Part shown: in pieces, positions 1 to 64,000 of the stretch
How the letters are laid out: the number at the start of each line of letters is the position of its first letter
Numbering within the stretch: position 1 is the first letter of the stretch
Assembly (NCBI RefSeq): GCF_000143415.4
Contig: NW_003314373.1
Span: 310,001-374,000 of the forward strand
DNA length: 64,000 nt
Reading direction: 5' to 3'
Source: Selaginella moellendorffii
Taxonomy: Eukaryota > Plantae > Lycopodiophyta
Position numbers and translations under genes: made by a program
Notes under the pieces: generated by a model
What the model was told of the DNA's origin: nothing
The model's input: only the letters and a program-made list of their open reading frames with translations
The model's database searches: none

Positions 1-21
1 TCGATCGACGAGCTAGGGTTT

Positions 22-2706
22 ATGGTACTATGGCGATTCAAGCTGCGGCATCTGGATCGACCGAGGCGCGCGCCGGCATTCTTGGAATCCCTGGCGCCCG
101 TCGCAGTAGTATCATCCGATCAAGACGATCTGGAGAGCGCTCTCCACAGGCTAGACCAGGGCGCGAGGGTGGAGTCGGACGAATTCGCGGCTCTACTCCG
201 GCAATGTGGGATCCAGGGCGCGCTCCCAGAGGGCCGGAAGATCCACGAACACATGGTGAGACGCGGCTACCAGGGTGAAAGATACCTCGAGAACTTGCTG
301 GTGGAGATGTATGGTAAGTGTGGGAGCTTGCCCGAGGCGTGGGATTGCTTCGCCCGGATCGCGCTTCCAAACCTCTACTCCTGGACGATTCTCATCACTG
401 CATATGCCCAAAACGGGCATTTGGATGAGGCACTGGTGTTCTTTAGCAAAATGGCTCTGGAGGGGATCAAGGCCAACGCCATCACCTTCGTCGTCGCTAT
501 CAATGCGTGCGCCATGCTCGGAGATCCCAGACGCGGTAAGGCTCTTCACGATTTCCTTGTTCCTTGTGGTTTTTTCGATTCCAGTCTTGTTGGAAACTCT
601 CTGATTCACATGTATGGCAAATGCAGGGACTTGGACGCGGCCAAAAGCGCTTTCAACGAGTTGAAGAAGAAAGATGTGGTGACTTGGAACTCGATCATAT
701 CGGCTTACGCGCAGAATGGTCGTGGGAAGGAAGCTCTCGAGCTCTACAACGACATGGACTGGACGCCGGACAAGATAACGTACGTCGGTGCTATCGAGGC
801 TTGTGCGAGCTCGCAAGACTTAGAACAGGGTAGAATGATCCACGCTAGGATTGACAAAGGTGGCGTCAAGCCCGACACAGTTCTCGAGAACAGCATCCTC
901 AACATGTACTGGAAGTGCCGGAGCCTAGACGATGCCAAGGCCATGTTTGCGACGATGGACAGTCCTTCGTTCGTGGCATGGAATATCATGATCCTGGCTT
1001 ACGCTCACAGCGGATACGTGAAGGAAGCACTCGAGACGTTCCAAAAGATGGACATTGAAGGTGTCGAGGCTGACTGCGTGAGCTTCTCCAGTGCTCTCGA
1101 CGCCTGTGCGCACGCGAAGGCACTAGAGTTTGGCAAGGCGATTCATGACAGCCTCGGTTGCTCGGACTCGAGAGCTGTTTGCGTCAACAACGCTCTCACG
1201 AACTTCTATGGGAGGTGTGGTCGTCCGGAGGATGCCAGGATTATCTTCGACCAGATGCCAATGAGAGACGTGATCTCGTGGACAGCCATGATCTCTGTTT
1301 ACGTCGAGACGGGATTCTCCGGAGAAGCTCTGGCTTTGTACAGGGAGATGTGCTTGGAGGGAGGAAAGCCGAATCAGGTGACGTTGAAGATCGCTCTGGA
1401 TGCTTGTGCGGAGCTGGGGGATCTATCAGCCGGGAAGGGAATTCATTCCTGCGTTCTCTGGAGCGAAGAAACGGCACCTCAAGTCGGTAACACGCTCGTC
1501 AACTTCTACAGTAGGTGTGGTGAAGTCCGGCTAGCTCGAGCAGCCTTTGACAAACTCCGAGAGCGGGACATGGCCTCCTGGACGACGATGTTTCGGGCCT
1601 ACGGCAACAATGGCGACGACCGGGAAGTCATCCAGCTCTTTCACGAGATGGTTCTCTCCGACGAACTACAGCCCGACACAGTCATCTTCAGCATCGCTTT
1701 GCAGTCGTGTGCCAACGTGAAGTCTCTAGCGGATGGCAAGGCGATTCACAAGTCTCTAGCCGACAGCAGCGAAGCCGTCCAGACCGACGTGGTTGTGTGC
1801 AACACGCTGCTGTCCATGTACGCCAAGTGTGGGGCCTCGGCCCACGCGAGAGCCGTGTTTGAGAGCATGAGCCGCCGGAACGTCATCACCTGGAACGGGA
1901 TCATGAAAGCTTACGCTTTGCAAGGCGAATTTGGCGAGGCACTGGCGCTGTTCCAGCGGCTCGAGGCCGAGAAGGAGGTGAAGCCCGACCGCGTGACGTT
2001 CGTGGTGGCAATCGACTGCTGCGCCTGCAAGCCATGCCTGGAAGAAGGGAGGAGAATCCACGCCAGTGTAGTTGCTTCCGGCCTCGACCTGGACCTCATC
2101 ATCGGCAACACGCTGGTAAACATGTATGGGAAGTGTGGACAAGTTGGAACCGCGAGGGGGCTGTTCGACAAGATGGTCGTCCGGGACGTGGTAACTTGGT
2201 CATCGCTGCTGGCAACGTATGCTTCCAACGGGCACGGCATGGAAGGACTGGAGCTCTTCCGGCTGATGCAGCAGGACTACACGGAGCCAAACGAAGTTAC
2301 GTTCCTGGGGGTGCTCTTCGCTTGCAGCCACCTCGGGTTCGTCCGCGAGTCCAAGAGCTACTTGTTCGCGATGCAGCGAGACTATGGACTGACGCCCGGC
2401 CAGGAGCACTTCTCGTGCGTGATCGATCTCCTAGCTCGCTCCGGGAGGCTGGACGAGGCCGAGGAGCTGGTTCGCGGCCTGCCGTTCCAGCCGGACAACG
2501 TGATCGTCACGTCGCTGCTGGGGGCTTGCACGACTCAGGGGGACTTGAAGCGCGGGATCCGAGCGGCGGAGCTGGTTTTCGGCCTGGACGCGAGCGACCA
2601 GGTGCCGTATGTGCTGCTGTGGAACATCTTCGCGGCCGCGGGGCACTGGGACGGCGTGGAGAGAGTGGAGAAGGCGCTTGGATGGAGGGCGCTGGAATTC
2701 ACTTGA
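22..2706 (+). CDS. PLS-class pentatricopeptide repeat protein with C-terminal E domain (no DYW); probable organellar RNA-editing factor
   Basis: Intronless 894-aa ORF with repeated P-L-S triplets (NxLVxMYGKCG, DVVTWNSIISAYAQNG, PNEVTFLGVLFACSHLG), then EHFSCVIDLLARSGRLDEAE and an E-domain-like tail; ends before any DYW motif. Confidence 0.95.
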   Translation: MVLWRFKLRHLDRPRRAPAFLESLAPVAVVSSDQDDLESALHRLDQGARVESDEFAALLRQCGIQGALPEGRKIHEHMVRRGYQGERYLENLLVEMYGKCGSLPEAWDCFARIALPNLYSWTILITAYAQNGHLDEALVFFSKMALEGIKANAITFVVAINACAMLGDPRRGKALHDFLVPCGFFDSSLVGNSLIHMYGKCRDLDAAKSAFNELKKKDVVTWNSIISAYAQNGRGKEALELYNDMDWTPDKITYVGAIEACASSQDLEQGRMIHARIDKGGVKPDTVLENSILNMYWKCRSLDDAKAMFATMDSPSFVAWNIMILAYAHSGYVKEALETFQKMDIEGVEADCVSFSSALDACAHAKALEFGKAIHDSLGCSDSRAVCVNNALTNFYGRCGRPEDARIIFDQMPMRDVISWTAMISVYVETGFSGEALALYREMCLEGGKPNQVTLKIALDACAELGDLSAGKGIHSCVLWSEETAPQVGNTLVNFYSRCGEVRLARAAFDKLRERDMASWTTMFRAYGNNGDDREVIQLFHEMVLSDELQPDTVIFSIALQSCANVKSLADGKAIHKSLADSSEAVQTDVVVCNTLLSMYAKCGASAHARAVFESMSRRNVITWNGIMKAYALQGEFGEALALFQRLEAEKEVKPDRVTFVVAIDCCACKPCLEEGRRIHASVVASGLDLDLIIGNTLVNMYGKCGQVGTARGLFDKMVVRDVVTWSSLLATYASNGHGMEGLELFRLMQQDYTEPNEVTFLGVLFACSHLGFVRESKSYLFAMQRDYGLTPGQEHFSCVIDLLARSGRLDEAEELVRGLPFQPDNVIVTSLLGACTTQGDLKRGIRAAELVFGLDASDQVPYVLLWNIFAAAGHWDGVERVEKALGWRALEFT

Positions 2707-2925
2707 AAATGGTCGATCGAAACCATGGTCGATTCATCGTGAAAATGGTCGATCCATCGTGTGTGTGAGTCTCCAGGGAAGTGGTCGATCGCACAGTGGA
2801 AGTTTTGGGCGCTCCGAGAACACCGGAAACTATCGCGAGGAAGAAGGGCGAATATCCTGGAATTGGAGATCCTATTTTTCCCTTGGGCATTAATCTATTT
2901 TAGGGTTCCTGGCTTGGGAGGGATT

Positions 2926-2933
2926 TAGGGTTT
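2926..2933 (-). promoter_or_regulatory. Telo-box (AAACCCTA) immediately upstream of the capping-enzyme ATG
   Basis: TAGGGTTT at 2926-2933, just before the ATG at 2938; similar motifs occur near other gene starts (about 14, 22832, 25847). Confidence 0.4.
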
Positions 2934-2937
2934 GTGG

Positions 2938-5667
2938 ATGGATCTCAACGTGCTGCCAGAGGAGACGGAGGAGGAGGAGGAATGCCAGGTCGCATTGCAG
3001 GAGGAAATTGAAGCGGCGGCGGAAGAGAATCCAGAGGAGGAGGAGGCGGCGGAGGAGGATGGCCGCGTCGAGACGGGCGTGGAGACGTATCGGCGGGTAA
3101 ATGAGAGAGAGAGATTGAAATATCGAATTGAGAATCCCTTGTCTCGCCCAGGAGCGCGAGGAACGAAGGGCGAGGCTGAAACGAAAGCTTGAGAACGCTT
3201 CTATACAACCCGAGAAACCCCGCCGGGCTCCAGCAGCTCCAGCTCCGCCCCCACCGCAGCAACAGTATGCTGCTTCTTCGATTCCTTTGATTCCCAAGGG
3301 TACCACTCAGATTTTTTGTTCTTGGTTTCGTTTTCATTTGGTTTTCCTTAGGCTGGATCGATTGTCCTCCATTTGGCGAGCCTGTTCTCAGGTTTGTCCC
3401 ATCTAAAGTCTTTCTTGGGGAGGCCTACAATGCTGCCATAGAGCCGGGGAAGCGATATAGCTGGAAGCGTATCCTACGACAGCACAAGGATGTTGGTTTG
3501 ATAATCGATCTCACCAACACGACCAGATACTACTCCGCGAACGAAGTGACGAGAGCTGGTCTCAGCCATTTCAAAGTAAGCTGCTTTTTCTTGCTTCTGT
3601 GTATTACATCGTCTTGCTCACTGCTTAGATTCCATGCAAAGGTAGGAACGAAGTCCCTGACGCTGAGGCTGTAAATACTTTTGTCTATGAGGTATGCGAT
3701 TCTGTTTTCTATGGCGTAATGCCGGTGTAACTGTTGCGCTTAGACACATCGCTACCTTCAAAGATCCAAGACCTCACGCGTCCTCGTTCACTGCACGCAC
3801 GGATTTAACAGGACCGGGTACATGATTGTCAACTATCTCGTTCGCTATTGCGGCCTCCCCGTGACTCAGGTGTGCTTATTGTTTTTATTTTTGTCTCGCA
3901 TTCGGAACTTTGATTTCTTTCCGTGTAGGCTCTCGCAAAATTCGCCGCTGCAAGGCCTCCCGGTATCTATAAAAAGAGCTACATTCGGAAATTATATGCG
4001 CTCTACCACGACCCCACTCCTTTCGCTGCTCCTGCTGTTCCTGATTGGAAAAGGCTCGATTTGAATGGTACCGTCGATGATGATGACGGCGATGACGACG
4101 AGGACGACCATACGCTAGACCGGCAAGAAAACGCTGCTCCAATGACAAACGATGATGTTCTTGGCGATGCAATTTCAAGTGAGGAGCAAATCGAACTCCA
4201 ACGATTGTGTCTGTCGTTGCTTGACCTGGTAAGCCATCGGAATTCTTCGGCTGATCTGTTCGACTTCAACCTCCAGGCTTCACAATCCAGAAACATGTCT
4301 TTTCCAGGCTCACATCCCGTGTCGCTGGACAGGTACGCTCCTTTCTTGTTATGTATCTGATTCTTACAAGGCCTGGGCAGGAGCAAGCTTCAACTGCTGA
4401 AACAACATTACTATTTTGCAACGTGGAAAGCGGATGGAACCAGATACATGATGCTCTTACTTTCTTATGGCTGCTACCTTATTGATAGGAAGTTTGAGTT
4501 TAGGAGAATCCAGATGCGGTTTCCTCATCCTCGAAAGGTGTGGAATTGCGAAGTTGGTTGAGACTATTCTACTCTCTATCTTGTTTAGGACTCTCCTTTG
4601 CCCGTGCATCATATGACGCTCCTAGACGGAGAAATGGTGATTGACAAACATCCAGAGACGGGGAAACTGGAGAGGAGGTACCTCATATATGACATGATGG
4701 TCGTTAACGCCGAGTCACTTGTCAAGGTTCGTCCGATTGTTCGTGGAGCTATTTAGCCTGGTTGACTTTTGCAGAAACCCTTTTCGCAAAGATTTCATGG
4801 GATAGAATCGGACGTTATAAGGCCCAGACACAATGACGCGGGCTCAAGTGGCTACCTTTACAAGGATGAAGAATTCAGAGTATGAAACCTTTGGGACCAT
4901 GTTTGTGCTTCACCTGCTTCGCTTTGTTTTTTTCCAGGTCCGTAGGAAAAACTTTTGGCCCCTTTCGAGCACAAAACTGCTTTTCCAGAAGCTCATTCCC
5001 GGTCTTTCGCACCGATCAGATGGACTCATCTTCCAGGTTTGTAACTTGATCATACTTGTCGGCCGACACAAGCTCGTTTTCGCAATGCAGGGATTTGAGA
5101 TGCCATATGTTTGCCGAACGTCAGATAGTTTACTGAAGTGGAAGTTTCCCAGTTTAAACTCAGTGGATTTTTACCTTCAGGTGGGACGCTAATGGCTGTC
5201 TATCACGTTCTAAGTTTTGGGATGTTTGCTTTCAGAGATCAGGGGATACTTTTACTTTGTCGCTGTTAGAGAAAGGAAACCATCAAGTGCTCCCGGGAGC
5301 TTCTGTAAGTTTTGATGGTAAGTCGCCTGGCAAGTACGCGGCGATCCTGATTCTCGGCTTGACAGACTCGGTTGATCCCTCGACGCTGGAGAACAAGGTG
5401 ATCGAGTGCTCGTGGAACAACGAGAGGCAGTCCTGGGAATTCATGCGATTGAGGCCGGACAAGCCGCTTGCAAACGCGTTCAACACGTATAGAAAGGTTT
5501 GCGCGCTAAGCTGAGCTAGCGGGGTTTCTTACGCATTCTTGCCATGTTGATCTCAGGTATTCAATAGCATCAAGGACAACATCACACAGGAAGAGCTAGT
5601 TGAGGAGATCGACAGAACGGTCAAGCTCCCCATGTACAAAGAAAAGGACAAACAGTTTCTGAAGTAA
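2938..5667 (+). CDS. mRNA capping enzyme (RNA 5'-triphosphatase + guanylyltransferase), multi-exon
   Basis: Exons encode VHCTHGFNRTG (cysteine-phosphatase motif, ~3786), FPGSHPVSL, TWKADGTRY (KxDG guanylylation motif, ~4421), LLDGEM, DGLIF, LLKWKF and RLRPDKPLAN; many short GT-AG introns; stop TAA at 5665-5667. Confidence 0.93.
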
Positions 5668-5867
5668 GTTAAGCTGACTTGTCCGCAGATGGAGGAGAAA
5701 CTATACATTTATGTTGTTCAACCAAAAGCTAAGTAGTCAAAAGAATGGTGTTGATTACGATTACCAAGGCATAGAAGAAGTTTCCTCTCAAAAGTGGAGA
5801 CGCATACCTTCGTCTTTTTCTTGAATGCAGCGAAAGCAATTTGCCAACAATGTGTGCTCCTTGCTTA

Positions 5868-6168
5868 TGCCACTTTCATATCCTCCAAAAAATCGAAGTA
5901 CGAGGCACTCAAACTAAAGCTAACTCATGAGAGACTTGGGTTTATAGCTATATATATAAGTATGAATAGAAACATGCAAATATGAGTGTCATTATAAAGG
6001 CAAATGATTCTCCCATACACTTTATCGAGTTAAATTTCCCACAAAAGACTTTAGAATATTTTCCAATAGCTAATTTATAATCTTTATTTGCCCATTTGAT
6101 TATGGATTTTTACCACTACTCATACTCAATTTATCTTTAACTTCTCAAAAATCATTTGCCAAAACTTA
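5868..6168 (+). repeat. ~300-bp dispersed AT-rich repeat, copy 1 (copies 2 and 3 at 36564-36895 and 43064-43395)
   Basis: Collinear shared blocks tgccactttcatatcctc...ctcatgagagactt...gattctcccatac...tcaaaaatcatttgccaaaactta in all three places. Confidence 0.85.
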
Positions 6169-6489
6169 AATGTGAACTTAAGATCCCAACCATTTACAAT
6201 CTTTGATGATACATAGTACAAAGAACTGGTCTCCTAGAGCTGGACAAACGCTACACAATAACTTGCTACAATTGTGCATGGTTTGAGCTTCTTGGCTGCC
6301 ATGAAATCGTTAAACAACCTTGTCTTTTGTAGGACTGTTCAAGCGGCACAAACATCAACACATAATTAGATCATATTCAGTTCTAATTGTTTTCACATGT
6401 TCGTGGAGAAGAATCTTTGAATGTCAAGTTGACAATTATTTGCCAGGTTTGTTATAAGTGGCGTCACAACTCCCAAAAATCAAACTAGA

Positions 6490-7265
6490 ATGGAATTGAC
6501 ATGGCTTCTCTTGCTGCTCTTCTTTCTGACCATGGGCTTCACTGCTTTAAGGAGGAACATTGCCTCCATCTCCAGGATGGCCACTTCGACGTTTTGGCCA
6601 CCTCTATCTTGTTGGGAAGGAAGCACACGGATCTCCGCAAGCACTCTTCCGAAAATGTGGCCCAATCATGTATCTGAAGCTGGGACTAGTGCCAAGCATC
6701 GTTGTCTCCAGTCCAGGACAATGGCTTGGCATTTGCTTCGGCTCACCATAGCGCACTCCAATTCCCACATTGTTGTAGCCAACGAGCTCATTGATCAAAA
6801 GATATGGCCTCTATAAAGTGGCTGCGAAAGATTTGCCAAGTTACAAAGCAGAGAATAGATTCTTTTTCTTGGGTGAGATCAGAAGAACTGTCAAGAGTCT
6901 TTCGAGAACCGAATGATAGGAAAGCGGCAGTAAACTTGCGAGAGCTCAAGATTGTCAACTTTCACATTCAACGGATATATTGATGAGCAAGAGATTTTTT
7001 GGTGATGCTTCCAGAAGTAAACCAAAAATCCATAGAGTCCCAGAGATCTGTACTCCAGAGCTTAAGCATGGGCGCCAAGTTCCACATTACTGAGTTTATT
7101 CCAGCCTACCTTGAGTGGCATCCGTCAATTCAAGAAGATATATGAGATTCAAGACAATTCTTGCAGAAAATACTCGAATCACGTCAGGGTCCCAAGGATT
7201 TCATGGATGTCATGCTAGAGAACTTAAAGGAGGAAGGGAGGGGTTGTCAAAGCAATGATAACAGA
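6490..7265 (+). pseudogene. Cytochrome P450 pseudogene (5' exon), paralogue of the P450 at 26185
   Basis: Membrane anchor, PPSPGWPL..GHL, GPIMYLKLGLVPSIVVSSP, FHITEFIP and PKDFMD are recognisable in shifting frames with stops; no heme-binding exon follows. Confidence 0.88.
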
Positions 7266-7310
7266 TAGAAAATTATCAAACTAGACCAAATCAACATGCC
7301 AACATTTTGA

Positions 7311-7410
7311 GCCAGACAAGCTGCTTACAAACGCGTTCAACATGTATAGAAAGGTTTTCACTCTAAGCTGAGCTAGCTGGGTTTCTTATGCATTCTTTGG
7401 CATGTTGATA
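7311..7410 (+). repeat. ~100-bp duplicated fragment of the capping-enzyme gene (exon end + intron, source ~5454-5550)
   Basis: gccagacaagctgcttacaaacgcgttcaacatgtatagaaaggttt...ctaagctgagctagc matches gccggacaagccgcttgcaaacgcgttcaacacgtatagaaaggttt...ctaagctgagctagc. Confidence 0.9.
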
Positions 7411-7534
7411 TGGTTTTATATCCAATCATGTCAATTGATATGATTGATCATATGATATATTATATCCATTGATCATATGATTAATCAATATGGTTTGGAT
7501 ATAATTGATATGATTGGATATAACATATCAACAT
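7402..7534. repeat. AT-rich foldback (inverted repeat), MITE-like
   Basis: atgttgatatg(gtt)ttatatccaatcatgtcaatt pairs with aattgatatgattggatataacatatcaacat; flanked by direct repeats attctt(t)ggcatgttgatatggttt. Confidence 0.7.
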
Positions 7535-8304
7535 TCTTGGCATGTTGATATGGTTTGATAATTTTCGCTTATCAGGGTAGAGGTAAGTTGCAACTACAGT
7601 TTTCTTTGGGTATGAGGCGCAACTAGGCATTTCCCACCTCTGGGCATTTGCAGTTCATGCCAGTGCAAGAAAGAAGTAGCTCAGTGGAGTACAAGGCACA
7701 AACTATTTCATCAGATCAGGCTCGTGGATGGTTACTTCATGAGTTAATTTTTAAGAGTGCATCTCAGATAACAAGTCGGATTTCGAGATGACGAGATGAG
7801 ATTGACTTTTATAAAGTTGCAGATTCCGACTTTAGGCATTTAGAACTCAATATGGAGTGTTCTAAATCTCTCTGTTTGTGGACTCTGCTTCAATGTTAAT
7901 TAAGAACAACTCTATCAAAAATAATGTTAGCCACAAATTCCTTTGCTTCATAAACTAGCCACCAATGGCAACCTCAAGAAACTAAATGAGCCTCACATAA
8001 AGGGATTCCAAAATCAATATAACTATAGAGAAAAGATGGGTAAAATGGATATACAGCATACAACACCACCATCTTCGGTTTGACCCATTTTTTGGCAGCT
8101 CCCACTTTAGTGCCATGATCTATTTTTGGTTGTTAGGTTTATCCTCTACTAACAGTCTACAAGTTTGCCTTTTGATTGTAATCTTGCTATTTAATCATCT
8201 AACTGCTATAATTTCTTGAGTAAGTATTCCAGCAGCCGATATATATAAATATGTCACTCTGAACAGCTGCTTTGGCATAGCAAAAGCACTACTGACAAAA
8301 TCAA

Positions 8305-8724
8305 TCAATGATCCAGTTTCATCCATACAGACACTTCTTTGTCATAGTTTCCTTCTCCTACACAGCTGCCTGAGACTAAAGTGGTGGAATGCAACACCAT
8401 TAATTTCTTTTGTACTGACTGGACGATATCTACATAAGATTTCTCCCATCTAGACTCATCTGTCCGTAATGCACTTTGGGATCCACCAGTTTGGAGATAT
8501 AGTGAAGATCTCAAATACCTTGCAAAATGAAGCAACCAACATTGGAAGTCCTCACACCCATCCTCTGTCAGAGCTCTCACCCATGCTTGTACTTTCCCCA
8601 CCAGCGACCTCATAAACTTCAAACACTGTGCTATGTCTGTCAAGATATGATTAGAGGCACAATATTGAGTGAAATTATTAATATGATCATGTGGAAGAAA
8701 CCCTGAAAACATAGGCAAATTCAT
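8305..8724 (-). mobile_element. Degenerate LTR-retrotransposon (Ty3/gypsy-type) gag remnant
   Basis: LPMFSG..PHDHINNF...C.........F.RSLVGKVQAWVRAL resembles the Retrotrans_gag consensus (LP.F.G..DP..H...F ... F..SL.G.A..W...L); CpG-depleted context. Confidence 0.55.
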
Positions 8725-9522
8725 GGCGTGCTAGAGAAAGTGGATTGTTAGGTGTTCCATGTTGAGCTCCAAATGCCCAAAGTCAGAATTTGCACCAATG
8801 AAAAAGACCACTATCCAAGATGCACTCCTGGAAATCTAGTTCGTGACACAAAATGATGCCACCATTTTTACCATCACTATAGTTGCCTATGAGATCTCTT
8901 TGATGCTGAGATCTTAAATTCTTTCAAAGAGAACAACAATGTGAGTGGCCTTAGCATCAAACTTTTGTGTAATTCTTGTTCTACCTATAAGTATTGAAGA
9001 GATTTGACTCCCATACAACAAGTGGTGGTGAGAAAACGAAAAAGACATTTGCAGCACTTCTATGCTATGATTTGGGTAGAAACAGTGGCGTCATTGTGTC
9101 GTGCTCTATATTATACACTTGGAACTAGAGATAAAGATTGGCAAGGCATTTTAATTATCTATTGAAAAACTTAGATTAGCCAAAAGATTTTTTAACTTCC
9201 TAGTTTCTTTATTTGTAGCTTGCGTTTTCATCTGAGCGTTTCGGCTCACAGGTCCAGAACTTGAAAAAAATATATGATCAGGCTAAGCGTTTCGGGTCAC
9301 ATAGAGAACTTGACAGAATATGTGATCTGACATATTCCGTCAAGTCCTTTCAGGTTTTGCATGATTGAAAGCTGTCGGATCGCTTATAAAATTTATATTT
9401 TTTTGCTATTCCTAGCAAAAAAATAATCATTAAATAAATTTATAAATCATGAATGAAATGTAATAAGCAACCAAATGTTTTTACCTCTTGCCCTAAAAAC
9501 AGAGATTAGGGCTTTGCTTGAG

Positions 9523-10312
9523 ATGGGGAGTGCTGTCTATGGCGGCATTGCGGTGAGCAGGATCCGGGGAGTCGCGGCGGCCGCCGGCAGCGGCAGATTC
9601 AAGCCGGAGTCTTCGATCTACTGCAAATGCCGGGCTTACAATGGCGACGGGAGCAGTGGGAATGGCGGGAACGGAGGCGACAAGAGGCCCCCCCAGGATG
9701 CGCTTCTCAGGGCGCTCTCAGGTTTTGTTTCTGGCGATTGGTGTGTGGTGGCTGGGATTGAGCGAGTTTTGGATTCGCAGAGGTTTCCAAGCGCGATGGT
9801 CGAGTGGGGAAGACTCTCAATGTCGTGATTGGAGGCTATCTTCCTGAGGATCAATGGAAGGCATTGGACGAACGGGTATGTGAGACTGAAAGAAAGAAAA
9901 GCTTGCAATCTAACAGCCTCTTTAAAGCTTTGCACCAGGTGAATCTCTACCCGATGGTGAGGAGATTCACAGCGATTGGGAGAGGAGGCGACGATTTCGC
10001 GCAGGCGATGGTGGTTGCCGTGGAGACTGTTCTTCAGTCTCCAATTCCACGGGTAAAGTTTCGTGTTTTTCCTTTCTCTTTTCTTACGAGAGATGTTTGA
10101 CACAGGCCTGGGTTTCCAAGAGATTGTCGTCCAGAGGCAAGTATATATCCGTGAGAATCGGCCCCGTCGTGGTGAATTCCGGAGATCAAGTAAGTGAAAC
10201 GTTTCCAGCGCTAGAGAAGGAGCTTACCATCCATAGATTTTTCTTCTTCCAACAGGTTCGAGCTGTCTATAACGCGATGAGACGGGACGTGCGAATGAAA
10301 TACTTCTTGTAG
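9523..10312 (+). CDS. DUF493/YbeD-like plastid-targeted protein, multi-exon
   Basis: Transit-peptide-like N-terminus; spliced core VNLYPMVRRFTAIGRGGDDFAQAMV...SSRGKYISVRIGPVVVNSGDQVRAVYNAMRRDVRMKYFL. Confidence 0.8.
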
Positions 10313-10760
10313 CTCTTCGATCCATTTATAAGAATCCATCCCAAGTAAGATCCATACTTTATTTTTTCTCGTCCAATTTTTTTTTTTTTTTCATCCATTG
10401 TTTGATCGTAATTCCTTTCTTCTTTCTTTAACAGGGAGCCTCACGCATTCGTTTGAGTTGTACATAGGAAAAAAAAAAGCTTTCGCTCGCTTGGATGGAA
10501 TTGAACCGGCGACCTGGAGAGTCTGACAAGTGTCGCAACCGCGTATCGCTAGATCAGCAGTCAATGGAAGCCCGGCATTTCAAATTTGCTCGATAGGGTT
10601 CCAAGGCTCTTCCTCTTTTCCACGCTCTCTCTCACGCGCTGTCCACCGATCGATCGATCAATCAATTCGAGCTCCGGATCACGCCAGGTGTGCCTTTGGT
10701 CTTTGCTTCCTCCTGTGGCAGGGATTTCACTCAGGGAATGCGACTGGGATTGTCGCGGCC

Positions 10761-11750
10761 ATGACAGTGGAGGTGGTTGTGGAAAATGGAGGCGCCGAGG
10801 TGTCGCCGGTGGCCAAGATTGTCACGCTGGATGTTAAGCGGCAAGGCTCTGCCGAGATTAACGTTACTCCCAATCCTTCCATGGAGGATGAGGGCGATAG
10901 GATCGATCTAGTCAGAGATTCCGAAGGGAGATGGGTCGTGCGGTGGTGGAAGGCTCGAATTTCACGGCCTTTCATGCTTATCGTTCGCAGGTAGAGTTTT
11001 CTTTTCCCTTTTTTCGTTCCTCTTTTGATTGTGGATTTTCAGAGGAACTGAGCCCAGGCAACTTGCCTTTTCTGCTGCTTTAGGCGTGACACTGGGAGTT
11101 TTCCCGATCTATGGTCAGTTTTTTCTTCACGATCTCTTTGACTTGGCCCAGAAAGGGAGAAAAAAATTTGTGCTTGCTGACTTTACTTGGCTCTTCGTTT
11201 TTGTAGGTGTGACGTTATTTTTGTGTGCGATCGCAGTTTGCGTTCTCAGATCCAGATGCCACGCTCCAACTTTGATGCTCACAAATTTCGTTGCTACTCC
11301 ACTAGAGCTCGCGTGAGTGCCAAAAAATCATACTTTTATATTTTCCCTGTCTTCTATCTCTTATTTCGCGATGCTTTTCAGGCTGTTGATCCCTTTCCTG
11401 CGGCTGGGAGAATGGCTAACGAACGGTGGACACATAATGCTCTCGTCCAACGCTCTCTGGAAGGCCGTCACTGGAAAAGCCACCAAATCTATACTTTTAA
11501 GCCTTCTCCATGCGGTAAACACAAAGATGGATCACATTTTTAAGCGAAGATGTGTGATGTCTCATTCGTTGGGTAGCTGACTCCACTTAACTGTTTATTA
11601 CAGCTTGTTGGCTGGGCTGTCGCAGCACCTGCGATCATGGCCCTCCTGTATTTCTGTTTCTTGCCCATATTCAGCTGTTTGATCCGGAGATACGGAGCAA
11701 AAACCGACCCCGGTCTTCAGATTGGACTTCTCGAAGAGGAAGAGCAGTAG
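10761..11750 (+). CDS. DUF2062-family membrane protein, multi-exon
   Basis: GTEPRQLAFSAALGVTLGVFPIYGVT...HAPTLMLTNFVATPLEL..LIPFLRLGE...HALVGWAV; stop TAG at 11748-11750. Confidence 0.78.
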
Positions 11751-11808
11751 AGGTGAGACTGATTTTTCTTGCGAGCTAACAATTTGTTTATTCCAGGGAT
11801 ACTTCAAG

Positions 11809-12718
11809 CTATCGTTTGTCTTCACTAGGAGCTGATTCGTCCTCCTCGTCGGTGCCTTTCTCTGGTGCCGCTGGCGGAGGATTAACCAAGAGTTGAAGAC
11901 CATAGAGCGCCAATCCAATGGCGTCGGCAGCGAACACAAAGGTAGCGAGGTAACATATCCCACTTATAATAGTTCTGCATGAGAGGAGAAAAAAAGAAAG
12001 AACAGTTTCGAGAGTTAGAGACAAGGAAGACCTCAGGTGCGAAAGAGTACCTCACAGTCACCGCAATGTTCCTTGTCTGTGGTGATCAAGGCACAAGCAT
12101 GTCAGCGGCAGAAACTTGCATCAAAGTTTTCACTTACAGCATATTCTGTTGGAAGTGGCTTTGAAGCGAAGGAGCCGGTCACTGCCGTGGTGCACTGGTA
12201 GAGCACAAAAGCTATTGCGCCGGCCAAGAGAGCTCCATACAGGGTCTGCTCAAACGATGGTGGTGGCTTCTCCACTACCTGGTTGGCGAGGCTAGCGAGC
12301 GCATTCTGCTTGGCCTGTTCCTTCAAAGGTTTCTGGAAAAAAAGAGTTTTTCTTCTAAAGTTTGCTGTGAAGAACAGTGTAGGAGAAGAACCTTCTCTTT
12401 GGCTTCTTTGTATCGTCGTCTCAACGAGCGGAGGAGAAGAACCGAGATGGCACCAGTGAGAACGACGCTACCTGCGATTTGGAGTGGCGAGGTGGGCTGC
12501 TCCAAATCGCCGGGGAGCTCAATTGGGCCGTCGAGAGAAGACGAGGCATCAGCGATGGCCTGCTCGGCAACTTGAGCTATTTGCTGGTGGAGTCTCAATG
12601 CCCGAAGAACTCCTCCTCTCTTGCTCCTCGTCAAGCTTGCCGAGAAAAAACGAGAATCTGGAGCGAATGCAAAAGACCCACCACAGTGTAGGAGCAATCC
12701 CAAGCTCCCACTGCTCAT
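11809..12718 (-). CDS. DUF3082-family (plastid/cyanobacterial-type) membrane protein, multi-exon
   Basis: PPPSFEQTLYGALLAGAIAFVLY...RNIAVTVRTIISGICYLATFVFAADAIGLALYGLQL; transit-peptide-like N-terminus. Confidence 0.75.
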
Positions 12719-12788
12719 TTTCTATCTAGGTAAGAAGTCTTTGATATTGATTAGATAGAACTTTAAACATTAGATAGAAAACGAACTT

Positions 12789-15700
12789 CTACGAGGTAAT
12801 CTTAAGATCATTGTCTAGCAAGTTTTCCAAGTACTTAACTTCGAGGCTGGCATGGGCTTCCCACTGTTCCTTCCTGATATCACAAACAACACGAAGCAGT
12901 CGAGGATTTCCCTTCACCTGGTCTGGATCCAAGTCAGTGCCACAAATCCTGGCTCGCTTGCGAGGGGGACACGACGTGATCATATCATCCATTCCATATC
13001 TCACACCTCTGCGCAAGTGATCTCTCCTTGCTTCCACCAGATATCTGAGAGCCTCGGTCGCCGCCAGAACACCAAAGCTCACCACTCTTTGCACCAATCC
13101 GCACTCCTTGTAGAGTAGCTTCCATGTTAAGTGGATCCGAACGACGAGCTGGTCAACCATGGCTGCGATCATTCCCTCATGTCCAAACCACAGCACTGCC
13201 TCCACAAACTCTTGGACCTTTTCGCTCATGCCTTGCAACTTGGGCTTCTTGCTGCCGTTGTACTCGACCAAGGCCTTGTCCTCCTCTCCATCAAACACTT
13301 GTTTGATTTCGAGAACGCGTAAACATAGGTCCTTGAACAGCCTTGCCATATTTTTGTTCGTCTCCTTCAAGCCTATGAAACCGGCCGCGTCTTTCATCCC
13401 TGCTATCACCGCGACTAGTTCCACATGTTTCCGATCCCGGGCGCAGCAGTCGAATGCCACTTCATATGACACAAGCTCCCTTGACAAGAGGAATGCTGCC
13501 AGAAAAGGTTCCCCTTGGATATTTCTCGGATCGATGTAATTAGGCAAAAGACTCTGGAGCTTGGATGCAAAAGCTGTTGCCAAGTCGTGGGAGCCGTATC
13601 CTGCCACCTTAAGAATCATCCGTGCCACAGGATCCAGATTATAGGCTCCACTACCGTAACTGTTATAATTGGAAGCCTTTTCCATGGATCCGATGCGAAG
13701 TTCCACAGCTTCGCGATACTCTTCTCGATGCGCAGCCACTGCAATCTTCTCGATTGGCATGTCTTTCAGGATTTCTGTCACCTCGTCCTTAAGCCCATAG
13801 CTCAAGCAAAACTCCAAAATCTTAACATCATAGGGCACATGCCGCGCCAACAACTTTGCAAGCTCTAGTGCATCATCCTCACGTCCAACTGACTTGAGCT
13901 CCATAACCAGATCCATAGATCTCCCTGATTCACCTCGAAATGAGATCATGCACTTTTTGACATCGTCCCATGGCAACTTAGACATCGGTGTCCAAAACAA
14001 TGGATCATAATTTCCCCAAGCCTTTACAAGCATCACAGCATCTTCCTCGAGCCCAGACTTACAGCACAAGTCTAAAACCTGAGCCCAAACCTCAACCTCG
14101 ACACCGCTGTTACAATTTTGGCCTTGCAAGACACACACCAGGTTGTGCACATCCCTCTTGGCCTCGGTCGAGTCGAGGCGAGCCAAGTGTTTTTCCAGCA
14201 CTCGTGCGATGAGCGACCTCAAGTTTTTCTTCAAAGAGCTCCACTTATGCTTGAAAACCTGCAATTTCCTGCTTGCAGGCCAGACCACCAGCGCTGCAAC
14301 ATGAAAGACGTCAACCTCATCGTCGACAACGCTGCTGCTCATGAATGGCTCGTTCTTATCGCCGCTACATGACCGGAGCACGTCTATATCCAAGACGTTC
14401 CACCTCCCATAGTCAATTCGGAGGTCATCTGTCGCTGAAACCCAATTTTCAACCCAGTAATTCTCTATCTCCTGCTTTACTCGTTTCGTGAGCGTGCAGA
14501 GATGGAGCTCCAGAAAGTCGCAGTTCATAACGAGTGCAGTCACCACACGGTCGTGCCCCTTGAGACCATGAAAGCTCATGGACGAATATGAGTGGCCCAG
14601 TGGAACCACCATCAAATCCCTTGCACTCGGTGAACTAGTGGCGGCCCAGCGCTGGAGTAGCGACTTGACACGCCCTGATGTGGAGGCGAAGAATGGGAAG
14701 TTGTCCACGGAAAGAAAGTTTGCCTTCTTGGCCAGCAATCTAAAAACCAAGCACACCCTTGATCCCTTGGTCACCTCAGCGAGTTTGTTCCTACAACCGC
14801 GGAAAAAGATGGCATGGTAGCAATCTGTCCTGGAATGGAAGTTGAATTCCTTGGATGAATCCTCATGCGAGATGGTGAGCTTTCCACCTGAGTGGCCAGA
14901 TTGGGTGGGGAGCTGGATGATCATGGTCGCTAAGCAAGAACCCTTCATCACAAACATTAGAGGCTCACTACCTGATTCCATGAGAAACATCTCCGAGAGC
15001 TCCACTTCCACCTCCATGCCGAGCTGAAGAGCCTGGGCAGCAATGTCGTGGGCGGCCTTTTCCAGGAAATCCGGATTCTCAGGGCACGAGATCTTGGAGG
15101 CACTCACTCTCCATATCTGGAACCTATAGCGCTCAGCGGCTGCCTTGATCTTGTCCAGATCTTGCTGTGGCAAAGGAACATCGACCCTCCCGACGCCTTC
15201 CACTGAAAGAGAGGCTGGAATCGTTGCTTCATCGATCTGGCCTCCAGTTGCGAACGCGATCGTGGGCTCCCCACCACGCCAAAGCGCCTGAAGAAGATCG
15301 TCCTTGAGCATCCCCATAAACAAACCCTTTTTGCCACCTTCGTCAGGATATTCTAATATATATTTGTACTTATTAGAATATCCTGATTGATATTCTAAAT
15401 CAAGCTTCATCTTGATTTAGGAAAAGAGGGAGCCAAAAGCCGCGTACCTTTGAACATGGACAGGATTTCCCTCCGCTTGGGCTTTTTCAGCGGCGGAGTT
15501 GTCACGCCCAAATGCTGCTGCTGCTGCTGATCCCAAGTGCTCCTCCGGCGATGATCCTCACCACCATCATCATCAGCCTCGCGTTTGACAGCACCATTCG
15601 CAAAATTCCCATCACCATCAACTTCAGTCTTCACTTTGGCTTCGATCACCTCCTGCTTCACGCGAGCTCTTGAGCAACGATCTGCGAAAGGCTGGAAACC

Positions 15701-16666
15701 GAGAGATCCATCGGCCGCCACCTTGACCTCGAACACACTTCGTTTCGCCCCTGGGCCAGGAACACCACACGGCTGGAAGGCGATAGAACCATTTGCTCCC
15801 ACCACCACCTCGAAGATACCGGAAACTGGCTTTGCCGCATTCTTGGTCCGACCATTTGTAACATTTGGCTTCACGTCGTGATCATCGACTTCTTGCTTGA
15901 TCACGTCTTCTTGTTCTTCATCATCACCCATCTCTTCCTCGCCATACTGTTCTCCATATCCACGATGGCCATAGAAGTAGGCGAAGCTTTCATAAAAGCA
16001 CGGGCGGGAGCGCTTCTCTCGCAGCCGCTGGAGCGAATCATCAAACAGCTGGTTGTAATCCATCATCTTGGCAGCCTGTGGCGATGATCCATGAGAAAGC
16101 ACCACATTGTCCACACATCCCAGGCGGATCTCCTCGCCCTTGGTCCGCTGATCCGGCAAGAGCTCCCCCACCTCCACATTCCTGTAGCAAGCCCACGATT
16201 TGACGCTCATGAGCCTCTCCATCACCACCACCTTCTCTGGAAATCCCCCTGCGCAGTAGAGCTCGCGCACGATCCAGCTCTGCTCCTCGCGACTGATCCG
16301 CGAGACCTTGTCCAGCGGCAGCCGGAAGTGGACGATGAGCCGCTGCATGGCCTCGAGATTGCAGTCGTTGTAGCGCTCGTACTCCGCGATCGCGGCCCGG
16401 CACTGCGACTCCGTGAGGGATTCGTGGCCCTCGCGATCGATGGCACCCACGATCAGCAGCATCTGCTTGGAGTAGCCCCAGGGCAGCGAGCCAGACGTCC
16501 AAGAACCAACACTGCCGCCCAATCTATCGGAGATTGCGGCATTGAGCTCCGCCCGGGAGGAGAATCCATCCCACCAGAGCTCCGGCATCACGCCATGGAA
16601 TCCAGCGTACCAGGCCTGCTTGCGAGTGGGGAAGAATCGCGCGTCCACCATCGCTGCTTGTATCAA
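12789..16666 (-). CDS. Large protein with an unknown N-terminal domain, an acidic linker, a microbial/fungal-type 2OG-Fe(II) oxygenase-like domain (probably inactive) and a helical C-terminus; two ORFs probably joined by an intron (15383-15447)
   Basis: The 873-aa ORF carries LSVEGVGRVDVPL, LATMIIQLPTQSGHSGGKLTISH, AIFFRGCRNKLAEVTKGSRVCLVFRL and VPLGHSYSSMSFHGLKGHD. Donor AAG|GTACGC at 15447 and acceptor TCAG at 15383 are both phase 1 and splice the 419-aa ORF in frame onto it. Confidence 0.65.
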
Positions 16667-17361
16667 GCCCTAGGCGCGCATTTTGTAACAGCTGTTTTTA
16701 TATCTTGAACACGTGGATTGATGACGTGGCGAATCCAAGGGTCGCGGCTTTAAACTCTTTGACTGTCGATCTCTTTCTCTTTAGGCGCGAAAAGGGAGAG
16801 AGCGAGAGAGAGAAGCGATGGTGCGACCTGCTAGGCCAGCTTCTACCAATGCTCCATCTCTCATGAGGCGGCGGAGGAGGCGCCGAGGAAGAAAAGTAGG
16901 ATCATCCACTCCAATTCCTTGAACTCTTCTCGATTGATTGGATTGAAATCGCCAAACGACCATGACACTCTTGGAACTTGGGAAATTGCAGAGACGCAGA
17001 AGAGGACACAAGAAGAGATCGGCCTCCACGAGCGCTGGAACGAGGACCCAGCAGGGATAGATCAAGATCGATCGATCAAAAACTCCACCCACACATTGAC
17101 AGAGCCATGATCTCTCGATAAGTCGGTCACACATGAATAAAAAAACGCTCCTCCTTCCTCTTTAAAGACGATCTCCTCGAGTTTTCCAAATGAGATGACT
17201 TGAGCGCTTAGCGCTGCATTCTAGAAATCTAAAGTTTTGAGACGAGCGAAGAATGGAAAGTGGCGACGTTGTGCTCTCGTGATCTTCCCTGGCAAATCTC
17301 TATCTGGTTCTTTAATCTTTGATTCCAGAAACTCAGAAAAAAGGTTGGAGATGATAGATAG

Positions 17362-19209
17362 ATGCAACAAAGATGGAAACTGGCGGCTCTAATAAGAAGT
17401 TGTGGCACTGTTCGTGAGCTTTTGGACATCAAACAACGCCTTCTGTTAGACGCCACTGACACTTTTCTCTCGAATTTAATCGTTTCGACGTTTGGAAGGC
17501 TGGGACACATCCAAGATGCAAAGAGGTTTTTCGATTCGATGCCCCACAAGAACGCCTTTTCGTGGAACATTCTTCTTCAAGAAAATGCCCGAAATTGGCA
17601 TTTTGATGAAGCACAGTTTACTTTCAACAAGATGCCCTTCAAGGACGTCGTTTCGTCCACGATTGTATTGAAAATGCTTTGCCAGATCGCAGGCTTGGGG
17701 GAAGGTAAGAAGTTCTTTGAATCACTTCCACAAAGGAATGCCTTTTGCTGGAACGTTATAGTTGCAGCAAGTGCCCAAATCTCGGATTTCGGTAGCGCTG
17801 TCAAGCTTTTGCAAAAGATGCCTGCGTTAAGTCTTGAGTCTTGCACTGCTGTTATCCAAGCGTTCCTCACGTCAAACGAGAGTTCTTTGTACGAACAAGC
17901 CAAGTCACTGTTTGATGAAATGCCAGAGAGAGATGTGGTGCTCTGGACCGCCATGGTTCAAGGATATGCCCAAGGCGGGCATATCGCAAGAGCTCAAACA
18001 CTATTTCACAAAATGCCATGCCACGACGTGATGGTCTACTCCGCACTCCTAGAGCTGTGCTCCACCCTGGAAGAACTCAAACGCTTGTTTGATGCAATGC
18101 CCGAGAAGAACTTCGTCGCCTGGACGTGTCTTCTGCAAGCGTCTGCTCATCACAAACACGTAAGAGAAGCAAAGCTTGTGTTTGATCTGTTTCCATGCCA
18201 CGACGTGGTTTCCTGCACTGTTCTTCTCGAGGCCAGCATTCTCTCGGACAGAATCCAAGAAGCAAAATCACTCTTTGATGCAATGCCACGGAGAAACAGC
18301 GTGTGCTGGAACGCCCTCTCGTCAAGCTATGCCCAAGCCGGGCATATGGCAGCCGCCATAGAAGTGCTAAGAAAGATGCCAGAGTCGACAGCGGCCTCCT
18401 TCGCAGCCATGATCACTGGATTCGGAGTCGCTGGTTGCATCGGCGAGGCGAAATCCATCTTCGACATCTCCCCGGAAAGAATGCAATCGTCTTGGAACGC
18501 TCTGATGCAGTGCTGCAGGAGCAAGGGAGTCGAAACTCTCGAGACCATCTTCCACAGGATGCCGTGCTGGGACCTCTTCGGCAAGAACATCTTGCTGCTG
18601 GGATTTGCACAGAGTGGGCATATCAAAGCGGCCTCCGAGCTCTTCCACTCCATTCCCGACAAGGACACCGCCTCCTGGAACTCGATGCTCGCAGCTCACG
18701 CTTTGCATGGAGATCTCGAGTCGGCAGCATCCACTTTCGCAACTCTCGCTCGCCCGGACTTGCTGTCGTGGAACTCAATGCTCGCAGCTTATGCTCGGAG
18801 TGGAGACTGCCGAGCAGCGATCCATCTCCTCCAAAGAATGGTTCTGGAGGGTGACACGCCTGATGAAATCTCCTTCCTCAACGTCCTTTCCGGAGTCACT
18901 CACAGAGGCCTTGTCGACCAAGGCCTCCTGCATTTCCAGTCGATGAGGAGTGACTTTTGCCTGGAACCGAAAGTGGAGCACTACACCTGCGTCCTCAATC
19001 TCCTCTCTTGCTGCGCGAGTCGAGAAGATCTGGAAGTTTTGATCGACACCATGCCTTGCCTTCCTGGAAGTTTTTCCTGGAGATCTCTCCTGTCCGCTTG
19101 CCAGAGCTTCCAGACCGGCGATCAAGCGGCAGCACGGCTCCTGGAGATGGATTCCAACAATGCCGCAACTCTCGTGATGCTGTCCAACATGCTCAAACTT
19201 CCGGCTTGA
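17362..19209 (+). CDS. PLS-class PPR protein dominated by short (SS-type) repeats, with truncated E domain
   Basis: 615-aa intronless ORF with a 31-aa periodicity (A..LFD.MP..D.V.W) ending in PDEISFLNVLSGVTHRG..EHYTCVLNLL. Confidence 0.92.
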   Translation: MQQRWKLAALIRSCGTVRELLDIKQRLLLDATDTFLSNLIVSTFGRLGHIQDAKRFFDSMPHKNAFSWNILLQENARNWHFDEAQFTFNKMPFKDVVSSTIVLKMLCQIAGLGEGKKFFESLPQRNAFCWNVIVAASAQISDFGSAVKLLQKMPALSLESCTAVIQAFLTSNESSLYEQAKSLFDEMPERDVVLWTAMVQGYAQGGHIARAQTLFHKMPCHDVMVYSALLELCSTLEELKRLFDAMPEKNFVAWTCLLQASAHHKHVREAKLVFDLFPCHDVVSCTVLLEASILSDRIQEAKSLFDAMPRRNSVCWNALSSSYAQAGHMAAAIEVLRKMPESTAASFAAMITGFGVAGCIGEAKSIFDISPERMQSSWNALMQCCRSKGVETLETIFHRMPCWDLFGKNILLLGFAQSGHIKAASELFHSIPDKDTASWNSMLAAHALHGDLESAASTFATLARPDLLSWNSMLAAYARSGDCRAAIHLLQRMVLEGDTPDEISFLNVLSGVTHRGLVDQGLLHFQSMRSDFCLEPKVEHYTCVLNLLSCCASREDLEVLIDTMPCLPGSFSWRSLLSACQSFQTGDQAAARLLEMDSNNAATLVMLSNMLKLPA

Positions 19210-21433
19210 TGATCGTAGATCTCTTCCTGAGAGCTCGGGCTTTGGAGGACCTCGAGTACCCGAGCTCAGCATGGATGTTTGACAGCAGCACGTATGAAGA
19301 GGTGTCGAATGGAGCCAGCTGCGTAACTTGCTCAGCGGCCACTCCTCCAAGCTCGGTGTCACAGTGGATCTTGCAAGCGCTCAGCAGAGCTCTCCACACG
19401 ACGTCGTCCACTTCCAAGCTCTTGACAAGGATAAGCTCCTCGGCCTCCTTGAGCCACCCCGCTCGACCGAGAAGATCGACCACACACGCGTAGTGTTCTG
19501 CTGTTGGAGTGAGCCCGTAGTCCAGTTTCATCGACCAGAGGTGCCTTTGTCCGACTTCCATCCGTCCCGCATGGCTGCAAGCAGCCAGGACGCACGTAAA
19601 CGTCACCAGGCTCGGCTTCGTCCCGTCCAAAACCATCTCCGTGTAGAGGTCGAGAGCTTCCAGCGGACGAGCGTTTCTCGCATAAGCAGCAACCATCGTT
19701 GTCCAAGTTATCACGTTCCTCGTCTTCATCTTGTCAAAGATGGCCTTTGCAGCGTCCACGCTTCCACACTTCCCATACATGTTCATCAGCGAGTTCTCGA
19801 CGAGGAACGCCGAACCGAGTCCCTTGTCGACAATCCGCTCGTGGAACTTCCTGGCATCCTGGAGCGATTTCACCTCGCCATAGGCCCCGGCAACCATAGC
19901 CAGAGTTATCGGAACCGGAGCCACACCCTGCCTCTCCATCTCCTCGTAAGTTCCAATCACCTCGAGAGGACACCCGTGCTGTGCACAGGCCGAGATCATT
20001 GCTGTCCAAGTGATGAAGTTCTTCTCTGGCATGGTATCGAACATCTCCTTTGCATCCTCGAGACGGCCACAGTTGGAGTACATGGTGACAAGCGCATTGT
20101 CCGTAGCCAGTGTGTGAGAGCCTGTTGTTGTGATATGAGCGTGGATCTCTCTGGCCTCCTTGAGACTGCAACAAGCTGTGACGATCGTCGGAAACAGCAT
20201 AAAGTCGGGATCCACACCCTGTCTCTTCATCTCTCGATACAAATCCATAGCTTGCCGGTCGAAGCCTCTCCGAGCGTAGGCTGTGAGCATGGTCGTCCAA
20301 GAGCTCATGTTCTTGTGCTCAGTTCCATCAAAAACCCGCCTCGCAACCTCCAAGTTTTCACAGTTGGCGTACATTGCCACCAGTCCGTTCCTCACCCCGA
20401 CGTGATTGCCAAAACCAGTTGCTATGGCGCGAAAGTTAAACCATCGGCACTCCTCCTGGCTCTCACAGGCCCCGAAAACGCTGGTAAAAGTCACCCAGTC
20501 CTGGACGATTCCATTCAAGTCCATCGTCCAGAAAAGCCTCATAGCCTGCCTCGTATACCCGTTCTGGACATAAGCTCCGATCATCGTGTTCCACGAAACG
20601 ACGTCCCTCTCCAGACTCTTCTCGAAACAGTCCTCCGCAAGCTCTACACTTCCACACTTGGCGTACATGTAAACCAGGGCGTTCTGGACCTTCATGTCCG
20701 AGTCCCATCCACCGTCAACTATCCTCCTGTGGATCTTCTTCCCAGTCTCCAAATCGCAGCAAGCACCGAGAACGCAGGCAAACGTTGTCGTCGTTGGTTC
20801 AACGTCCATTGCTTCGTATAGCTCAACAGCCTCTCCGAGATGCCCACTCTGGGTATAAGCCGAGATGATAGAGTTCCAGGAAACCACGTCCTTCTGGGCC
20901 ATACTATCAAACACTTTCCTTGCATCCTCGAGACTCTGGCACTTGGAGTACATGTTCACCAGCGCGTTCTGGACGACCCGGCTCATCTGTGAATCAGTTG
21001 CCAGGATCTTCTGGTGAATGGCTTTTCCTTCTGGCAAAGCTCCCGGACCACAGCAAGCTCCGAGAATCCGAGAGTAGGTATGTGAGTCGGGATCTTCCAT
21101 CGAGTGAAACAAACTCAAGGCCTTGCTGTGATAACCGTGCTGGATGAACGCACTGATCATGAAGTTGAATGTGATGGGCCGTTTGCACGGCATCCTCTCG
21201 AAGATCTGACGAGCGTCTTCCAGGCTGCCGCAGCTGCTATACATCTTGATAAGCTGGTCACCCAAAAGAGCGTTGCTGCCAAACCCAGCCTCTACAAGAT
21301 GAGCGTGGACGAGCTTTCCATGGGCCAAACTCTTGGAGCTGACACACTGCTGCAGTAGAGAGACGTAGCCGCTGACTCGGTTGATGCGTTGCTTTAAGGC
21401 GTCTTCGATTTCTCTCAACGCTGGCTTGATCAT
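19193..21433 (-). CDS. PLS-class PPR protein with E domain (no DYW)
   Basis: 746-aa intronless ORF with NALVNMYSKC, DVVSWNSIISAY, TFTCVLAACSHAG, EHYACVVDLLGRAGWLKEAE and SYVLLSNI. Confidence 0.95.
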   Translation of the reverse strand: MIKPALREIEDALKQRINRVSGYVSLLQQCVSSKSLAHGKLVHAHLVEAGFGSNALLGDQLIKMYSSCGSLEDARQIFERMPCKRPITFNFMISAFIQHGYHSKALSLFHSMEDPDSHTYSRILGACCGPGALPEGKAIHQKILATDSQMSRVVQNALVNMYSKCQSLEDARKVFDSMAQKDVVSWNSIISAYTQSGHLGEAVELYEAMDVEPTTTTFACVLGACCDLETGKKIHRRIVDGGWDSDMKVQNALVYMYAKCGSVELAEDCFEKSLERDVVSWNTMIGAYVQNGYTRQAMRLFWTMDLNGIVQDWVTFTSVFGACESQEECRWFNFRAIATGFGNHVGVRNGLVAMYANCENLEVARRVFDGTEHKNMSSWTTMLTAYARRGFDRQAMDLYREMKRQGVDPDFMLFPTIVTACCSLKEAREIHAHITTTGSHTLATDNALVTMYSNCGRLEDAKEMFDTMPEKNFITWTAMISACAQHGCPLEVIGTYEEMERQGVAPVPITLAMVAGAYGEVKSLQDARKFHERIVDKGLGSAFLVENSLMNMYGKCGSVDAAKAIFDKMKTRNVITWTTMVAAYARNARPLEALDLYTEMVLDGTKPSLVTFTCVLAACSHAGRMEVGQRHLWSMKLDYGLTPTAEHYACVVDLLGRAGWLKEAEELILVKSLEVDDVVWRALLSACKIHCDTELGGVAAEQVTQLAPFDTSSYVLLSNIHAELGYSRSSKARALRKRSTIIKPEV

Positions 21434-21516
21434 ATCATCCTGATAAAAGATGCCATCAACTCAGTCATGGTATAGTACCTTTGTGAAAAAACCTGTGTTG
21501 TCTTCCTGTCTGTTTC

Positions 21517-22636
21517 TCAAAACAGGTTGATGCCAAAAATCTCTCCAGCCAAAATCGAGAGCCCAACTGCGATAGCTATCAGCGACGAGCCCAGTGACAG
21601 TCTCTGAGTTATCCACGGGACCCTCTTCTGCAAGGCCTCGCTACACGAACCAACGAAAGCGGTGTAGCTAGCCATCGCCACCACCGTCCCCAGCAAGAAC
21701 ATGAAAAGAAAAGCCACACCTGCTAGTCGAGAAGGCAATGCCAGCGCTGGAAGAATGACGAGCAAAGCGTCCGGCTGGAGGCCATGGACTACTCCCGTCC
21801 CAAAAGTTGCAAATCCAAAAGGCTTTTTCCGCTCCTGAACTCCGCCACTGTCTTCGTAGTCTGCTTCACAGCCCTCCCCTGCGAGGCAAGGGATCGGAAC
21901 TTCCTGTGCCTCTTTAATTCCCACCGCGCCGATTACGAGAAGAGTGACACCGACAACTCGAGCGCTCCATGTTCTCAAGAGGTCAATCTGTAGCTTCTCT
22001 TTGAGCACCAGGAACAGCAACCCGAAGAGGATCTGGCCAGCGTCATGACCGCAACCCCACAGCGCTCCCACAAAAGCACCTTCCATCTTCGTGCGACCGA
22101 TTGAGAGAGGTGCCAAAGCAGCAAGGTGGTCGGGTCCTGTGAGAGTGTGTAGACATCCGGCCATGAGTCCCGTCCATGCGCTCGTAAGAAGCTCGGGAAC
22201 ACGAAGTCCTTTGGCTGTAGAGCTAGCAGCGGAGAGTGTGATGGTGGAAGCTAGCGCAGGGGCAGCTCTCAAAAGGATGACTGGCAAAACAACCGGAAGA
22301 ACCTTCGTGATCTACCAAGGCAAAGAGAACGAAATCAAAACAAAATATATCCATCGTACTACATGATCTTACCAGCTTTAAGACGCAAAATTTCTGGTCG
22401 ATGTGCTCGTTCTTACAGTGATTGTTGCTGACTTGTCCAGGAAGAACAGCTCTTGCAGCATGCCGACTCACCGACCATGGCGAAAGTTTTGGCCGTAGCC
22501 TCAGTGCCTCCAAAGATCGAGGAAAACGCCTTTGAGTTCTAGAAATTCGCTGAGACAAGACTGGAAAAGCCCTGATGTGTTCTCCAGGGAGAAAAGTACG
22601 AGGATCGCTGAGACAAGGCCGACAAATCTGTGCCAT
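21517..22636 (-). CDS. Chloroplast NiCo/UreH-type high-affinity nickel-transporter-family protein (CGF1/CGF2-like); one intron 22312-22372
   Basis: GCLHTLTGPDHLAALAPLS, GALWGCGHDAGQ and GVVHGLQPDAL motifs; a phase-0 intron links the transit-peptide exon to the transmembrane ORF. Confidence 0.85.
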
Positions 22637-23111
22637 ACTTGAGAGAAATCTGGCGCTGAGGAAGCAGCTGGTAGCGAACCTAGGAAATCCTCACCTGGGG
22701 ACCTCAAAAAGCTCAGATTCAGATCGAAATTCCCTGGAACGAAGCAATGTGAGCATGAAATCCGAGCGCGATGCGCAAAAAAAGGAGAAAAAATACCTTG
22801 ACGCTACGGGGAGCATTCCAAGCTAGCGATGAACCCTAAAAACAACCACTACTAACACACGCGTGAAGGAGAGAAGAGGAGGTCAAATTGTTCCTCCTCT
22901 CGCAAAAAGCGCATCAAAACCGTTCTTCAGAAAAACGTGGCAGCACATCGTGCCGTCCACGTGGGATGCACTTTACGATAGGGGTCATGGATCGCGCAAC
23001 CGTCGATCCAGATACGTTACGGTGCCAACGGTGTGGATAAATTAGTATAAGTATATGTACATCAATCGGAGCCGTCCGATTTCATAGTGCTAACTGGACG
23101 GCTCAGATGCG

Positions 23112-24123
23112 TCAGCCTTGATCTTTGCTTGAGCTCTCGACTTCTTCGCCGACGAGAACGTCGGCGTACGCTAGCTGTGTCAATAGAAGTGTGAGGATGA
23201 TTCCATACGAGGCGAGTTTCCATGGACGCATTAAGGTTCCTGTTAGGAGGCCTGGAAGTTCCACCAAAGTTCTTGTCAATTGGATCGATTGAGAGAAGGA
23301 AAGAAAACTCACCAGAGCCAGAACTGTAAACAAACGAGGCCAGGACCAGGGAGATTCCTCCGGACAAAAACTGCTTGTAACTTGCGCTAAAGTTTCCCGA
23401 TGGTGAGCTAACTACCAAATCCTGGAGAACAAAAGCAGTCAAGAACTGTGAAGTTCACGAAGAGAATCTTGCGAACCTTTCTAGATGCCTTGGATCTATC
23501 CGGAGCAGTGTACAAATTCTTGAAGAACAGCCCCTCGTTTCGGAGATGAGCAGACCAGCGCTGATACTCGTCAATGGATTTGGATTGAGCCTATGTCGAA
23601 AGAAAAAAGACATAAGAACAGTGAAAACTTCTACAGTTCTTTACGTACCTCAAGATCGGCACGAGCCATTCGAAGTTCCTCTTCGATTGCACCAGCACCA
23701 GCATCAAGCTCCCTAAGCACCTGACGCAAGAAGAAAAAACGAAGAAATCTTGATGAGAACCAAAAAACCCAAGGACAAAAAAAAACGAAGAATACATACC
23801 CGGCTTCCAGCGGCATCGAGCTCTTTCATCGCACGAAACGCAATTCGAGCATGGTCGTGACGATAGTCTTGCGCAATAGTTTTCATGTACTGCGACCTTT
23901 CCTCCACAAATTCCGACATCTTCACCTTGCTTACTTGCATCTGGATCATCTCCACCAGCGCTCTTTGGACCTGGACATCGCCTCCCATTCCATTCCCATC
24001 TGAATCGCCATCCCTGGCGCTACATTGGACCATCAGCCTGCTCGTCCTGGATCGGCCGCGGCCAGGGTTGATCACAAACAAATCTAGCGCCGGCGCCCTG
24101 TATCCCTCTACCTTGAGCAACAT
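23112..24123 (-). CDS. Conserved-looking plastid-targeted protein with a coiled-coil region and two C-terminal TM helices; function unknown; multi-exon
   Basis: Transit peptide ending VQCS, coiled-coil ALVEMIQMQVSKVKMSEFVEERSQY, RNEGLFFKNLY and hydrophobic WKLASYGIILTLLLTQL; T-rich short introns. Confidence 0.65.
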
Positions 24124-24473
24124 CTCGCCACTAGAATCAAACTGAAAAGCGCTAGAATCGCAATGGATCTGTACCACGTCGCGCTCCCGAGCTCCAGGAA
24201 CCCTAGGCGAGAAGCACGCTTGACACGCAATGCCTCTCTCTTGCGTGTAACAACGACGCTCACAAGCCAAGAAAAGAGGTCCCACCGAGATTCGAACTCG
24301 GGCTCTTGGATTCAAAGTCCAATGTCGTAACCACTAGACTATGGGACCATTATTTACTAAAAATCACTTCGTATTAGTCCAAACCAAATTCTCTCAAACA
24401 AAATACACTCAATCCCAGTATTGGGTTGCCGCAGTAAAACCATATCAAGGAGAAGAAAAAATAAGTAAAGAAG

Positions 24474-25779
24474 CTATGCTGGGAAACTGGAAGACGAGGA
24501 TCCCATTTGCACCTTACCACCGTTTGCAAACGTTTCTTTCTCGGCATTTTTCTTCCTCTTGAAGTAGATGATCCAAGTGAGGATTTCCAGAATGAAGCTC
24601 ACGATGGCCGCCAGCACCACGAAGCCAGTGTAGGCGTTGTGCCACCGTCGCTTGGGCTGGAGGATCTCCAAACCTTTGTAGATGTTTGTGAAGATGAGGA
24701 TGAGCATGAGGTAGCCGATGGAGTGATGGTAAGCGTTCCAGTAGAGCCTGAGCTTGTGCTCCTTGTTTGGACGAAACGCTACTCCAAAAACCTGGGAAGG
24801 AAGTCGCAAGCTCGTAGACTCGTAGTATATCAGCAAAGTTCTTACCTGTAGACAGGCGAAACTAAAGATTGCAATGCCAATGTTTCGATGAACATCATGG
24901 ACGATCCCTTTGGAGTAACTTCCAAGCCTCAATCCAATGAGCCAGCCAATGGATCCCAGCAGCAAGCCAAGGCTTTGCAGAGATATGTGGACGTAGAACC
25001 AAACTTTCTCGGAGAAGGGCCTGGCATAGCGAGCAGTCATCATTCCAAGCGGGAGAAAAATCCCCCATCCAACTGCATTGAGAGCTCCATGGCTCTGGAA
25101 GAACAAAGGAAGAACACCAAGCGTAAGAAGAAAGCGAGAGAGCAAAAGAGCTAACCTGCTTGAGACTTTGATGAGGAGGCTCGGTGTCTATCACGGATCT
25201 GGTGCTCAGATCGATGACACCAACACCACTGCGATCTTCCGGAGAGAGTCCATGCTGGAGCGGCGAAACTCCAATCGTCTTGGAGCCTCGGTTCCACACA
25301 TGGTTGATCTTAGTCTGGTTTGGCCGGAGCTGGATGGTGGCAAAGATGGTCACAGTGGTGCCAGTGATCTCCACAGCCTTGTCGAGCACCGAGACATCCA
25401 GAGTTCCTGGAGTGAGCTGAGCTCCGGCTTGAATATCAGTGGTGAGCTTGTAAGTGTCGACATAGCTCCTGTCTTGGGTCCTAAAGCCGATCAAGGCATT
25501 GGTCCCAACCATCACTGGCCTGCTGCCCAGATTGATCCCCCAGCCCACCCATCCCATGGGGCTCGCGGCTTGTCCCAAGAACGCGACCTTGAGCGTGCTA
25601 TCGGCTGGATCGTAAGTCCAGGCCAGCGCCGCCGGGCCTGTGAGAGTGTTGCAAGCACCGAAATACCTGGTCTGGCCCTTGTATGTGAACGGCGACGTGC
25701 AATCCAGCGCCGCCTCCGCCGCGCGCGCGACGAGGATGGAGAGGGCGAGCAGCAGCAGCGCGCGCCTGGGGATCCACAT
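24474..25779 (-). CDS. DOMON + cytochrome b561 domain protein (CYBDOM/AIR12-related), 2 introns
   Basis: Signal peptide, GWVGWGIN...MVGTNALI, INHVWNRG, and heme-His motifs HGALNAVGWG, WFYVH, HRNIG, WNAYHHSIGY. Confidence 0.93.
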
Positions 25780-26184
25780 TGCTTCTTGGGAGATCCCGGA
25801 AGCTCCAATCCGGCGGGAAGGAGAGAATCCTTGGCAGGACTCGATAAACCCTAGCCTGGCGAGAGCTGCGCCAAACCCTCTGTGGCTCCACGTCTGATGT
25901 GCAGGACCACTGCCGCGATCGCCACCGTCCGTCCAGGAGCGTGTAGGATCAAAGTAACTATTTCGCGCCATTGCGTTTTTTGCTGACTAAACAGTGTTGA
26001 CTAACTCACTTGTAAGAATTCTAGGGCCACCCTGTCCTGACTATATGACTTATTCCAAAGTTTTGTGATGAAAATTATGGTCAATTCAAGCATGCAAGAA
26101 CTTAGATATATAAGTATAACGCGAGCTCTTGATCCAAACAACACGGTGAAGACACACAATTCAGAGCTTCTAGATTTCTACTTG

Positions 26185-27735
26185 ATGGAGTTAGCACTCT
26201 CTAGTTTCGCGCTTCCTTTTCTTTTGCTAGTGCTCACCGGAGCTCTTAGCATTCTGGTCACTTTGTGGGATAAGAAGAAGAATTTGCCCCCATCTCCAGG
26301 ATGGGCACTTCCATTGATCGGCCACCTTCATCTCATTACGAAGCAGCCACATCGATCTTTGCAAGCACTCTCCAAAAAGTATGGGCCAATTATGTTCTTG
26401 AAGCTTGGGATGATCCCAAGCATCATTGTCTCCAGCCCAGAGATGGCGAAAGAAGCTCTCATGAACAATGGCTTGGCATTTGCTTCGAGGCCATATCTCT
26501 TGATCTCCGAGATTATTGGGTATGATTTCCAAAGCATTGGGATACACTACAGCGAGCATTCAAGGAGGCTGCGTAAGATGTGTGTGACTGAACTTATTGC
26601 TCCCCAGAAACTGGAATCCTCCTTGTGGGTGAGGTTCCAAGAACTCTCGAGAGCGTTTCGTATCTTGCGAAAGTCTAACGAGGAAAAAGTAGCTGTTGAC
26701 ATGAGATATCTCTTCTCAACTTTCACATTCAACGCCTTCACAATGATCCTGATGAGCAAGAGATACTTTGGGGACACCACTGATGACAATGATCAACACA
26801 GGGAGATTAAACATGTTATTAATGAAATCTTCAGCCTGGCAATCAAGTTCCACATCACCGAATTTGTTCCATCGTACCTCAGGTGCTTTTTAGAATGGCT
26901 CGATCCGACCATCCCTCAGTTCAAGAGATTGCACGAGAGGCAAGACAAGTTCATGAAGAAGATCATCAAAGAACACAAAGAGCCAACCGCTCGTCCCAAA
27001 GACTTCATGGACGCACTGCTCGAGAGTTTCAGCGCAGAAGACACAGTAAAAGCGTTTATAACAGTAAGTTCACTCCACATATAAACTTATTCCTTATACC
27101 ATCGTGGTTGACAGGAATTGTTGCTAGCATCTGATTCAACGGCCGTGGCTGCTGAATGGGTGATGGCACAACTTCTTCACAATCCTCATGTTTTGGAGAA
27201 AGCTCAACTCGAGCTCAACCTTGTCGTGGGTCCAAATCGCCTGGTTCAAGAGTCTGATTTCTCAAAGCTGGAGTACCTTCAAGCAATCATCAAGGAAACC
27301 TTGAGGCTTTGTCCTCCAGGTCCACTCCTCATTCCTCGCAGCTCTGACGAAGCTTGCACGATTGGTGGCTACTACGTTCCCAAAGGCTCAACACTCTTTG
27401 TCAATGCTTTCGCCATTGGACGCGATCCAAGTATCTGGGAAAGCCCCACAGAGTTCATGCCCGAGAGATTCCTTGGGAGATCAGTGGATTTCAAGGGCCA
27501 GCACTTTGATCTCATACCATTTGGATCGGGGCGGCGGATGTGTCCTGGAATGCCACTCGCATTAAAAGCGCTTGAGCTGCTCTTGGCTAACCTTGTCCAT
27601 GGATTTGATTGGAGCTTCCCTCCCGGAGAGATCCAAACTCTTGAGGATTGCTTTGAGACGACGCTGCTGCTCAAGTCTCCTCTAAAACTCCTGGCAGTTC
27701 CAAGACATTCAGCGTCTGTGTATGCTGAAATCTGA
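26185..27735 (+). CDS. Cytochrome P450, CYP71 clan, single intron (~27064-27114)
   Basis: LPPSPGWALPLIGHLH, KETLR (ExxR), PERF and PFGSGRRMCPG heme motif; A-type intron position just before the I-helix. Confidence 0.95.
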
Positions 27736-28884
27736 AATCTGAACTGATACTGTTAAATAACGTGGACGTTCTTAGCTCTGTTTAGCTCCTTCATCTCTCA
27801 AAGGCTCCGTCAGGACTCTTTGCGCAAGCAAGCTTCCACATCTAGTGTGCTGTTCGCCACTATTACCACGGAAAGCCTTCAGCAGCAGCTTGCTTTCAAG
27901 GCTTCCAAAGGTATTCAGAAGTGCAAGTTTACTTGCTGTCTGGAAAGAGATGAGGTCGCGAATAGCGCATTGCATCATGCTGTTGACCACGCCAATCGAC
28001 TCCACAAACAAAATTCATATAATCTGGGCGACGGATTCATCTGAAATACAAGCGGCCATTTGAAATTTCTACATAGTTCTCGCATTCTTTATGCTTTTTT
28101 CTTTACACAGCGCCAAGGAAGCTTGCAAAGAGAAAAAATGCCACCGTTTAGAATTTTTTGTGGAAACTTACTCGAAACTTGAATTTTTCTCTAGAGGATA
28201 ATGCTCTTGACTGACTTGGCAGAGTCTTGTTCAAGAACTTCTGGGTAAGCATGACTTTGGCATTCCCTGAGAAGATAGAGAAGTCAATTTGCATTTTTCA
28301 TGAGATCGAGCAAGTGCATGTATTCGTCGCCCAGTTGCCTTGCGATTGCGACTCTCCCATGCCAGTTGAAGCGCGAGGTTGACAGGTTTAAGCTCTGTTC
28401 CGTCCACGATACCCCAACAATCCTTGGCAAGTAGGATCAGTTACACCACCATATTGCATCTTTCAAAGGTTGTTCCCATGAATTCTGATTCTGGATGCGC
28501 AGGAGGTGGGGGAGGAGGAGGAGGGTAGAAGAAGATGTGGCCATTGTTTAGAGACTAGAGTGGAATCTAGTAAGGAGGTGGAGAAGGGGATGAGTCATTC
28601 CTAGGGATAGATTGGCTCCATCCTGCGCAGATGTTAGAGTAGCGAGGGCATCACTGCGTTCGTTCCCTCCTTTTGCACTCCTGGGTTCCGTGTTCCACTC
28701 TCGCAAGTGTTGCGAGTGCTTGCGCCCTCTCACCTTCATCGGTCCGTATTCTCTGATGCTAGTGGGGATTGGCCATTGGAACCAGATACCATGTAGAATT
28801 TAACTCATAGCATGTCAGTTATATATTTATATATCTCTCGCTATGTCTCTTGACGTTTGGCTGAAGTGGCATTCGTGTTTTTCC

Positions 28885-29400
28885 ACAGCTTCCATCCCTC
28901 AGCTTTGATCTCTATCTTTGCAACCTCCTTATTCTCAATATGTATGGAAGGTGTGGCAGCATTTTAGGTGCCCAGGCGATATTAAGTCCATCACAAATTC
29001 CAATAATTTCTCCTGGAACATCATCTTTGGTGTACATGCCCAGAATGGGCATTTGTAGCAAGCCAAGAACACCTTCGAATCTTAGAATGCCAGATTCAAA
29101 TGTGGTGCATGGCAACAGCATAGGCGAGCCAATGAGATGTCGCCTCAAAAGGACATTGCCTGTTGGAATGGAATGATGCATGCCTATCTCTTAGGCTGGT
29201 GAAGTTGATGTTGACACCATTCCAAATATGATAACTTTCAATGTGATAATTGTCATGTATTTAAAATGGGATTTCTTGATCTTGCTAAGATTTTGCTTTA
29301 TTCGTTGTCATAGCATTATTTGGCAAGCAACATTACTTTCCACCTCCTAACATCTTGAATTATATTGAAATATTTTTGGAAGCATGAGAGATCGAGTGAC
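28885..29400 (+). pseudogene. PPR pseudogene, decayed copy of the 5' part of the gene at 31710
   Basis: agcttccatccctcagctttgatctctatctttgcaacctcctt...atgtatggaaggtgtggcagcatt matches 31856-31930; frameshifts and deletions follow. Confidence 0.88.
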
Positions 29401-31286
29401 ATGGGCTAAAGTTCTCAATGGAGTTCACTCCAAGTAGCTTCATAGCTGCACAATCTTGGTTGCCAAAGACCAGCTTTATTTTTGACTCAAAGCTGATAAG
29501 TTACCTAAACTCTTTAGAGGATGAATCCTTGCAAGAGGTATTCAAGAATATTCTGATTAGTACACAAAAATAAGTTTTCTAGAATATTTTGAAAAAGTGT
29601 TATAATCATGAATAAAATTATTTTGTATTTGTTGTTTGTTATTAAGATTTTTAATGAGATAAGATATTTTACAAGTGAAATTTTATGTATTATATTTATT
29701 TCCTAGAAAGTTGAGATTTTTTTAAAAACTTTTTTCTATCTAAAGTCAATAGCACATTGCAATTGAAAAAGAAAATTATTTTATTATGTATGAAATGACC
29801 TAAATTTATAATCTTTTTCCCATTAATACATACATTGAATATCTCAAGAGAGTCATACAACTTTTACATTAGTACCTGAATAAATATAAAATTTTGCTAT
29901 AAAAACTGAGTTAATTGATTGTTAGAGATAAAATTCATTGTATTTTTGTTAGTGATAATTTGAATTGTTAATGCAAGCGCCTCATGTAGTTAAATTGATT
30001 GATGAAGATTCATATGAGTACAAAGCTTTTACATATTTCCCATACCATCTCATTGTCATGCCAGACCAGCATTATCTTATAGATATTCTCAGTCATAGTA
30101 TAGAGCTCTCACTATACTTTTAAGGTGTTATATGATAATTGTAACCTAAAACTTTATTCTTAAGGTTTCAACTATGGTTATGTGGGAAATAGTTTACTAG
30201 AACTTTTTGGACTTTTAGACTTTTATTGAAAGTGCTTGAGTTGCTCTTGACTTTGTCCATGGAAATTCTAGCTCATCATACTCATGCTTTTGAGTTAATC
30301 ATGGATTTCTATCTGTGATTAAGTTTAGCTAACTTTGGCCAAGGATACTTTAACTTATCTTACTCATGCTTTTGAGTTAGTTGTGGATTTCAATCCATGA
30401 TTAAGTTAGGCCTTACACCACTTTAGTTTAGGGGGAATGATGTCATATGTATTTACTAAGGATTATATTTACTATTGTTATAGTAGAAATTGAACCCTAA
30501 ACCTCTAAAACATGACATATTAAGTTTTTGAATTAACTTGGATTGGACCAAATTAATTTTCAAAACCCTTATTTATTATTGTTATTGTTATTATTGTTTT
30601 AGTAATTTATTAATATGTCTTCCCTCCTCTTGAATATTAACTCTTGATAAACATACCATTGTGGAGCTTGTTGTCAATGATATCAAAGCCCCCTCCACTA
30701 CCACCCTCAGTTGCTAACCACCTTCTTTCATTTAAAATTTTTTGGTGATACAAACTCTGAATTTTCCTCCAAATTTGGTATATGAATCAGTGGTTAAAAA
30801 TACTTTTTGGTACATTTTTTTATCCAGAAGGGTAGGAGATTTTATATTTCATGTGTACCACCAAAAGCCTCTAGTAGCAGCTTGCCACAAGTAAATTTCT
30901 ACTCAAACGCTTTGCAAAGAAGTTTGCAAGGAGAACAAATGCCACTGGAGCTTGCCATCAGTGACATCAAGCCATGCCACTGCCACCGTCACATTCTTTC
31001 ACTTTGAATTTATTTAGTGGAAACTTCTCTACTCCAAACTTGAATTTTCCTCCAGACTTGGCATATGGACCGATGCTGCTACTAAAGTCATGGCAATTAC
31101 GTATGATTATACTATTAATCATCTGAAATCAACGTTGGTAGTCTGCATGCATACATGGGTACTAATCAGATCAAGTTTGAATTATTCAGGTCTCAAAGTT
31201 TAGTCTGAAATGCTAAGATAGAATCTTCAAATCTAAAGATGAAAATTATGCCACAGTACTTTGCATCGGGACTTCGCATATAATAG

Positions 31287-31640
31287 AACCTTGTCGTGGG
31301 GGCCAAACCGCCTGGTCGAAGAGTCCGATTTCTAAAAGCCCGAGTATTTTCAAGCTATTATCAAGGAAACGATGAGACTTTGCCCTCCAGCACTCCTCCT
31401 CCCTCGCAGCTCTGGCAAGATCGGTGGCTATGACATCCCCAAAGGTTTATCAATGCTTTCCATGGGACGCGACCCAAGAACACCCCACGAAGTTTATGCC
31501 CGACAGATTCTTTAGAAGCTCGACGGACATCAAGGGCCAGCATTTCGAGCTCATGCCATTTGGGATGCCACAGTTAATACTCTTTGCGAAAGGAGCGAAA
31601 GGTTTATACTCTTTGCTACTCAAGAGTCGATGGCAATTCC
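31287..31640 (+). pseudogene. P450 pseudogene fragment (3' exon), copy of 27217-27700
   Basis: aaccttgtcgtggg..ccaaaccgcctggtcgaagagtccgatttc, IKETMRL, FMPDRF and KGQHFELMPFG; the heme cysteine motif is deleted, with stops and frameshifts. Confidence 0.88.
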
Positions 31641-31709
31641 AAGGCACTCCTTGGATGTGTGTAAGACCTTTTAAAACTACTATATATATTTTGATGAGAT
31701 TTATTTGCC

Positions 31710-33551
31710 ATGGCTACGATTCTTCCAAAATCTTTGAAGCCGGGATACTCGGACGATCGCGCAAGGGAGCAAAACTACTTTGCCAGTCTTCTCAAAGATT
31801 GCACAGGCTCAAGAAATCTCCAGCAAGGCAGGCAAATTCACGCTCGAATTCTAGAGCTTCCATCTCTCGGCTCTGATCTCTACCTTTGCAACCTCCTCGT
31901 TCTCATGTATGGAAGGTGTGGCAGCATTGCAGATGCCCAGGCGGTGTTTGAGTCCATCGCTAATCCCAATGATTTCTCCTGGAACATCTTGTTTGGTGTA
32001 TATGCCCACAATGGGCGTTTGCAGCAAGCCAAGAACACCTTCGATAGAATGCCAAATCCAAATGTGGTCTCTTTCAACTCCATGGCCGCGGCATACGCCC
32101 AAAACGGCGAGCTAGATCGAGCCAAAGAGATGTTCGATGCAACGCCTCGAAAGGACACTGCCTCTTGGAATGGAATGATGCATGCCTTCTCTCAGGCTGG
32201 ACAGGTCGACGCTGCGAGAGAGATTTTTGACACCATGCCTCACAAAGACGTCGTGTCGTGGTCGTGTGTTATTTCAGCATATGCCCAAACCGGGCATCTT
32301 GAAGAAGCCGAGTCCTTGTTTTTGAGAATGCCAAATCCAAATGTGATAACTTTCAACGCAATGATAGTCGCGTATTCACAAGCTGCATTGTTCGATCGTG
32401 CGAAAAGTCTGTTTGATTCAATGCCGGAGCGGGATTTGGTGACATGGGCAACGTTGCTCTCCACATATGCCCAAAAGAAAGACCTCCAAAACGCGGAGTT
32501 CTTGTTCAAAAGCATGCCGAGACACGACATTCTGTCAATGAACGTGATGATCAATGCTTACGTTCTTAATGGTCAACTTGAGAAGTCCATCTCTACTTTT
32601 AAATCTATGCGCTACAAAGATGTTGTTTCATGGACGTCTGCTCTTTCCGCATATGCCCAAGCAGGTCATGTTGGCGACGCAAAGTTGCTCTTTGACAAGA
32701 TGCCGGAATGGAACGTTGTCTCATGCACGACCTTGATCTCACTATTTGCGCTCAAACAAAGGCTAGAAGACGCTACAGTCTTGCTTGACTCAATGCCTGA
32801 GCACGACGTCATTGTATGGAACGCAATTTGTGCAGAATATGCCAACAATGGGCATCTTGAGGAATCCAAGAAGGTGTTTGATTCCATGCCATACAAGAAC
32901 TTGGAATCCCTCCACGCACTGATGGCCGCTTACGTGCACAACATGAAACTTAACGAGGCTAGACAGCTCCTCGATTCCATGCAAGTCCGAGATATAGTTT
33001 CCTGGAACACTCTCGTCGCTGCTTATGCCCAAAACGGTCAAATGGATCGAGCAAGCGGGCTCTTTCGAGGTCTCCCTCAAACCGACGTGGGAACCTGGAG
33101 TTCTATGATCGCTGGGCATGCAAAGGCTGGCCATGGCGAGAAGGCCGTCCAAGTTTTGAGTGAGATGGTCATGGAAGCCGTAGCACCCGACGAGCTAACT
33201 TTCGCGAGCGTTTTAGCAGCTTGCAGCCATGGAGGGCTGCTCGAGCAAGGCACACGCTACTTCCTTTTGATGAGCTCGGACCTCGGGATCAAGCCGCTGG
33301 TGGAGCACTTCTCGGCGATGGTGGACATTTACAGCCGAGTCGGGCTGCTCAAGTTTGCCGAGGAGCTGATTGAGACGATGCCGTTTGTGCCGCAGCCGGA
33401 GACTTATCGAGCTCTGATGAGTGCCTGCGAGACCCAGAAGAATTCGTCGCTGGGGTCTCGAGCTGCCGAAAAGGTTGTTGCTTTGGATCCTGCTAAGTCG
33501 ACATCGTATATAATGCTTTCGAATATGTACAGGGACAAACTTACTAGTTAG
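31710..33551 (+). CDS. PLS-class PPR protein with a long SS-type repeat tract and E domain
   Basis: 613-aa intronless ORF with 31-aa repeats (A...FD.MP..DVVSW), PDELTFASVLAACSHGG, EHFSAMVDIYSRVG and SYIMLSNMY. Confidence 0.95.
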   Translation: MATILPKSLKPGYSDDRAREQNYFASLLKDCTGSRNLQQGRQIHARILELPSLGSDLYLCNLLVLMYGRCGSIADAQAVFESIANPNDFSWNILFGVYAHNGRLQQAKNTFDRMPNPNVVSFNSMAAAYAQNGELDRAKEMFDATPRKDTASWNGMMHAFSQAGQVDAAREIFDTMPHKDVVSWSCVISAYAQTGHLEEAESLFLRMPNPNVITFNAMIVAYSQAALFDRAKSLFDSMPERDLVTWATLLSTYAQKKDLQNAEFLFKSMPRHDILSMNVMINAYVLNGQLEKSISTFKSMRYKDVVSWTSALSAYAQAGHVGDAKLLFDKMPEWNVVSCTTLISLFALKQRLEDATVLLDSMPEHDVIVWNAICAEYANNGHLEESKKVFDSMPYKNLESLHALMAAYVHNMKLNEARQLLDSMQVRDIVSWNTLVAAYAQNGQMDRASGLFRGLPQTDVGTWSSMIAGHAKAGHGEKAVQVLSEMVMEAVAPDELTFASVLAACSHGGLLEQGTRYFLLMSSDLGIKPLVEHFSAMVDIYSRVGLLKFAEELIETMPFVPQPETYRALMSACETQKNSSLGSRAAEKVVALDPAKSTSYIMLSNMYRDKLTS

Positions 33552-33582
33552 TAGACCTGCGCACTGCAAAGGAAGAAAGAAA

Positions 33583-34933
33583 TTAAGGGGAGAAGAAAAG
33601 CTTAATACCTTGCTTACCAGCAATCTCACGAGCATGGCTTTGCCTTTTCACTGCGTGGTTTTTGAGAATTTCTTTCTTGATGTCGGCCGAGAGCTTGTAG
33701 CTCACAAGGCGGATAATGGGAGCCCAGAAAGCCTCGAGCAGTGTCCTGGCGAAGCTCGCGGGAGCAAGCATCCCGCGAGTGAGCACCACCAGCGGGAAAA
33801 ACGACTTCGGTGCCACGAGAAACGAGCCTTTCTTGACAGCATCGAGCGTGACCTCCGCGAGCTTATCGGGTGACTGCATCGTCTTGGGATCATATCGATT
33901 GAGTATCTTGAGCATTGTTTCAAACTCGCCATCCTTGTCCACTGCAAAAAGTGTAGACTGTCACGGCTAGAAATCTTTCAAGTGTAAGTACCTTGATCTA
34001 TAAGAGCAGTGTCGACAAAGCCAGGACAGACGAGATTGACATTGATGTTATACGGCAAAAGCTCGAGATGGAGACACTCTGCTAATCCTCGTAGAGCATG
34101 CTTGGTTGCACTGTACACTGAGCTCCCGTACAAAAGGAACTGGAGAAAAGATCAACACAAGATATAAAGAGAGATTCCTATAGAGTGAAGTATACCAGTC
34201 CTGCTCCGGAGCTGACGATCACAATCGAGTGCTTCTTTTCGCTTGCGAGCGGCTTCATGAGTGGAAGCGCGGTGTGGACTGTATGAATCACTCCCATCAA
34301 GTTCGTCTGGACTTGACCTGCATGAACTTCCACCGGGACTTCGTCAAAGTATCCAGCCTTAGTGTACCCCGCGTTGCAAACCAGGACGTCGATTGGTTTC
34401 CACGAGTGAGCCTCGCTCACGGCGGAGGATATCGCGTTAAAATCGCCAACGTCGGCCACCTGATAAAAGTAGGATAACTCCAAGTAAGAACTTGGAAAAA
34501 TTCCAATCAAGTAAGAACGAATAAAGAAAGCAATCCAAAGGACGAACAGAAGAAAACAAGACGAAAGAAACAAGAAACAAAGAGCAAAACAGCAAAACAA
34601 AAAGCTATCAGAACGATGGACGATCAAGGCAGAAAGAGATGTATGTATACATACCAAAACTTTGATGCTATGGCTGTCGCAGTGCGCTTCACTCACAAGA
34701 GATTGAGCCGCCTTGTCGAGCTTGAGCTGGTTTCTGGCCGAGATGGTAACAAATGCCCCTTGGAGGAGGGCCTGCTTGGCAATGGCGAGCCCAATGCCGC
34801 TGGAAGCTCCTGTGATAAAGACGTGCTTGCCCGCCAGCGATGGGATAGCCAGTTTCTTCCTCCTGCCAAATGTAAGAAATGCAAACGCCACCGCCGCTGC
34901 CGCTGCCGCTCCCGCCGCCACTAGCCCCGCCAT
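33583..34933 (-). CDS. Short-chain dehydrogenase, 3-ketodihydrosphingosine reductase (TSC10/KDSR)-like, multi-exon
   Basis: N-terminal TM, KHVFITGASSGIGLAIA, IDVLVCNAG, YSATKHALRGLAECL (YxxxK) and VCPGFVDT. Confidence 0.85.
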
Positions 34934-35228
34934 TGCTCCCGCGCTAGGGCTCACATCAATTCGATTTGGGGTTTATCTTTACTTTACTGCTACACTCTTT
35001 TGATTTTGATAAAATTGATAATTCTTGATCTTTTCGTTAAATAAAAGAATACTAATTGCTATGGAAGTTGGCCCCTATTGTGTCTTGTTCTAGAACCCAG
35101 AATTATTGGGTTTGTCTTTTTTTTACTATAGCATTATTTTTAAAAGTTGTAATAACTAAGCATATCCTATTTTAATGCTATTTAAAAAGCCTTTATAAAG
35201 CAGATATAAACCATTTCATACTTAAAGA

Positions 35229-35681
35229 ATGACAGAGTTTGTTGTAGTTGTTTTCCTTTATTCATTTTTACTATATTTTCTTTTAGTTGGTGGGTATTTG
35301 CCAAGTGAAGCAACTCAAGATTGTATATCAATTGGTACACAAGATCCACCTTCTCCCCAAGCATATTGTCATGTAACAAATCTGTGTAAAGTTAGGTACT
35401 TTAATAATTTTTGGGAAAATGGAGAATATACTGCCTCGGGAGGAGGAATTTATGTCACAATTACTGTTAATAGAATGTATAGTAGGGCATCAATTCAACA
35501 AGATATAGAACAAGCTTTTAATTTTATATGGATTAGATGTATATCAGTGCTACGTCAAATGGGTGGTTTTGTTTATTTGAATGATGGAAGTTTATCAGTT
35601 AATGTTCAGATTGCACGAAGAAGAGAGTTATTAAAAGATCTTGATAGAATTAAAATAACAAAAGAATGTTCATCTTTATAA
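35229..35681 (+). CDS. Small secreted Cys-containing protein, family A, copy 1 (150 aa, AT-rich, intronless)
   Basis: Hydrophobic signal peptide, TATA-like tataaa upstream, frame intact in both duplicates, and a clear homologue at 62539-63368. Confidence 0.75.
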   Translation: MTEFVVVVFLYSFLLYFLLVGGYLPSEATQDCISIGTQDPPSPQAYCHVTNLCKVRYFNNFWENGEYTASGGGIYVTITVNRMYSRASIQQDIEQAFNFIWIRCISVLRQMGGFVYLNDGSLSVNVQIARRRELLKDLDRIKITKECSSL

Positions 35682-37460
35682 ATACCATTAATATTATAAA
35701 AAAATTATTATTTATAAATTTAAAATAAAAATTAATAAAAGAATATAATCCAGAGTGTAGTATTTAAAACATATAATATAACAGATATTAAAACTATGAT
35801 TATGATACATGACTTATGACATAAAATGAAACAAACACAATATTAAGTGGTAGTATAGTTTGAAAAACAAAATATTTCCAAAATATTTTTTGAAATAAGA
35901 TAGTTAGAGATATTATAATTAAATTCATTAGTTTCAAAATAATTTACTATAGTTTCCTAGCAGCAATATCTGGTCTTCTTGGGGTTAGTTTCCAAGAAAA
36001 ATAGTTAGAGAGGAGGAATTTAAAAAACTACTCTTAAATCTTATAAGTTTTGATATGATAGTTTGATGATGATTAAACTTATACATATAAGGTAATAATT
36101 TGTTGCACATTACATGCTTTTAAGAATGTCATTGAAGTTATAATTAAAACTTGAAAACACTTTTTTCACATCATCCTCAATTTCCCATATAACCTCGTCC
36201 ATAGAATAACCATTCCACCAAACCAACAACTCCCAAATTGTCTTGCAATTTGTTTCACCAACCTTTAAAAAAAAAATTTGGTTAGATAAACTTTATTAGT
36301 ATTAATCTTTGGGACCTAAAATTCACAACATCACTAGAGTACAAACATGTTTTAAACTTGCTTACATAAAATGTTGCATATGCAACAAAATTGTAGATAA
36401 TACAATATAATATTGTAGAGACAATTTAGCACTACCCTTTTAGATATTGTTATGCATTTAATAGTTTAAGGAAAATTTTGTCACCAACTTTATATTTCTC
36501 ATAATTATGATGTGCATTAGCCAATTTCTTGTTTCATTCTTGAACTTGTCTTATGTTCAACTTTGCCACTTTCATATCCTCAAAAAAATCACAAGTATGA
36601 GGCACTTAAACTAAAGATAAAATTAAACTCATGAGAGACTTGGGCTTATAGCTATACATGACCATGAATAGAAACACGTAAATATCCAATTGATGAGTGT
36701 TATTATGAGCAATCTAAAGTCAAGGCAAATGATTCTCCCATACTCTTAATATCGAGTCAAGTTTTCCATAAAAGATTTTAGCATATATTCCAATAGCTAG
36801 TTTATAATTTTTATTTGTCCATTTGATTATGGATGTTTGCCACTAATTATACTCAGCTTATCTCTAACTTCTCAAAAATCATTTGCCAAAACTTATCCTC
36901 TCCCTTTAACCTATTTGGAAAGGGGGCAATTATTTAATGTGAGATATTTTAATGGCTATTTAATCCTTATATATCTTCTATACTTCCAAGAATTCACAAC
37001 AACAATATATCTAAACTTCATCCCATGATCACATGTGTTACATTTAGTCAAAATGTTATGATGATATATTAAGGGCAGCTTTTAGGGGTCTGAATGTGGT
37101 TGTTATACTAAACCATACGTTGGTCTTATTCATAAAATTCTTATATAAATTTATAAAAAAATTATTATATGTCAAGAATTAATACTGATAAAATTAAAAT
37201 TAAAAAAACAAAAAAAAAGTACAAATACATGTTTAGTTTTCAATATATATCTTTATATATCTTTGTCTCATTCAATATTGGATGTTTTCTATAATTTATT
37301 GCTTCTTAACTATGAATTTATCAAAACTAAATACAAGTTTTAACTGTTTCAATTGTCCATACCATTGTTTTTGTAGAACTTTAAATGCTTTTATTTATAG
37401 CATCACTACAACATTTTTTAATTAATTTAAAATCTCATAATGCTTATATTACCTTCTTCT

Positions 37461-37865
37461 CTACTGAAATACTACATCATCATAACCATCATGTGAATAA
37501 TCACCATCAAATGCCCAATTTTCCCATCCATACCAACCTTTAGTTTTAAAATGACCATTACCAATAAATGATACACCATCAAATGGTACATTATTTATTA
37601 TTTTAGAGCACTTTTCTGCTGATAGTGTATCATAATCAAAGTAAGCAAATTCATTACCTTTTCTCCATAAAATAACATTTGCTTTATAAACATTACAATT
37701 TGCAAGAGCAAATTTCATATCTGGAGCCCAATTAAAATTATCTTTTCCTTCAATGATTGTTACTGTATAAAGAAGTTATTAATTAAGGATTAAGTTCAAA
37801 ATATTATACTTACACTGATATATATTAAATAAAAATAAAAGATAGAACCAGGTATTAAAACCCAT
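37461..37865 (-). CDS. Small secreted protein, family B (GWxNWAFxG motif), copy 1; ~117 aa with a 51-bp intron (37763-37813)
   Basis: Exon 1 MGFNTWFYLLFLFNIYQ, donor GTAAGT and acceptor TACAG splice in frame to LTIIEGKDNFNWAPDMKFAL...GHFKTKGWYGWENWAFDGDYSHDGYDDVVFQ. Confidence 0.78.
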
Positions 37866-38717
37866 GAATAAAAAATATAGTAATAATATATAACTAGCTT
37901 AGTAATTTCAAGATATTTAATGTAATTTTAGGTATAAATTTATCTTTAAATAATATAAAGCTGACAATAATTACTAATACTTCCAAAAAGAATTATTTTG
38001 TTCAATAATTATAAATTTCGTCTATACTTGACATGTCAAATTTGTATTTTTTGTCACTCTAAAACAATAGTAGGCATACTACATGCCTAAAATTGTGTTA
38101 ACATTTGTAATATGTTAGCAAAATACAAATGAATGATGTTTTTTGGTTTGCTTAAGCAACGCTATAGAGGAAGTGGGGTGGTACTGGATATACCTAGAAT
38201 ATTAAACACTTTCTAAACACTTTCTAGTATATTCTAGTATTCTACCATCTTGATATTAGATTAATCTTGTGTTTATAAATTATAAACATGTTTATAATTA
38301 TAAAATTCTGATCAATTGGATTAATAAATAGGAATAACACTACTATTAAGCAAACCAAGCATTACTGCATGCAACACATAAAAAATTATTATAATTTATT
38401 ACAATTCTGAGCTTATGTATTTTAAGATGTCTCAATAATTATTATATTATATAATTATAGTTTCGAATGGATTATCTGTGAGAAATAATATGTTACTCTT
38501 TTTTAATTTAAATTCCGCTCTAATATATGTTTACTAATAACTCTCACTCCCAAAATTAAAGTAATACATGATTTCTATACTACAATTCTCATTAGATGGC
38601 AAATAAACTTCATAATAATCAATGATGCTCACTTTGATGTTTTGTGTAGAGTCATATGGATATACCATAGTATATCCATATCTTCCCAAAGCAAAAACTC
38701 CTATCACTTAAGACTAA

Positions 38718-41012
38718 TCTAGTACTATAAGCCGAACTTTGTGGGCTGCCGGATCTGGCCAATCGGTGCCATCAGATGCAGGGTAAACTGGTAAATATCG
38801 GTTTCTTACTGCACATCCTTTTGAAATATTTTTGTGAGGTTTTGGGCCGGCCAGTGGGCATGCGGCACGGCCCCGGCTGGGGGAGGAGGTGTGAGCGACA
38901 CCCGTCTGCTTGCCTGGTAAAGCTCTCTTTTTTTCACCACGGCTCCTCCCAGCCACGGGGTTTCCAGGGGAAGCGGGAGAGGGGGCACTGCTGCCCAGCA
39001 GCGACAAGGACAGGGGATCACTCAGCGATACTGCATTCCCTTTTCCAATGGAAGGAGCCCAAATCGTCAGAGCAGGATTTTGGCGACGAGCAGCTGCAAA
39101 GGCGTGGCCGGAGGCATCGACAGGGAAGCAGTGGCTAGGGATTTTGCTGGAATGGATGGCGAGCAAGGGCGTGGCAGAGCCTGGGGGTGTGGATGTGAGG
39201 CACGGGAATTCCTATTTTTGATCCAGCAGAGGATTCGCTTTCATCACGTACAAAAGTGTTGACGACCCGAGGAAAGCCATAGATGATCCCAACAAGACAA
39301 CAGTGGTAAGCTTACCCAAACATACCATGGTTTTTGCTGACGAGTCTATTCTTCCAGGGAATGCACATAATTGTAAAGTGAGCGGCAGATGGTTGGCTCC
39401 AGAGCGCGTGACGAGCAAGTGCTACATCATTGGAGTGGCTTTCTCCGGTGGTGATCGTGAAGACTGAGGAGAGCTTTCTCCACGGCGCACTCAGCAGCGA
39501 TGGACTGGTGGATATGGCTGCCAAACTCGCCGAGGGAGTGAGCAGGATGGACAGACGCTTCATGGTGATGGAGTTTCATTGGCAATCCTCACAACTTCAT
39601 TACGTCTTGGGGTCCATGAAGCTGGAAAAGAAGAAGAGTGGAAATTCGCTACTCCATGCATACGATGTTAACAAGAGCTTGGAAGACTTCCAATGCTTGG
39701 AGATGATCACAAGAGAGTTTGGAAGTTTTCAGAAGATCACAAGAGCTTCGAAGTTTTCTTTTTGCTACTGGATGATTTGATCAACCAAGAACTCTCTATT
39801 TTTACAGTTCATGCAGAAAAGTTTTTGATCTTTGGGAAAGATTCCACTCGCTGAAAACGCACTGAAAAAGTCCTCATTATAATGTAACGTGGGAGGAATG
39901 ATGAGCTGGATCCAACAGCCAGTGAGGCTCCACGTTCCCGGCATTCATACCGGGGCTAGGGTTTTCTCCTCCTGGGCCTCCACGAAAAGGTTGCATCGAA
40001 AAGGTTAGTTTTTATGCCTGTCCATACCCTTTCTATCTGCCCTAATAATTGATCTCCATTTCCAAAAGAAGCTGTTGAAAATAATGTCGCACCTTCAACA
40101 TGTATTGAATGCTATTCGACACAGACATACACATTCCACATACAATGATAACGTTGAAAACACTAACCAGCACCAGCATACATATAGCTTTTACAACAGT
40201 AATATTCAAGAGGCTACACAGTATTGACATCAAACAAATCTTAATAATCAAACTGAACAGCAGTCAATTTCCAATTCCTATTTGCCCCCTTCACCTCAGA
40301 TTCACAGCACACTTGCTAGGAATTACTTATATATTGATACATCTGTTTTGACAATGAATATAGGTCCCTTATCATATATTTGTAAGTATTGTCATGCCTC
40401 ACACTTTGCTGATGCGAACAAGTCTATTTGTTGCCAGAGTGGACAAGTCTACCTGCCTCCAATACTTCTATTACCACCTTTTCTGTATTCTATGTATAAC
40501 TCACACAAACACTCTAATTTCAAGAGTAATATAAGACAATATAATAGTGCACTTGCTTTCACATCTATGGGAGCTAGCATTGATATTTTTACGGGTCATG
40601 GTCCATACTGCTATAGAATTCATGGACAAATCTATCACAAAATTATGCCACAACATCCTTCAATACATCAAAATCCAAGTTACAGTCAATTGTACATGCT
40701 AGACTCCAATGAGGCTACTGATATCAGAAAACAAAACCCTTTTAACATTATTTGTGATTATAATTTACTACTTCAACTAGATAAGATACTCCAACATATT
40801 AATCCATATGCACAAGCTTTTAGAATGATGTATGAATTGGAATGAGAAAATATTTCAAGAACTATTACTTCTGGTAGCAATTTACGTGGAGTATATATGC
40901 TCATTAAAAATGAAGGCACAGACCATCGTTGATATAATACTCCACAAACTAATGATGTTGCATTAGTTTTCCAAAGTGAAGGTGGTGTGCCACCTTTTGA
41001 CCGTGAAATATG
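38718..41012 (+). mobile_element. Truncated, internally shorter Helitron copy
   Basis: Begins A|TCTAGTACTATAAG like the element at 45274; carries the Rep N-terminus (CKYCHA..ICCQSGQV..NIRQYNSALAFTSMG..YRIHGQIYH); cut at the duplication junction. Confidence 0.82.
39222..39390 (+). pseudogene. Captured RRM fragment (UBP1-associated protein 2c-like) inside the Helitron copy
   Basis: SRGFAFITYKSVDDPRKAIDDPNKT, then a GT-AG intron, then GMHIIVK*A; RNP1 motif RGFAFITY. Confidence 0.65.
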
Positions 41013-41036
41013 GAGAATATAGAAGAATGAATAGTA

Positions 41037-41437
41037 AAGTAAGAACAAATAAAGAAAGCAATCCAACGGATGAACAGAAGAAAACAAGATGAAAGAAATA
41101 AGAAACAAACAGCAAAATAGCAAAACAAAAAGCTATTAGAACGATGGACTATCAAGATAGAAAGAGATATGTATACATGCCAAAACTTTGATGCTATGGC
41201 TGTCGCAGTGCGCTTCACTCACAAGAGATTGAGCCGCCTTGTCGAGCTTGAGCTGATTCCTGGCTGAGATGGTAACAAATGCCCCTTGGAGGGCCCAATG
41301 CTGCTGGAAGCTCCTGTGATAAAGATGTGCTTACCCGCCAGCGATGGGATAGCCAGTTTCTTCCTCCTGCCAAATGTAAGAAATGCAAATGCCACCGCCG
41401 CTACCGCTGCCGCTCCTGCTGCCACTAGCCCCGCCAT
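41037..41437 (-). pseudogene. Truncated copy of TSC10-like exon 1 and part of intron 1
   Basis: MAGLVAAGAAAVAAVAFAFLTFGRRKKLAIPSLAGKHIFITGASSSIG followed by a frameshifting deletion; downstream exons are absent. Confidence 0.9.
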
Positions 41438-41736
41438 TGCTACACCAATTCACTCTTTTCGATTTGGGGTCTATCTTTACTTTACTGCTACACTCTTTTG
41501 ATTTTGATAAAATTGATAATTCTTGATCTTTTCGTTAAATAAAAGAATACTGATTGCTATGGAAGTTGGCCCCAAGCATGCTCTATTGTGTCTTGTTCTA
41601 GAACCCAGAATTATTGGGTTTGTCTTTTTTTTACTATAGCATTATTTTTAAAAGTTGTAATAACTAAGCATATCCTATTTTAATGCTATTTCAAAAGCCT
41701 TTATAAAGCAGATATAAACCATTTCATACTTAGAGA

Positions 41737-42189
41737 ATGACAGAGTTTGTTGTAGTTGTTTTCCTTTGTTCATTTTTACTATATTTTTTTTTAGTTGGTG
41801 GGTATTTGCTAAGTGAAGCAACTCAAGATTGTATATCAATTGGTACACAAGATCCACCTTCTCCCCAAGCATATTGTCATGTAACAAATCTGTGTAAAGC
41901 TAGGTACTTTAATAATTTTTGGGAAAATGGAGAATATACTGCCTCAGGAGGAGGAATACATGTCACAATTACTGTTAATTCTATGTATAGTAGGGCATCA
42001 ATTCAACAAGATATAGAACAAGCTTTTAATTTCATATGGACTAGATGTATAGCAGTGCTACATCAGATGGGTGGTTTTGTTTATTTGAATGATGGAAGTT
42101 TATCAGTTAATGTTCAGATTGAACGAAGAAGAGAGTTATTAAAAGATTTTGATAAAATTAAAATAACAAAAGAATGTTCATCTTTATAA
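41737..42189 (+). CDS. Small secreted Cys-containing protein, family A, copy 2
   Basis: 150-aa intact ORF, 12 amino-acid differences from copy 1, mature-region cysteines retained. Confidence 0.75.
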   Translation: MTEFVVVVFLCSFLLYFFLVGGYLLSEATQDCISIGTQDPPSPQAYCHVTNLCKARYFNNFWENGEYTASGGGIHVTITVNSMYSRASIQQDIEQAFNFIWTRCIAVLHQMGGFVYLNDGSLSVNVQIERRRELLKDFDKIKITKECSSL

Positions 42190-44211
42190 ATACCATTAAT
42201 ACTATGAGAATATATCATTAGCTAGAAATTTAAAATAAAAATTAATAAAATCATATAATCCAGAGTGTAGTGTTTAAAATAAATAATAAAACATATATTA
42301 AAACTATGATAATGAAACATGACTTATGACATAAAATGAAAAAAATAAATATTAAGTGGTAGTATAGTTTTAAAAAAACATATTTCCAAAATATTTTTTA
42401 ATATAAGATAGTTAGAGATATTATAATTAAATTCATTAGTTTCATTGTGAGAGAAATAATTTACTATACTTTCCTAGCAGCAATATCTGGTCTTCTTTGG
42501 GTTAGTTTCCAACAAAAAAAGTTAGAGAGGAGGAATTTAAAAAACTACCCCTAAATCTCATAAGTTTTGATACGATAGTTTGATGATGATTAAACTTGTA
42601 CATATAAGATAATAATTTGTTGCACATTACATGCTTTTGAGAATGTCATTGAAGTCATACCTAAAACTTGAAAACGCTCTTTTTACATCATCCTCAATTT
42701 CCCATATAACTTCGTCCATAGAATAACCATTCCACCAAACTAACAACTCCCAAATTATCTTGCAATTTGTTTCACCAACCTTTAAACAAGAATATTAGTT
42801 AGATCAACTTTATTAACATCAATCTTTGGGACCTAAAATTCACATCACTAGAGTATAAATATGTTTCAAACTTCTTTACATAAAATGTTGCATATGCAAT
42901 AAAATTGAAGATAATACAATACAATATTGTGGACCTTTTAGATATTGTTATGCATTTAATAGTTTAAGGAAAATTTTGTCAAACCAACTTTATATTTCTG
43001 ATAATGATGATGTGCATTAGCCAATTTCTTGTTTCGTTCTTGAACTTGTCTTATGTTCAACTTTGCCACTTTCATATCCTCAAAAAAATCACCAGTATAA
43101 GGCACTCAAACTAAAGCTAAATTTAAACTCATGAGAGACTTAGGCTTATAGCTATATATGACCATGAATAGAAACATGTAAATATCCAATTGATGAGTGT
43201 TATTATGAGCAATCTAGAGTAAAGGCAAGTGATTCTCCCATACTCTTAATATCAAGTCAAGTTTTTTATAAAAGTCTTTAGCATATATTCCAATAGCTAG
43301 TGTATAATTTTTATTTGTTTATTTGATTATGGATGTTTGCCACTAGTTATACTCAATTTATCTCTAACTTTTCAAAAATCATTTGCCAAAACTTATCCTC
43401 TCCCTTTAACCTATCTGGAAAAGGGGTAATTATTTAATGTGAGAGTTTTTAATGGCTACTTAATCCCTATATATCTTCTAAACTTCCAAAAATCCACAAT
43501 GACAATATATCTAAATTTCATCCCATGATCACATGTGCTACATTTAGTCAAAATGTTTGTGATGATATATTAATATCTCACAAATATGGTCCACATGTCA
43601 AAGTTCAATAGAAGTGAGATATATATGATAATTAATGTTTTTTTCAAATTTTAAAAATTGTAAAATTTTAGTATTTTTTCCAATACAAATCAATCACTGC
43701 ACTATTGTGGTAAATTCCAAATGTCTACATTTTAAAAAAACTGGAAAAAACATCAATTGCCTGATGAGTCTAAGAAAGAGAAAAGGATTGATTGATTCAG
43801 CCAGACTTAAGAAAAAACAAATTGAGGGCAGCTTTTAGGGGTTTGAATGTGGTTGTTATACTAAACAATATGTTGGTAATATTCATAAAATTCTTATATA
43901 AATTTATAAACAAAATCATTATATGTCAAGAATTAATACTGATAAAATTACAAAAAAAAACCAAAAAAGTACAAATACATGTTTAGTTTTTAATATATAT
44001 CTTTATATATCTTTGTCTTATTCAATATTGGATGTTTTCTATAATTTATTGCTTCTTAACTATGAATTTATCAAAATTAAATACAAGTTTTAACTGTTTC
44101 AATTGTCCATACCATTGTTTTTTTAGAACTTTAAATGCTTTTATTTATAACATCACTACAACATTTTTAATTAATATAAAATCTCATATAATACTTATAT
44201 TATCTTCTTCT

Positions 44212-44616
44212 CTATTGAAATATTACATCATCATAAACATCATGTGAATAATGACCATCAAATGCCCAATTTTGCCATCCATACCAACCTGTAGTTTTAA
44301 AATGACCATTACCAATAAAAGATACACCATCAAATGGTACATTATTTATTATTTTAGAGCACTTTTCTGCTGATAGTGTATCATAATCAAAGTAAGCAAA
44401 TTCATTACCTTTTCTCCATAAAATAACATTTGCTTGATAAACATTACAATTTGCAAGAGCAAATTTCATATCTGGAGCCCAATTAAAATTATCTTTTCCT
44501 TCAATGATTGTTACTGTATAAAGAAGTTATTAATTAAGGATTAAGTTCAAAATGTTATACTTACACTGATATATATTAAATAAAACTAAAAGATAGAACC
44601 AGGTATTAAAACCCAT
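44212..44616 (-). CDS. Small secreted protein, family B, copy 2; intron 44514-44564
   Basis: Same exon structure and splice sites as copy 1; intact frame. Confidence 0.78.
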
Positions 44617-45801
44617 GAATAAAAAATATAGTAATAATATATAGCTAGCTTAGTAATTTCAAGATATTTAATGTAATTTTAAGTATAAATTTATCTTTAA
44701 ATAATATAAAGCTGACAATAATTACTAATACTTCCAAAAAGAATTATTTTGTTCAATAATTATAAATTTCCTCTATACTTGACACGTCAAATTTATATTT
44801 TTTGTCACTCTAAAACAATAGTAGGCATACTACATACCTAAAATTGTGTTAACATTTGTAATATGTTAGCAAAATGCAAATGAATGATGTTTTTTGGTTT
44901 GCTTAAGCAATGCTAAAGTGGGGTGGTAGTGGATATACCTAGAATATTCCTGGATATTTTAGGATATTCTACCACTTAAGTGTTATTCATTTAGATTAAT
45001 CTTGTATTTATAATTTAAATAATTGTATTTAGAAATAATATGTTACTCTTTTTTAATTTAAATTCTGCTCTGATATATGTTTACTAATAACTCTCACTCC
45101 CAAAATTAAAGTAATACATGATTTCTATACTACAATTCTCATTAGATGGCAAATAAACTTAATAATAATCAATGATGCTCACTTTGAGGTTTTGTGTAGA
45201 GTCATATGGATATACCATAGTCTATCCATATCCTCCCAAAGCAAAAACTATCATACTTATCACTTAAGACTAATCTAGTACTATAAGGAGCAAACGCCAA
45301 ACTTTGTGGGCTGCCGGATCCAGCCAATCGGGGCCGTCCAATGGGGGGGTAACTGTTAAGGGGTTATTTCTTTAACCACGTGTTAGCAAATAATCACGCT
45401 GATGTTTGCTCCTGGCCAATGGGAGGCAGCCAAGCCATGTGTGGCGGGAGAGGAAGGCCCGACGACGCATGTCACATGCAATATGTTGACTGTTGTTGTC
45501 TGTCAAGCGAATTAGTTTTGTTTTGTATGTTTTTCTAGGGTTTATGAGACAGCGAAAGAGCCCCTGCCGCTGCTGCCAATTCACGATCCAAATCGGAGGC
45601 GCTGTGTCAACGCTGGTGTCTTTGCTCCTGAGAACCATCGCAAGTTGCTATTTGTCATTCTTCTTTCATAACTTTGGTATTCTCATACACGATGTGTCTC
45701 TGCTTTTGGCTCTTCATCGCGTTACCGTGAGGAGTTCCATCAAATCAAGGTATTTGTGGTGCGTAGAATTTGTATGATCTTCATTCTTACTCCACTGTCA
45801 G

Positions 45802-45922
45802 GAAATGGGACGAGGCAATTTAAGCTCTTAAACGCTTTGAAGCACATTCACTCGGCACAGCCTTGCTCACCTGGACGTGAAGCCTGACAACATCTACATC
45901 TGCAATTGCATCTACAAGATTC
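45802..45922 (+). pseudogene. Captured WEE1-like kinase fragment
   Basis: EMGRGN.. joined to ALKHIHS..SLAHLDVKPDNIYICNCIYKI; HLDVKPDNIY is the plant WEE1 catalytic-loop signature. Confidence 0.7.
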
Positions 45923-47725
45923 GCTCTGAGACCGTGCTGCCGAGGTAGAGGCTGCGGAGGCTATGACAACTGCAAAGTTATTACTACTGCTCGATGAGCA
46001 AGACAGGAAGCTAAACAGCACCGCTTCCACGACCAACCTCAATGGAGTTCATGTTAGCTTGGACTCCCCCGAGGTTCCTGGAACTCCACGAATCATGGAG
46101 CATAACAACAGTAGCGGCAGCCATGGGAATGGGATGAATGAAGACGTGCTAACACTGGAAGGTTGGATTTTTTTTGTTTGGATCTTCTCTGGTACTAAGC
46201 TTTCGAAATGATCGAGTAGATATGCAGCAGTTCCAGTCGAGCAATCCCTTTGGATTCATCATGGACGTGCTGGAGGGCGAAGGTGGTGATGAGAGTGAAG
46301 CTCTTCATCCACTTCCCAATGATGCTTACGTCACAGTCATATGATAGAACTTGATTACTCACTTTGGAAACTTCTAGCAGCACCAATGGGAATGGACACA
46401 ACCTTCCCGAGAGTCCATTCGCCAGCCTGCATCACAGCGAGAGCTCTTCCAACTTGCACATACCGAAAGAACACCACGATCAACCTCCATCTCTGTCAAT
46501 CGAATTTTTCAACCTTGCACCGCCACACAACAACATCATTTGCTGCATTTGTCTCAGTAAGTCCCACTCTCGCAAATTGTTGTAACAATCTAAGCTTACT
46601 TCGTTTCTTCCTGTTCTTTGTCCAGAGCACTGCGTAGAGCCATCCAAACTGGACCGCAGCCATACCTTTTGCGTGCAGTGTATCCTGAAGGTAAAAATCT
46701 CTCTTTTCTCTCTTGACTTTAAACTTTGCTCATTGTTCTCTTCATTTTCTCCAGGTTATCAAAGGATGAATGTCCAATCTGTTGACAACACATAGACAGC
46801 CAAGTATACAAAATCTTACAAAACAGGGATTTACAGTCCTAGCTCTCCCCGACAGCACTAAGTCACAGAATCCCGCAACACATATGGTAGGAAGAACAGC
46901 AACAAAACAGCGAAAAGAAGAAAATTTACCAACACCACAACACAACAAAACAATGGGAGGCGGCCAAACCGGAGAGGAAGGAGCAGCAATGCATGTCGCA
47001 TGCAAAGTGTTGATGGTGACTACACCTGCTGTCTCTCCTGTCGAGTGAAAATGCCCAATGACATGGCAAAAATTAAGCAAGGCTTTGGACCAACGGCTGT
47101 GATTAACCCAAACTTAATCAATTGCTTCATTCAGGATCTCTCTCTCCGATAGCAGCGGCAGCTAGCAATTCTAATAAGGGGTCTCAAAACCATGTAGATT
47201 AAAATTACCAGCCATCGCCAGATGATGTTTCTTTGCAGCAGCAACCAGTTCTAAGTGATTTAGAGATGGGTGGAGAGAGCAGTGAACTAGGTTTGTGTTT
47301 ATCTTGATAAGGCAAAATTTAATCACTTTTCTTTCCAGGATCTAAGCGCCTTACACATCTTAGTGCTTCAAGTACTTTGTCTATTCCAATACAATGCTTT
47401 ACAGCTTGAGGAATAGGTGTACAAGAAAATTTCAAACAACCGTTACATTTTCAAAGTCCCTTTGCTAGTTTAGCAGGTATTGGCACTTGGCTTTTTTGCT
47501 TTTTAAACCTTATTTATGGCCAGATCCAGGCGTTCAGACACAGACTTCCAGCCAAGTGCCCCGTGCGATTGTAGGAGGTACTGCTCAATTTTAGAATGCT
47601 TTTTTTTAGTTATGGGTTAATAATGGGATTTTTTAGCTAAACGCAAGTTATATAGCATTCTAGACCCTGACATATGGAATCTAATTGCTTCCTCTGAGGA
47701 AACACAATATACATGTGTTCATATT

Positions 47726-48970
47726 GTGGATCTACAACTTCATTTAGGCGGTGAGCTGCTTCTTATATATGTATTATCTCGATACGGTAGTTATGATTTC
47801 CAACATGAGGTCCACTCAACAAGAATGGCATCAACATCAAGGTTCCTTAACATCGATTTCACTGACAGCTACGGCATGCACCTTGCGACAGCTTTGATGG
47901 CAACCAATGCTACTAATAAATATAGCCACCTTTTCAAGTTAGGTCACTGGTTGTGTATTCAACACTACAAGGTTAGAGCTAAGAATCCGAAATATCATTT
48001 GGGGCTCCATTGTTTCTTAGTAGATATTTCTACGGCCACACATGTTTGAGCATGGCCAGAGAAGGCTCCTCTAGTGCTTGACTTTGTTAGGCCATCAAAC
48101 ATTGTTCCACTGAATCAGTTTGCAAGGGATGCTTCTGCTTATACTTCTGCAACGGTTGCTGCGGCAATCATTAGTGTGGACCAAATGCCTAACACTATAA
48201 ACATCATATTCATTGCTAATGATCTTGAAGCTGAAAACACTTATAAGGTATTTGTAATATTATGATTGAATTTTTTGGGTGAACTTCAAAAACAAGTGCA
48301 TGTGCTAGGTGATATGGACCATGTCTATCATGAGCTCAAATCGTCATGGTTTGCTAGGGACATGCCAAGTCATATTTTCTACAATCTCCGAGGAACTAAA
48401 GATAAAAATGTGTTCAGGATTGCACCCTCGACTATTGTCTTGAAAATTCCTGATGATATGCTTTGGGACCACATATAGAAACAACTGCACTTTATTTCAT
48501 TCATATATGGAAAAAACTTCTTTGGGGTATGTCTTTCTTGATCTTTACCAGTGGTTCATGATGCATATTTTGTCAATAGGTGCATGGCCACTTTATCCCT
48601 GAAAATCCTCGAGTGATCTCTATTTGTTGCGGCTGCCATGTTTGCAAAAAGTTCAAGGTCAAGAAACAAACACGAGATATTGGTTGGTGTCACCATTGCA
48701 AGAATGAACAACTGTTTTTTTAAATTTTGCAGGTCCATGGCAAATTCTATCCAGATAATGGCCACCCCCAAGACGTTTGCATGGAGGACACTTATATAGA
48801 CCAAACATATGGTCTTACTCCTGGCCAGTTTTTAAGAATGTTCACTTTTGCTTGGATGTCTGGGGCAATCAAGCTTTTGGAGACAAAGAAGCCACCAACA
48901 GGCCACTTCTTATTCTAGACTAGTGCCGATGAGAGCTTGCCAAAAGTTATTGCATTCAAGGCTGATTAAA
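47726..48970 (+). pseudogene. Degenerate RPA70-like OB-fold (ssDNA-binding) gene of the Helitron
   Basis: FLNIDFTDSYG..ATAL....NKYSHLFKLGHWLCIQHYKVRAKNPKY....F.VDI..AT.V follows the OB-fold pattern of Helitron-borne RPA genes; interrupted by stops. Confidence 0.5.
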
Positions 48971-49227
48971 GTACTATACACTTTCATTTCATGTTCCATA
49001 GTGTGTTTTTCTTTTTTGTTTGTATAATATACTGTCTATAAGCTTGCTACATAGTTGTATTTGAGATCAATTGTATTATTACAACTTCAAAGTCTCTTGC
49101 AAGAATCTCAGCCAAAGCAGGTATGCCAATCATCTTAGCGACTTCTTTAAAATGTAACAACACTGCCTCCACCACATATTTAACACTATTTCATATTTCT
49201 CTTGCAGAAAAGAAAAATGTGATAAGA

Positions 49228-49403
49228 ACCTTCCTGTTTGTTTGAGCATGTCCATCATCTTGGTCTGGAAAACTGGATCCACAACCTCCACGCTGACACC
49301 AGTGCCACTCTGCGGCATCGCAAAAACATCGATGACTCGGACAGTGTACTCATCCATAAAATCACCTAGCATGAGACCCATAACTTCCATTGGCACACCA
49401 GCT
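49228..49403 (-). pseudogene. RPN11: Captured exon of 26S proteasome subunit RPN11 (JAMM/MPN+), with the start of the following intron
   Basis: [58 protein letters not shown] is near-canonical RPN11. Confidence 0.92.
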
Positions 49404-51464
49404 TAGATGCGGGGTAAACCGGTAAATATCGGTTTCTTACCACACGTCCTTTTGAAATATTTTTGCGAGGTTTTGGGCCGGCCAGTGGGCACGTGGCACG
49501 GCCCCGGCTGGGGGAGGAGGGTGTGAGTGACACCCGTTTGCTTGCCTGGTAAAGCTCTCTTTTTTTCACCACAGCTCCTCCCAGCCACGGGGTTTCCAGG
49601 GGAAGCGGGAGAGGGGGCACTGCTGCCCAGCAGCGACAAGGACAGGGGATCGCTCGGTGATGCTGCATTCCCTTTTCCAGCAGAAGGAGCCCAAATCGCC
49701 TGAGTAGGATTTTGGCGACGAGCAGCTGCAATGGTGTGGCCGGAGGCATCGACAGGGAAGTAGCGGCCAGGGATTTTGCTGGAATGGATGGCGAGCAAGG
49801 GCGTGGCAGAGCCTGGAGGTGTGGAGGTGAGGCACGGGAATTCCTATTTTTGATCCAGCAGGGGATTCGCTTTGATCCATCACTCACCCACACAATAGAC
49901 ACAACAGTGGTGCGATGGGACAGGGAGCACAAACTCACACAGTAAGCAAAGCATTATCGCTCTGCTTGATAACACGTGCTTTGTTTTATTCGCTGAACAG
50001 GTCCCCGGAAAGCTTGGCAGCCGCTTTGCTCAATTTTTGGATGAGAGCCGAGCGAGCAAGCCATGTTCAAGACGATGGAGAGCCAATCATGCCCTGCAAG
50101 CTTTGACTGCTTACTTCCGTCTTGCAACCATCTTCGTTCCATACAAGGAAAGGAGAAAAAATGAGAAGAAGCATTCTCTCGGTTGGGGGACTGGGAGGAA
50201 AATAATTCACACGACCAAGTAAGCAGTAATGTGAGATAGATCCCTGTGGCCGAATGGAATTGGAGCTTAGTGTTCCTATTCACAACGAATTGGTGGCCAC
50301 ATATTCCCATGGTAGTTTCTCTCTTCCTCTTCTTTGTTCGTATTTTTAATAGTTTTGTTTCGTTTCAGGTTTTGGAGTGACTCTTCCAAGCAAGCAAGCA
50401 AGTGATGGACTGGTGGATATGGCTGCCAAACTCGCCGAGGGAACGAGCAGGATGGACAGACGCTTCATGGTGATGGAGATTCGTTGGCAATCCTCACGGC
50501 TTCGTTACGTCTTGGGGTCTGTGAGGCTGGAAAAGAAGAAGAGTGGAAATCCGCTACTCCATGCATATGATGTTGACAAGAGCTTGGAAGATTTCCAATG
50601 CTTGGAGATGATCACAAGAGAGTTTGGAAATTTTCAGAAGATCACAAGAGCTTCGAAGTTTTATTTTTGCTACTGGATGATTTTATCAACCAAGAACTCT
50701 CTGTTTTTACAGTTTGAGCAGCAAAGTTTTTGATCTTTGGGAAAGATTCCACTCACTGAAAACACACTGAAAAAGTCCTCATTATAATGTAACGTGGGAA
50801 GAATGATGAGCTGGATCCAACGGCCAGTGAGGCTCCACGTTCCCCCGGGGCTATGGTTTTCTCCTCCTGGGCCGCCACACGACGGGATGATCCTCCATTC
50901 GAGCTCGCAGATCTGAGGTGCCGTGCTGCTGCACGAATTCCCGGGCTGATCAATTGGAGCATGCACCTCGCAGATCCCAATTTGGTGGAGGAAACATGGC
51001 ACTCGCAGTGAGGTAGCAAAAATGTAAGTCTTGCGAGAAGACACTGTATCAGGTAACACACATCAATCTGCTCCTTTTTGGCATGCATCGAAAAGGTTAG
51101 TTTTTATGTCTGTCCATACCCCTCAGTAAATATCTTTTGCTTTCTATCTGCCCTAATAATTGATCTCCATTTCCAAAAGAAGCTGTTGAAAACAATGTCG
51201 CACCTTCGACATGTACTGAATGCTATTCGACACAAACATACACATTCCACATACAATAATAACGTTGAAAACACTAACCAGCACCAGCAGACATATAACT
51301 TTTACAACAGTAATATTCAAGAGGCTACACAGTATTGACATCAAACAAATCTTAATAATCAAACTGAACAGCAGTCAATTTCCAATTCCTATTTGCCCCC
51401 TTCACCTCAGATTTGCAGCACACTTGCTAGCAATTACCTATATAATGATACATCTGTTTTGACA

Positions 51465-54400
51465 ATGAATATAGGTCCTTTATCATATATTTGTAAATAT
51501 TGTCATGCCTCACACTTTGCCGATGAGAACAAGTCTATTTGTTGCCAGAGTGGACAGGTCTACCTGCCTCCAATACTTCCATTACCACCTTTTCTGTATT
51601 TTGTATATAACTCACACAAACACTTTAATTTCAAGAGTAATATAAGACAATATAATAGTGCACTTGCTTTCGCGTCTATGGGAGCTAGTATTGATACTTT
51701 TACAGGTCATGGTCCATACTGCTATAGAATTTATGGACAAATCTATCATAAAATTATGCCACAACATCCTTCAATACATCAAAATCCAAGTTACAGTCAA
51801 TTGTACATGCTAGACTCCAATGAGGCTACTGATATCAGAAAACAAAACCCTTTTAACATTAACTGTGATTATAATTTACTGCTTCAACTAGATAAGATAC
51901 TCCAACATATTAATCCATATGCACAAGCTTTTAGAATGATGTATGAATTGGAACGAGAAAATATTTCAAGAACTATTACTTCTGGTAGCAATTTACGTGG
52001 AGTATATATGCTCATTAAAAATGAAGGCACAGACCATCGTTGATATAATACTCCACAAACTAATGATGTTGCAATAGTTTTCCAAAATGAAGATGGTGTG
52101 CCACCTTTTGACCGTGAAATATGCATTCATCCAAAATCTTCAGAACCACAACATATATTTATTTTAAGTGTTAATTGTGATCCTATGGTTTATCCATTGC
52201 TTTTTCCATATGGAGATAGAGCCTGGCATGACAAGCTTTCTTCTAACAAGCATGTAACACTCCTTCAATATTATGCCTATCGTTTGTCCAAAAGATATTC
52301 AACATTATCAACCTCTACAGTTACATATGACCAAATTTTACATGCTGGAAAACTCACTCAACAATATATTGTGGATGCCTATGTTAAAAGTGAAAGCAAC
52401 AATTTACAATACTATAGATCTAATCAAAAAAGTATGAGAGTTGATTTTTATATAGATTTGATGGATTATGTTGCTGGCAAAGCTGCTGATGCAAATGCTC
52501 GACCAGGAAAAATATTTTACCTTCTACTTTTACAGGAAGCCCAAGAGTTATGCAACAAAATTACCAAGATGCTATGGCAATTGTAACAAAATATGCAAAA
52601 CCTGATATTTTCATAACTTTCACTTGCAACCCTAAATGGCCTGAGATATTACAGAATCTGCACCCGAAGGACCTGCTAGGGTTTTTAACATGAAGTTAAA
52701 ATATTTTCTTCATGATATTACACAAAATAATATCTTTGGAAGATGTATTGCATTTATATATGTCATTGAATTCCAAAAAAGAGGTTTGCCACATTGTCAT
52801 TTCCTAAGTATATTAGACAATGAAAGTAAAATTAAAGACCTTGTCACTATTAACCAATATGTATCTGCTCAATTATCTGACCCTTTATCAGAGAATAAAC
52901 TATTTGAAATAATCACATCACATATGATACATGGTCCATATGGATTACTAAATCCTCAAAGTCTATGTATGGAAAACAAAAAATGCTCCAAAAACTATCC
53001 CAAAAACTTCAATGACAGGACTATATATTGTGTGCATGGGTACCCAGAATATTTTAGGCTAAACAAGCCACACCTTTCTTAAAAATGATGTTCCAATTGA
53101 TAATAGATGGATTGTCCCATATAATAAATAGTTATGTAAAAAATACAAAGCCCATATAAATGTAGAAATATGTGCATCAATTAAAAGTATTAAGTATCTT
53201 TTTCAATATGTTTATAAAGGATATGATTGTGCAACCATTGAAATCCAAACAGCTACTCAGTCTGAAAACGTATTAAATTGGGATGAAATCACGAATTTTA
53301 TAAATACCCGATACATTTCAGTACTAGAAGCTATTTGGAGGATATTTAAATTTAAAATGCATGGACGCTCACACCCTATAATATGTTTACCCGTACATCT
53401 TCCTGACTTCCAAAATGTGTATTTTACAGAAGGCTTGGAGCACAATGCCTTGCAAAGAGCAGCACGTAATGGAACAATGCTAACAAAATAGTTTAAACTC
53501 AATATTCATGATCTAAATGCAAGACAATATACCTACATTGAAATATCTTTACATTATGTTTTCAATAAATCTACTAATGTATGGCAATGTCGAAAAAAGA
53601 AAAAGGTTATTCCTCGACTATACTCAATATCTCCTCTAAATACTGAGTTGTACCACTTACGTATTATTCTTCTTCATAAAAGAGGTGTGACATCCTTCGA
53701 CAATATTAAAATAGTTAATAATGTAACTTATCAAAACTTTTAACAATTTGCTATTGCTATGGGTCTTCTTGATGATGATAACAAGTGGTATAACTGTTTA
53801 CAAAAAGCATACAATTTTCAAATGCTTACACAATTGTGTCAACTCTTTACTTTCATATATATTTTTTACAATCCACAAGACCCATCATATCTTTGGGATG
53901 TTTTTAAGGGTTAGCTCTCTGAAGATTTTGGTAGAACAAATATTGTATGCCAATATAAACTTGCTTTAATAGACATTAACTCAAGAATGAAAATACATGG
54001 TAAAACAAACCAATTATACAACTTACCTATCCCAATCCGAAATATCTCTATTCAATCAATACCAAATTGCAACCATTCATGTACCAAAATTTACCATCAT
54101 ATTAGAAACTGGAATGCTGAACAATTAATTATATTCAATGAAATTATTAACATTATCAAGTGCCCAACCTATACCAACCATTTTATTTTTATTGATAGCC
54201 CTGGCGGTACTAGTAAAATATATTTATTAAATACAATGGTAAAATATTTTGAGTTTTACAATAAAAAAAGTGGTTTTTATGGCATGGACAAGCATTGCAA
54301 GCACACTACTACACAATGGACAAACGTCCCATACAACCTTTATGTTACCAGTTCCAATTAATAATACATCCATTTCTAATTTAACACCTAATAACAGTGC

Positions 54401-55410
54401 CGGTAGATCTATGAAAGCAATACAAGTGTTTATTTGGGATGAAATTAGTATAGTTCATACACTTGCCTTTTCAGTTGTCGACTGCTGCCTACGAGACTTG
54501 AAACAGAACAATTCTCCATTTGGTGGCATTATTATTGTTATAAGTGGTGACTTCTGTCAAACATTATCAATTGTCCCACACAGTTATTAAACACAAATTG
54601 TTTCCACATCTGTAAGAATGAATAGTCTATAGAATTTATTTAGAAAGTTCCAATTGCAAATAAATATGCGGCTTGGCCCCAAGTTCCCAGACTGGGCAGA
54701 ATAGCTATTGAAAGTCGGTGATGGAAATAATTACACACAAAACCCTATTTTACCACTTGATTCTATCCTTTTTCCTTCAGAACTAATTAAAAGTACCTCT
54801 ATTACTGATTTTGTATTCCCATGTATCGAAGACATTTCAAATGTTCAAATTGCAGCAAATAAAGCCATTTTAACACCTCTCAATGATGATATATTTCCAA
54901 TTAACAACAACATTATCTCTCAATTACTAAGTCCACCTCAAATTTATACTAGCATTGACTCTGTTGATGTTGAACACCCGAGAAATATGCCTCCAACAAT
55001 TGGATTATGCAATGGAACTCAACTAATGGTCAAAAGAACTTCACCTAAAGTTTTGGACTGTGAAATAATTATAAGTGAATTTAAAGGTACTAGAACTTTT
55101 ATCCCACGCATTAACTTAACACCTTCTAATTCAGATGTTCCATTCCATATGTTTCGAAAACAATTTCCTCTTCATCTTGGATACTGCTTAACAATTTCAA
55201 AATGCAAAGGTTAAACATTTGATCGTATAGGCATCTACTTACCTCAGTCAGTCTTTACTCATGGGCAGCTCTATATTGCACTCTCAAGATGCATATCACC
55301 ACAACAACTTGCAATTCGAGTTGACACAACTCATATACAAGGCCACTTAATTCCATTCAATTCATCAACATTCATCATCAATACTGTATACAAAAAAACT
55401 TTATATTAAC
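51465..55410 (+). pseudogene. Helitron Rep/PIF1-helicase (RepHel), disrupted
   Basis: FITFTCNPKWPEI, VIEFQKRGLPHCH (HUH), KYLFQYVYKG, FIDSPGGTSK, IWDEIS, PFGG..VISGDFCQ, GLCNGT, RKQFPL and VFTHGQLYIALSR; many stops and frameshifts. Confidence 0.95.
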
Positions 55411-56659
55411 TAACTCCTATCCTACTACACCTTAAAACATAAAAACAAACTACAATAAACTTTGTTTATTTTTTAACTTTCCCTATGGCCCAATGGATAG
55501 CAATGGACTGGTGCTAGAGATGGAAGAATCATCTCACAAGGAAATTGTGAGATGTGAGCAAGTTCTGTCACAAAGATATGTTAGTGAGTTTGAGAAGCTT
55601 TGCCAACTACCTAGCATTGGCTGGGCAAATACTAGTGTAATCTATAAATCTCAATTACAAACAATGTATAAAGAGTTTAGAGCAAATTCAAAAGTTTTGT
55701 GTTTGATTGGTGATGTTGGAAGTTTAGCCAAAGGATTACTTCACTATTACAGTGTTAGTGACTAACATGTTTATGCTGTTTGAGTAAATAGCTAAAGTAT
55801 TAAATGCAATTATATATTAAAGAGCTAAAATTTTTAAGTGTAACGATACAGTAGAAAGTGGACTTGGCAAATGGGACATACTAAATGCTAAGAATAAGAA
55901 AAGATTATGCTTATAAGTTTAAAATAAAGTTTTTGATACATTACTCAAAAAATCATAGGTTAACCTGTAGTGAGAGCCTTTGACTGTTAATAACGTGGCA
56001 AGCTGGGTGCAGACGTTATTGATAGTCAACAGGCAAGCATATGCATGGTCACTGGCCCTCACAGGCAGGCCCAGATGTGGTTATGACACGTGGCAACATT
56101 TGAGAAGTGTATAGCAACTGTATATGTTCTCAGAACAAGCAAGGGACCTATGAAAGTTCATTATAACTTCATAGAAAATGGCTTTCAAATGATAAATTAT
56201 TTTAACAATAGTATCTATTATTAATAATATTTATTTTTTATATTTATTTCATCTAAAGGGATCACTTCTCTTACTTTGTCTATGCCAGCTATGATAGAGA
56301 TCTCTCTGCCATGACGTTATATCAGGAGGGAATGATTGAAAAGGAATTAAAAGTGTCAATGACCATGGCTCAATAAATGGTTTCATAGCAAGGACATGGG
56401 CAAGATCGGATAATGAAGATGTTAAAATGATGATAATGACATTTTCTGTATATTCACTGAGCTGCTTGATTTGGTTGAACCAACATATAAAATGTCTAAC
56501 AGGTTTAGTTTGGTATGCAGTATTTTATTATGTTTTTTTAATCTAATATTATTCTACTAAAGTTACTAAAGTTATAACCACTAAACTTTGTATACTCCTC
56601 ACAAGAATATTGCACATAATGCAACCATAGTCCATTGGAGTCATTGTCATAGCCTGATG

Positions 56660-58252
56660 GTCCCAAGTGCATACACAGTGGATTTATCTCAAAACTTGGT
56701 TCTTCTTGATCATCATCGATGGAATCTGATCAACAGAAGGGTGTCATTGGAAAGAAATCAAAGCTTGCTTGTTTACCTTGTGCCTGTTGCTAGTCACTCC
56801 TTGCTGCTGAGTCTGCTGTTCCACCCCTTTTGGAGAATTTTCATGAAGGTAAATTTTGTTGTTGGCAATGGGGGCTGCATATCTAGAATGTGAGAGAAAA
56901 AAGCTTAGCAATCGAATCGAGAGACTAAGGCTTAATTTGCTTGCCTGGTGAGTTCTTCCTGCATTCAACGATTTGGACACTCCATCCATGCTTAGATGCA
57001 CAAACCTTGTATAAGCTTCTTTTCCTTTGTTATCCTGTTCTTCACAAACTTGGAAAACTTGAGAGTGCTGTAAGAAACTCCTTACAAACATGATGTTTAC
57101 CTCCACAATGCTGCTCCCTTCTCATGCATCATAATAAATGGCAACATTCTTGAGAAAAATCTTATGTACAAGCCAATAACATGAATTTTTTATCACCATA
57201 TCAAATGTGTTTGACTTAATGATAATTTAGGATTTCCTTTTATAATGCCTTTTTGGTCTATGTGCACACTTGCTGATAAGTGGAGACCAATAAAAAGAAT
57301 TAAAAGTATCAACCTCTTGCCATTATAACAGTAAGGAGAGAAAGAGAGTGAGAAAGAGTGGTTTTTTACCTCTTCTTCTGGAAACATACTTAGCGATGTA
57401 TACTTTGCAAAGTCTACCATTCTTGATCTTCAAGCATCACATAGAGACATAGCAAAATTTAAAAAGCGAAGGAAAGCTTGAACAGCTGATAGAAAATAAA
57501 AGAGTTGAAAGAAAAATTGCATGAAAAGAGCTAGTTTACGGAATAAAGGTCCAGTGTTGTGCTCTGCTTGCAGGATGCCAAGCACAGTGTTCTTGCAGTA
57601 CTGCCCAAGTATGGGCCTAAAGAACAATTGCTCAAAGTTTTCTTCCTTGCAAGCAGTAGAATTTTTCGGCACTCACTGGTATAGATGCTGGTCCCTCGTG
57701 GAGATTTAAAATACTCTCTGCCAGAACTGGTGGCTCATGCCTGGCTATCAATAAGACTAGAGACCAATGAAAGGACTTCAGAAGTGATGTGAAGCACCTG
57801 TGAACGAAGTGGATCAGTTTTTTTGTTGTTCGAATTCTAAATTCGTTATCACATTTTCTATCCTCTACCAAAATCCGGCCTGATCGAACAGCATCAACCT
57901 GCAAGTAAAACGCCAGGTTTGAAAAACTCATATAATACTCATACGGCCTTTGCCTGAATTCGTCGGCAAACATGTCCACGACTGTCTTTCCAGACCATCG
58001 CTGTTTCATCTGAGCAACAAGAAAAAAGAGAAAATCAAGTTTTTCTTTCGAAATCGGCGAAACAAAAAAAAGAGAGAGAGCTAATTTCTTTCAAAACCAC
58101 GTACATGAGCAAGAACTCGAAATACTACGGTAGCACGAATCGCATTTCATTGTGACACAATGAAATGCAGGCAGTAGCTCACGGGCAGAGCATTCCATCG
58201 TATCTTACCTCCCACGATGATGTAATGCGAGGGGGTTCTCCCACGTCTCCAT
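56660..58252 (-). pseudogene. RluA-family RNA pseudouridine synthase (plant PUS7/RIB2-like) pseudogene, intron-containing
   Basis: KQRWSGKTVVDMFADEF..RPYEYY, HFVHRHEPPV, GQYCKNTVLGIL, GRTHQ and PIANN; catalytic HRLD not found; stops present. Confidence 0.78.
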
Positions 58253-58405
58253 TGCTGTCTAGACCCTAAACATTGTTTAAAAAGTTAGTATATTTTTTAT
58301 TTCAAGCTAAAGGTATTTTTAATATTAATAATCAATGGGAGGTTAGCCATAATTTAGTTAAGATTGTGCATTTTCCATTAATTTGATTATTACCAAGTCA
58401 CTCTT

Positions 58406-61400
58406 TTAAGAAGGTGTTACTTCGAAGTACACAGCGTATTTTTCATCACTGTAGGAAGAGAGTGGAAACATCAGGTAAGTGTCGTTGTCACCATAAGCCT
58501 CAAAACTCATGGGATGATACGAGGCTCTTCCCGCGGTCACACCGAAACTGGCTGCCATCTTGTTGAATCTTTCGCACTCAAGAGTGATATCCCTTCCTTG
58601 AGCAACCAAGAAGCAACCTTGGATGCCGCTGGCCTCGAAAGAAATTTCTCCCGGATGACCAGAGAGCGCTGAACGTAGCTTAAACACCGAAGAACTCGAG
58701 GGGAAACCCGAGCTCTTGCCGTTAGTAAGCCTGACACCATCTTCAATCCCAAAATGAGTGACAAACCTCCCCGGCCGATTCAAGAGCTCGAGAGATACCT
58801 CCCGATCGAGCAGCAAGCTTGTAACATCCTTGACTTGAAACTTCTCTATCGTCTTCAGAGATGGTAGTAACTTAAGTCTGAAAGTTGCGAGAGGAGCTTC
58901 TTCGGAGCCGTGTTGAGGCTTGCTGATCATGGACAACGCTCCATCGCTGCTTGCTGCTAGATACTGGAGCTTTCCTTGTTGGAGTTGCGTGAAGCTAAAC
59001 AGATTACTGTCACGCACCGGTTTTATCCATCTCGAAGGAGTCGATACGTTGACGGATCCAAGTTTATAATTGCCATCGCTCATCCCAGCCAGGAGGTAAG
59101 GACCGTAGTATATCGCGTAGAGCGATGAGTACTTTGAGCGCTCATCTAGATCATTTTCAAAAGCGAGTGTAAAACTTATATCGAGAGCTTCCATTCGTTA
59201 CCTTGGATCTTTTCGAGCCTTAGCATGGCCGAGAAGGTAAAGGATAATTTATCTCCGGTCTTCCATTCTCGTGACACATCGAAGAACGTTCCTGTGAGAA
59301 TCGAGCTTTAGAGAATCCAATCCATGCTATATGCCAGGAAACGAAAGAACCCGTACCTGGTGTTAAGTTTTGAAGCTCAAGTCCGTTGAGAAGGCACCTG
59401 GAGGATTGAGCCCAGTAAGGCACCCGAACGGACAACTTTGCTTCGCTAGTTTTTCCAAGCACAAGCTTCTGCAAGTTTCGCTTCAACAAAACTGGCCAGA
59501 GGAGAAAATTTTAGCCTCACCTGTGTGAAATTGAATGTGACCGTCATCACAGGATCAGTCGAGGTCATATGATAAACCCGTTGATCTACGCTGAGACCAG
59601 CGGCAGTCCACAAAACTTTAGACGACAAATATTGGATCACGTATAGCTGTGGAGTGTCTTGTACTTCATCTGTGAAGTAAATGGAGTCTCCAAGCTTGGA
59701 AAAAGACTCGATTGCTACAAACATGTGCAAGTTTTGGACATAAGAAGGAGAAGAGAAGAACATACCGGTTCCATAGCAGCACCAGAAAGACGAAAATGGT
59801 GTTCCCCAGCCATGATAGGACGTCGCTTTGGAGCTTCCAGGGGCAAGAGGAAGCATGTAGATCATAACTCCAGGCTCTTTTCCTCGTTGAATTGTGAGAA
59901 CCCCGTTGATTAACGCTCTCTCGTAGAAATCAGCGTAATGCATTTGCTTTGTCCAGCGGAAGAGATTTCGTGCCACCTAAAGCAGTCAAACAGCATGTAA
60001 CGATAAAACTAAAAAAGAGAAAAGACTTCCTAATAGAAACCTTGAGCATGTTGTAAGTTGTACAAGATTCCTCGTTTTCGGTTCCCAGAGTATCTCCAAG
60101 TCTACTCGGATCGGACCTGAATTATAAACAGGCCCAGATCTCAGATTGAGCTTACTTGATAAATCCTTACCAGAATTCGCCGGCAGACGTCCCCCCTGTA
60201 GCATATGTATGGGAGGAGCTCACGATTTTCATGAAATATTCGCTTAAATCCTGAAAAAAAACTCGCTAACTCTCATGCTTACAACTGGATTAAAAGCTGG
60301 ACCTTATAAAGCTTATCACCCACAACTTCGTACCGCAATTGAGCACCAATCACAATGGGTATGTGAGTGTTGGCATGAAAGCCCGATATGCTATCAGCCT
60401 GGAAAAATTACCAGAAAAAAAAGAAGGCAAGCAAAAATGTAAGAAAGAAAACAGAAGAAAACAGAAGAATTACCCGAACAGCCAACAATCCTAGGAAACA
60501 TGGTTTATCAAACAAGTGTGCCAACTTTAAGTGTTTCGCATCTCCCTGAGAATGGTTTTTTCGTCAGGATCAACCAAGCCAAGCTGTGAAGAGCTTACCG
60601 TAATTTGATAGACACGATACAAGACATCGTTCATCCCGCCAGTCTCCTCGTTTAGTGATTGCCAGTGTCTCTCGATGCTATACTTCTCAATGACCCTCTC
60701 AACGCGGCTCCCAAAGTAATCAGTCATGCCTAACAGCATCTCGAATGCAAGACTGTTCGCGGCGTACGTATACTGATCCAAAAGTCCTGCCATAATCTTT
60801 CAAGGGAACAAAAAAAACACAGGACTACGTTGGAAGTTCAAGGAAAAAAAAAACAAGAAAGCTCTATACCTTGTGAATCGTGTAGTATGGTGCCCAAACA
60901 GACTCCAGAGCTTCGAAACGATCAAACAAGCTGGTTGGAAAAGCAGACAAGTATCCAGTTCCAATCTTTGCCTGGCACTCGGCCAAAGCTGCTACAACAG
61001 CATTCATGTTTTCGTAGATGGTGAGGTTGTGAGTGGAGGCCCAAGTCATTGCACTCGCACTGAGATAATGCCCTGCAAATGGAAACTTAAGATCACCGAG
61101 GAAAGAATCGTTTCACACATACCCACGAAATGGCCCCGGAGCTCTGAGGTCGGAAGCTCCCATCCTCCATAGGCCGATCCCGAGGCGTTCAACCCAGCAG
61201 TGGTTCTAAAACTATACACCAAGTTGTCCACATCGAGCATCAGCAAGTAGTCGAGATTGGTTTGCTGCGCAATTGCCTGCCACGAATCCGGCAAAAGCCT
61301 CACGTCGTGCAGTGAAACAGCCTCAAGAAAGGAATTGTTTCGCTGCTGCTGGAGGACTCTCCTCCTGGAGAATTCTAGCGAACCTGTGGCGGTGGTGGTG

Positions 61401-61564
61401 TTCCAGCTGCTGGCGGTGGACGTGAGCTCCAGGCCGGAATCGAATGCCGCGAGGAGCTGAGACCGCAAGGTGTGTGAAACCCCAGTGTTGGTGCACATCT
61501 TTCCATGGCCAAGCGGGCAGAGGAGTGGCAGCAGAGTGAGTACCAGGAGCGAGAAAGGGATCAT
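58406..61564 (-). CDS. Secreted GH127/GH146-family (DUF1680) beta-L-arabinofuranosidase-like glycosidase, multi-exon
   Basis: Signal peptide, ELRGHFVGHYLSA, WAPYYTIHK, NEETGGMND, HANTHIP, ESCTTYNMLK, SFWCCYGTG and YGPYLLAG. Confidence 0.92.
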
Positions 61565-61862
61565 CGTTCGCCTTCTAGACTTCCTGGAAAAGAAACAAGA
61601 AGATCATGGAAAGATCAAGCTTAAGAACAAGCAAGGATGTAAATAAAAGATCCTAAAAAGAGAAAAATAAGGAGAGAAACCCCTTGTCTGGTTTCGATGA
61701 TGCTGCATTATCCTCTAGCGCAATGATCCTCCATTCCTTGGAATGCAAGGAAAGCTACCATCACAAACCATCTCCACTCTCGATGCAATCATAAACTTTG
61801 CTTCTTTAGATAGCTTCTCAAGAAATTGCATGATCATTCGAGTCCAAGACCTCCTTTTTGCA

Positions 61863-62488
61863 TGGATGATTGCCTCAGGCTTATTGATTCTTGCAATACA
61901 CTTTCTTTTGCTCGGCAGATTCGAGCTCGTCTTGACTGTGCCGGCACTGTGTTTATCTCCAACAAGCTCATTGAGATGTTTGGCAGGTGTGGTGGAGTGC
62001 AAGATGCCGAGAGTGTCCTCTATGCGATGGACAAGAGGGATCCCTTCTCGTGGGATGCAATGCTCCTGGCGTATACGAATAACTCTTGGCTGACCCAGGC
62101 AAGGGTTTTCTTTTTTGATCTAATGCCGGAACAGAGCCTCATTGCCTGGACTGCAATACTCGTGGCACATACCCACACAGGTCACCACTGGTTTTTGTCG
62201 ATGCAAGCTGACTTTAACGTCAAACCCAACCAGCGGCACTTTTGTTGTATGGTTGATCTTTTGGGACGTGCTAGCTATTTGGTTGATGCAGAGGATTTAA
62301 TTGCTAATATGCCCTTTGAGCCGGATATTTTAGAGTGGACGTGTTTTCTTGGAGCTTGCAAGAGTCACAGCCATGTTGCATTTGGAACTAATGCAGTAAA
62401 GAATGTGCTCGACCTTTGTCCTAGGGGTGAAGCTCCTCAAGCGTATCCTTTGCTTGCAAATTTAATTGGTCAAAATCTGGCTTTTTAG
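61863..62488 (+). CDS. Mini PPR-E ORF (most repeats deleted in frame); possibly a pseudogene
   Basis: NKLIEMFGRCG..DPFSWDAML..LIAWTAILVAHTHTGH is joined directly to HWFLSMQADF..RHFCCMVDLLGRAS plus the E domain. Confidence 0.65.
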
Positions 62489-62538
62489 TAACTCTTTTGC
62501 TTTAAAGAGATGTTATATGATAATTTATTTTAGACATG

Positions 62539-63368
62539 TCAATGAGAACATAACTTATCACTACCTAATGCCCACCAAACATTGTTAGGACGTTTTTCAG
62601 AGTATATAACTACATTACAATCATTTTGAATAGTAAAAAATAAAGTGCAACAAAGGAATTTACAAAATTGATTAATTTCCCATACTGTTTTCTCTATTAG
62701 ATTTAAAATAAGATTACCATTGTTTTGAAATTTCAACATACAATTATAACCATATTGTGTAGTACTTGATTCCCAAATTTTATTTCTTTCAAAGTACAAA
62801 ACAAGGTTGCAATGTGATTCAAGAATAAAAACAACTTTACCATTTGGAGAAATTAAAAAGTGATCTGTATAAAGTGTTGAAGGATTACTTATAGAATTGA
62901 CTTCTAAATAACAATTAGAATTATAATAATATTTTCTTTCTAATAGAGATATATTTTCTTTTTTAGATATATGTAAATCTGTAATTTGAACCATAATCTC
63001 AAGACTTCCATCATATAATATAACATAGCCAACTTTGTTTTCCTTTTTATAAAACAGTTACTGAAAATAAATTTTAGAGCTTGCTCAAAATCATGTTGTA
63101 TTTCTTCAAAGCTTACAATTTTTAAGCTTAATGTAAATGTAAAATTTATGTTATTTCAGGAAAATTTATATATTTTATTTTCTATATTATTTCTTAACAG
63201 TATATAGCTAATGTTTAAGAAGTTAGAGTAGTCTTGAGGTGAAGGCATATTATGATGAGTAGAATTAATAACACATTCTTGAATAGATCTATTAGATACA
63301 TATGCTTGACATTCATAAAAGCTTAGAATAATAATAAATAATATCAATATTGCCATTTTTATCTCCAT
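62539..63368 (-). pseudogene. Fusion of signal peptide + family-A domain + bulb-type (GNA/B-) lectin; one in-frame stop (63156-63158) and one frameshift (~63045)
   Basis: The N-part aligns to family A (QEC..PSPQDY; IQHDFEQALKFIFSNC; VGYVILYDGSLEIMVQI); the C-part has LISPNG..CNLVLY..IWES, FQNNGNLIL and IQNDCNVVIY. Confidence 0.8.
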
Positions 63369-64000
63369 AATATAAATATAATTGTATCATATATAAAAGT
63401 ATATCCATTTTAAAAGTAATATTTCACTTTTGGTTTAATGCACCAAACAAAATTTTATTGTCTCCAATATAATGATATGTATAATAGCACATATCCTAAG
63501 AATATAATCATCTGACTGATGTAGAGAAAAATGTTCACTCCCACTCTTCTGGGAAATTGTATGGATATAAACAGTGATTAAATAGTATATATATATATAT
63601 ATATAAAGAGAGAGAGGTTAATTTAAAGTGTTGCATATTATTTAGAAACTTTTAAGTTTTTTTTTTCTATACATTATCCTTAGTTTTTATCCTTTTATGC
63701 CAACATGCTGTACCATGCCATTGATCAAATTCCATGTTGCTTGAGACTGCCTTTTATTTTATTATCCTCACCTAAAACATTGCTCTTACTATCATATCAC
63801 TAGATATTAGATATGTCATGAGGTGTAATTTATTAGTGTTATTTTGTATATATGCTTAAGATGGATAAAATCTTGGAGCGTTGCTATATCCATCTTTTGT
63901 GGGATGTGATTATGAAATTTCTCTTACTTTTAAAATTGTATTACTATTTGAAATTAATATGAGTGTGATCAGTTATTTCTTAAATTCAAAGGATCAAGTT

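Follow-up and report, generated by a model that had tools for sequence, protein, structure and literature searches.

Two unannotated tandem genes of Selaginella moellendorffii belong to a family of small, putatively secreted proteins found in lycophytes and ferns

The 64,000-nucleotide stretch of Selaginella moellendorffii DNA analyzed here (the window) contains two intact genes that have so far been annotated neither by NCBI nor by JGI. They are tandem members of a lycophyte and fern family, probably of vascular-plant descent, and their 117-residue products would be secreted and bind through an aromatic loop in the apoplast. In each gene, splicing is predicted to join a short exon for the signal peptide to an exon for the domain. 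The Selaginella reference annotation gains two missing gene models.

Gene structure and genomic setting

Both copies are two-exon genes on the minus strand with one phase-1 intron each. They lie inside a 6.5-kb tandem segmental duplication, in agreement with the duplication claimed by the initial annotation. The features are:

37814..37865, minus strand: copy 1, exon 1; ATG, 17 codons and one base; hydrophobic N-terminus of the putative signal peptide
37763..37813, minus strand: copy 1, phase-1 intron of 51 nt; GTAAGT...CAG; in-frame TAA when retained
37461..37762, minus strand: copy 1, exon 2; two bases, 99 codons and stop; mature domain with the motif GWYGWENWAF
44565..44616, minus strand: copy 2, exon 1; a single replacement relative to copy 1 (F to V)
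44514..44564, minus strand: copy 2, intron of 51 nt; both splice sites intact; one substitution relative to copy 1
44212..44513, minus strand: copy 2, exon 2; protein 94% identical to that of copy 1, no indels
34509..41012, no strand: duplication unit A; left edge within a short-chain dehydrogenase gene, right edge within a Helitron-related ORF
41037..52123, no strand: duplication unit B; 91-96% identical to unit A, interrupted over about 4 kb (45336-49404) and by smaller insertions

Each gene contains an 85-residue minus-strand ORF, at 37461..37718 in copy 1 and 44212..44469 in copy 2, and the frame upstream of it is open as far as the acceptor CAG. A hidden signal-peptide exon had been proposed, and the gene models bear this out, as the 51-nt intron joins a hydrophobic exon 1 to exon 2 in both copies. 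Exon 1 starts at ATG 37865 in copy 1 and ATG 44616 in copy 2, and the N-terminus begins with MGFNTWFYLL. When the intron is retained, the exon-1 frame reaches a TAA 11 codons in, and splicing is therefore needed. The gene model built from the genomic sequence gives 17 + 1 + 99 = 117 residues per copy, the approximate length anticipated earlier.

Secretion is suggested by the hydrophobic N-terminus and by the signal peptides of the paralogue and the fern homologues, which are classical by sequence. It is thus in line with the secreted product initially claimed. No basic n-region was found by reading the exon-1 N-terminus of the window copies, though this N-terminus is hydrophobic. The signal peptide likely extends a few residues into exon 2, since, when read by eye, I-I-E-G is better suited to cleavage than Q-L, which is a poor site.

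The two genes occupy an island of 26% GC with a CpG observed/expected ratio of 0.12-0.19 and an adjoining Helitron. The CpG depletion of the island resembles that of long-methylated repeat DNA. The continuation of the unit-B copy of ORF 40282-40845 matched the Pfam family Helitron_like_N, and a Pfam scan of ORF 40282-40845 itself gave no match; we take this ORF for putative Helitron N-terminal sequence. The window is located on S. moellendorffii scaffold GL377677.1 (GCA_000143415.2), two of its PPR proteins being identical to products of that scaffold. Neither the PPR ORF at 31710 nor a 150-residue ORF was on record when looked up by exact sequence.

Family membership and relatives

Relatives were sought by phmmer over 1.84 billion proteins (representatives), two profile searches, a pattern scan of JGI metagenomes and tblastn against plasmids, with a sensitivity floor of the homologue searches of about 38 bits. 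All sequence searches for the window genes were queried with exon 2, and exon 1 was only read. Together, they found relatives in four places only: an S. moellendorffii paralogue, Ceratopteris, two Adiantum species, and fern-like environmental contigs. By phmmer, S. moellendorffii XP_024534696 was matched at E 5.8e-13 (43% identity over the 85 residues 8-92) and the Ceratopteris protein at E 1.4e-4. The profile search added the two Adiantum proteins and the environmental contigs, and the family members were connected at E 1e-22 to 1e-52 in the profile searches.

Both copies carry the motif G-x-F-x3-G-x2-G-W-x-N-W-A-F-x-G, whose positions F, T, G, W, G, N, W and G are invariant in nine of nine family members. 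It is therefore a true family signature and no product of chance. The motif noted by the initial annotation thus stands, but its label as "microbial-style" was not reproduced by the searches. The window copies share with the family similarity over the full domain, most of the invariant residues, and the short phase-1 intron of the Selaginella members. By their sequences, the window genes belong to an unnamed family of small, putatively secreted proteins that was found only in lycophytes and ferns by the searches made. The patchy distribution without seed-plant members, as anticipated, holds in the databases searched. Because the host is a lycophyte, the absence of the family from seed plants is no anomaly of this genome.

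Searches of Pfam, NCBIfam and PDB sequences with exon 2 and its homologues identified no family and no match. A word-index search of a collection of 5.8 billion protein clusters with exon 2 alone found nothing similar on record, and no paper on the family turned up when the literature was searched for its motif, its locus tags and DUF7888. The analysis thus defines a small putatively secreted protein family common to lycophytes and ferns and, within the searches made, lacking in seed plants. With neither a Pfam entry, a paper found, nor a convincing solved structure, the family is a cheap target for structure determination.

The paralogue LOC112347667 (XP_024534696.1; allele XP_024544383.1) is annotated as an "uncharacterized protein" of 111 residues. 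It resembles the window genes in its signal peptide (putative in the window genes) followed by a short phase-1 intron, two shared cysteines, the G-W-Y-G-x-x-N-W motif, and a predicted helix plus eight strands. The intron of LOC112347667 is 43-44 nt long and directly follows the signal peptide, compared to 51 nt in the window genes, and it is separated from the conserved tryptophan by 4 codons, compared to 11 (an offset of 7 codons). Unlike the window genes, LOC112347667 has a normal GC content of 0.48 and is a single copy between ordinary genes.

The fern homologues are Ceratopteris richardii KP509_15G045600, Adiantum capillus-veneris GOP47_0001366 and A. nelumboides L7F22_006840, the last with an intronless gene model. 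Their C-terminal domain is that of the window proteins, and 18 columns in it, those of the aromatic motif among them, are invariant. However, they are 153-168 residues long, with the domain preceded by a long spacer and by an RR[IL]LQ site. The two cysteines of the lycophyte proteins are absent from the fern proteins, which carry a different single cysteine.

The architecture of the fern proteins raises the possibility of a signalling role in place of defense, in which cleavage of a precursor within the secretory pathway would set free an extracellular ligand of a receptor. The three fern precursors consist of a signal peptide, a variable spacer of 40-60 residues and R-R-[IL]-L-Q, followed by the conserved domain. 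The R-R-[IL]-L-Q sequence fits the site-1-protease/subtilase motif known from the precursors of RALF and pectin methylesterase. However, none of the Selaginella proteins, the window copies among them, has the spacer or any dibasic site between signal peptide and domain, and the part released would be a folded 95-residue domain and not a short peptide. We also know of no receptor link for the domain, and we consider a processed ligand very unlikely.

Descent of the family

The simplest reading of the sequence comparisons is that the family represents an old vascular-plant gene that was not kept by seed plants, without microbial transfer. The initial annotation had linked the proteins to small proteins of Actinobacteria, Firmicutes, fungi and nematodes and suggested horizontal acquisition. 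Transfer of a bacterial or fungal domain to seed-free plants would be consistent with the patchy distribution in lycophytes and ferns only, with the extremely low GC3 of the window genes (0.12, compared to 0.60 in the paralogue), and with a weak lead from the feature search of a protein atlas, which pointed to a DUF7888 cluster of Ascomycota (score 0.87, 162 of 256 features shared). Nevertheless, the relatives that were confirmed are all proteins of lycophytes or ferns. No microbial homologue was found by phmmer, the profile searches, the JGI metagenome scan or plasmid tblastn, the outcome that the initial annotation itself had set against its proposal. The metagenome scan returned 262 pattern matches, of which the sole confirmed one was of the fern type; in the plasmid search, exon 2 had no match and the fern domain had one at E = 7.

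Further evidence against transfer comes from the genes themselves. Their introns are spliceosomal, and in the tree the split between lycophytes and ferns is reproduced, with 99/97 support for the separation of Selaginella from ferns. The low GC is common to the entire CpG-depleted island, which explains the odd composition of the genes without foreign origin. Since microbial kinship found no support in these searches, horizontal acquisition is unsupported as well, and we regard it as highly improbable. The transfer claim, based only on a motif, is thus removed.

Several candidate relatives were rejected. A locus from the scan of bacterial and archaeal genomes was a chance match of a 9-residue word in a 753-residue ORF, which we take to be a topoisomerase/gyrase A subunit. 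Two repeat proteins from phmmer were low-complexity matches. The atlas leads DUF7888, a viral cluster and LPD28 (scores 0.77-0.87) were not confirmed; the score of DUF7888, the best of the feature matches, lies in the range that the atlas treats as a lead only. The fungal DUF7888 proteins and the plant "S-protein homolog" proteins (self-incompatibility S1) are small secreted proteins, as the window proteins are predicted to be. Eight family members were scanned with the Pfam HMM of DUF7888 (PF25411), and none gave a match up to an E of 10. Likewise, the HMM of S-protein homologs (PF05938) had no match at E up to 10, including the A. capillus-veneris member labelled "S-protein homolog" in UniRef.

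Predicted structure and putative function

Structure prediction, which had been suggested as a check, yielded two independent AlphaFold models (pLDDT 85 and 75) that agree on a layout of eight strands and a single helix. In the predicted fold, the helix lies at the N-terminus of the mature domain (about 95 residues) and packs on the eight strands, which are short. A loop between strands would be formed by G-W-Y-G-W-x-N-W, the invariant stretch rich in Trp and Tyr. The two models were compared to the PDB and a viral library by Foldseek and to 48,161 chains by VIA-align, and no match reached a Z of 5; the best PDB match had a Z of only 4.6.

The top structural neighbors of both models are MmoB/DmpM effectors of bacterial multicomponent monooxygenases (T4moD 3dhh_E and DmpM 2inp_L), small alpha+beta domains aligned over 63-70 residues with rmsd of 2.6-3.5 Å, identity of 11-15%, and Z of 3.5-4.6, which is under the meaningful level of the tool. 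Unlike the putatively secreted window proteins, these effectors are cytoplasmic and have no signal peptide. We do not regard them as kin, as the best Z scores were 3.6, 4.6 and 3.5, compared to 6 or more for a clear superposition, and there was no Pfam match. Structure searches of the models matched no lectin or carbohydrate-binding fold; in Foldseek, CBM3 and cohesin modules came up only at E values no better than 0.4 and TM values no higher than 0.3.

We speculate that the protein works in the apoplast, most probably in defense, and that its aromatic loop provides the surface to which a glycan or some other extracellular ligand binds. As no lectin or carbohydrate-binding fold was matched, this putative role is guessed from the loop together with the pattern of evolution. 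It is possible, albeit unlikely, that the proteins constitute an undescribed secreted class of seed-free vascular plants, with a fold that has no solved counterpart, a Trp/Tyr loop binding a microbial or cell-wall ligand, and a fast-evolving, immune-type surface. The family offers an entry to what seed-free plants secrete into the apoplast.

Constraint and recent evolution

Of the 21 columns without variation among the other seven members, the window copies retain 18, against an identity of about 30% at variable columns. The retention of the invariant columns indicates that the window lineage has been under constraint. The branch of this lineage (1.82) is similar in length to that of the annotated paralogue (1.48). 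Between copies 1 and 2, the 405-bp gene has no indels, compared to six gap events over 731 bp of flanking sequence. The copies differ by seven replacement and two silent substitutions, corresponding to a replacement-to-silent rate ratio of about 0.7-0.8. The two alleles of the paralogue differ by six replacement and one silent substitution, and the pooled recent changes amount to 13 replacement and 3 silent. The recent evolution of the window copies and paralogue alleles looks near-neutral.

The rate ratio between the copies could also reflect decay, in which the genes would be family members by descent that became silenced and non-functional in methylated, repeat-rich DNA. The CpG depletion, the adjacent Helitron, the weak n-region of the signal peptide, and the absence of the genes from annotation and from the protein collection are all consistent with such decay. 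However, the start codon, splice sites, open frame and stop position are kept in both copies along with the invariant residues, and the indels are limited to the flanks. We therefore consider decay doubtful and favor intact genes. The paralogue, which looks expressed, shows the same near-neutral recent pattern, and this pattern may thus be a trait of the whole family.

Gene structure

Copy 1 and copy 2, two minus-strand genes for small, putatively secreted proteins, each contain an 85-residue ORF. Upstream of its ATG, the frame stays open to a CAG acceptor, giving an exon 2 of 99 codons in both copies. Exon 1 comprises 17 codons, rich in hydrophobic and aromatic residues, plus one base. The intervening introns differ by a single base between the copies.

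37461..37718, minus strand, 85-aa ORF of copy 1 (ORF reading)
44212..44469, minus strand, 85-aa ORF of copy 2 (ORF reading)
37763-37813, minus strand, intron of copy 1, 51 nt, GTAAGT...CAG
44514-44564, minus strand, intron of copy 2, 51 nt, GTAAGT...CAG
37865, minus strand, start ATG of exon 1 of copy 1, 51 nt further upstream
44616, minus strand, start ATG of exon 1 of copy 2, 51 nt further upstream

The initial annotation described a 51-bp intron that joins a signal-peptide exon to the ORF to encode a protein of about 117 residues. This arrangement is present in both copies, and the exon lengths add up to a predicted spliced product of 117 residues (17 + 1 + 99). In the unspliced message, retention of the intron leads to a TAA eleven codons into it. 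The window contains these two copies of the gene and no others. The two exons were read separately, and exon 2 served as the query of all searches.

Locus and tandem duplication

Window position 1 corresponds to position 310001 of scaffold GL377677.1 (GCA_000143415.2), and two PPR proteins of the window are exact products of S. moellendorffii genes on this scaffold. This makes the host a lycophyte rather than a seed plant. Several PPR genes and a DUF568 gene are also present in the window. Self-comparison delineates a tandem segmental duplication with units 91-96% identical.

34509-41012, duplication unit A (self-comparison)
41037-52123, duplication unit B (self-comparison)
45336-49404, later insertion of about 4 kb in unit B
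40282-40845, plus strand, Helitron remains, unit A copy ending at the duplication junction
51393-52586, plus strand, Helitron remains
54708-55214, plus strand, Helitron remains

On the left, the duplication breaks within a short-chain dehydrogenase gene (41219-41437, minus strand, versus 34178-34954, minus strand), so that unit B has only a 5' fragment with the beginning of the nucleotide-binding motif. The right breakpoint is in Helitron-related sequence, which past unit B runs into ORFs matching the Helitron_like_N (E 1e-8) and Pif1 helicase (Pif1 2B) domains.

A second ORF pair of the duplication (35229-35681 and 41737-42189, plus strand, 150 residues each) converges on the small secreted-protein gene. 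The two ORFs have a hydrophobic N-terminus and a GC content of 0.31, are intact in units A and B, and align without gaps at 92% identity. They match nothing in Pfam or among PDB sequences and have no entry in the protein collection. Two adjacent long ORFs of 873 (12789-15410, minus strand) and 419 residues (15407-16666, minus strand), in the window's GC-rich part, match no Pfam family at E <= 0.001. A 262-residue ORF (58406-59194, minus strand) has a weak, below-threshold match to AbfB (arabinofuranosidase B, ricin-like).

Homologs in lycophytes and ferns

Exon 2 has no match in Pfam, NCBIfam, or PDB sequences. The word index of a 5.8-billion-cluster collection returned nothing, which means that this collection contains no annotation of either copy. 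An exhaustive phmmer search of 1.84 billion cluster representatives, a single-sequence search in which motif-only relatives scoring below about 38 bits could go undetected, identified two true matches: the S. moellendorffii paralogue XP_024534696.1 (111 residues, 43% identity, E 5.8e-13) and a protein of Ceratopteris richardii. Profile searches added proteins of Adiantum nelumboides and A. capillus-veneris, and an 84-residue protein of a JGI metagenome contig, which also holds an ORF that we take to be plant-transposon-like. An identical 84-residue protein occurs on a contig of a Logan sequencing run, and a pattern scan of metagenome contigs provided one further contig. The three environmental sequences are all 71-78% identical to fern proteins. 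In the tree, four Selaginella and five fern rows separate with support of 99/97. In the library searched, no publications were found on the family motif, the locus tags of its members, or DUF7888.

The paralogue shares the architecture of the window genes: a signal peptide followed by a phase-1 intron and a domain exon. Its intron, 43 nt long in one haplotype and 44 nt in the second, precedes the conserved Trp by 4 codons, versus 11 in the window genes; both positions fall in an unconserved stretch. On each of the two haplotype scaffolds, GL377588.1 and GL377623.1, the paralogue is flanked by an LRR/beta-CASP gene model on one side and a bVLRF1 gene on the other.

The kinship with microbial small proteins put forward in the initial annotation found no support; the true relatives come from Selaginella, ferns, and fern-like environmental sequences. 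The only match in a scan of bacterial and archaeal genomes is a chance word match within a 753-residue ORF, presumably a topoisomerase/gyrase A subunit. A tblastn search of 72,556 plasmids gave nothing useful. A protein atlas offered weak leads only, the best (0.87) being an Ascomycota cluster with DUF7888. When eight members were scanned with the Pfam model of DUF7888, none matched at E up to 10. Nor did Pfam bear out the name "S-protein homolog" that UniRef gives to one Adiantum member.

Base composition and origin

The window gene has a GC content of 0.29 and GC3 of 0.12, versus 0.48 and 0.60 in the paralogue. It lies in islands (35000-38700 and 41500-45300) with a GC content of 0.26, flanked by GC-rich PPR genes. 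CpG observed/expected in the islands is 0.12-0.19, with TpG and CpA in excess; the ratio is 0.84-1.04 in the neighboring PPR region and 0.32 in the Helitron region. This pattern is what prolonged cytosine methylation and deamination leave behind; it accounts for the AT-richness of the gene together with its whole island and requires no foreign origin. With no microbial relative from the phmmer, profile, genome, and plasmid searches, nothing supports microbial transfer, although a very remote link may have gone undetected. The CpG-depleted, apparently long-methylated island raises the possibility that the locus is silenced, and silenced, decaying copies are a rival reading.

A dispersed, approximately 335-bp repeat (5864-6168 versus 36561-36895 and 43061-43395, 79-81% identity) occurs both in the AT island and elsewhere in the window; thus, the island consists at least partly of repeat DNA. 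Should the island belong to the adjacent Helitron as its 5' arm, this would imply gene capture.

Predicted structure

Structure prediction, suggested as a check in the initial annotation, yielded a helix and eight strands that have no convincing known match. AlphaFold2 models built from the small family alignment reached pLDDT values of 85.2 for the window exon 2 and 74.6 for the paralogue, with two of five models confident in each run. Both are predicted to begin with a single helix at the N-terminus and to continue in eight short strands, with the invariant G-W-Y-G-W-x-N stretch in the loop that connects strands 5 and 6. Foldseek searches of the PDB and a viral library yielded no match. VIA-align over 48,161 chains gave best Z values of 3.6 and 4.6 for the two models. 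For both, small monooxygenase effectors of the MmoB/DmpM type were among the highest-ranked chains, and again at Z 3.5 in a second look. These values are below the meaningful level of the tool. We treat the predicted fold as unmatched rather than proven new.

Sequence constraint and putative function

Of the 21 columns that do not vary among the other seven members, the window copies retain 18, compared with about 30% identity in variable columns. We read the window-lineage branch (1.82 in the tree, 1.48 for the paralogue) as no longer than that of the paralogue, a sign of long-term constraint. The copies differ by 10 substitutions and no indel in the 405-bp gene, and by 26 substitutions and 6 gap events in its immediate 731-bp flank. 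Column retention, branch length, and the indel-free gene argue for long-term constraint on the window lineage. The coding differences between the copies are seven replacement and two silent, and those between the domain exons of the paralogue's two alleles are six and one, which suggests a near-neutral recent history. None of the 12 mature-domain replacements affects an invariant column. The pattern agrees with a conserved core whose surface changes fast and, given how few the changes are, with relaxed constraint as well.

The family is probably secreted, since the paralogue and fern proteins carry classical signal peptides. Two cysteines common to the lycophyte members, one at the helix end and the other in strand 3, could form a disulfide. 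A rival reading, a processed signaling ligand, is suggested by the R-R-[IL]-L-Q sequence of the Ceratopteris and Adiantum precursors, which directly precedes the conserved domain after a variable spacer of 40-60 residues and resembles a site-1-protease/subtilase processing site; however, a spacer of this kind is absent from the Selaginella members. The invariant, presumably exposed cluster of Trp and Tyr in the loop looks as glycan-binding or membrane-binding sites often do, and defence-type secreted proteins typically show tandem duplication and surface turnover. On these grounds, our best guess, a doubtful one, is an apoplastic binding protein with a role in defence.
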